Shown here: positions 1 through 32,000 of the stretch, in pieces
Numbering within the stretch: the first letter of the stretch is position 1
How the letters are laid out: each line of letters opens with the position of its first letter
Assembly (NCBI GenBank): GCA_030606485.1
Contig: JAUWGH010000001.1
Span: forward strand, 630,001-662,000
Source: Promethearchaeota archaeon
GTDB taxonomy: Archaea; Asgardarchaeota; Lokiarchaeia; Sigyniarchaeales; SOKP01
Direction of reading: 5' to 3'
Length of the DNA: 32,000 nucleotides
The notes under the pieces: generated by a model
Told to the model about the DNA's origin: nothing
Database searches by the model: none
Seen by the model: the letters and a program-made list of their open reading frames with translations, nothing else
Translations under genes and position numbers: made by a program

Positions 1-2
1 AC

Positions 3-128
3 AGATACTCAATAAATGATATTTTTTCGAAAAAGCCTAAATATTTTAGAAAATTTACATCTTTATTTGATGAGATTTTGGGTGATTTGAAGCTTAAAGA
101 AGAAGATCGATTTAAATCAATATTATAA
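3..128 (+). CDS. 3' end of a CDS truncated by the window edge (RYSINDIFSKKPKYFRKFTSLFDEILGDLKLKEEDRFKSIL*), unknown function
   Basis: Frame 3 is open from base 3 to TAA at 126-128 (41 codons), protein-like composition, co-directional with the next gene. Confidence 0.55.
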   Translation, partial: RYSINDIFSKKPKYFRKFTSLFDEILGDLKLKEEDRFKSIL

Positions 129-170
129 AAATTCAATTAAAAATATTTAAAGTAGAATGGGAAAAATACT

Positions 171-1358
171 CTGAGTTCCAATATCGGTTCCGAGGCTAAA
201 GCTAAATATGCAGAATATTTGGATGCAAAATCCCTTGAAGAAAAAATTAAAAAACTAGAAGAATTCATATCTTTAGTTCCAAAGCATAAGGCAACGGAAA
301 AAATTGTTGCTTTAAATAGAACAAGATTAGTTAAATTAAAAGGTGAACTGGAGTCTAACAAGAAAAGACAAAAGAAACTTAGCTCCAGAATTAGTCCTTT
401 CTCAGTAAAATCAGAGGGAATTCAAATAATATTAATTAGCGACTTTCATACTCTGGGTGCGGGAAAAACAACAATTTTTCATCATTTAACAGGAGCAAAA
501 TATGAAAATATCGGTAAATTCACAGCTATACCTCAAATAGGAATTTATAAATTTAATAAAATAAAATTTCAGATTGTTGACATGCCTGCAATTATGGAAG
601 GCGCCTCAAAAGGTGTGGGTCATGGAACTGAAATATTATCGGCTGTTCGCTCTGCAGATTTAATATGTTTATGTATAGATTTAAGTAGAGGCATCAAAAA
701 ACAAATGGGCTTATTATTAAGTGAATTTAGCAAGGCAAATATCCGAATTAATATAACATCACCACCAATTGAAATTGAAAAAACGGGTTCTAATAAAATT
801 CAAGTATTTTATTTAACCGAAGAAGCAAAAAAATATTTGAATATGGACGAAGATATTAAACAACTAGTAAAAGAAAGTGGTATCCATAATGCACTAGTAA
901 AAATCCATGGAAAAATTAATTTGGAAATGGTATCAGATGCGTTAAATCAATCAATTGCATATAAAAAAATGATCATTTTAGGAACTAAAGGCGATTTGCC
1001 TAATACTCAGAATCAATTTGATTTATTAAAAAAGAAATATAAAAATAAATTTCCATTAATCATTGGTGTTAGTGGAAAAAAAGGTGAAGGGTTTATTGAT
1101 TTTGGCAATAATATTTTAGAATTTCTCAATAAGATTAAAATTTTTACCAAATCGGGAAATAAAATAGCTGAACCACCTTTAATTGTTAATAATGATTCAA
1201 CTGTTAAAGATATAGCATTAAAAATACATAAAAGTTTTTATAAATACTTTAAATATGCCGTAGTCTACAGAAAAGGTTCAATTATGAATAAAAAAAGAGT
1301 AGGAATCAATTATTTACTTCAAAATGAAGATGTCGTTGAAATTTTTACTACAGTATAA
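171..1358 (+). CDS. DRG/Rbg-like OBG-family GTPase with C-terminal TGS domain; G motifs degenerate; probable CTG start at 171 (track start TTG 219)
   Basis: N-terminal SSNIGSEAKAKYAEYLDAKSLEEKIKKLEEFISLVPKHKATEK matches the archaeal DRG-like N-terminus. It has GAGKTT, FQIVDMPAIMEGASKGVGHGTEILSAVRSAD, TKGD and a TGS-like end (TVKDIALKIHKSF...VGINYLLQNEDVVEIF). An in-frame TAG lies at 153-155, with no ATG/GTG/TTG between it and 219. Confidence 0.88.
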   Translation: MSSNIGSEAKAKYAEYLDAKSLEEKIKKLEEFISLVPKHKATEKIVALNRTRLVKLKGELESNKKRQKKLSSRISPFSVKSEGIQIILISDFHTLGAGKTTIFHHLTGAKYENIGKFTAIPQIGIYKFNKIKFQIVDMPAIMEGASKGVGHGTEILSAVRSADLICLCIDLSRGIKKQMGLLLSEFSKANIRINITSPPIEIEKTGSNKIQVFYLTEEAKKYLNMDEDIKQLVKESGIHNALVKIHGKINLEMVSDALNQSIAYKKMIILGTKGDLPNTQNQFDLLKKKYKNKFPLIIGVSGKKGEGFIDFGNNILEFLNKIKIFTKSGNKIAEPPLIVNNDSTVKDIALKIHKSFYKYFKYAVVYRKGSIMNKKRVGINYLLQNEDVVEIFTTV

Positions 1359-1379
1359 ATATAAAGTAGGCTTTATTTA

Positions 1380-2330
1380 TTAATAATCTTCGATATCTTC
1401 CTCTTTTAATTTTAGGATATCTTTTATAACCTGAGATAGTTCTGATTCTTGGTTCGCGTCTTTTTCAAGTAACATTTTTGCCATTTCTTTAAATTTCTGA
1501 TACTCATTTCCAGAAGATATTTTTTGAATTTTTGAACCAAAAGAATATAGATTTAAATATGTGTCTCTATATTCTCCCTCAATAAGAGGTTTCTGACCAA
1601 TTTTTTTTAAAGACTCACTTAAAGATTCTTTTGCTCTTTGTAAATAATATTTAATTTTAAATTTTGTATCATCAATCTCTCTTTTTACCTGCTGGAATCT
1701 TTTCTGATATTGTCTATATCCATTATCATCCTTTAATTGATTAGAAATATCTAAAATGTTCTCAATTATCTTTTGTTTTCTTATTAAATTTTCGGTTTGA
1801 TTTAATCGATCTTCTAAAAATTGCTTTTCTTCTAATAAATCCTCAACTTTTTGGGGAGAGAGTGCCCCTTTTTGCTCCCAAATTGATTTTAAAACTTCCA
1901 TTTGATTATCCGTAAGAGTTTTTTCATCTATTAATGATTTTTCAGAAACAATTAACTGGGAAATTGGATGATCTAAAATCTTAAATATATCCTTTTGACC
2001 ATTCCAATCCATAAAAATTTCTTGATGTTTAAGTAAAACTTTAATTATCTTAGGAATAAGTTTATTAACTTTTTTATTATCTTCTTGGTCTATAATTAAA
2101 ACAAGATCAACATTAAGTCCAGAAATAGTAGTAATTTTTACGACATAGTTTCCGAGCTCAATATTCTTTAAATCTTTTGAGCCCTCTAATAGCATTTCTT
2201 GGATAAAGCTTTTAATCGCCGAGAAAAACGATGAAAATAACTCCATTTTTCCATGACTTATCCTTTGAAAACTCTTATCAAACATCAATAATCCGGATTT
2301 TGTTTGATAAAGGAAAATACTATAAAGCAT
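1380..2330 (-). CDS. Asgard-type longin-like domain protein with C-terminal coiled-coil/helical region
   Basis: N-terminal pattern YSIFLYQTKSGLLMF...LFSSFFSAIKSFIQEM...IELGNYVVKI...LVLII (beta-beta-alpha-beta-beta-beta-alpha, longin-like); charged heptad-rich C-terminal half. Confidence 0.7.
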   Translation of the reverse strand: MLYSIFLYQTKSGLLMFDKSFQRISHGKMELFSSFFSAIKSFIQEMLLEGSKDLKNIELGNYVVKITTISGLNVDLVLIIDQEDNKKVNKLIPKIIKVLLKHQEIFMDWNGQKDIFKILDHPISQLIVSEKSLIDEKTLTDNQMEVLKSIWEQKGALSPQKVEDLLEEKQFLEDRLNQTENLIRKQKIIENILDISNQLKDDNGYRQYQKRFQQVKREIDDTKFKIKYYLQRAKESLSESLKKIGQKPLIEGEYRDTYLNLYSFGSKIQKISSGNEYQKFKEMAKMLLEKDANQESELSQVIKDILKLKEEDIEDY

Positions 2331-2387
2331 GCCCTTATTGGAATCTTCTACAATTAATAAATAATTAGTATAACATCTATATATAAT

Positions 2388-5051
2388 TTAATTGTTTGAA
2401 ACTTTTGGATCTTTAATTTTTTCAATCATTTTTGGAATAAATAATAATTTCTCTTTTATATCCTCATTCAATTTTAGCGATTCACAAATATTTTTAATCG
2501 TCTGAAAAGAATGTATTAGACTTTCAAAAAAATCAATCAAATCACCGCGATATATAATAATCTCAGATTCTTTTAATAGATAATAGTAAATATCATCAAT
2601 TGAATATTTCTTATCGATTCTTAATGAGAGAATCAGGTTTTGGAGATTATTCAGCCCGCAATCACAATATGGTGCATCTTTGCATTCACAATTAAATAAG
2701 ATTTTAATCCAATTTGTCAAAATATCTATTAAAAATTTTGGAAAACTTCTTCTCTTTTTATAATTTCTACTTTCCATAATCGAAAGTATTGTTCCGGAAA
2801 ATAACTGATTAGATACATATTTGGCATTTAGGCTTTTTGATACCTCAGAAACGATCTTATTGCTAACATACACATTTTTTAAGGGCTCTAAATTCAAAGC
2901 GACGGTTTCTAATGGAATTTTCTCAATAAATATTTGATCCTTGATTAATAATGCTTCATTAATTGTCAAAAAAGATGTAGAGATCGCAGTTCCTAATTTA
3001 GTAGTTTTATATAGAGAAGCTTCTTTATTTATCAATTTCTTTTGTATAAGAACTTTCAAAAAATCATCTAACAAATAATCACTATTAATTAAATTCTCTT
3101 GAAACTCACGGATATCCTCATATTTTACAAATTTTTTCATGGTAATAAATGATAAAAGTTCAGTAAGCATTCGATCTTCATCTGGTTCAACTTCAATTGG
3201 TTCAAGTTTACCATTTAATAAATGAAGTGCGACCTTTTCCTCGGTTTCTTTATTTCTTAAATTAAAAATTCGATTGGGTATAACTAAAAGATAAATCTTG
3301 CCGAGATCATGCTTTTTAAATCGTCCAGCTCTGCCATACATTTGCTCAAATTCTGATACTTTTAGCCAATTGATCCCCATTGCAAGAGAATCAAATATCA
3401 CTTGACTTGCAGGAAAATCTACACCAGCTGCAAGTGCGGCGGTAGTAACTACGGCAGATATCTTCTGTTTAAGGAATAAATCTTCAATTTCTTTTTTTTC
3501 CTTATATGTCAATCCTGCGTGATATGCTTCAACTTTAATTCGTTTGCTTCTTAGATATTCGCTTAAAGTATGACAATTCTTTCTAGAATTAGTAAATACA
3601 ATTGTTTGGCCCTTAAATCCGTAATTTGAAACTTTAGAAAACTCATACTTTATAAGTTTAGACATATTTTTATTTTTTTCGTGTTCATTTAAACATAATA
3701 ATAGATGCCTTTCAACGGGAACTGGCCGTTCACTGTATCTAATTAATTTAGCATTCAATTCAGTTGCAATATCTTCTGGTTTTCCAACAGTTGCACTTAA
3801 ATATAAATATTGACTTTTATTAGGAAGAAATAATGATTTCAATCTAGAAATTAACCCATCAATAATGAATCCTCTTTCGGAGTCCCCCAAATTTTGAATT
3901 TCATCTACAATAATTGTTTTAAATTCACCTAATTTCAAAGGATTTCCGCTTCTGAGGAAAAAATCAAGCGCTTCATAAGTCCCCACAATAATTTGGGAAT
4001 TTCTTATATCTCCAGAATCATATAAATAATCTTCTCCAATTATTGTCTTTCCAACTCTTATGGCAACGTTGATCCCTAATTTGTTATATCTTTCTTTAAA
4101 TTCTTCATAACGTAAATTAGCTAAAGCCACAATCGGGACTAAATATAACATCCTATTTTTTTTATTCATTAATATCTTCTTTATACCAGCTAATTCGGCA
4201 ATTAAAGTTTTCCCAGAAGAAGTCTGTGATACAATCATTAAATTAATATTTTTATTTACATCGAGTAATCCTGATTCTATAGATTTAATTTGAATTGGCA
4301 GTAGTTCTCCATATCCTTCTTTTTTTAATAGTTCCTTAAACTCATCTGGAAGATCAATTTCATTAATAATTAATTTATATTCTCTTCCTTCCTCTTCCCT
4401 TTTTTCTAACAAATCATATAAAGTTAAATCAGAATTTTTCACCGGATTGAAATTTGGGGTGAAAGTAGTTAAAATTCTTTTAACATTCTTAAATTTTAAA
4501 ATTAAATGTTTCAAGAAATCTTTTAATTTTGGATTAATATCAATATCTCGCATTTTCAATTCATTTGTAATAAGAAAAAGAGCGCAATTAGGACATATTA
4601 ATTGGTTTTTAAAAGATTGGATTATTTCAGAATTATCCAACAAAGTAAATTTATTATTCTTTAGGCATGAATTACAAAGCGTTAAGCGCTCAATTTTATT
4701 AAATTGGAAGGATTTTAGCATTTCCAGTAAAGGTTTTAATTCATTTATATCTGTTTGATCTGAGATTGCCAAAAAATTATTTTTATTGGATTTTAAAAAT
4801 TCTTTAAATAATTTCGGATCAACAGGTTTAGTTCCTCCTTTGAGATATTTTTCAAATTTTACTGGGCGAATTTTGTTTTTAAGGTCCAATCCAAATGTCA
4901 ATTCGCCTTTAAAAAATGGCTGGCTAGAATAAATTAATTGCCTACCAGTTTTCTTTTTTAAATAGAATAAATAGACTGTAAATATTTCTTTTTTTGTATG
5001 TAATGGATTTCTATCAAGAACAATAAAAAAATCTTTATTAATTGAAACCAA
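2388..5051 (-). CDS. Archaea-specific superfamily II Ski2-like helicase (ASH-Ski2 / COG1202-like, DUF5814-like C-terminus)
   Basis: Q motif LLPIQ, motif I SQTSSGKT, motif II DEIQ, III LSAT, VI QMYGRAGR; N-terminal CNSC...CPNC and C-terminal CECKDAPYCDC Cys clusters; TTG start. Confidence 0.88.
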   Translation of the reverse strand: MVSINKDFFIVLDRNPLHTKKEIFTVYLFYLKKKTGRQLIYSSQPFFKGELTFGLDLKNKIRPVKFEKYLKGGTKPVDPKLFKEFLKSNKNNFLAISDQTDINELKPLLEMLKSFQFNKIERLTLCNSCLKNNKFTLLDNSEIIQSFKNQLICPNCALFLITNELKMRDIDINPKLKDFLKHLILKFKNVKRILTTFTPNFNPVKNSDLTLYDLLEKREEEGREYKLIINEIDLPDEFKELLKKEGYGELLPIQIKSIESGLLDVNKNINLMIVSQTSSGKTLIAELAGIKKILMNKKNRMLYLVPIVALANLRYEEFKERYNKLGINVAIRVGKTIIGEDYLYDSGDIRNSQIIVGTYEALDFFLRSGNPLKLGEFKTIIVDEIQNLGDSERGFIIDGLISRLKSLFLPNKSQYLYLSATVGKPEDIATELNAKLIRYSERPVPVERHLLLCLNEHEKNKNMSKLIKYEFSKVSNYGFKGQTIVFTNSRKNCHTLSEYLRSKRIKVEAYHAGLTYKEKKEIEDLFLKQKISAVVTTAALAAGVDFPASQVIFDSLAMGINWLKVSEFEQMYGRAGRFKKHDLGKIYLLVIPNRIFNLRNKETEEKVALHLLNGKLEPIEVEPDEDRMLTELLSFITMKKFVKYEDIREFQENLINSDYLLDDFLKVLIQKKLINKEASLYKTTKLGTAISTSFLTINEALLIKDQIFIEKIPLETVALNLEPLKNVYVSNKIVSEVSKSLNAKYVSNQLFSGTILSIMESRNYKKRRSFPKFLIDILTNWIKILFNCECKDAPYCDCGLNNLQNLILSLRIDKKYSIDDIYYYLLKESEIIIYRGDLIDFFESLIHSFQTIKNICESLKLNEDIKEKLLFIPKMIEKIKDPKVSNN

Positions 5052-5169
5052 TTTGCTGTCCCAAAATAATGACTATATCTATAACTATGAATTTATAAAA
5101 TATTTATCAATAATAACCTTTTCTTGAAAAAGAGCGAATTTAAGAAAATAAGAATGAATATTTGATTAG

Positions 5170-5331
5170 TTAAAATCCGAATATGGCTTTAATTCGATTG
5201 AAAATATCAAGGATTTGTTTTATTTTAGTTTCATCCCCTGTATTAAGAAAATGTTCAATCCATTGAGATAGACCCCCACTTTTTATCCAATCTAAAAAAT
5301 ATTCGACAGATTGTTTATCGACATCGGACAT
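5170..5331 (-). CDS. Small (53 aa) hypothetical protein MSDVDKQSVEYFLDWIKSGGLSQWIEHFLNTGDETKIKQILDIFNRIKAIFGF, not in the ORF track
   Basis: Manually translated: ATG at 5331-5329, TAA at 5172-5170. Purine-rich GGGATGATGAGA lies just upstream. It is visibly more GC-rich than the flanking 5360-5500 intergenic DNA and has amphipathic helical periodicity. Confidence 0.55.
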   Translation of the reverse strand: MSDVDKQSVEYFLDWIKSGGLSQWIEHFLNTGDETKIKQILDIFNRIKAIFGF

Positions 5332-5507
5332 TATCTCATCATCCCTTTTGAATACATGATTAATATATTTTCAAACTTATTTAATTCTTAATTATTATTA
5401 TTTATTACTTTTTTTATTGAGATATTTATTATATAAATAAAGTATTTAATTATTAATTTCTACTTTAATATATTATATTTTCAAAGTAAAATTTTAAGCG
5501 AAATAAA

Positions 5508-6461
5508 ATGCCTGAAGTAAGAATTAAAAGTCCAAATATTGATGATATTTTCAATAAATGGAAACAAAAAGCATATAGACTAAAGAAAAAAGAATTAGAA
5601 AAGCAATTTGGAACCAAAGGTGCAGTATTTTCACTTGATACTATTTCTGCTGGTGAAACGGTAAAAGAAACCATGAAAGAAGCATCCATCTACTTTTTAG
5701 TCGAACAGAAAGTAGAAGCATCCAAGGATCAGAAAGAAGAGCGTGGGACTATAAAAGAACTAAGTAAAAATACTTTTTATTCATTAAAAAGTGCTAAAAT
5801 TGATAAAAAAAAGTGGAAGGGACCTGATATTGTGCCAATGTATGATACAATAGAACCTGTACCTTGCAGTGATTGTAAAGGAAAAGGATACACCGAGACG
5901 AAATGCAAAGAATGTACCAACGGCACTAAAACAACCGATATGATAGTATTAACTGGCGCTGAAGCGAAAAAAGAAAAAAAACCGTTCAAGTATGATTGCA
6001 ATGTTTGTTATAAAACTGGAGTGATTAGAAACAGATGTAAAACATGTGATGGATACGGAACAACTTATAAATGGAAATTATTACCTGTGCCTTTCACATC
6101 TAAAATGGCTAATGTTCCGAAACTCTATTCAAGTGCTCCAACGAAATATGAAAAGCAAATTGGTGAAGAGTTAGGAGAATTAATTGAATCTGTTGAAGGA
6201 ATTAAATTTACTAATGTAAAGGATTTATCTGATAAAACAATTGAGCCAAACCTTGGTTACTATAATAAAAATATCTCGAAAGTAGTTAAAAGAGCTGCAA
6301 ATGACTATCAGAAATTTGAAAAGGACAAAGACTATAAGATTAAAAGCCAAATTTATGTATTCCCTCTAATACAAATATTTTGTGAGAGTAAAAAAGGGAA
6401 GAAATTCGAGATATATGCTGTTGGGAGCGAACAGAAGTTTATCACGTATAGCAATTTCTAA
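5508..6461 (+). CDS. DnaJ-type cysteine-rich Zn-finger protein without J-domain (SSUH2-like architecture)
   Basis: Four CxxC(xGxG) motifs: CSDCKGKG, CKECTNG, CNVCYKTG, CKTCDGYG. No HPD motif. The C-terminus IYVFPLIQIF...FEIYAVGSEQKF resembles my recollection of the SSUH2 C-terminal pattern. Confidence 0.7.
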   Translation: MPEVRIKSPNIDDIFNKWKQKAYRLKKKELEKQFGTKGAVFSLDTISAGETVKETMKEASIYFLVEQKVEASKDQKEERGTIKELSKNTFYSLKSAKIDKKKWKGPDIVPMYDTIEPVPCSDCKGKGYTETKCKECTNGTKTTDMIVLTGAEAKKEKKPFKYDCNVCYKTGVIRNRCKTCDGYGTTYKWKLLPVPFTSKMANVPKLYSSAPTKYEKQIGEELGELIESVEGIKFTNVKDLSDKTIEPNLGYYNKNISKVVKRAANDYQKFEKDKDYKIKSQIYVFPLIQIFCESKKGKKFEIYAVGSEQKFITYSNF

Positions 6462-6502
6462 ATTTAATTATTTTTTAGTTTTTTAGACTTGTTAAGACCA
6501 AT

Positions 6503-7105
6503 TTAAAGTAAATCGATATCAATTTTTTTAGATTTAACTTTCTTTTTCACATTTTCTAATTTTTCTTCAAGCAACTCGCTATAAATCTGTGCAAGGTAAA
6601 AATTTTCCTTTAATTCCTCATCATAACCGGTTAATTTTTCAAATCTTTTATTTAAAGTATAATTGATAACTTTTTTTCTAAAACCAATGAATAAAACTAC
6701 TATAATACCACAAATAATTAAAAGTATCGCGATATACAGATTGTAATGAAATCCCTGAGTCTCACAAAACAAATGATAGAAGAAATAGGAAATAAGACCA
6801 CCAATGTTCACAAATGCTATATCAAAAATTGCATTAAGACCTGAATCACGGCGACCTTCGAATTTTAATCCAGCTTTAAATAGAATAACATTTTCAAATA
6901 ATTCCCAAATTAGAGCACTAAATTGTAAAAATGAAAATGCATCAGGGGGTAGAAATAAATTTAATAATATCGGGAATCCAATTAATCCCATTAATATATG
7001 CCCGAACGTGTAATAATCAATACCCGTAGTTCCTACTTGGATTAAAGTTTTTGCAAATATTGGCAAACTTTTATCGTCTTTTTTACTTGACTTCTTTTTT
7101 TCCAT
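6503..7105 (-). CDS. Multi-pass membrane protein with HxxxG / WExxE / D..D motif (DUF2585/VanZ-like putative membrane metal-dependent hydrolase) and C-terminal coiled coil
   Basis: TFGHILMG, LIWELFEN and DSGLNAIFDI lie within about 4 hydrophobic segments; charged C-terminal tail. Confidence 0.6.
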   Translation of the reverse strand: MEKKKSSKKDDKSLPIFAKTLIQVGTTGIDYYTFGHILMGLIGFPILLNLFLPPDAFSFLQFSALIWELFENVILFKAGLKFEGRRDSGLNAIFDIAFVNIGGLISYFFYHLFCETQGFHYNLYIAILLIICGIIVVLFIGFRKKVINYTLNKRFEKLTGYDEELKENFYLAQIYSELLEEKLENVKKKVKSKKIDIDLL

Positions 7106-7297
7106 AATTTCTCACAATTTAATTTAGTTTATCTTACCAATAAAAATTATATCGATTTTATTCATTAATTAATATAAAATCTGACTGTTTTAGATTTATT
7201 GGTTTATATTAAAAATATAAATGATTCTATTTATGGATCAAGATTAATTTAAAAATCCTTAAGTGAATTCAGAATATTTTTTTTATTGATAATAAAA

Positions 7298-7338
7298 TTT
7301 ATATGTAAGTTTGAACTTATTATAAGTTGAAACTTATA
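7298..7338 (+). promoter_or_regulatory. TATA box (TTTATATG 7298-7305, A-rich BRE-like upstream) followed by two tandem palindromes TAAGTT-N2-AACTTA (7306-7319; 7323-7336, extended TATAAGTT-GA-AACTTATA 7321-7338)
   Basis: Read directly: aataaaatttatatg-taagtttgaactta-t-tataagttgaaacttata, 35-70 nt upstream of the ATG at 7373. Confidence 0.6.
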
Positions 7339-7372
7339 TATTTATTACATAACTCCCTATTTAGAAAAGGAT

Positions 7373-8155
7373 ATGAGTGAGTTAAAAGATTACACCAATA
7401 ATAAGGAAATGCGCTCCTCAATTAAGATAGCCACGACAGCAATGATGATTGTTTTGGTCTGTATCGTTACCATGATATTTTCAGTTTATTTACCATCAAG
7501 TAATGGATTTTTTAATGTTGGTGAAGCAATGGTTTATATTAGCGCAATATTATTTGGTCCATATGTTGGTGCTATTTCGGGCGGAGTGGGTTCAATGTTA
7601 GCGGATTTTTTATTAGGATTCCCTCATTATGCTCCTGGAACGTTAATTATTAAGGGAATTGAAGGATATCTTGTAGGTTTTTTTTATTTTAAGATGAAAA
7701 AATTAGAATTATCTCAGAAAAATTGGTATATTTTAACGATTTTAATAGCATTTCTAATCAATTTAGCCGTAATTCTTATTGGACTTATATATTATCAAGG
7801 TTTAGCTTATGTTGGTGGATATATTGGAGGAACTCCTATTTGGGAAATTACTGCAGAATTTAATATGATATTATGGCTCATAATAGGTGTAATTGGATTC
7901 ATTTCTATCGTTGTTATTGGATATAAATATAGTCAAGATATTGGACTTAAAATAATTTCTATGTTATTAGGTGGGATTATTATAGTAATTGGCTATTTTT
8001 TATATGCGACATTTGTTTTACAGTATGCAGGGGCATTTACAGAAATTCCATTTAATTTTCTTCAATCTTTTATTGGAATATTAATCGCTGTTCCAACCAT
8101 TTCTTCCTTAGAAAAATACAGCGGGGTTATTGCATTCACTAGATTTAAAAAATAA
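7373..8155 (+). CDS. ECF transporter S component (stand-alone) with an internal hydrophobic insertion
   Basis: FNVGEAMVYISAILFGPYVGAISGGVGSMLADFLLGFPHYAPGTLIIKGIEG and C-terminal EIPFNFLQSFIG..IAVP are typical S-component motifs; about 8 hydrophobic segments instead of 6. Confidence 0.85.
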   Translation: MSELKDYTNNKEMRSSIKIATTAMMIVLVCIVTMIFSVYLPSSNGFFNVGEAMVYISAILFGPYVGAISGGVGSMLADFLLGFPHYAPGTLIIKGIEGYLVGFFYFKMKKLELSQKNWYILTILIAFLINLAVILIGLIYYQGLAYVGGYIGGTPIWEITAEFNMILWLIIGVIGFISIVVIGYKYSQDIGLKIISMLLGGIIIVIGYFLYATFVLQYAGAFTEIPFNFLQSFIGILIAVPTISSLEKYSGVIAFTRFKK

Positions 8156-8273
8156 ATCTTACTCACTTTTCTAATTTACAAATTTTCAAGGATAATAATT
8201 ATGTTTATAAATTAATTAAATCTGAACTATATGTTATAATCATTATTTACTTACTATTTCTGAGTTAATTACA

Positions 8274-8645
8274 ATGGGAAAAAATAAATATGGAAAAGGT
8301 TTTCAGAAAAAAAGCAAAAAACAAGGACAACCATCAAAAGGGTCAAAAAAACAAGGTGGGGCTTCAATTCGTGGTGGGAAAATAAAAGCAAGTCATATTT
8401 TAGTCGCAAAATTAAGAAAAGCACAAGAGATTTATGAGGATATACAAGTAGGAGAAAAATTTGAAGACCTTGCTAGAAAATACTCTACATGTCCTAGTAA
8501 AAGTAAGGGAGGAAATTTAGGAGAATTCGCCAAGGGGACTATGGTGTCCGCATTTTGGAATGCTTGCACTAAATTAAAAATAGGTGAAATCTCTCAACCT
8601 GTAAAAACTGAGCATGGTTATCATATTATTAAACGCACGGGATAA
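8274..8645 (+). CDS. ppiC: Parvulin-type peptidyl-prolyl cis-trans isomerase with Lys/Gly-rich N-terminal extension
   Basis: ASHILV, FEDLARKYSTCPSKSKGGNLGEF, GTMVSAF, PVKTEHGYHIIK; first ~35 aa are K/G/Q/S-rich. Confidence 0.92.
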   Translation: MGKNKYGKGFQKKSKKQGQPSKGSKKQGGASIRGGKIKASHILVAKLRKAQEIYEDIQVGEKFEDLARKYSTCPSKSKGGNLGEFAKGTMVSAFWNACTKLKIGEISQPVKTEHGYHIIKRTG

Positions 8646-8702
8646 TAATTCAGTGGTTATTATATGAAAAAATTAGAACTTATTTAAAAATTAAAATTGT
8701 CC

Positions 8703-8714
8703 TTTCTTTTTTTT
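8703..8714 (+). terminator. Possible archaeal oligo-T terminator for the parvulin gene
   Basis: TTTCTTTTTTTT about 60 nt after the stop, in a convergent intergenic region. T-tracts are common at this AT content, so this is weak. Confidence 0.3.
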
Positions 8715-8732
8715 GGTTATATCTTCTCTAAA

Positions 8733-10160
8733 TTAGAATAAATCAACTAGAGTCTGGATTGCCTCCAAAACTTTCTTTCCTTTGGGAGTGATGTTATAAT
8801 ATATTCTTTTTTCTTGTTTTTTTTCTCTAGCGATAAGATCTCTTATTTCAAGTTCAGATAGATGCTGATAAACTGCAGGAAGTGAGATATCTCCTAAATT
8901 TTTTTGTATTTGAGTTCCATACATTGAATCAAGTTCAATTAATTGTAAAATTTTAAGTTTTGTACTTAGAAGAGCACCAATGCCAACTGTTTTTGATTTA
9001 TGAGTCAATGCTTGCAATACATATGGAGCCTTCAAACCACTTCCAGTAATAAGACAACAAATTTTTTCATTTTTATCTATTATATTTTGGTCTTTCAATT
9101 GTTCAACGGAGGCAACGGTCAATGCAGAGGCAGGTTCAGCAAAGATTCCTTCAGATCTTGCTAATTTTCTTTCAGCTGTCAAAATTAGATTCTCATTTAT
9201 CGTAATCGCTTCTCCATTTGATGCTTTTATTATTTTTGCTGCTAAATCTTTATATCTAGGATTTTTTACTAAAATACCTAGAGTATGTGTAACTTTAAGA
9301 CTTGATTCGACATGTTTTTTCAAACTATATTTATCAACTATTGGTGACCATCCTTCAACTTGTGCGCCAACCATTTTAGGCAATTCATTGATTACTCCCA
9401 ATTCTTTTAATTCATTCAATCCTTTCCAGATACTTATCAAACATCCTCCGCTCCCCATAGGGACAATCAACCAATCAGGAACACCAATATCACCAATGAT
9501 TTCATATCCAATAGTTTTTTGAGCTTCAATTGTTAAAGGATTAAGTTCTGCTGTAGCCTGATAAAAATTTACCTCCTTAGATTTTTTTTCTGCATAAATT
9601 ATTGATTCATCAACTGTATCTCCCTTAATTTCAACAACTGAATCATATGCATACATCTGAGCCCTTTTTCCTTCGTCTATTCTTTTTGGAATGATATTTA
9701 AGCATTCTATTCCCGCATATGAGGAATAAGCTGCTATGGATGCACCTTGATTTCCCGCAGATGCACATATTATTTTTTCATAGTTTTGGCTTTTTGCATG
9801 AGAAACCAATAGAGCACCCGCTCTATCTTTAAAGGAATTTGTTGGATTTTGTGTTTCATCTTTCAAAAATAAATTATTTAATCCTAAAGCTTTCCCAAGA
9901 TTTTTAGATTTTATGCAATTAGTTCCACCTTCTCCGAGAGAGATTCGGAATTTTTTTTCAATTGGTGGAAAAAATTTATGAAATTTCCAAAAATCTCCTT
10001 TTTCAATCTTTAATTCATTTATATTTATAATTTCAACTTTTTGAGGCTCAATAAATAACAACCCTTCACATTTAGGACATATACACTCAATTTTTTCTGA
10101 TTTTACTTGGTTAGAACATTTTGAACATTTATATTCTAAGATAATTTTAATAAGCCTCAC
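8733..10160 (-). CDS. thrC: Threonine synthase (fold-type II PLP enzyme) fused to a C-terminal winged helix-turn-helix domain
   Basis: N-terminal CSKC/CPKC Zn ribbon, SLGEGGT, PLP lysine motif NPTNSFKDR, SAGNQG, PMGSGG, EPASA, ITGSGLK. C-terminal ~78 aa KLKILQLI...MYGTQIQKNLGDISLPAVYQHLSELE...RIYYNITPKGKKVL is ArsR/PadR-like. GTG start. Confidence 0.88.
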   Translation of the reverse strand: MRLIKIILEYKCSKCSNQVKSEKIECICPKCEGLLFIEPQKVEIININELKIEKGDFWKFHKFFPPIEKKFRISLGEGGTNCIKSKNLGKALGLNNLFLKDETQNPTNSFKDRAGALLVSHAKSQNYEKIICASAGNQGASIAAYSSYAGIECLNIIPKRIDEGKRAQMYAYDSVVEIKGDTVDESIIYAEKKSKEVNFYQATAELNPLTIEAQKTIGYEIIGDIGVPDWLIVPMGSGGCLISIWKGLNELKELGVINELPKMVGAQVEGWSPIVDKYSLKKHVESSLKVTHTLGILVKNPRYKDLAAKIIKASNGEAITINENLILTAERKLARSEGIFAEPASALTVASVEQLKDQNIIDKNEKICCLITGSGLKAPYVLQALTHKSKTVGIGALLSTKLKILQLIELDSMYGTQIQKNLGDISLPAVYQHLSELEIRDLIAREKKQEKRIYYNITPKGKKVLEAIQTLVDLF

Positions 10161-10292
10161 TCATTTTTTAATGAAATTTTTTTAATATAAATTGTTTAAA
10201 TAGTAAATTTTAAGAGCACTAACTTCTCCCATCTTTTTACTAACACTTATTAAAAGATCTCATCTACATATATTTTTTATTTAAATTTTGAT

Positions 10293-10865
10293 TTAAATTA
10301 AACCAGCATTCTTCATAATTATACGAGCTATAAAAGTGAATATTTGTTCTACTCTTTCACCTGTTTTAGAAGAACATTCGATTGGTCCATATAAGTTGCG
10401 AGCACTTGATATTTTTCTCACATCTTCTAAGTAAACTGCTCGTTTTTGCTCAAGATCTAACTTTCCTCCAATCAGAAGTATGGGGGGGTTTTTTTCATTA
10501 TCAATAGAACCTTGGTAAAATACATCTAACCATTCATCTATATTATTTAGACTATTAACATTTGTAATATCATACATAAATATACCAGCAGAAGCCCCTA
10601 CTGCATAACCAGGCAAAATAAATCTGAATCGTTCCTCGCCAGCGAAGTCCCATATCTGAAGTAAAATTTTCTTACCTTCTATATCTAGATCTTTTATAGC
10701 AATATCAAGCCCAATAGTCCTTTTAGTATCTACTTCAAACATACCACTTAGGTATCTTTGGACTAAAGTAGTTTTCCCAACACCACCATTTCCAAATATA
10801 CATAATTTGTAGGTCGCGTCTCTTTTTATCTTAAAGACCTTATTTTTTTCCAAAGTTTTTTGCAT
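10293..10865 (-). CDS. Rab/Ras-like small GTPase (Asgard type, no C-terminal prenylation motif)
   Basis: G1 GNGGVGKT, G2 RTIG, G3 WDFAGEE, RabF-like RFRFI, G4 GGKLD, G5 CSSK; ends MKNAGLI without a Cys. Confidence 0.92.
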   Translation of the reverse strand: MQKTLEKNKVFKIKRDATYKLCIFGNGGVGKTTLVQRYLSGMFEVDTKRTIGLDIAIKDLDIEGKKILLQIWDFAGEERFRFILPGYAVGASAGIFMYDITNVNSLNNIDEWLDVFYQGSIDNEKNPPILLIGGKLDLEQKRAVYLEDVRKISSARNLYGPIECSSKTGERVEQIFTFIARIIMKNAGLI

Positions 10866-10921
10866 ATAAGATGTTTATAATTATTTTTAACTTTATTTTA
10901 TCGATAAGATTTTCAATTTAT

Positions 10922-13900
10922 TCAGAAAGATTCTGGAAAGAATTCACAAGGTTTTAAAATCTCCAGCTTTCTTAAATTTATAACTGCCTGTGCTATTTCA
11001 AGCTCATTTTTCTTATGATAAAGTATAACTTTTTTAATTATTTTATCTAGATAGACCCTTCCTTGAAATTCAATAGATTTAATATAATCTATAATAATTT
11101 TTTCCCATTTATCTAAAATATATTCTTTAGATTTTTCCCAATCAATTTCGTGAGGTAATATGTGGGATATTTTAAAATATTGTTCGATCAAACCTCCCAG
11201 ATCCTCCTCAGTTAATAAATTTGAAATTGAGTTAACAATTTTTTCCTCAAATTTTTCCTCAATATCAAATGTTAATTCATTTACTAAGGTTTTAATCCGT
11301 TCGGAGGGTGATTCTTTTAATAATAATGCTGTTCGTATAATTTTACTTACTTTTATAATAACGATATAATTTTGAAATGATATTATATCAAGCTTTATTT
11401 TCTCTTTTAATTCAGGTTCAATTTTTATGTTCTTTTTAAATTTATGTGAATCCATCACTGCACTTCCAAATGAACTAATAGCTTGTAGAAACCCACTAAT
11501 TAGAGTGGGATTAATTGGAATTTGGGTTAACATTTTTGAATATAAATCTACTCCACTTTTTTTTTCTATAATAAGTAATAATATCATATTATTTGCATCA
11601 TCAAATTCATTAATTATCTCCAAATATTTAGCTTCTCTTTCCCGAAATCTTGGATTTAAAACCACTTTTTTCACAACGATAAAAGATGAAACTGTTATAA
11701 TCACAACAATTCCTAAGGAAATTAATAAAACAGTTAAATTTCTACTAAAAATGGTTGTTGGTGATATAATTTCTATCGAGACGGGTGAGACAGAAATACC
11801 ATTTATCGTATTCGATCCTACAAAAGTTATATTAATTTTATAGTCCCCTTCAATTGGAAGTTTTATTATCGTAGTAGCGATCCCTTCATCATCTGTAAAT
11901 GCAGTCACTACGGAAGTGCCTATTTGAAATATAAGTTCAAGATTTGCAGCAGCTGATTCATTATTTATATAAATCGCTTTAGCAATTAATTCAATATTTG
12001 ATTCACCAACTAATATTTTTGAAAATTCTGTATTAAGCAAGGTTATATTGATTTCATTTTTCGGTAGGATTGAAATGTTAGTTAAAAGAAAATTAGTATT
12101 AATATCTAAAGCCTCACTATAAGAAGCATTTATTGTAATTTTTCTTTCATTAATTGGTGCGTAAATATTAATGTAAACTAGACCAAATCCATTAGTATAT
12201 TTTGCATATACTTCTTCTATAGAAGAGTTCCAGTAATAAATTCTAAAATTTATTGTGGCATCTCGTAAAGGTTCATTAATTTCAGCTAAAGAAAAATTAT
12301 ATTGTACAGAAAAAGAATTTCCTTCAATTATGTTCTGGGGTAAAGAAGTTATTGTGATTAATACATTTTTTTTCGAAATAACTTCTATGTTTTCGGTGAT
12401 AATGGAAGTGTCATAGTTAGTTTTTATACCTTTTATTTGTAAAGTATAATTCCCTCCAATTAAAGTCCTTATATCAATTTCTTCTCTATAAACTCCATAG
12501 AACACAAAATCTAATTGTCCTAGAAATTCAGGTCTTTCAAGAATTTGCCATGTAACATATGCATTATCAATGCCACTATCATGGAAAAGATCCTTAAAAA
12601 ATAATGAAAGAGATAGTTTGGAACCCTCATATATTGGGGTAATTTCATCTAATATAAGTTCTGTTCGGAGACTTTTAACTAGTGTAGAGACATTAAAAAA
12701 GATAGGTTTGTAAGTTTGGATTGAAATTTTTATAGACATATTTAGGTTTAAATATTCATTAATGACCCCTATATTTGTAGTATCCAAAAAAATCTCATAA
12801 TACCCTCGGTCTTCGTAATTTCCAGTCGTTTTATATATTTCTGTCCAAAACAATGAATTATCTAATAATTTCGCTTCAATAAACGCATCCACTAACGGAT
12901 TTAAACTTTTATTATCACAAATATATAATTTAATAAATTTTGTATTATCATCCACGTAAGGCGTATTATTTTCATAAATTAACCAAGTATTATATGTCTC
13001 ATTGAAATACGATCCTTCCACTATTGAAAAATTAGCAGTCATTCCGGTAATGTTTATTTGACTAAAATAATATTTGTCTGGAAAGTTAGGTCGAATAAAT
13101 ATTATACTGAGGTTATAAATTCCTACATCGATACCAATAGTACCAACGGTAAGTATATATGTTCCATTATTTTTGTTATTTATCAGATATTTTTTGCTTG
13201 ATGAAAAATCTAATCCCCATTCATGTTTAGTATCATTGTTATAAATAAATGCTTTTGCATCCTTTATTGGATCACCTGTAATAGAAGTATTATAATAAAT
13301 ATTCATATTTGTTTCTTCACCAGAAAGTAATTCTGTCTCCAGATCTTGAACTATATTAAGTTGACTTTCCCATAAAGGATAAATATATATATCATCCAAT
13401 TTAGCAGTCCAATTCATAACATCCTTCGTATCATCAGCTGTAATGTTAAATTTGAAAGAAATTTCATAATCCTGATCTATTAGGGGATCTTTAGATATAT
13501 TTAATCTCAATTCATTCCAAGAATTTGAAGTTTCTAAATTACTCTCATTTCTTATTGAAGAATCATTCAAATAAATTTCTAAATTTAGATTTTTTACTCC
13601 ACTCTTATTTAATACTATATAGCTTAAAACTAATTGATACTCAGTTCTTGAATTATTTTTGAGAAATGTTTGATTTAATGCAGTCCATCCATCTAAAAGC
13701 GTTATAGTCTGATAAGATGAAAAATCAAAAAGTTTATCAGCAAAATTATATTTAGATTGATAATTTCCTCCTGATGTATAATTTTGCCAATAATCATCAG
13801 AATCAAAATTAGAATTTTTTAACAAATTATTAAGTGGTTTCCTTAAAAAATATGCATCGTCAATGAATGCAATAAATTCTGATTCATTAATAGTGTTTAC

Positions 13901-14878
13901 ACTTAGTTCAATTTCAAAACTTATTATGAAATTCCCACCCATTTTTATAAAATCTGGTATTTCTATTGAGAATTTAGTTGAAGGTAATGTTGAGGTAATT
14001 TGATAAGACCAAATATTGGAATTATTAATTTTAACGGATAAGGTCGTATCATCAATACCTTCAAACGCAGATACATTTGTTGTAAAATTTAAGAAATATG
14101 TTAGGTTATATAAATTCTCAATTGATACGGATTGATTAACATAGGCTTCCTGTGTAAAGATTTTTGGTATAGTAACGTTTGAATATGCGGCAACTAAATC
14201 TAAATATACCCTATCAGCTGGAGATCCGAAACTAAATAAAATATTAAAAGAATTTTGAGGGGAACTAAGTCCACTAAGAGTTATATTAAACTCGGTATTT
14301 GGTATACCTGAATAATTTCCCTGTCCGTAACCTCCAATAGGAGTTTCAGACTCATAATCATAAACTGTAATATTCGAAGTATTTCCACTTGTTATATTAA
14401 GAGTTATTTTATCTCCGTTAATTAAATTATCAGAAAAAATAATATCTAAATGTTGGCTCTTGATTTGTTTAGTAATTGTATCATTATATAAAAGCTCTAT
14501 AGTAACATTCTCAGCACTATCATAAAAGGCACTCTGTATTTGAGAATATTTTATGTACTTTTCCGAAGAAGCATTACTAAAGTGGGAAATGTTTGCACAA
14601 TAATCTATAGAATCCCATTTAGAGGTTATATTAGTACTACTTGTGAAATTCCAAGGAATACCTGTATCAAAGTGATAATCTAGAAAGAGGTTCTCAATAT
14701 CAAAAGGTGATTCTCCAAGAGAACTTAGTGGATTATTTAATGGTTGGTCTGAATGTTGATGATTAGTGTCATTTTTTAACTTAATCAAATTTCCAGATAA
14801 AGTCAATAATAGTAAAGAACTAAAGAAAAACCATAGAGTAAATAAAAAAAAAATTCGCTTATTCATATAACCTCTCAC
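10922..14878 (-). CDS. Large single-pass surface protein: N-terminal signal/TM, beta-rich glycosylated-type ectodomain (jelly-roll and Ig-like repeats), TM, cytoplasmic longin-like domain and helical C-terminus
   Basis: Hydrophobic N-terminus; many N-x-S/T sequons; TM NLTVLLISLGIVVIITVSSFIVV followed by KK; cytoplasmic ILLLIIEKKSGVDLY...LISGFLQAISSFG. Start is GTG 14878 or ATG 14866. Confidence 0.8.
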   Translation of the reverse strand: MRGYMNKRIFFLFTLWFFFSSLLLLTLSGNLIKLKNDTNHQHSDQPLNNPLSSLGESPFDIENLFLDYHFDTGIPWNFTSSTNITSKWDSIDYCANISHFSNASSEKYIKYSQIQSAFYDSAENVTIELLYNDTITKQIKSQHLDIIFSDNLINGDKITLNITSGNTSNITVYDYESETPIGGYGQGNYSGIPNTEFNITLSGLSSPQNSFNILFSFGSPADRVYLDLVAAYSNVTIPKIFTQEAYVNQSVSIENLYNLTYFLNFTTNVSAFEGIDDTTLSVKINNSNIWSYQITSTLPSTKFSIEIPDFIKMGGNFIISFEIELSVNTINESEFIAFIDDAYFLRKPLNNLLKNSNFDSDDYWQNYTSGGNYQSKYNFADKLFDFSSYQTITLLDGWTALNQTFLKNNSRTEYQLVLSYIVLNKSGVKNLNLEIYLNDSSIRNESNLETSNSWNELRLNISKDPLIDQDYEISFKFNITADDTKDVMNWTAKLDDIYIYPLWESQLNIVQDLETELLSGEETNMNIYYNTSITGDPIKDAKAFIYNNDTKHEWGLDFSSSKKYLINNKNNGTYILTVGTIGIDVGIYNLSIIFIRPNFPDKYYFSQINITGMTANFSIVEGSYFNETYNTWLIYENNTPYVDDNTKFIKLYICDNKSLNPLVDAFIEAKLLDNSLFWTEIYKTTGNYEDRGYYEIFLDTTNIGVINEYLNLNMSIKISIQTYKPIFFNVSTLVKSLRTELILDEITPIYEGSKLSLSLFFKDLFHDSGIDNAYVTWQILERPEFLGQLDFVFYGVYREEIDIRTLIGGNYTLQIKGIKTNYDTSIITENIEVISKKNVLITITSLPQNIIEGNSFSVQYNFSLAEINEPLRDATINFRIYYWNSSIEEVYAKYTNGFGLVYINIYAPINERKITINASYSEALDINTNFLLTNISILPKNEINITLLNTEFSKILVGESNIELIAKAIYINNESAAANLELIFQIGTSVVTAFTDDEGIATTIIKLPIEGDYKINITFVGSNTINGISVSPVSIEIISPTTIFSRNLTVLLISLGIVVIITVSSFIVVKKVVLNPRFREREAKYLEIINEFDDANNMILLLIIEKKSGVDLYSKMLTQIPINPTLISGFLQAISSFGSAVMDSHKFKKNIKIEPELKEKIKLDIISFQNYIVIIKVSKIIRTALLLKESPSERIKTLVNELTFDIEEKFEEKIVNSISNLLTEEDLGGLIEQYFKISHILPHEIDWEKSKEYILDKWEKIIIDYIKSIEFQGRVYLDKIIKKVILYHKKNELEIAQAVINLRKLEILKPCEFFPESF

Positions 14879-15090
14879 TTAAGACCTCTATGGGGGATCA
14901 GTAATTCTTTAAGATCTAATGAAGATAGTAATAATAATTAGATAATTTATAATTTTGTAATTTAACAAAATTTTAAGTAATGTTAAAAATACCTCAATTT
15001 TTCCTTTTAAATTATGATCAAATCAAAAAGAGAAAAAAATTTTTCATTTACACTATAATTTAAGTGTATTTTTTAATTAATTACATTTAT

Positions 15091-16047
15091 ATGAGTCCGC
15101 AAATAATTAGTTTAGGCGAGTTATTAGTTGAAATAATGAGGAAAAAAATAGATGTGCCTCATGGCAAAGTTGGTGCAAATTACAGAGGTCCCTTTCCAAG
15201 TGGCGCACCCGCTATTTTTATCGATTCTGCTACAAGGATGAGTAAGCCTTTTGGTTTTACTACTGGTTTTATTGGAGTTGTTGGAGATGACGAATTTGGC
15301 ACTTGTATTGTTGAAAAATTAAAATTAGATGGTGTTGATACCTCTCAAATTAGAATTGAAAAGGAAAAAACAACCGGAATCGCATTTAATCAATATAATT
15401 CAGATGGTTCGAGAAAATTCATCTTCGCTGCTGGAGCTGCTGAAGAAACGACCCCTAATGATATTAAAGAAGATTATTTTAAAGGGATTAAAAGTTTGCA
15501 CATAATGGGTAGTGCATTATCTATCAGTAAAAAATCTAGAGAAGCCTGTTATCAGGCAATAAAAATTGCACAGAAAAAAAATCCAGATGTTATAATATCA
15601 TTCGATCCAAATTTACGCCCAGAAATGCTGGATATTAAAATTATTTTAAAAATTTGTCAGCCCGTATTAGATTCTTGTAAAATTCTCTTTCCAAGTGGTG
15701 AAGAAGCGGAAATGTTGGCAGGTTTAAAGGGAGAAATAGAGGCTTGCAAAAAATTGTTAACATTGGGTCCCGAAATAGTTGTTTTAAAACAAGGGAGTAA
15801 GGGTTGTACAATTTTTACCAAACAAGAAGAAATATATATTCCAGGATTTAAAGTTGAAGAAATCGATCCAACTGGTGCTGGAGATTCATTTGGAGGTGCA
15901 TTTATTGTAGGTTATTTAGCTGGTTGGGATCTAGAAAAAATTGCAAAATTTTCAAATGCAGTAGGTGCATTGAAAGTGCAACATTTTGGCCCTATGCCAG
16001 AAACTACCTACGAGGAAACCGAAAAATTCGTTTTTGAAAATAAATAA
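15091..16047 (+). CDS. PfkB/ribokinase-family carbohydrate kinase
   Basis: MSPQIISLGE start (ATG 15091 preferred over the track's GTG 15064), SGAPA, GVVGDDEFG, SFDPNLRP, VVLKQGSKG, anion-hole motif DPTGAGDSF. Confidence 0.92.
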   Translation: MSPQIISLGELLVEIMRKKIDVPHGKVGANYRGPFPSGAPAIFIDSATRMSKPFGFTTGFIGVVGDDEFGTCIVEKLKLDGVDTSQIRIEKEKTTGIAFNQYNSDGSRKFIFAAGAAEETTPNDIKEDYFKGIKSLHIMGSALSISKKSREACYQAIKIAQKKNPDVIISFDPNLRPEMLDIKIILKICQPVLDSCKILFPSGEEAEMLAGLKGEIEACKKLLTLGPEIVVLKQGSKGCTIFTKQEEIYIPGFKVEEIDPTGAGDSFGGAFIVGYLAGWDLEKIAKFSNAVGALKVQHFGPMPETTYEETEKFVFENK

Positions 16048-16112
16048 TAAAAAATTAGTAATTAAAATTTATCTATGCTATTTTCTTTAAAGACTCATCA
16101 ATTGCAATTTTA

Positions 16113-17564
16113 TTATTTTGGACCTTTTTTTATTTTTCTCTTTAATAAAACAACAATTGCAAACGTAGATGCTAAAAGAATCAATATGTTATAACCACTA
16201 ATAACTATATCATTGCCATCGCCATCACCATTGCCATTGCCATTTCCATCACCATTGCCGTTATCTTCACCATCGCCATATATTACAAACCACCAATCCC
16301 GATTACCATCAACATCACCATCATCCTGTGGTTTTGGACAAGAACTTCGAGCCCAATTGCCACTGCTTATAATTAATGTGTCATTATCGATAATACAATA
16401 TTTGCAATGTTGAAAAGTAAAATCTTCTGAAGCCCATAAGCCTAGTGCAGTATTATTTTTACTTGGATCATTCTTATCGGTTATTCCAAGCACCGTTAAA
16501 TTATATAAAGACCATCTATTATATGCCTTTTCATACATATTAACTGTATCATTTTCAAGCAAAAGTCGTACCTTTACGCCATCAGCAATTCTATCAAGCA
16601 TAATTCCTAATAAATAAGGTTGGGATAAAGTATATACACTAAGATCAATTGAATTTTCTGCATCATTGATTAATGAAGCGACTACATCATAACAATTATC
16701 AGGAGCTGCAATACAAGAGACGGTCATTTTTCCTGTGAAAGTTGTTGCTTGAAAGTGATTTGTATAAGTTGATAATTGAATTGAATTTGTCTTAGAATCT
16801 GATGATGCACTGCTGGTTCCTGGACCATTATAATCATCTGCAACGTTCCAATCATGATTGAAAAGAGTAATATAATACCCAGCAACATCTACACTCTCAA
16901 TCAGTATTGCAGCTTCTCTATTGTCCCTTAAACTAGTTGGTGAACCATTAATTGAAGATATTAAAACCTTTTTTCCATCGACAATAATCCCTTTATTATG
17001 TAAATCAAAATATTGTGGTGACGTGGCGTCTATTGTTCTAACTGTTATTCCTGCATTCTCCAATGCATCTGCCGTCCCTATTACTTTTGAATCTGTGGTC
17101 TCTTTAAAAATCACACAACAATTTACTCCACGAGCATTCGCTGCAATAATAGCATCAACTAGATCAGTTAAAGTATCATAAATATACATAAATTCTATGT
17201 AAAGAGATTGTTGAGCACTATCAATTAATTCAATTATTTTTGTTTCAGAATTATCTGGAGATAAAATGGGTGTTATACTCATGGTTTTATTAATAAAATC
17301 TTGCTTTGGAAATGGTCCATAGCTACTTCCATAACGCTCCCAACTTGCCGCTAGGCCTAATCCATCATTTTCTGGTACATATGCATATCCATTGCTCCAA
17401 TCCTCCTCAAAAAGTCCACGGAAATAATTAATAACCTGTTGTCCTGCATTTGATTCTCCATCTTGACTTAATTCAAGTTCGGTACAAGACACAGAAGGAT
17501 TAAAATATATTATTGAAATAAAAAAAAGAAGTAATAATAAAGAAATATAAGATTTCTCTTTCAT
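16113..17564 (-). CDS. Secreted/surface phospholipase D-superfamily enzyme with two HKD motifs and a Loki-CTERM-like C-terminal anchor
   Basis: Signal peptide; HNKGIIVD...SSIN (16977-17000) and HCKYCIID...SSGNW (16386-16409); (G-D/N)n linker; ISGY + TM + KRKIKK. Confidence 0.88.
   Translation of the reverse strand: MKEKSYISLLLLLFFISIIYFNPSVSCTELELSQDGESNAGQQVINYFRGLFEEDWSNGYAYVPENDGLGLAASWERYGSSYGPFPKQDFINKTMSITPILSPDNSETKIIELIDSAQQSLYIEFMYIYDTLTDLVDAIIAANARGVNCCVIFKETTDSKVIGTADALENAGITVRTIDATSPQYFDLHNKGIIVDGKKVLISSINGSPTSLRDNREAAILIESVDVAGYYITLFNHDWNVADDYNGPGTSSASSDSKTNSIQLSTYTNHFQATTFTGKMTVSCIAAPDNCYDVVASLINDAENSIDLSVYTLSQPYLLGIMLDRIADGVKVRLLLENDTVNMYEKAYNRWSLYNLTVLGITDKNDPSKNNTALGLWASEDFTFQHCKYCIIDNDTLIISSGNWARSSCPKPQDDGDVDGNRDWWFVIYGDGEDNGNGDGNGNGNGDGDGNDIVISGYNILILLASTFAIVVLLKRKIKKGPK
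16209..16277 (-). repeat. Degenerate 6-bp coding repeat encoding the linker GDGEDNGNGDGNGNGNGDGDGND
   Basis: Repeated (t/a/g)ccat(c/t) units on the + strand, in frame within the PLD gene just before ISGY. Confidence 0.8.
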
Positions 17565-17878
17565 ATTAGTTTCGCACTATTTTATTTTTAAATTGATTGA
17601 TAGAAAAGTTCTTTCCTTATTTATCTTTAAAATTACTGATATAAAAACTAAATCTAAAAAAATATAATAATCTGCTAATAATTTTGAATTAAAACTTGGT
17701 TTTAATAAAATACTCGAAGGATTATATCAACTAGATTTTAAATATGTAATTAAAGAAAGATTTGTAAAGGTATTTTGTTTTTATATAATTGAGATTTATA
17801 TAACCAAAGTTTGAATGAGTTTAATTACCTAACTATAAAATAGATTATTAAGATATAATTTCCTTAATTTGATAAATC

Positions 17879-18520
17879 ATGGGAGAAAATAATAAAGCTG
17901 AATATTTAATAGAAGGGTTATGGATTCTAGAAAATCTGTCTGGAATATGTCTTTTTGAAGAAATTTATAGTGATTTTACTAAGGAAGGAATCTCAACCGA
18001 TTTAATTACAAGTTTTTTATCGGCATTATTAGGTTTTGTAAATGAAGCTTTCACAGATGCAATACAACACATTCAATTATCAAGCCGTAAAATTTTATTC
18101 GAATTAACAAAAAATGTATTATTTGTTGTAGCTATAAACGCTAAGGCATCTGCTACTGATGCTGAAATTAAATACGCAATTCGAAAAATTGCTAAAGTAT
18201 TTAATAAAAAATTTAAATCTTCTTTTAAAAATGGGAGTTCGGGTGGAAAGGTTAGTGTTTTTAATTCATTCTCAGATGATTTAAGAAAAATTGTGAAAAA
18301 GGAGCCTTTGACACTAAAATTTCTAACAGTTGAGCAAGCTATAAGTGAATATCAAAAAAAAATGTTAAAGACAACTCAAGGGTATTCCAAAAAAATTCAA
18401 GAGTTTCAAAAAACACAAATGAATGTGACAAAAGATTATTTAAAGGAAGCACGAGAACATATGCTTTTAAGTAAAAAAGAGAAAAGGAAAAAAAAATTAG
18501 AAGATAAAAATATTAAGTAG
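17879..18520 (+). CDS. Longin-like domain protein with C-terminal basic coiled-coil tail
   Basis: IEGLWILENLSGICLF...DLITSFLSALLGFVNEAF...IQLSSRKILF...VLFVVAI...IAKVFNKKF...VFNSFSDDL; K/E/Q-rich tail. Confidence 0.72.
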   Translation: MGENNKAEYLIEGLWILENLSGICLFEEIYSDFTKEGISTDLITSFLSALLGFVNEAFTDAIQHIQLSSRKILFELTKNVLFVVAINAKASATDAEIKYAIRKIAKVFNKKFKSSFKNGSSGGKVSVFNSFSDDLRKIVKKEPLTLKFLTVEQAISEYQKKMLKTTQGYSKKIQEFQKTQMNVTKDYLKEAREHMLLSKKEKRKKKLEDKNIK

Positions 18521-18583
18521 GTTTTTAAAAAAATATCTAATCGCTTATCATTTATAATTAGATTAATTAAAAAAAAATCTAAA

Positions 18584-19024
18584 TTATACTAAATTATCAA
18601 TGTATATTATTTTAACAACAGATAATAATTCCTCTAATACTTTGTCGATTTCTTCTTCTTTTTTCATATAAACAGGTATGTTCCTTATTTTTCCAATTGC
18701 CAGAGAATAGCAATCAGCAATAGAAATTGGAAAATTACACTTCAGATGAGAGGCTTCATCTCTCAATTCGCTTTCTGAATAAATTATAAAATCTTTTAAA
18801 AATTCTGAGGCATACTTTATCGCATTCTGAAATCCGCTTCGACGACAAAAAATATATTTAAGTTCCATATCAACTAGAGGACTTATATAAAATATCTTGA
18901 CTTGAGGATTTTCTAAAACCTTTTGAGAAAATTTTTTGCCTAAAATCGAATCCTCAAGGAATTCAACTAAAACCCCAGTATCAACTGCGATTGAAGTGAG
19001 TTGAGAATCTTTTTTCTCGTTCAT
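18584..19024 (-). CDS. vapC: PIN-domain (VapC-type) ribonuclease toxin
   Basis: IAVDTGVLV, ELKY, ISIADCYSLAIG acidic PIN motifs; 146 aa; overlaps the upstream antitoxin-like gene by 44 nt. Confidence 0.85.
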   Translation of the reverse strand: MNEKKDSQLTSIAVDTGVLVEFLEDSILGKKFSQKVLENPQVKIFYISPLVDMELKYIFCRRSGFQNAIKYASEFLKDFIIYSESELRDEASHLKCNFPISIADCYSLAIGKIRNIPVYMKKEEEIDKVLEELLSVVKIIYIDNLV

Positions 19025-19262
19025 AATCTTCTTTCCTCAATTCTTTAAGCAATACTTTACCTTCGCCAGGTTTAAGTATTCCTTGATATTTTTTAATATT
19101 TTTAAGAAATACCTCTTTATTCACTTCGGTTTTTCGATCTTCAAGCAAATAAATAATAGCTTCATCATATGTAACCCTCTGCCCCCCCATCTTTTCGAGT
19201 TGATTCATAACAATGAATAATTTTTTCTTGGTTTCTTCAGAGATTTGAATTGTAGTTGCCAT
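18981..19262 (-). CDS. vapB: VapB-type antitoxin (ribbon-helix-helix-like N-terminus)
   Basis: MATTIQISEETKKKL...VTYDEAIIYLL is a typical archaeal RHH antitoxin start; lies immediately upstream of and overlaps the PIN gene. Confidence 0.75.
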   Translation of the reverse strand: MATTIQISEETKKKLFIVMNQLEKMGGQRVTYDEAIIYLLEDRKTEVNKEVFLKNIKKYQGILKPGEGKVLLKELRKEDYEREKRFSTHFNRS

Positions 19263-19282
19263 TTTTAATTTTCTCTTATAAT

Positions 19283-19316
19283 TACTATAATGATTATAAT
19301 CACTATAGTATATAAA
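19283..19316 (-). promoter_or_regulatory. vapBC promoter: TATA box TTTATATA (minus strand, 19316-19309) with an adjacent 28-bp near-perfect inverted repeat (19283-19310), a probable autoregulatory operator
   Basis: tactataa-tgattataatca-ctatagta has a perfect 12-bp core palindrome at 19291-19302 and one mismatched pair in the arms. GAATAAAA (BRE-like) precedes the TATA box on the minus strand. Confidence 0.65.
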
Positions 19317-19348
19317 TTTTATTCTTATAATCTAGCGTATTAAAAAAA

Positions 19349-20242
19349 TTATGTAAAAAATAATGAATAAAGGGAAGGAAATTGAATAGATGGTATAAAA
19401 TAAATGAGACTTAATAAATAATACACAAAAAATACTCCAATTGTGAGAACAAAAATAACATCCTTCTTTTTAAAAGGAATTTCTATCAGATTGGTTCGAG
19501 TTTTGTATAAACCAAAGCATCTATTTTCCATTGAAATTGATGTGATATCTCCTTTTCTTAAAATTGAGACCAGAATTGTGATGAGCCTTTCTTTTATGAA
19601 ATTATACGCTTTTTTTATTGTATTGACCTTTTCTCTTCCAAATCCTCTTGCTCTTTGAGCAAGTCCGATTGTTCTTGCCTCCTGTTGTATTAAAGGAATA
19701 TATCGAAGTCCAACCATAAAAGCAAAACTATATTTATAAGAAACGCCAGTTTTCATCAATGCGTAGACAAAATCCTTCATGGAAGTTGTATGGGTAAAAA
19801 TTATTGCAGATAAGAATAGGATAAGGACCCATAATGCGTTCCTTAATGCATAATAAACGGCCAATCTTCTAATCGGTAAAAAAGTAAGATTAAATAAATA
19901 GAATAAAATTTGAGCTTCTTCACTGGGTATTGCGTTAAAGAATATATTTAAGATTATAGAAAAAAGACTTAAGATTAGAATCCATTTAAACTTATAAAAA
20001 ATAGATTTAATTGACATTTTGCTTGACAACGCTAGAAAAAAGGTTAATACAAAAACGATTGAAAGAAAAATCAAGCTCTCGATTGAGAATACAAAAATTG
20101 TAAATAATATCAAGAAAAACAATTTGCTTAAGGGATTTAATTTATGCAAAAAAGAATTGTTTGGAACGTAAGAAAATAAATCCCTTGTCTTATCTAAATT
20201 GAATTGTTTCCTTTTGATTTTTGGTTTTTTGCTTTTAGTCAT
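19349..20242 (-). CDS. ecfT: ECF transporter transmembrane (T) component
   Basis: LHKLNPLSK, GLRYIPLIQQEARTIGLAQRARG, SMENRCF (the two Arg-containing coupling motifs); multiple TMs. Confidence 0.92.
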   Translation of the reverse strand: MTKSKKPKIKRKQFNLDKTRDLFSYVPNNSFLHKLNPLSKLFFLILFTIFVFSIESLIFLSIVFVLTFFLALSSKMSIKSIFYKFKWILILSLFSIILNIFFNAIPSEEAQILFYLFNLTFLPIRRLAVYYALRNALWVLILFLSAIIFTHTTSMKDFVYALMKTGVSYKYSFAFMVGLRYIPLIQQEARTIGLAQRARGFGREKVNTIKKAYNFIKERLITILVSILRKGDITSISMENRCFGLYKTRTNLIEIPFKKKDVIFVLTIGVFFVYYLLSLIYFIPSIQFPSLYSLFFT

Positions 20243-20248
20243 ATCTTT

Positions 20249-21940
20249 TTAGATTTTACCTAATTTTTTATTTATAATATTTAGTAAAGAGATTGGCCCT
20301 AAACTTTGATATTTTTGGAAATATGAATAATTTTCTTCATATTCTATTAAATTACCGTTATCTAACTCAATTATTTTATCCACATGATTTAGTAGTAAAT
20401 GATAATCATGTGAAGCTATAATAATTGTTTTGCCTTTTTGCTGCTCCTGATAAAGTATTGTTATTAATTCATCTATTGTTTTTTGATCTTGACCTATGAA
20501 TGGCTCATCTAATAAAATAATTTCTGGAGCATAAATAAAAATCGAAGATAAATTTAATCTCCTTTTCTGCCCCCAGCTAAGGTTAAATGGATTTCGATCA
20601 TATTCAACATTTCCAACCATGCTCATTAACTGATCTAAATTGTCCTCAGCAATTTGATTTAGGAGATTAAAATTTTTTGGGGCATATAGAATTTCATCTC
20701 TTATTGTATTCTTAAATAGCATATTTTCGGGATTCTGGAAAATAAATCCTATCTTTTCAGCATATTCGTAAAAATCAATTTCTAAAAGATTTTTTCCTTT
20801 ATAATAAACTAGACCCTTAGATGGATTATATAATCCCGCTATTAGGTAAAGCAATGTTGTTTTCCCGCAACCATTATGACCAACTAATCCAATAAAATCT
20901 CCTTTAAAAATTTTTAATGAAATATTATTTAAAGCCATTCTATTGAGGTTAGGGTATTTAAATGAGATATCTTTAAATTCTAAAAGAACTTCGCCTTCCA
21001 TTCCTTCAGAATATTTTTTATGGTTCATAAAATTCTCATAGAGTTTTTTTTTTAATAATTCCAAATTCTTATTCGTTTCATTATTAATCATTTCAATCGC
21101 AGTATCAAAAAACAACGGAATTTCACGTTTTGGGGTTTCCAAGGCAGAAATAAAAAGATCTGGAATCCAAGGGATTCTTAGATTACAAAATTTTAAATCA
21201 TTGAAGTGGTTTCGAAATAGATCATTAATTGAACCTTTAAGTGCGATTTCTCCATCATAATTTAATATTAACAAATAATCAGCAATATCTAATACCTTAG
21301 ATAATCTATGTTCAACAATTATTAGGGATAAATCCAATTCTTTATTTTGATAGAGTTTTTTTAATCGATTCAATAATAAAGTGGAAGATTTCTGGTCTAA
21401 AAAGGCAAAAGGTTCATCCAAAATTAAGATTTTAGGCTTCATTACAAGGTAGGAACAGATTACAACGATTTGCTTTTCTCCTCCACTTAAATCATCAATA
21501 TCTCGATTGATTAAATGCTCAATATTCATAAATTCTACGATATCATCAACTCTTTCGATTATTTCCTCCTTCGGAAGATTTAAATTCTCTAATCCAAAAG
21601 AGATTTCATCTCTAACAGTAAATGTCACTAATTGCTCATCGGGGTTTTGTTTAACTAATCCCACCTGTTTTGATAATTGAGCTAAACTTTGTTCCCAAAC
21701 ACTTAGACCGAGAACTTTTACATCTCCCATCATAAACCCAATTTGTCTAAAAGGAATAATCCCATTTAGGGCATTACATATTGTAGATTTTCCACTTCCG
21801 CTCCCGCCAGCAAGAATTAGAGTCTTTCCCCTTTCCAATTCGAATGATATGTTTTTTACTGCAGGTCTAACACTATTATTATTTCCATATATAAACGTAA
21901 ATCCATCAAATTCTACGGCAAGATTGTTTTGTTTGTACAT
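20249..21940 (-). CDS. ecfA: ECF transporter fused double ATPase (A-A')
   Basis: Walker A GGSGSGKS and GHNGCGKT, Q-loops QNPD/QNPE, signatures LSGGEKQ and LSWGQKR, Walker B LDEPF twice, H-loops. Confidence 0.93.
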   Translation of the reverse strand: MYKQNNLAVEFDGFTFIYGNNNSVRPAVKNISFELERGKTLILAGGSGSGKSTICNALNGIIPFRQIGFMMGDVKVLGLSVWEQSLAQLSKQVGLVKQNPDEQLVTFTVRDEISFGLENLNLPKEEIIERVDDIVEFMNIEHLINRDIDDLSGGEKQIVVICSYLVMKPKILILDEPFAFLDQKSSTLLLNRLKKLYQNKELDLSLIIVEHRLSKVLDIADYLLILNYDGEIALKGSINDLFRNHFNDLKFCNLRIPWIPDLFISALETPKREIPLFFDTAIEMINNETNKNLELLKKKLYENFMNHKKYSEGMEGEVLLEFKDISFKYPNLNRMALNNISLKIFKGDFIGLVGHNGCGKTTLLYLIAGLYNPSKGLVYYKGKNLLEIDFYEYAEKIGFIFQNPENMLFKNTIRDEILYAPKNFNLLNQIAEDNLDQLMSMVGNVEYDRNPFNLSWGQKRRLNLSSIFIYAPEIILLDEPFIGQDQKTIDELITILYQEQQKGKTIIIASHDYHLLLNHVDKIIELDNGNLIEYEENYSYFQKYQSLGPISLLNIINKKLGKI

Positions 21941-21956
21941 ATCTCTTTCAAAATTG

Positions 21957-22634
21957 TTAACTTTTATCTAAATTTATAATCTCATCTGTTTTTACAGTAA
22001 AAATGGCTTGAGCTGCAATAGGTACACCTGCTTTTATTAAGTAGTCTTTAATAACTTTACCTAATAAACCAGCTATAAACACACCTGATAAAAATGCAAA
22101 AATCATTGCTAATATGAATAAAGATATATGAAGAGTAAATAATTTTCCCGAAATATACCAAAAAACGGGAACTTGAGTTATATTTCCAATTCCACCTGCA
22201 ATCCCCCAACCTAATCTTGAATCGCCTTCATTAAGGTGTTCCATAATAAAAAAACCTATAAGTAATGAAGCACCTTCTAATAAATTTATTCCTATAATAA
22301 CTATTCCATAAGAACCTGTTATAAGAAATTCTAATATTCCTTTTGTAAGCATAGAGATAAGAATACCGGGTTTATTTCTTGTTAATCCGTAAAATATAGC
22401 AACCCATATAATGTGATGAGCAGAAGTTAATTGGGTCCCGCCCGTAAGTGGATACCACACTTTTACTAACAGACTAAATGGTATTACACTTGAAATAATG
22501 CCTCCTATAGTCCCAAAAATCGTTGCATATATTAAGGTCCTAATTGAAATTCCAAATTTACTTTTTTCAATTTCTAAGTTTTCTACTCCAGTCCTTTTAA
22601 ATTCTTCTTTTGAGTCTTCAAGATTTTTTTCCAC
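21957..22634 (-). CDS. ECF transporter S component (YkoE/ABC_cobalt-like), operon-dedicated
   Basis: About 6 TMs; PLTGGTQLTSAHHIIW...GLTRNKPG...KGILEFL...G pattern; directly precedes the A-A' and T genes; GTG start with SD. Confidence 0.78.
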   Translation of the reverse strand: MEKNLEDSKEEFKRTGVENLEIEKSKFGISIRTLIYATIFGTIGGIISSVIPFSLLVKVWYPLTGGTQLTSAHHIIWVAIFYGLTRNKPGILISMLTKGILEFLITGSYGIVIIGINLLEGASLLIGFFIMEHLNEGDSRLGWGIAGGIGNITQVPVFWYISGKLFTLHISLFILAMIFAFLSGVFIAGLLGKVIKDYLIKAGVPIAAQAIFTVKTDEIINLDKS

Positions 22635-22642
22635 AGAGTAAA

Positions 22643-22648
22643 ACCTCC
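22643..22648 (-). promoter_or_regulatory. Shine-Dalgarno GGAGGT for the S-component GTG
   Basis: acctcc on the + strand = GGAGGT on the minus strand, 8 nt before GTG 22634. Confidence 0.6.
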
Positions 22649-22655
22649 ATTAATT

Positions 22656-23228
22656 TTAATATACTCTAATTGCAACCACATGTTTTGCAGTGTATATAGT
22701 ATTCCAATCTGGAAACAAACTTCTATTCACTATCCCTTCTATCGGGCCTTTATCCGGTTCTCCTCCCATGGCCATCCCGTTTCTCTCATATGCCAATAAA
22801 ACCAATTCAGGATTTTGTTCAACTAATGAAAAAAGGATATTTCTGCTAGTATATAAATCGCTTGCTTCAAACCGAAACCTTGTTGAATTCGGGTTTAAAC
22901 AATCTTCTTTGTTAAAAATATCCCAAATAACCGCCCCAGAATAATTATCACTCCAAGTATTTCCAAAATCATTAATAAAATAAAATTTTTGATTTATTAC
23001 TTGTTGATAATCGGATTTCAACTGAGTTAATGTGATATTAACTTCTCGTTTTACATTTCCGTATATTTTAATTGTAATTTCAGAGCCGTCATTAGTATAT
23101 TTTTCTACTAATTGTAAATTATAAATTGTTAGACCAATTGATGCACCTATAATTATCCCAAATAAAATAAAAATAGATATATTCCTTTTTGATAAAAAAT
23201 CTTTAATTCTATGTTTTGAATTATTCAT
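22656..23228 (-). CDS. Membrane-anchored sulfite-oxidase/Moco-binding-fold domain protein lacking the Mo-ligating Cys
   Basis: N-terminal TM; IKIYGNVKREVNITLTQLK, YSGAVIWDIF, FRFEASDLY, LLAYERNG, GPI, AKHVVAIRV follow the Oxidored_molyb pattern, but there is no Cys in FYFINDFGNTWS. Confidence 0.72.
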   Translation of the reverse strand: MNNSKHRIKDFLSKRNISIFILFGIIIGASIGLTIYNLQLVEKYTNDGSEITIKIYGNVKREVNITLTQLKSDYQQVINQKFYFINDFGNTWSDNYSGAVIWDIFNKEDCLNPNSTRFRFEASDLYTSRNILFSLVEQNPELVLLAYERNGMAMGGEPDKGPIEGIVNRSLFPDWNTIYTAKHVVAIRVY

Positions 23229-23243
23229 TTTTATAAATAAAAA

Positions 23244-24155
23244 TCAATTATTCTTAATGCGTATAAATTTCTTTTTCCAAATTATAATTAATCCAGTTAA
23301 AAAAATCAAAATCAATAAAGTAAAACCTAATCTATAGCCTGATATTAATGGAGTTGGAAACTCAGAAAAATATAAAGCATAAATCCACGATATTGCGTGA
23401 TCTTCACCTTCTCCTGTACCATATTCATTATCCAATATAGCGATTGTAAATTCATATATAGTTTTTTCTGCGAATTGAACATCATATTGCTCACCAGTTG
23501 TTAATGGTCGGGAAATTTCTATTTGATAACGATTTGTATCATTAAACCAGGTTCCATAAATCATACCTGTTTCTATTTGACTAATTTCTGAATTGTGGGG
23601 ATACCAACCATCATCTCCAAAATATGTATCATAACCGTTATATGAAGAACCGTTTTCTTTTCCTATCCGATACCCCCATTGCCAAGTATCCACATCTCCT
23701 CCTCCATACGGACCAGTCCTCATACCTTGGTAAAATGCCGCGGTATAATTTAACATATTTATGTTCCAACACATTGAAAATTGATCCCAATTACTCAGCG
23801 GAGTTGAATCCTCCCAACTAGCCAAAATAAATAAGTGAGTATCGCTATGGACAAAAGACATATTAACGTACCTTAAAAAAAAATCATCAGAGTAAAAATC
23901 AGAGGCAACGGGTATCAATATGGAATTATTTTTCCCAGGAACATGCCAAAAATCTTCATTATCCCGACCATCAAGAGTAATAATCGCATTTGGGTCATAA
24001 TAGGCATCCAAATGAATAGTATTATGATAATATTGGCAATCTCCTTCACCAGGCCACGAAGATCCCATAATTATAGAAGTAGATACAGCTTGAATTATAA
24101 GAGATATTAAAATTAATAAAAAAAAAAGGATTAGAGATTTTTTATAGAATGCCAT
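23244..24155 (-). CDS. Surface protein with DOMON-like / ethylbenzene dehydrogenase gamma (EbdC)-type heme-binding domain and Loki-CTERM-like anchor
   Basis: Signal peptide; ITLDGRDNEDFW, LFILASWED, DQFSMCW, GMR, VDTWQW, YQIEISRPLTTGEQYDVQF, IAILD...H; ISGY + TM + KKK tail. Confidence 0.72.
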   Translation of the reverse strand: MAFYKKSLILFFLLILISLIIQAVSTSIIMGSSWPGEGDCQYYHNTIHLDAYYDPNAIITLDGRDNEDFWHVPGKNNSILIPVASDFYSDDFFLRYVNMSFVHSDTHLFILASWEDSTPLSNWDQFSMCWNINMLNYTAAFYQGMRTGPYGGGDVDTWQWGYRIGKENGSSYNGYDTYFGDDGWYPHNSEISQIETGMIYGTWFNDTNRYQIEISRPLTTGEQYDVQFAEKTIYEFTIAILDNEYGTGEGEDHAISWIYALYFSEFPTPLISGYRLGFTLLILIFLTGLIIIWKKKFIRIKNN

Positions 24156-24176
24156 TATTCCATCACGATTATATTT

Positions 24177-25280
24177 CTATTTTTCTATATCTATTCTAGT
24201 TAGCCACTTGTTATATCCTTTTTTAGATTGCCCTGGAACTATTAACTTATAAGGACCACCATCAACGAGTTTTAAAGACGTAGGATTTCCAGAACCCACT
24301 TTTTGATGCTGAATCTCTGCATTCACAATCCACATTAGATTGCCCTCTGGGGCATGAATTGAATCCACTGGCATCTTAACTCCAGTATCAGGGATACAAT
24401 CTCCAACCTCATCTAAAGTACAATTGACGATATATCGTTCCACCAATCCTGACTCAATATCTGTTTTATTGTATCCTGAGCTTGGCCAAGAAAATCCGTC
24501 TACACAATTCCATGTAATGTTATAATTTACCACAATATTCATCTCCTTTATGAAATTTTTTAATGTCCTTCCCTTTATTGTGCAATCCCAGTCAAAATAT
24601 TCTGTTCCATTATCATCATACCACCAATGGTATGAATTATAATCACTTGCTCCTTCCATCATTTTAGTCGAATCTATTGTATAATCCAAAATTCCGTTCA
24701 CATAAACTGGAATTACCCATTCAGACGTAATCTCTATATGAGTTATGTTCATGATCGCCGTAGAAGCATCAAGATCGCCCCCAAATAATGAGAAGTTTCC
24801 ATAGGCAGCACCTAACGGAGAATTCTTTAACCAAACATCATTAGCCATTATTCCAATAATTAGAGGGTTTGTTGTTTGAGGATTTTTTACCATATTTCCA
24901 TCGGAATTAATCATAACTCCAACATCTGTATCCAGATTATCGGAATAATTATAAACCTTTACACTCCAAGGAGCATGAAACCCAAAATAATTAAATAATT
25001 CTACGGCATTTACACCAGTTATATTACATTCTTGTCCTGTTGTTTTAGTATCCTCAAATTTTATTTGAGTTAAATCTCCAGATTCAATCAAATCTATTAT
25101 TGTTGAAGCATTTATTGACTTCTCAGTTCCATCCCAATATTTTATTTTGAGATCTTGTAGAGGAGGGGAAGTATCAGATGTTGTCCCAATTTGCGTAATA
25201 AACCATATTCCACCGCTGACTCCAGCAATAATCACAGCGACTACTATTATACTTGTTATAATTAGATTTCTTTTCTCCAA
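24177..25280 (-). CDS. Membrane-anchored extracellular protein with two tandem degenerate sulfite-oxidase-fold domains
   Basis: N-terminal TM anchor, many N-x-S/T sequons. Domain 1 has ITGVNAVELF and IIGIMAND; domain 2 has IKGRTLKNFI, CVDGF and GGPYKLIVPGQSKKGYNKWLTRIDI (cf. G.P.RL..PG...KW...I). TTG start. Confidence 0.65.
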   Translation of the reverse strand: MEKRNLIITSIIVVAVIIAGVSGGIWFITQIGTTSDTSPPLQDLKIKYWDGTEKSINASTIIDLIESGDLTQIKFEDTKTTGQECNITGVNAVELFNYFGFHAPWSVKVYNYSDNLDTDVGVMINSDGNMVKNPQTTNPLIIGIMANDVWLKNSPLGAAYGNFSLFGGDLDASTAIMNITHIEITSEWVIPVYVNGILDYTIDSTKMMEGASDYNSYHWWYDDNGTEYFDWDCTIKGRTLKNFIKEMNIVVNYNITWNCVDGFSWPSSGYNKTDIESGLVERYIVNCTLDEVGDCIPDTGVKMPVDSIHAPEGNLMWIVNAEIQHQKVGSGNPTSLKLVDGGPYKLIVPGQSKKGYNKWLTRIDIEK

Positions 25281-25295
25281 ATTTAATCAATCTCA

Positions 25296-25319
25296 AAGCT
25301 TTTATCATTATGAAAGCTT
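25296..25319. promoter_or_regulatory. Inverted repeat AAGCTTT-N10-AAAGCTT upstream of the 25280->19349 operon (possible operator)
   Basis: Read directly in the 72-nt gap between the methyltransferase stop and TTG 25280. Confidence 0.35.
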
Positions 25320-25352
25320 ATACATAACGTAAATTTTTCATCAAATTTAAAG

Positions 25353-26078
25353 TTATTTTTTTAAAATATAGCTAAAGATGGGAATAAAAAGAAAATATTT
25401 GTCATTCTCTATAGCTACATTCATTTTTTTATTTTTAAAATTATGATTAGTCAAAATTTTTTCAAAAAATTTCAGTTCTTTTAATAAATTATCTTTATTC
25501 TTACTCGAAATCCAAGGAACACTTATACAATATCGCTCAACTATCTCGAATTTTTGAGAAAAAAATTGATTCATTTTTCTCCCCACTTCAGGATCGGCTC
25601 CATTATCTTTCAAATTTGAGATTAATGCATCTTTTAAACCTGTTTCTGGAGATTCAATAACCCCTCCATAATCTGGCTCTGCAAGTATTAATAGAATACC
25701 TTCTTTTTTCAAAATCCTATGAATTTCATTGAAACATTTTTCAAGATCCTTAATCCATAAAAATAAATAATGTGTAATAATCACTTCAAATCTCTCATCT
25801 TCGAAGTTATTATTTAAAATATCCATATATTGAAGATTTGCCTTGATGTTCTCTTGATTTAAATTGTCTTTGGCAATTTTTAAACGATGTTCATCAATAT
25901 CAATTCCATATAAATTTAGATTAAATTCTTTCCCAATTTCTTTCAGAAGTGCTCCAGTGCCACAACCAATTTCCAGAAGATTTGTCTTGGTCTCCAGATT
26001 TATTATCTTATAAATATGATTCCTAAATTCATAAGTCCACTTTAATTGTTCGCTGAATCTTATATTCCAATCGATCAT
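25353..26078 (-). CDS. Class I SAM-dependent methyltransferase
   Basis: Motif I LLEIGCGTG, acidic YGIDID, MDI, FEVIITHYLFLWI, ILKKEG, EPDY. Confidence 0.9.
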   Translation of the reverse strand: MIDWNIRFSEQLKWTYEFRNHIYKIINLETKTNLLEIGCGTGALLKEIGKEFNLNLYGIDIDEHRLKIAKDNLNQENIKANLQYMDILNNNFEDERFEVIITHYLFLWIKDLEKCFNEIHRILKKEGILLILAEPDYGGVIESPETGLKDALISNLKDNGADPEVGRKMNQFFSQKFEIVERYCISVPWISSKNKDNLLKELKFFEKILTNHNFKNKKMNVAIENDKYFLFIPIFSYILKK

Positions 26079-26123
26079 AAAATAAATGTTTAGTTAATGA
26101 TAAAAAAAAATAAAAGAAGATAA

Positions 26124-27515
26124 TTAAAAATTTGCAACATTACAGATTATTTTCTTTTGGTCTATATATAATGGACATCCACCGCCACAGATTCGTAATA
26201 ACTCACATTTTTTGCATTTAGGTTCAATATATTCATGCTTTCTAATGCTTTTAAACAGCTTTGAATTCCAAATAGCATCCCAGTCATCTTTTAATATATT
26301 CCCCACAGGTTCATAGTAAGATTGGCAAGGCAAAACATCTCCATTTGGTTCAATTGCAATGCTTGTATTTGCTGCAGAGCATCTTTTTGGTCCCAAACCA
26401 ATTTCTACTGGATTAATAGAACAATATTGAGTTGGAGTATACCAGATAAATTGCATGTCTAATTTTCGACCTCGATTATTTATCTTGTTTAATATTGGTT
26501 CTAATTCTTCTTCAGCGATGCCGTGCTCAAACTCCTTTCCCTTACCAGAGTAAATTAATCCATTACAAGCAAAAGTTTTTACGTTTAATTCATGAAGAAA
26601 ATTTATTGTATCTTTAATTCCCTCGACGTTATGCTTGCATAATGTAGTATTAGTCATAAAGAAAATATCTTCTTTTTCAAAATTTTTGATTGCTTGAACG
26701 GTTTCATCAAACCCATCTACACCAACCATTTTATTATGGATTTCTTTATCATGAGATTCCAAAGTTATCTGAGCATAATCTAAACCTTTCTGTATTGCTT
26801 GTTTTACTAAATTTTTATCAGCAAATTTCCTTCCATTAGTTATAATCCCCATTACAAAACCTTTCTCTTGCCCATATGCAATCAAATCCAGAAAATCATC
26901 TCTTACTGTTGGTTCTCCTCCCGTTAAGGCTATATGTGGGATTCCAACTTCCCATAATACATCCATAATTTTTTTCATAGACTCTGTATCAAATTCTGGA
27001 AAATCTCGTTCCCTTGCAACATAACAATGTTCGCAATCATTATTACAGTTGTAAGTAATTGCTAAATCAATTCTTAACGGAAATTCTGAAGCTTTAAATG
27101 GCTTTTTAGCGTCTATTCCAATTTGGGAAAAGGGATCAACATCTTCTTCTGATAATAAAAATTCTACTTTATCTAAAAGGGCATTATAATCTTCTTCAAC
27201 CTCCTCCGCTGTTGTCCGATAATATTTTATAAAAAATTCTTGAATCTCTTCCAAAGATTTTCCTTCAATAAATTCCTTGAAATACATCATAGCAAATTGG
27301 TTTAAATAAAGAACATATTTTGCATCAATTATTAGGATTGCTTTGCTATTTTTCAATATTCTTAAGTGAAATTTATGGGTTCCAGTATTTTTAAATTCAA
27401 TTATGTTTGAATAAACTCTCGGAATAGAATCATCAAAAACGAATTTTGGTAATATCTTCTTTTTTAATTTCTTAAAGAATTTTTTTGTTTTTCCTTTGGG
27501 TTTTACTATACTCAT
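26124..27515 (-). CDS. Radical SAM/SPASM enzyme with N-terminal PqqD/RRE-like domain
   Basis: CNNDCEHC, LTGGEP, ITNG; seven-Cys SPASM CSAA...NGDVLPC...CKKC-x5-C-GGG-C...C. N-terminal AILII...LYLNQFA...GKSLEEI..F...Y....EEVEEDYNALLDKV is PqqD-like (3 strands + 3 helices). Confidence 0.92.
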   Translation of the reverse strand: MSIVKPKGKTKKFFKKLKKKILPKFVFDDSIPRVYSNIIEFKNTGTHKFHLRILKNSKAILIIDAKYVLYLNQFAMMYFKEFIEGKSLEEIQEFFIKYYRTTAEEVEEDYNALLDKVEFLLSEEDVDPFSQIGIDAKKPFKASEFPLRIDLAITYNCNNDCEHCYVARERDFPEFDTESMKKIMDVLWEVGIPHIALTGGEPTVRDDFLDLIAYGQEKGFVMGIITNGRKFADKNLVKQAIQKGLDYAQITLESHDKEIHNKMVGVDGFDETVQAIKNFEKEDIFFMTNTTLCKHNVEGIKDTINFLHELNVKTFACNGLIYSGKGKEFEHGIAEEELEPILNKINNRGRKLDMQFIWYTPTQYCSINPVEIGLGPKRCSAANTSIAIEPNGDVLPCQSYYEPVGNILKDDWDAIWNSKLFKSIRKHEYIEPKCKKCELLRICGGGCPLYIDQKKIICNVANF

Positions 27516-27518
27516 CTT

Positions 27519-29423
27519 TTATCTACCTCCTCCTGCACACGCACATGCACAACCAGCACAAGCACAAGCACAAGCGCAACCTCCAGCTCCACCACGACCA
27601 CCACGACCTCCTCTACCACCAGTACTTCTTGGTCGAGGAGGGGCAACTGTATTAACTATACTCTCAGCGAAATTAGTGAAATTCTTAACTATTGTATTGC
27701 TAACATTTTCCATACCCCGAACAATCGAATCTGAGAATGTATGGATATTAATATACTGTTTAGGAAGTAAATTCGCACTTGTAGATCTTCCGGGATGATA
27801 TGTATAGTAATGATGCCGAGGCCAATAATAATGATACCAATAATAACGCGGATACCAATATGGATAATGAATATAATAACGGTGACTTAGATATCGCTCC
27901 GAACGTTTTTCAAATAGGTCATCTAAAACTATCCAATCATATTCATCTTCAATATCTTCAAATTCTATTTCATTTGGCATTTTTTTAATTGTCTCCCATG
28001 CTTGGTTGATCATGTTATCATAGTAATAAGTTGTAGCGTCCGATTCATACCCTCTCATTTTCTTATAGGTTGCTTTTATTAAATCAACTAATAATTTTTC
28101 CAATTTTGCCTTTTTTACAGTCCCTTTATCTGGTCCTTCAGGATCCACCGCTTTTAAAAATTTTCTCTGATATGCTTTCATCTTTTGAATCCCCTTTGTT
28201 GACATAACTTCAAACTTTAATGGGTCAGTTTTAATTACTTTTAAATGACCTGTTCGAATTAACCCAAAAATTATTAGAAAAAGAACTTTATTCAAAGGAG
28301 TATTCTTTATAATAGCCGCTTCTACAACTGTAAGATTTTTATTAACCCCTACACTTTCAATTTTAATCTCTGGTTTCTGATATGGTAATCTAGAACGACT
28401 TATTACTTTATAAATTAAATAACCAATCATTCCAAATCCAGCGATTATAACTCCGAAAAATAATAAGATGAATATAATATCACCAAAAGCACCCCATAAT
28501 ATAAAATAAAAAATCGCTCCAATGAAAAATATCATGAAAAATATACAAACAAGGTCTCCTGGGTTTGAACGTTTCCTAGGTGGGTAATATTTCTTCTTGT
28601 AATTCCTTATATATCTATATGTAAGATAAGAAAAGCCAACTATTAATCCGATTATGCTTATTGTCAATAATATGCTTATAATAAATAATACTACTCTTGG
28701 ATCGGCCGTCCAGCCAATAGATACATCTACAGCATCCTTAGGAAATGAAACCCCATAAGTATATTGTTGCATTTGAACATTTGTTTCAGTCCATGTATAA
28801 ATTAAATAATCGGTGCCATCATGTTCCATGAAACTGTAGCTATCATATTCCCTGTAATGCCATTTAACTTCGTTTCCATTTGTGAAATTTGGTGGAAAAT
28901 AAAAATTAACTTCAAGATATTTATAAGTAGAACAAAAACTAGAACCAAACCAAGTTGGAGAAAATTCAACACTTGCCAAACTTTCATTTTCATAATCGCC
29001 AAAAATCATATTTGGGTTGTTTCCAATCACATAAAGCTGACCAGATTCTCCTGGATCAATATAATGCCCAGTAAGCCATATTTCAACACCAATATCGATG
29101 TATTCTGATACTCTGATATTATGGCTATATATGTCATGTCCATCAATTTTTGCCTTTACACTAGATAAATCATAATCATTAGTCGGAAAGCCAATATCAA
29201 CTACGTTAATCGGATCTGCCCAAGAATGACAAGTAAAGTTAATCCAATATTCAATCGTAATAGACCCATCTAGTTCAATATAAACATTTGTTTTCATATA
29301 ATCAACATCAAAAGAATACGTATAAGCCTTAGCGTTTGTACTGGTCGAAACAATGAAGATTATTGCTAATCCAATAATACTACTATAAATTAACCATTTT
29401 TTGTTCATTTTTTTTCTCACCAC
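27519..29423 (-). CDS. Membrane protein (DUF2207-like: signal peptide, extracellular beta domain, 3 TMs, cytoplasmic domain) with C-terminal RGG repeats and CACACACAGCACACAGGGR tail
   Basis: YSFDVDYMKTNVYIELDGSITIEYWI is the DUF2207-like start; three hydrophobic segments at about aa 243-340; LVVEAAII...LIIFGLIRTGHL; Tyr/His/Trp-rich segment; Cys-Ala tail. Confidence 0.85.
   Translation of the reverse strand: MVRKKMNKKWLIYSSIIGLAIIFIVSTSTNAKAYTYSFDVDYMKTNVYIELDGSITIEYWINFTCHSWADPINVVDIGFPTNDYDLSSVKAKIDGHDIYSHNIRVSEYIDIGVEIWLTGHYIDPGESGQLYVIGNNPNMIFGDYENESLASVEFSPTWFGSSFCSTYKYLEVNFYFPPNFTNGNEVKWHYREYDSYSFMEHDGTDYLIYTWTETNVQMQQYTYGVSFPKDAVDVSIGWTADPRVVLFIISILLTISIIGLIVGFSYLTYRYIRNYKKKYYPPRKRSNPGDLVCIFFMIFFIGAIFYFILWGAFGDIIFILLFFGVIIAGFGMIGYLIYKVISRSRLPYQKPEIKIESVGVNKNLTVVEAAIIKNTPLNKVLFLIIFGLIRTGHLKVIKTDPLKFEVMSTKGIQKMKAYQRKFLKAVDPEGPDKGTVKKAKLEKLLVDLIKATYKKMRGYESDATTYYYDNMINQAWETIKKMPNEIEFEDIEDEYDWIVLDDLFEKRSERYLSHRYYIHYPYWYPRYYWYHYYWPRHHYYTYHPGRSTSANLLPKQYINIHTFSDSIVRGMENVSNTIVKNFTNFAESIVNTVAPPRPRSTGGRGGRGGRGGAGGCACACACAGCACACAGGGR
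27522..27620 (-). repeat. Coding low-complexity repeat: (GGR)3 GGAGG then (CA)4 G (CA)3 GGGR
   Basis: Read codon by codon. It has 7 Cys and mixed synonymous codons (TGT/TGC; GCT/GCA/GCG; GGT/GGA; CGT/AGA). Confidence 0.9.
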
Positions 29424-29803
29424 TTCACTTTATCTTTAGGTAATTTAATTGCTTCCCCACATTTCTCACAATAAACTATTTTTTTTTTCTTCATTTCTTC
29501 TGAAATTTCAAGTGGTGTGCCGCAATTTTTACAAATCATTTCAGATGGTACATATCGTGTCTCTTCTTCCAAATCCTTAGGTTCTTTAACTTTAACAATT
29601 TTATACTTGGTTCTCTGAATTAAACGTAAGATTATAACTAAAAGAGTAATGGCAATAATTATCAATAAGACTCCAATTATCAACCGTAAAACCGTTTGTG
29701 TTGGATCTACGGGGGATGCAATTATATAAACCACACCGAAAAATGTAAGAACCACAAAAACAATTATTGCTATAATTTTTAAAAAGATATTTGAATCACT
29801 CAT
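29417..29803 (-). CDS. Small 2-TM membrane protein with C-terminal cytoplasmic Zn ribbon
   Basis: Two hydrophobic helices, then CKNCG...CEKCG; its stop overlaps the start of the next gene (7-nt overlap). Confidence 0.8.
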   Translation of the reverse strand: MSDSNIFLKIIAIIVFVVLTFFGVVYIIASPVDPTQTVLRLIIGVLLIIIAITLLVIILRLIQRTKYKIVKVKEPKDLEEETRYVPSEMICKNCGTPLEISEEMKKKKIVYCEKCGEAIKLPKDKVKW

Positions 29804-29832
29804 TTTTTTCTTAAATCTTTTTTTTAATTAAT

Positions 29833-29840
29833 ATTATAAA
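29833..29840 (-). promoter_or_regulatory. Putative TATA box (TTTATAAT) for the 29803 operon
   Basis: Minus-strand CCTAAAAAAATTTATAATA about 30 nt upstream of ATG 29803, consistent with a near-leaderless transcript. The AT-rich background weakens the call. Confidence 0.4.
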
Positions 29841-29928
29841 TTTTTTTAGGTAAAGTAGGTATAATAAGGTTGCGTAAGAATTTTTCAAAGTAGTTTCATT
29901 TAAATTATGAATTGAATAAGATTTAATT

Positions 29929-30690
29929 ATGGATTTACAAGAAAAAATTGAAACTTGTGCAAAATGGATTGCAGAATCTGAACGAATTGTAGTGTTTACA
30001 GGTGCCGGAATTAGTACAGAATCCGGGTTACCAGATTTTAGAGGGCCCGATGGATTATGGACTCGCCGAGATAAAGGATTACCTCCCCCTAAAACCACAA
30101 AGCCTTGGCATATGATTGAACCAAATCCTGCACATTATGCACTTGTAGAATTGCAAGATATGAATAAATTGGATTTTGTTATCAGTCAAAATGTCGATAA
30201 TCTGCATTATAAATCGGGAATTAAGCTCGAAAAACTTGCAGAGCTACATGGAAACATGACTCTAATGAAGTGCCTTCAATGTAACAAAAAAATGACGTTC
30301 GAAGATGCTGGATGGGATCAAGAAAAATGGGGAAAAGGTTATCGCACTTCAAGAATAAGAAAGGGACAGCCTGCATGTCCAAATTGTGGAGGAAGGTTAA
30401 TAAACTCAATTGTAAATTTCGGAGATCCATTACCACAAGAGGATTTGCGTAATTCTATAGTACATACTGAAAAATGTGATGTTTTTCTTGTAATAGGTAG
30501 TTCCCTTGTTGTTTATCCAGCTGCAGAAATGCCCGCTATAGCGTACCGGGCTGGAGCAAAATTGATTATAATCAATAAAGGAGACACTCCATATGATAAC
30601 AGGGCTGATATTAGAATTAGTGAAAATGTTGCGGAAATTGTCCCGTCGATAGTAGAAAAAGTAAAGCAGATAATAAGTAAAAATTCTTGA
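29929..30690 (+). CDS. cobB: Sir2-family NAD-dependent protein deacylase
   Basis: FTGAGISTESGLPDFRG, SQNVDNLH, ELHG, CLQC...CPNC, IVNFGD, GSSLVVYPAA, IINKGDTPYD. Confidence 0.93.
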   Translation: MDLQEKIETCAKWIAESERIVVFTGAGISTESGLPDFRGPDGLWTRRDKGLPPPKTTKPWHMIEPNPAHYALVELQDMNKLDFVISQNVDNLHYKSGIKLEKLAELHGNMTLMKCLQCNKKMTFEDAGWDQEKWGKGYRTSRIRKGQPACPNCGGRLINSIVNFGDPLPQEDLRNSIVHTEKCDVFLVIGSSLVVYPAAEMPAIAYRAGAKLIIINKGDTPYDNRADIRISENVAEIVPSIVEKVKQIISKNS

Positions 30691-30806
30691 AATTTTCCAG
30701 AAATTGTGAAATAATTGTATCTCTTAATCTAATATCTTGTAAGTCAACTATAGGGTCTATATAAGAAAACTAAACTCCATTTTTTAAAAAAGTAATTAAA
30801 AAAAAA

Positions 30807-31997
30807 TTAATTATTGAAAAGTATTTCTAAGTGAAGGTCGTTAAGTGGATAAGAGATACATGGGTGGATGAAATTATTATCACGGTCAGCTTCTCGAATT
30901 ATTACTTCAGGTGGAACAAAAACCTTACCAGATAGAAGTTTAGTTCTACAAAGCGCACACTCTCCCGAACGACAACCGCTATTGATTTGGATTCCCAACT
31001 CTTTTGCACGTTCAATACTATTTAATAAAGGTTCAACACATGATACCTCAATTACTTTTTTTTCTTTGAGTCCTGATTTTATGAAATCTATTGTAATTTG
31101 AACTTTTTTAGATACATCAATCCCCTCTGGCCATCCCATTGTTTTCGTTATATCCTTCGGAACACCAAATAGCTCGTGAGAGATCCTATGATTGGGTATT
31201 CTCAACTCTTCTAGTTCTTTTAAGACGAATTCATACATTTCTCTATTCCCAACAATATAGAAAAACTTATCATCAACCGATCCGATAAATTTCATGATCT
31301 TATCTTTCGATATAAATCCAGTTTCTCCGGTCCAATCTTGACTTGGTTCTGAGAGTATAAATGTACCCTTTATATTGGGGCGCCTTTTTTGTATTTCTTC
31401 GAGTTCTTCCCGAAACAGAATATCCTCCTTAGTTAAACACCCAAATAATAACCAAATATTGAGGGGTACAACTCTTTCCGAAAAATCCCGCAACATTGAC
31501 ATGAATGGAGTAATACCGCTGCCTCCCGCGATAAACACTAAATCTTTCCCGTGAAAGATTGGGTTATAGCAAAAAACACCCAATGGACCGGTTGCCTCAA
31601 AAAGATCACCAACTTTTGCGTTATCAAAGAGATATGGGCTTACAAACCCACCATCTTCCTTTTTTATGCCTAATTCATAATATGCAAGTTGATTCGGAGA
31701 AGAGACAAGCGAGTAAGGACGACTCGTTCGGACGCCATTAATTTCTACAGTCAAGCCAATATATTGACCTGCTCGGAAGGGTGCCAAAACTTTCGTAGAT
31801 CGTGCAGGAACAAATCGGAATAACTTCGTATCTGGTGAGAGTTGTTTTATGTCTGAGATTTGCAACCATAATTTATCGGGATGAAGGCGATCACACAAAT
31901 TTTCCAACCCATCGAAATATGTTGGTATGGGTTGAACTTCTTCACGCCACTGCTTTAATTTTCTAGCATATGTAAATCTTTTCAAATCTTTGAACAT
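30807..31997 (-). CDS. FNR-like FAD/NAD(P)-binding oxidoreductase with C-terminal [2Fe-2S] ferredoxin domain (Hcr/PaaE-like reductase); start may lie beyond the window
   Basis: RPYSLVS, GFVS, IAGGSGITPF, GETGFI, GCRSGECALC...PCIS. The frame is still open upstream of ATG 31997 (AAG at 32000-31998). Confidence 0.9.
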   Translation of the reverse strand: MFKDLKRFTYARKLKQWREEVQPIPTYFDGLENLCDRLHPDKLWLQISDIKQLSPDTKLFRFVPARSTKVLAPFRAGQYIGLTVEINGVRTSRPYSLVSSPNQLAYYELGIKKEDGGFVSPYLFDNAKVGDLFEATGPLGVFCYNPIFHGKDLVFIAGGSGITPFMSMLRDFSERVVPLNIWLLFGCLTKEDILFREELEEIQKRRPNIKGTFILSEPSQDWTGETGFISKDKIMKFIGSVDDKFFYIVGNREMYEFVLKELEELRIPNHRISHELFGVPKDITKTMGWPEGIDVSKKVQITIDFIKSGLKEKKVIEVSCVEPLLNSIERAKELGIQINSGCRSGECALCRTKLLSGKVFVPPEVIIREADRDNNFIHPCISYPLNDLHLEILFNN

Positions 31998-32000
31998 CTT

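Follow-up and report, generated by a model that had tools for sequence, protein, structure and literature searches.

We found that a run of six minus-strand genes in a Promethearchaeota archaeon encodes, as judged from sequence, a dedicated group I ECF importer (an S component for substrate specificity, a T component and an ATPase with A and A' fused; ATP-dependent uptake is predicted) together with three membrane-anchored surface proteins, and that its cargo is probably a molybdenum or tungsten pterin cofactor, either molybdopterin carrying one of these metals or a closely related derivative. The initial annotation of this DNA had proposed that surface folds capture Mo/W-pterin for the ECF unit, and that reading is favoured by domain fusions, a riboswitch, phyletic exclusion between importer and biosynthesis genes, adjacency to moa/moe genes and conserved synteny.

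According to a 2021 review, Moco must be made de novo, being too unstable for uptake, with C. elegans as the sole exception (PMC9026282). Dietary uptake by C. elegans is the only known case of finished cofactor acquired from outside (PMC9026282), with protein-bound Moco as its presumed source (PMC9026282, PMC9793310); in contrast to that animal system, for which no transporter has been named, the candidate described here is a prokaryotic ECF importer, and no homology between the two is implied. No prokaryotic Moco importer was described in the literature that we searched. A dedicated importer, if true, would overturn the de novo-only rule for prokaryotes as their first uptake system for a Mo/W pterin cofactor, and would explain genomes that encode up to ten or more AOR-type enzymes yet no pathway for making the cofactor. 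The cofactor would join the ‘vitamins’ traded in anoxic communities, with cofactor cross-feeding as one concrete, testable basis of Asgard and Anaerolineae partner dependence that could help the cultivation of Asgard archaea, and the importer would represent a new ECF working mode with tethered outside binding domains.

The gene run encodes an ECF importer related to YkoEDC

In the window (the whole 32,000-nt stretch of DNA that was analysed), the six ORFs are separated by intergenic gaps of 21, 15, 21, 16 and 6 nt, and the ORF coordinates as well as the 6-21 nt spacing listed initially were reproduced exactly. Each of the three proposed ECF subunits was identified by profile matches. The CbiQ-type transmembrane coupling component EcfT (19349-20242, minus strand; 297 aa) matched PF02361 (CbiQ; 92.3 bits, 4.5e-26, cut-off 25) and, in part, TIGR02454; the fused EcfA-EcfA' ATPase (20249-21940, minus strand; 563 aa), which contains two ABC_tran domains, matched both TIGR04521 (352.1 bits vs. 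a cut-off of 330) and TIGR04520 (336.4 bits vs. a cut-off of 315). The S component (21957-22634, minus strand; 225 aa) is encoded 16 nt from the ATPase gene and has several hydrophobic segments. As a single sequence it had no direct Pfam match; its assignment to the YkoE/PF09819 family comes from a family profile that matches YkoE (PDB 5EDL) at 3.7e-21, from language-model feature neighbours that are PF09819 clusters (0.93), and from a 65-bit match to an HMM of the Anaerolineae S domain. The earlier statement that ECF transporters normally lack extracytoplasmic binding proteins meets known exceptions, among them CbiN and NikK/L.

The closest known transporter is YkoEDC, a group I ECF importer for thiamine/HMP with YkoE as its S component (PDB 5EDL; PMC5037267), which shares with the present system its architecture, the gene order S, fused A-A' ATPase and T, and, for our bacterial cousins, control by a riboswitch. 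However, the S component studied here belongs to a separate subfamily, its SUOX-fold partners face outward and are either fused to it or encoded next door, and the riboswitch is of the Moco/W-cofactor class rather than the TPP class, with no thiamine link seen. Thiamine/HMP was rejected as cargo, as neither a TPP riboswitch nor thiamine genes were seen.

p190 is a sulfite-oxidase fold without the molybdenum ligand

The conserved core among the surface proteins is p190 (22656-23228, minus strand; 190 aa), a Cys-less sulfite-oxidase-fold (PruR-like) domain behind a single N-terminal hydrophobic anchor. On its own, p190 scored below the cut-off for Oxidored_molyb (19.2 bits vs. 24); its orthologues reached 47.9 and 48.9 bits against PF00174, and the family profile matched the solved structures of the SorA Moco domain (3.5e-11, spanning nearly the whole domain) and of PruR (7kom; 2.7e-8). 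An hhalign comparison of the family with the domain that Anaerolineae carry fused to their S component gave 76% probability (2.2e-5). Relative to the SUOX molybdoenzymes (SorA, sulfite oxidase, YedY/MsrP), p190 thus has a homologous Moco-binding domain, but the Mo-ligating Cys is absent in 12/12 aligned family members (the column holds Y, H, D, V, E, L or T), the hairpin that carries this Cys is shortened, and no additional Pfam domain (dimerisation or redox partner) was found. For p190, then, the earlier description as a catalytically disarmed cofactor-binding fold is supported by the SorA and PruR profile matches and the missing ligand, and p190-type proteins, without the Cys, are not expected to be enzymes. 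A whole-genome search with PF00174 gave no match at E 0.001 or better, and this genome therefore encodes no canonical SUOX enzyme.

PruR proteins are periplasmic or secreted Cys-less SUOX folds that bind pterins (PDB 7kos, 7kou and 7kom; PMC11194511), and PruR of A. tumefaciens contacts pterin through N102 and Y104 of an N-x-Y motif (PMC11194511). Like PruR, p190 is small, exported or anchored, and lacks the Mo-ligating Cys; the D-x-Y motif of its family (D-L-Y in p190 itself) aligns with N-D-Y of 7kom, so that the pterin-contact Tyr is retained. The Trp in the G-P-F-W-L-I stretch of 7kom, which we take to be the stacking Trp described for PruR, is replaced by Arg or Lys in the p190 family and by Glu in p190. 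A basic residue at this point of the G-P-x-R/K strand, as kept by the family, is typical of true Moco-binding SUOX domains; the D-L-Y motif of p190 and its Glu at this usually basic position count against a cofactor ligand. Unlike PruR, which works in signalling together with the c-di-GMP enzyme DcpA, p190 has a transporter as its partner and a molybdopterin-type predicted cargo: neither the six genes nor those directly beside them encode a DcpA-type GGDEF/EAL protein, and the partners are ECF genes. We propose p190 as a candidate capture domain for the pterin cofactor.

Fusions, synteny and a cofactor riboswitch link the fold to the importer

The nearest S relatives beyond the window's own clade carry one or two C-terminal Oxidored_molyb-like domains. 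More widely, S-component relatives are fused either to Oxidored_molyb or to the ATPase, the fusion of a SUOX-like domain to S occurs in many lineages, and in all the Asgard families that we examined this domain kept synteny with S, A-A' and T. A survey of gene neighbourhoods placed surface and ECF genes together in Anaerolineae and in at least seven families of Asgard archaea, with p367 and p303 dispensable in some relatives. The SUOX-like domain is also joined to accessory surface phosphoesterases of two unrelated families, the NPP type in Anaerolineae and Metallophos in the Asgard family f7, an arrangement that would fit trimming of dinucleotide forms of the cofactor. The radical-SAM, methyltransferase and 634-aa genes upstream of the module were considered as members of the system and rejected, as they do not lie beside the module in L103 and G213. 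Anaerolineae operons include a membrane protein with two CxxCH motifs.

The fused S-SUOX form is encoded in 147 stretches of species genomes, and the best 80 of these, which we examined, all belong to Anaerolineae/Chloroflexota. Rfam RF01055 lies directly upstream in 5/8 fused-gene loci (59-80 bits vs. a cut-off of 36), and our own riboswitch model placed the element on the same strand within ~530 nt upstream in 63/80 of the best 80 of 147 loci. Stem P3 is missing in both examples inspected (n = 2), and a P3-less variant was linked to the tungsten cofactor by Regulski et al. (PMC2408646). Neither RF01055 nor another direct cofactor signal was found in the 32,000-nt window, the riboswitch being seen only in the bacterial cousins; these bacterial versions are compact and riboswitch-controlled, and would be testable in ordinary laboratory hosts. 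In the relative G213, the genes directly after the module are MoaC-MoaA-MoaD-MoaE-MoeA-MoaB-MoeA, and at the same position in L103 only a MoaD-like relic remains.

ModABC, WtpABC and TupABC likewise belong to a Moco riboswitch regulon and cluster with moa/moe genes, and Moco/W-cofactor riboswitches commonly control modABC-/tupABC-type metal importers (PMC2408646). Both features could equally be expected if molybdate or tungstate were imported, and so they weigh against the cofactor reading: the cargo could be the metal oxyanion (tungstate or molybdate), with the SUOX-like domains binding the oxyanion or serving otherwise. However, ModABC, WtpABC and TupABC rely on a periplasmic binding protein and carry inorganic cargo, whereas the present system is of the ECF class and occurs mainly where the metal-using pathway is missing. 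Moreover, YkoE-family S components carry organic cofactor precursors (5EDL; PMC5037267), the known ligands of the fold are pterins (PMC11194511), and the surface phosphoesterases and heme proteins would have no role in oxyanion uptake.

Importer and cofactor biosynthesis are almost mutually exclusive in Asgard archaea

The genome that contains the window (100% complete, 13 contigs) encodes 10 AOR genes and 2 PF00384 genes, and profile searches of it found none of MoaC, MoaE, MoeA_N and the MoaA C-domain; its sole PF00994 protein is CinA-like. Nor did it yield a ModA/WtpA-type binding protein, with PF13531 not found and PstS as the sole PBP_like_2 protein. Phylum-wide, PF13531 matched in 152/201 genomes, many of these matches being weak, and the family is too broad to inform. 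Among 201 Asgard genomes, the S family was present in 77 and MoaC in 92, with both in 3; MoeA_N was present in 97, together with S in 4, and AOR in 197/201. Importer and Moco biosynthesis are thus almost mutually exclusive across these genomes (74/77 S carriers lack MoaC and 73/77 lack MoeA_N), and both states, S family and MoaC, occur inside several Asgard genera. Because the genomes are mostly MAGs and related ones do not count as independent, a Fisher test overstates the significance of this pattern. Among Anaerolineae carriers, 12/30 lack both MoaC and MoeA, and AOR is present in 30/30.

Two observations count against the cofactor reading: system and biosynthesis genes occur together in three or four Asgard genomes and in about half of the Anaerolineae carriers, and 35/201 Asgard genomes, including 19/21 genomes of family f5, have neither the S family nor MoaC. 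Since AOR is nevertheless present in 197/201, either another route exists or many of these genomes are incomplete.

These counts bear on the oxyanion as cargo. A cell that makes its own cofactor needs a metal route, which the absence of a ModA/WtpA-type protein from this genome leaves vacant; however, metal import would be useful only with pterin synthesis and MoeA, which most Asgard carriers lack, and the whole Moco pathway is missing here. We therefore consider an oxyanion cargo quite unlikely.

We rate somewhat higher, yet still as unlikely, the alternative that the importer takes up, rather than the finished metal cofactor, a precursor or a form without metal (such as cyclic pyranopterin monophosphate or molybdopterin), a non-Moco pterin or another vitamin. 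Cyclic pyranopterin monophosphate is more stable than Moco, and five Anaerolineae carriers that retain MoeA without MoaC fit import of a metal-free intermediate. In addition, PruR binds simple pterins, not Moco (PMC11194511), and YkoE itself binds thiamine (PMC5037267). Against this, with MoeA_N missing from this genome and from nearly all Asgard carriers, and MoaE missing here as well, an imported precursor could not be finished in this archaeon. Both the riboswitch of the Moco class and the mutual exclusion with Moco genes would be left unexplained if the cargo were thiamine or a non-Moco pterin.

We return to the finished cofactor as the favoured cargo. The anchored, Cys-less p190, perhaps with p367, would bind the pterin outside the cell, much as PruR proteins do, and would pass it to the S component of the YkoE family. 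Powered by the fused A-A' ATPase and by T, the S component would then let go of the cargo on the cytoplasmic side, where it would supply the ten aldehyde:ferredoxin-oxidoreductase-type enzymes of this genome. Such a route implies that AOR is loaded without MoeA-type enzymes, which counts against it, as does the chemical lability of the free cofactor (PMC9026282), which makes a usable external pool less plausible. For the broader proposition that in many Asgard archaea and Anaerolineae the finished metal-pterin comes from neighbouring cells by way of an ECF transporter with a recycled cofactor-binding fold, without synthesis of their own, we regard the chances as evenly balanced.

p303 and p367 are surface proteins that some relatives lack

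Searched as single sequences against solved structures, the three surface proteins gave no match, and word-based homologue searches returned only 4-6 close relatives for each. The N-terminal anchors of p367 and p190, and the N- plus C-terminal anchors of p303 (hydrophobic segments 1-33 and 268-298), would fit outward-facing domains.

By comparison with its relatives, p303 (23244-24155, minus strand; 303 aa) is probably a DOMON/EB_dh-like surface protein and possibly a heme-b or ligand-binding module. Its own EB_dh (PF09459) score fell below the cut-off (24.7 bits vs. 33.3, residues 200-247 only), but its relatives P0073 and P0074 carry PF09459 and its language-model feature neighbours are EB_dh clusters (0.98 and 0.91), so that the earlier ‘DOMON/EbdC-like’ label is probable. 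M145, H253 and GGGDVD are invariant in the family; structure prediction was poor (pLDDT 51). The protein occurs only in the window's own family and is missing from L135 and L002. It may carry a heme and thereby hold the pterin, which is sensitive to oxygen and oxidation, in its reduced state, or may aid capture.

Such features could instead be read as an extracellular redox or sensing module that is only by chance the neighbour of an ECF importer for an unrelated cargo (heme or a metal chelate), which would accommodate the invariant Met and His of the EB_dh/DOMON-like p303, the two-CxxCH protein of the Anaerolineae operons and the relatives without p367 and p303. We consider this highly improbable: the SUOX-like domain is covalently fused to S in many lineages and otherwise syntenic with S, A-A' and T, the Cys for Mo ligation that SUOX catalysis needs is missing, and no heme-uptake or siderophore genes lie beside the module. 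Heme and metal chelates, offered initially as alternative cargoes, gained no support from gene context and were rejected.

The first gene of the run encodes p367 (24177-25280, minus strand; 367 aa, TTG start), a membrane-anchored surface protein (hydrophobic N-terminal segment 3-32) that appears to be accessory, as some relatives, such as L002, lack it. Its earlier assignment as a tandem SUOX protein is tentative. By hhalign, the p367 family showed no significant similarity to the p190 family, the Anaerolineae domain or the L135 tandem protein; the features seen are a 12.5-bit C-terminal Oxidored_molyb match and a feature neighbour at 0.90, a cluster in which 41% of members have Oxidored_molyb. 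The C-terminal match (residues 335-365; 12.3-16.8 bits across p367, P0071 and P0072) is weak and suggests a resemblance to the final strands of the Moco domain in sulfite oxidase. Structure prediction was unusable (pLDDT 29), and p367 is 28% identical (1e-22) to the product of the first module gene in G213.

A minus-strand run encodes three surface proteins and an ECF unit

The six minus-strand ORFs that the initial annotation had placed in one run were recovered with identical coordinates, and the gaps between them are 21, 15, 21, 16, and 6 nt. The first three encode surface proteins, each with an N-terminal hydrophobic anchor: p367 (24177–25280), p303 (23244–24155), which has a C-terminal anchor too, and p190 (22656–23228). 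The last three genes are a dedicated ECF module. Its T protein (19349–20242) is of the CbiQ type (PF02361 match, 92.3 bits), and the 563-aa protein (20249–21940) is a fused A-A' ATPase whose scores exceed the curated cut-off in each of the two ECF ATPase models. The S candidate, a membrane protein of 225 aa (21957–22634), gave no direct Pfam match; its language-model neighbours were PF09819 clusters, and the S-family profile matched the solved S component YkoE (5EDL; 3.7e-21), the transporter being YkoEDC-like (group I ECF). The G+C content of the window is ~29%, the taxa in related clusters indicate an Asgard archaeon, and a scan of the whole window returned no tRNA or Rfam family. Just downstream of EcfT, a 93-aa ORF overlaps a PIN-domain gene (18584–19262, minus strand), and the two are probably a toxin-antitoxin pair; the related locus L001 carries a second pair of this type.

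The surface protein p190 has a disarmed SUOX fold

Searched singly against the Oxidored_molyb Pfam model, p190 scored 19.2 bits, under the cut-off of 24, and orthologues from two other Asgard families scored 47.9 and 48.9 bits. A profile of p190 with its orthologues matched the molybdenum pterin cofactor (Moco) domain of SorA, a solved enzyme of the sulfite-oxidase (SUOX) fold, over nearly the whole length (3.5e-11), and also the pterin-binding protein PruR (7kom; 2.7e-8). When aligned with SorA, 0/12 p190-family members have Cys at the position of its Mo-ligating cysteine, and the hairpin that follows this cysteine in SorA is missing from the family. The earlier description of p190 as a disarmed SUOX fold holds because of these two matches and the missing ligand and hairpin; we ruled out a SUOX enzyme on the basis of the absent cysteine.

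The nearest in kind to this putative capture domain is PruR, a secreted Cys-less SUOX fold for which pterin binding was shown by crystallography, with N102 and Y104 as the pterin contacts in the A. tumefaciens protein (PMC11194511). In the p190 family, D-x-Y stands opposite the N-D-Y of the 7kom sequence, and at the Trp of the 7kom G-P-F-W-L-I stretch the family has Arg or Lys, as in true Moco domains. A PruR signalling pair was ruled out because the partner, DcpA, is absent.

For p303, we obtained a weak Pfam match to EB_dh; its relatives carry PF09459, its feature neighbours are EB_dh, and the family has invariant Met and His residues. It is probably a DOMON/EB_dh-like protein and a putative heme binder. 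The predicted structure of p367 was useless (pLDDT 29), its profile comparisons with other families gave no significant match, and its final 30 residues alone look like the end of a Moco domain. A tandem SUOX protein is a plausible reading of p367, because in L135, a relative from another family, the gene at the same position is a true tandem Oxidored_molyb (29.6 bits, two stretches). Any role for p303 or p367 is conjectural.

A SUOX-like domain and the ECF unit form the conserved core

Close relatives retain the whole neighbourhood of the module, which says little. The same six genes occur in other surroundings at locus L103, where the DOMON protein is 42% identical, and are also present in the Asgard genome G213. 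Family f2 has a tandem SUOX, SUOX, S, A-A', and T and lacks the DOMON gene; in families f7, f12, f22, and f24, a SUOX-like domain is fused to S, followed by A-A' and T; in family f27, a p190-like gene stands beside S; and locus L002 has p190, S, A-A', and T only. Judged by gene content in these distant relatives, the conserved core is the SUOX-like domain plus the ECF unit, p367 and p303 being accessory to it in the window's own family.

An exhaustive search with the S protein returned 62 clusters in all, and beyond the archaeal clade the S relatives are proteins of 340–460 aa that carry one or two Oxidored_molyb-like domains after PF09819. These fusions argue strongly that the SUOX-like domain and the S component work together. 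In two close S relatives, P0008 (759 aa) and P0013 (777 aa), S and the A-A' ATPase are joined into a single polypeptide. Upstream of the run, the window encodes a methyltransferase, an RRE-type radical-SAM/SPASM enzyme, a 634-aa protein, and a 128-aa zinc-ribbon protein (25353–29803, minus strand); beside the module, these genes are retained in close relatives alone (L001, L004, and L005), and neither L103 nor G213 has them there, which marks them as a separate system.

In Asgard archaea, the S family and the Moco pathway rarely share a genome

The window's genome (100% complete, 13 contigs) carries 10 genes for aldehyde:ferredoxin-oxidoreductase-type enzymes (AOR) and two PF00384 genes. We found no MoaC, MoaE, MoeA_N, or MoaA C-domain in it, and its sole PF00994 protein is CinA-like, so that it appears unable to make the pterin or to load metal into it. 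The usual tungstate/molybdate binding proteins also appear to be absent, since the sole PBP_like_2 protein is PstS, adjoining PstC, and the genome has no PF13531 protein.

The same sample of 201 Asgard genomes was used for every query. AOR was present in 197, MoeA_N in 97, MoaC in 92, and the S family in 77; the S family occurred together with MoaC in 3/201 and with MoeA_N in 4/201. The naive odds ratio for the S family versus MoaC is ~0.016, its significance being overstated because related genomes are not independent. In the window's own family (n=41), S was found in 20 genomes, MoaC in 17, and both in three; several genera, like families f7, f12, and f22, likewise contain genomes of either state. 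Among Anaerolineae carriers (n=30), MoaC and MoeA_N were both absent in 12, and AOR was present in all 30. If the cargo were tungstate or molybdate, the importer would be expected to travel with the Moco pathway and not to replace it. This phyletic exclusion is therefore the main argument for a pterin cofactor and against tungstate or molybdate, and candidates for the cargo are the finished W/Mo cofactor, metal-free molybdopterin, and cPMP. Neither the S system nor MoaC was found in 35/201 genomes, including most of family f5; AOR being near-universal, one has to assume that these genomes use another route or are incompletely assembled. Family f5 itself has AOR in 21/21 genomes, MoaC in 2/21, and the S family in 0/21.

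G213, a same-family genome, is one of the three with both the S family and MoaC, and its moa/moe cluster is complete. At its locus L123 (G213:C8, 164–14022, minus strand), T is followed directly on the same strand by MoaC, MoaA, MoaD, MoaE, MoeA, MoaB, and MoeA, and then by a MoxR-type AAA gene and a VWA gene. At L103, T is separated from this AAA and VWA pair by a MoaD-like gene alone, and it looks like a relic of the G213 arrangement after pathway loss. These adjacencies are an archaeal link to Moco metabolism that is independent of the bacterial riboswitch described below.

We found no prokaryotic importer for Moco or molybdopterin in the literature searched; a 2021 review names C. elegans as the only organism known to take up Moco (PMC9026282), and outer-membrane proteins figure as speculation only, in one preprint. 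New here are the S-family link between archaeal and bacterial forms, the exclusion pattern over 201 genomes, the moa/moe adjacency, and the cofactor-gene inventory of the window's genome.

Anaerolineae operons combine the fused S form with a cofactor riboswitch

Anaerolineae commonly carry a two-domain fused S form (147 confirmed stretches), and the best 80 of these 147 loci are all from Chloroflexota. The Moco/tungsten-cofactor riboswitch RF01055 (Rfam) lies directly upstream of the fused gene in 5/8 loci scanned. A covariance model built from the RF01055 matches at fused-gene loci placed the riboswitch upstream in the same orientation, at a distance of up to about 530 nt, in 63 of the best 80 of 147 loci, and also at two metagenome loci with another fused form; riboswitch-less loci often have a PadR gene in its place. 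Stem P3 is absent from both aptamers inspected (n=2), and a P3-less variant was tied to tungsten-cofactor genes by Regulski et al. (PMC2408646).

Downstream of the riboswitch, the conserved operon encodes, in order, S fused to two SUOX-like domains, the A-A' ATPase, the T component, a membrane protein carrying two CxxCH motifs, a lipoprotein that contains a phosphodiesterase domain of the NPP type, and two lipoproteins over the Oxidored_molyb Pfam cut-off (49.9 and 39.8 bits). The CxxCH protein (~307 aa; L022 4666–5589, L007 9424–10350) is likely a dihaem c-type cytochrome, because it combines an N-terminal anchor with the two motifs, and in function it could correspond to the archaeal p303. 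An Asgard f7 locus has, at the corresponding position, a Metallophos phosphoesterase, unrelated to the NPP type, joined to a SUOX-like domain. That phosphoesterases of two unrelated kinds occur at the surface points to possible cleavage of a phosphoester or pyrophosphate bond in the cargo outside the cell, which would fit dinucleotide cofactor forms.

Several loci have further features. At L026, two tandem Moco/W-cofactor aptamers (5339–5685, minus strand) face a 913-aa gene, in the direction opposite to the ECF operon, and a third controls the ECF operon itself. At L055 (14752–14890), L072 (15119–15257), and L091 (15196–15334), a cobalamin riboswitch stands between the end of the Anaerolineae operon and a gene of ~690 aa, placing two cofactor-sensing operons side by side. 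The metagenome contig of L009 carries three S-SUOX fusion paralogues (703–5961 and neighbours), a 1752-aa protein containing three or more SUOX-like domains, a PKD/Oxidored_molyb protein, and a nearby SBP_bac_11 (ModA-like) gene.

Follow-up and report, generated by a model that had tools for sequence, protein, structure and literature searches.

The locus described here raises the question of whether a radical SAM enzyme modifies the C-terminal tail of a membrane protein encoded by the adjacent gene. The window, a stretch of 32,000 nucleotides from a Promethearchaeota archaeon, contains four closely packed genes on the minus strand (as are all the features given below), encoding a zinc-ribbon membrane protein, the first of the set (29417..29803, a 128-aa ORF), a protein with a Cys-Ala tail, hereafter the tail protein (27519..29423), a radical SAM/SPASM enzyme with a predicted N-terminal RRE (26124..27515, a 463-aa ORF) and a class I SAM-dependent methyltransferase (25353..26078, 241 aa). 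A sequence-only reading had described three closely coupled genes at this place, and the zinc-ribbon, tail and enzyme ORFs were indeed found, but the set is larger, since the methyltransferase, overlooked at that time, belongs to it too. The TAA stop of the tail gene is followed, as had been claimed, by 3 nt and then by the ATG of the enzyme, and 45 nt separate the enzyme from the methyltransferase. The 7-nt overlap reported between the zinc-ribbon and tail genes is valid only with a GTG at 29423 as the start of the tail gene (634 aa); in the public gene call (P0001, 629 aa) the start is the ATG at 29408, 8 nt past the zinc-ribbon stop. The two genes are tightly coupled under either start codon. 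We propose, with a probability of about 0.55, that the four genes form a system that matures the tail protein's own tail.

The tail protein of the window ends in ...GGAGG-CACACACAGCACACAGGGR-stop, and these last 19 residues (27522..27578) constitute the proposed substrate. The tail is invariant or nearly so across 73 aligned relatives, the Cys, the Ala and the Gly spacer all being fixed while the rest of the protein drops to 25–30% identity, and constancy across domains of life extends to the Ala, the lone Gly spacer and the terminal GGGR. The last 17 residues are identical in 126 loci, where they are encoded by 124 distinct DNA versions with scrambled synonymous sites; judged from these sequences, the conservation of the tail exceeds chance. 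Of 150 matches to a tail-less query, 112 had a canonical Cys-x-Cys tail and 13 a variant one, the other 25 being mostly fragments, and by this comparison the tail is a hallmark of the family. The enzyme also follows variant three-block tails that contain Val or Ser.

In the AF2 model of the tail protein (mean pLDDT 83), a signal/anchor helix is followed by an outer beta-sandwich, three TM helices, a cytoplasmic domain and the Cys-Ala tail, which is disordered (pLDDT below 50). The extracytoplasmic beta-sandwich (aa 30–238, 28710..29336, pLDDT above 90) matched Ost1/ribophorin I and the N-domain of M1 aminopeptidases in Foldseek, and DUF2207 clusters in an atlas fold search. The three TM helices (aa 239–342, 28398..28709; AF2 helices 242–275, 288–308 and 310–344) include a first loop that is rich in Lys/Arg and predicted to face the cytoplasm, with 7 K/R after TM1 and 4 after TM3. 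The sequence-only reading had placed the tail inside the cell on account of a signal peptide and three TMs; the AF2 helices and the positive-inside charge count agree, and the predicted location of the tail is the cytoplasm. The cytoplasmic domain (aa 343–600, 27624..28397, from the AF2 model and the alignment of relatives) starts with a winged-helix-like unit and ends with two conserved helices, immediately preceding the tail, that are a candidate recognition region; a Gly/Arg-rich linker (GGRGGRGGRGGAGG, 27579..27623) differs in sequence among lineages. Disordered, predicted to be cytoplasmic and with its Ala and Gly spacers fixed too, the tail behaves like a core peptide.

No Pfam or NCBIfam match was obtained for the window tail protein. 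Its earlier description as 'DUF2207-like' holds only loosely: the fold search returned DUF2207 clusters at TM 0.27–0.39, and DUF2207_C and DUF2207 were matched weakly by 9 (best E 0.0078) and 2 (best E 0.11) of the 73 relatives, respectively, but the window protein itself matches neither DUF2207 (PF09972) nor PF20990 even at E <= 1, and we regard it as a distant relative, not a member. TIGR04222 was matched, again weakly, by 6 of the 73 relatives (best E 3.2e-7), and in Leptolinea the tail protein is the top match to this family genome-wide (21.9 bits, in the post-TM cytoplasmic region). Membership was rejected here as well, since the scores are below the cut-off of 43 bits; the genome of the window has no TIGR04222 match at E <= 1.

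The presence of the enzyme next to tail-bearing homologs had been named beforehand as one of the points on which the idea would stand or fall. All of these points that lend themselves to computation were checked, and the idea withstood each. In 102 of the 112 judgeable tail loci, a same-strand enzyme ortholog starts no more than 900 nt downstream of the tail gene; one further locus has two tandem tail genes and then the enzyme, and no enzyme lies directly downstream of the tail gene in 9 of the 112. The hosts, anaerobes of sulfidic sediments, belong to Chloroflexota, Acidobacteriota, Planctomycetota, Zixibacteria, Aminicenantes, Fermentibacteria, Coatesbacteria, Clostridia and Asgard archaea, with Ornatilinea apprima P3M-1 and Leptolinea sp. 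HRD-7 as cultured carriers. Tail and enzyme genes are present or absent together in related genomes, even if unlinked: among 41 related archaeal genomes, 14 have the tail protein, 13 of these have an enzyme ortholog (in the fourteenth, a contig end interrupts the locus) and 26 have neither. Genome G026, with no tail protein, contains a partial and weaker enzyme match (36% identity), probably a paralog. In one family the zinc-ribbon and tail genes lie apart from the enzyme and methyltransferase genes, and both pairs are kept in 4/4 genomes. Asgard archaea are separated from bacteria in the enzyme tree as well as in that of the tail-less body, the Asgard copies lying on one side of a single branch, away from the bacterial ones, and the patristic distances of the two trees are correlated (r = 0.90). 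The Asgard form of the system is without the Cys-less second paralog. Any operon partners, or genes that follow the species tree, would be expected to show linkage and correlated trees, which are no proof of an enzyme-substrate relation.

The enzyme had been described as a radical SAM protein with a full seven-Cys SPASM domain, and this was borne out by matches to Radical_SAM (PF04055, 80.2 bits against a cut-off of 29.5; 26526..27074) and SPASM (PF13186, 48.3 bits against 21.5; 26142..26441). The CxxxCxxC motif (C157/C161/C164) is conserved in 62 orthologs and present in 92 of 93 primary enzymes of other loci. The SPASM signature that accommodates two auxiliary clusters, Cx9-15Gx4C ... Cx2Cx5Cx3C ... 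C, is represented by C379, C397, C434, C437, C443, C447 and C458, plus G392, all conserved, with an eighth conserved Cys upstream, C365. The N-terminal domain (aa 30–125, 27141..27428) had been assigned as a PqqD-like RRE. The window copy itself does not match the RRE profile PF05402 at E <= 0.01, but 48 of the 62 orthologs do (best 1.9e-8), and the AF2 model has at high confidence the strand-then-helix layout of an RRE, in which a three-stranded sheet precedes three helices (strands 34–71, helices 73–122, pLDDT 86–97). The full-length Foldseek matches of the enzyme model are SuiB, SkfB and CteB (PDB 5v1t, 6efn, 5why), all RRE-bearing peptide maturases with the same three-part architecture (456–470 aligned columns, E 4e-18 to 1e-14). 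Their sequence identity to the window enzyme is 16–19%, their substrates are small leader-core peptides and the window enzyme falls outside their NCBIfam models; the named sactipeptide/ranthipeptide maturases were likewise rejected as assignments (AlbA NF012164, 88 bits against 850; SkfB TIGR04403, 66 against 300).

The zinc-ribbon protein has two hydrophobic/TM segments, as the sequence-only reading had stated, a CxxC...CxxC motif placed in the cytoplasm by hydropathy and charge, and a terminal Trp. The zinc-ribbon profile matches of this 128-aa protein are weak; a small CxxC...CxxC ORF ending at the start of the tail gene is present in 83 of 98 loci with sufficient upstream DNA, and unnamed look-alike clusters were found in Chloroflexota. 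A partner with a zinc ribbon would suit the view that the tail is a metal or iron-sulfur site without covalent change, to which the enzyme is a partner in another manner (receipt or repair of a cluster, or ligation of an enzyme cluster by the tail). Cysteine residues at i, i+2 spacing, of which the tail has seven, recall metallothionein-like sites; Cys-x-Cys runs are classic metal sites, and an unmodified tail could function. The sulfidic, anaerobic habitat of the hosts is also consistent with this view, as are the eight conserved SPASM Cys, which may ligate both auxiliary clusters fully, unlike in CteB, where a substrate Cys is bound at an open cluster site. Nevertheless, the x positions of metal sites usually tolerate change, and here Ala is constant at them, as are the Gly spacer and the terminal GGGR; moreover, an RRE domain is typical of peptide-modifying enzymes and a methyltransferase accompanies the enzyme. 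We consider an unmodified metal site to be unlikely.

The methyltransferase matches Methyltransf_11 (PF08241, 73.5 bits against 21.2), as expected for the class I SAM-dependent enzymes, and no specific NCBIfam family accommodates it, the best being BioC with 61 bits against 185. It is found downstream of the enzyme in many loci and adjoins the enzyme even where enzyme and tail gene are unlinked. Its low-score likenesses to phosphoethanolamine, quinone and cyclopropane-fatty-acid methyltransferases are compatible with another explanation, in which the tail protein merely brings the enzyme to the membrane, its C-terminal region being gripped by the RRE, and the true substrate of enzyme and methyltransferase is a membrane lipid, a quinone or a tetrapyrrole. 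The lipid-modifying GDGT-MAS is among the fold matches of the enzyme, and its top NCBIfam scores, 139 bits for AhbD and 129 for NirJ2, point in the same direction. These scores are, however, far below the cut-offs, reflecting a common core fold; the matches span only aa 152–445 of an enzyme that also has an RRE-like domain, and the tetrapyrrole AhbD/NirJ families were rejected (TIGR04545, TIGR04055 and TIGR04051; 139, 128.7 and 102.9 bits against 500, 500 and 515). Since a simple tether needs no invariant 19-residue Cys-Ala sequence, and the full-length structural matches are peptide maturases, recruitment alone seems to us quite improbable.

We give very little credence to the suggestion, made in the sequence-only reading, that the tail is modified, cleaved past the Gly-rich linker and freed as a small RiPP with the large protein as a giant leader: a GG stands immediately ahead of the first Cys in the window, and the conserved helices upstream of the tail suit a leader-core logic, but only 51 of the 124 non-redundant tails directly follow a GG (HS, SS, RS and similar pairs take its place in the rest), no protease or exporter recurs in those loci whose other genes were read, and the protein body is conserved too, with its outer domain and three TM helices. 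A RiPP in the usual sense was also rejected, as no small Cys-rich ORF that could be a separate precursor is found at 21–32 kb of the window, in agreement with what had been noticed before, all 124 non-redundant tails are borne by large proteins or split copies thereof, and the GG is not conserved.

Returning to maturation of the tail by its own gene set, we infer from gene linkage and architecture that the tail is likely the substrate of the enzyme, because the two genes are linked and co-occur, the enzyme resembles RRE-bearing maturases, the predicted topology places the tail inside and no free precursor was found nearby. The tail protein would be anchored in the membrane with the beta-sandwich outside, and its cytoplasmic domain would carry the flexible tail, in which Cys and Ala alternate. 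The RRE of the enzyme would grip a segment of the tail protein, likely the conserved helices preceding the tail, and the tail Cys would then be modified by radical SAM chemistry with the two auxiliary iron-sulfur clusters. The modification probably consists of thioether cross-links, the likeliest product being thioethers that join the sulfur of a Cys to a carbon of an Ala or Gly residue. Were the tail to fold back at its single central Gly, in a putative hairpin register, every Cys would be opposite an Ala or Gly of the other strand, and such pairing makes a ladder of cross-links possible, like the three nested Cys-Gly links formed by StsB. The methyltransferase may act at a later stage, and a membrane partner may be provided by the zinc-ribbon protein. 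A more ambitious picture, which we put forward only tentatively, is that up to seven Cys-to-carbon thioethers are laddered across the Gly-turned hairpin, giving a rigid, membrane-tethered structure of a new type, perhaps a metal-binding or redox protein-borne cofactor, and that the system is one branch of a class of TIGR04222/DUF2207_C-type Cys-tail proteins whose enzymes differ (radical SAM here, MNIO elsewhere).

The sequence-only reading took the system for a candidate undescribed one. No curated NCBIfam or Pfam model names the pair of tail protein and enzyme, and we found no published description of a Cys-Ala-tail/radical SAM system, but maturation of a Cys tail has already been proposed for a related membrane family (PMC12452194). 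Published systems that come closest are QhpD/QhpC, CrpC/CrpA and StsB/StsA, together with the proposed MNIO/TIGR04222 pairs. In the StsB/StsC/StsA system of Streptomyces sparsogenes, Cys2, 4 and 6 are linked to Gly11, 13 and 15 across a hairpin by sulfur-to-alpha-carbon bonds, from CxCxC to GxGxG (PMC10288494). StsB is, like the window enzyme, a radical SAM/SPASM protein; it works with an RRE, a domain predicted in the window enzyme, and its core has Cys at alternate positions, as does the proposed core here; however, StsA is a small free peptide and the RRE a separate protein, whereas here the core ends a 634-aa membrane protein and the putative hairpin has Cys on both strands. The StsB family (NF045574) is among the sub-threshold NCBIfam matches of the enzyme and was rejected, with 98.6 bits far under the cut-off of 625. 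CrpC of Methanococcus voltae, an archaeal RRE/radical SAM/SPASM enzyme encoded, as here, beside the gene of a large Cys-rich protein, installs thioether cross-links on whole CrpA (PMC13692751, 2026). Unlike the tail protein, CrpA is soluble, with ten 17-residue repeats bearing CxxQ/D motifs; neither a membrane protein nor a zinc-ribbon partner nor a methyltransferase is part of the system, and CrpC belongs to TIGR04463, a family outside the best 25 sub-threshold families of the window enzyme.

QhpD, of quinohemoprotein amine dehydrogenase, introduces several intra-protein cross-links in the QhpC subunit (PMC7876137) and resembles the proposed system in that a radical SAM enzyme acts on a whole protein subunit and not on a small peptide; as a subunit, QhpC is small and soluble, belongs to a periplasmic enzyme in which its cofactor role is known, and has neither a Cys-Ala repeat nor a membrane anchor. 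TIGR04222 membrane proteins were proposed to be substrates of MNIO (DUF692) enzymes (PMC12452194, 2025), and share with the tail protein the polytopic membrane architecture, an unstructured Cys-containing C-terminal tail and an adjoining gene for a Cys-modifying enzyme of RiPP type. Through its post-TM domain, the tail protein family is related to TIGR04222 distantly and below threshold, but the TIGR04222 tails are variable, Ser/Gly-rich and predicted to face the periplasm, the partner belongs to another superfamily than radical SAM, and the association is loose, MNIO being missing from a third of the genomes (PMC12452194).

RRE radical SAM maturases have been associated chiefly with the production of small peptide natural products. 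Should the tail be the substrate, RiPP-type chemistry would extend to full-size polytopic membrane proteins, and a new protein modification would exist in widespread anaerobes; a candidate substrate is already in hand, so a direct test is simple. The system is not a eukaryote-like feature, and its Asgard copies branch apart from the bacterial ones. Within the accessory genes of the genomes that carry it, hardly anything is as strongly conserved as the 19-residue tail.

The cassette comprises four minus-strand genes in the window: a 128-aa zinc-ribbon (CxxC...CxxC) protein with two hydrophobic segments (29417-29803), the 634-aa membrane protein, here called the tail protein, whose C-terminus reads GGAGG-CACACACAGCACACAGGGR (27519-29423), a 463-aa radical SAM enzyme (26124-27515) and, 45 nt past the enzyme gene, a 241-aa class I methyltransferase (25353-26078). 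The 3-nt gap described between the tail and enzyme genes in the sequence-only reading is present in the DNA as TAA, three bases and the ATG of the enzyme; the 7-nt overlap described between the zinc-ribbon and tail genes stands with a GTG start, but not with the public call, which begins at an ATG 15 nt later and gives 629 aa. Upstream of the zinc-ribbon gene there is AT-rich intergenic DNA with, by eye only, a TATA-like TTTATAAT approximately 30-37 nt 5' of the ATG, and beyond this stretch a Sir2 gene lies on the opposite strand. The two genes downstream of the methyltransferase (23244-25280) are absent from the other cassettes compared and were therefore left out of the system. On the same strand, the downstream region (19349-25280) encodes two proteins, secreted or membrane-bound, that belong to no family, one of them weakly matching an ethylbenzene-dehydrogenase-like heme domain; these are followed by a weakly matching molybdopterin-oxidoreductase-like ORF, a family-less ORF and a transporter of the ECF type, with a double ABC ATPase and CbiQ. 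A single protein in which two PLD-like domains are joined to a TrmB-regulator-like region (16113-17564, minus) and a nearby PIN-domain protein (18584-19024, minus) are unrelated to the cassette.

The back-translated tail pattern was identified at at least 120 loci of species-representative genomes. The amino acids at these loci are fixed by the search pattern itself, and the last 17 codons of the tail were present, among the matches listed, in 124 different DNA versions in 126 tails, which indicates selection at the protein level. A tail was considered judgeable if it had at least 600 nt of downstream DNA, and linkage required an enzyme homolog on the same strand whose start lay no more than 900 nt downstream; among the matches listed, 102 of the 112 judgeable tails have such a neighbour (mostly with E-values of 1e-100 to 1e-124). 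On the other side, a small CxxC...CxxC ORF ends at the start of the tail gene in 83 of 98 listed loci with enough upstream DNA. Many of the listed bacterial loci contain a second radical-SAM-like gene followed by a methyltransferase, and in 59 of 62 cases the CxxxCxxC motif is missing from this second gene; in the window no such paralog is present. In many of the Chloroflexota loci among the matches listed (L013-L132) the distance from the tail gene to the second, downstream radical-SAM-like gene is approximately 1.4 kb, and the latter has a median of 2 Cys.

The full-protein search retrieved the same C-terminal motif on every complete homolog, down to 25-30% identity. Because that search depends on word matches and may have been biased towards the tail, it was repeated with the last 21 residues cut off and without a word index, against 1.84 billion representatives. 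Among the best 150 hits of the tail-less query, 112 have the canonical tail and 13 have variant Cys-x-Cys tails, some of them with three blocks and Val or Ser at x, the remaining 25 being mostly fragments that end within the aligned region. Two of the variant-tail proteins were looked up, and the genes of both lie between a small zinc-ribbon ORF upstream and, immediately downstream, a radical SAM/SPASM gene; in one case the encoded enzyme is 41% identical to that of the window. A sub-clade of homologs (locus L143 and proteins P0281, P0305, P0311, P0320, P0325, P0337, P0341 and P0346) has longer tails, which consist of three Cys-x blocks in which some positions are occupied by Val, Ser, Asn or His, and which differ in their C-terminal ends. 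The number of Cys per tail, in non-redundant cases among the matches listed, is seven in 95, six in 15 and eight in 14. None of the tail loci listed has the tail on a stand-alone small ORF, the short tail-bearing ORFs adjoining the remainder of a split tail protein. An internal Met located 64 residues from the end of the tail protein was considered as the start of a leader-core-like peptide, and this idea was dropped since the position is not conserved, being Ile or Leu in relatives.

The enzyme is a radical SAM/SPASM protein, and its RRE is supported by the modelled fold and by the orthologs. Pfam assigns Radical_SAM (80.2 bits) and SPASM (48.3 bits) domains, and the PqqD family, to which the window's own copy has no match at E <= 0.01, is matched by 48 of 62 orthologs. 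The AlphaFold2 model (mean pLDDT 84.7, pTM 0.85) presents, with high confidence, the arrangement of an RRE, with strands (34-71) and then helices (73-122). The whole model aligns over 456-470 columns to SuiB, SkfB and CteB in Foldseek, while SkfB, PqqE and SuiB ranked first in a profile search of solved structures. Across the 62 orthologs, C157, C161 and C164 and eight Cys in the SPASM region are kept. Seventy-six NCBIfam families match the enzyme, all sub-threshold and none above its own cut-off (at the top AhbD, with 139 bits against a cut-off of 500, NirJ2, PqqE, MftC, StsB and AlbA), and the enzyme family is distinct and unnamed. Genome G037 contains a tail gene followed by two tandem enzyme copies, 48% and 57% identical to the window's enzyme and the first with an internal TAA (G037:C572:2369-5135, partly in L009). 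A selenocysteine considered for the enzyme of genome G033 was dropped as unsupported, the ORF ending at the reported in-frame TGA. At this locus (L134, G033:C1:3006858-3008204) the TGA stands just ahead of where the last conserved SPASM Cys would be and is followed by a Cys codon, and it could reflect truncation, an assembly error or read-through.

No Pfam or NCBIfam match was obtained for the window's tail protein. Its structure model (mean pLDDT 83) is composed of an N-terminal helix, a beta-sandwich (aa 38-228), three TM helices (aa 242-344), a cytoplasmic domain that starts winged-helix-like and ends with two conserved helices (aa 560-593), and a disordered end (aa 601-634). From the Lys and Arg counts, seven after TM1 and four after TM3, both the loop and the C-terminal part are predicted to be cytoplasmic, which concurs with the location of the tail proposed previously. 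For the outer beta-sandwich (28710-29336, minus), the best match among solved structures is to Ost1/ribophorin I of the oligosaccharyltransferase, in its luminal domain (E 8e-8, approximately 237 columns), and it also resembles the N-domain of M1 aminopeptidases; the fold is present in bacterial members as well and is thus not an Asgard-specific eukaryote-like feature. The description of the protein as DUF2207-like was retained in part: the outer domain resembles DUF2207 clusters of the ESM Atlas and a few relatives have weak matches to DUF2207_C and TIGR04222, but the window protein itself has no Pfam match. The genome of Leptolinea sp. HRD-7 has its best TIGR04222 match in the post-TM domain of the tail protein (21.9 bits against a cut-off of 43), and in the window's genome TIGR04222 has no match at E <= 1. 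The family is a distant relative of the DUF2207/TIGR04222 families and not a member.

Since the tail is the sole conserved peptide-like, Cys-rich element of the cassette, the enzyme has a predicted peptide-binding RRE and both are placed in the cytoplasm, we favour, with a probability of roughly 0.55, that the enzyme modifies the tail in place. When the C-terminal 81 residues of the tail protein were co-folded with the enzyme, SAM and three 4Fe-4S clusters, the scores were 0.17 and 0.02, where the mark is 0.32, and this result weighs neither way. The tail may instead be an unmodified metal site, which we regard as distinctly less probable, and it is rather unlikely that it serves as a tether for an enzyme acting on a lipid or cofactor. 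That the tail is cut off and released, as had been suggested for the GG, has lost support and is the most improbable of these alternatives, as only 51 of the 124 tails among the matches listed have GG before the first Cys and the loci whose other genes were read have no recurrent protease or exporter.

For modification in place, the chemistry may be approached by analogy. Characterised RRE-SPASM enzymes that act on Cys-rich cores are mostly thioether makers. StsB links Cys2, 4 and 6 to Gly15, 13 and 11 across a hairpin (PMC10288494), and the tail would, by this analogy, likewise acquire thioethers across a hairpin. With the turn at the single central Gly, position i would stand opposite 18-i, each pair being Cys with Ala, or else Cys or Ala with Gly; tails with six and eight Cys would keep this property, the extra N-terminal units facing GGG. 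Such a register, which we infer from the residue pattern, would explain the fixed Ala, the lone Gly and the GGG. Among the solved relatives of the methyltransferase are the peptide-tailoring LahSB, BpumL and MccD (E 1e-10 to 1e-6), beside lipid head-group enzymes, all with low scores and, for the three former, over the shared SAM-binding core only; their presence raises the idea of a late methylation step at a tail end, which is plausible.

Our literature search found no paper containing the sequence of the tail and none on RRE-bearing radical SAM enzymes in Asgard. In the archaeal CrpC/CrpA pair, an RRE-SPASM enzyme cross-links a whole Cys-rich protein, although CrpA is soluble and from a different family than the tail protein (PMC13692751), and the QhpC subunit is cross-linked by QhpD, as summarised in PMC7876137. 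The closest idea in print is that of a 2025 survey, which proposed as MNIO substrates some subsets of the TIGR04222 membrane proteins whose tails contain Cys; the enzyme superfamily differs and the tails are variable (PMC12452194).

The stretch was detected in DNA runs from about a dozen studies in which cold-seep and marine sediments were sampled, and three metatranscriptome runs gave no cover of it. One metatranscriptome contained two short contigs with 95-98% identity, at 26918-27299 (enzyme gene) and 28044-28472 (tail gene), which only weakly suggests transcription of these genes in a relative, as carry-over of DNA could account for the contigs.

Within the window's genome and 40 relatives, which are kin and not independent, so that no statistic is given, the tail protein is present in 14 of 41 genomes. 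Thirteen of these have an enzyme ortholog, and in the fourteenth (G004) the tail gene is at a contig end; 26 genomes have neither gene, and in G026 the only enzyme match is weaker and partial, at 36% identity, and probably represents a paralog. Trees were built with FastTree for the enzyme and for the body without its tail; in each, a branch sets the Asgard rows apart (support 98 and 91, respectively), and patristic distances correlate with r = 0.90 (0.76 within Chloroflexota). This agreement, which is no proof of interaction, fits co-inheritance and speaks against recent transfer between domains. In one sister family (L011, L012 and L134-L137; genomes G027, G029, G031 and G033), the enzyme gene lies away from the zinc-ribbon and tail genes, yet all four genomes keep both modules, and at three of the four loci the methyltransferase gene adjoins that of the enzyme. 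In this respect the system acts as two modules able to sit apart, and its patchy pattern within the family fits gain or loss as a unit.
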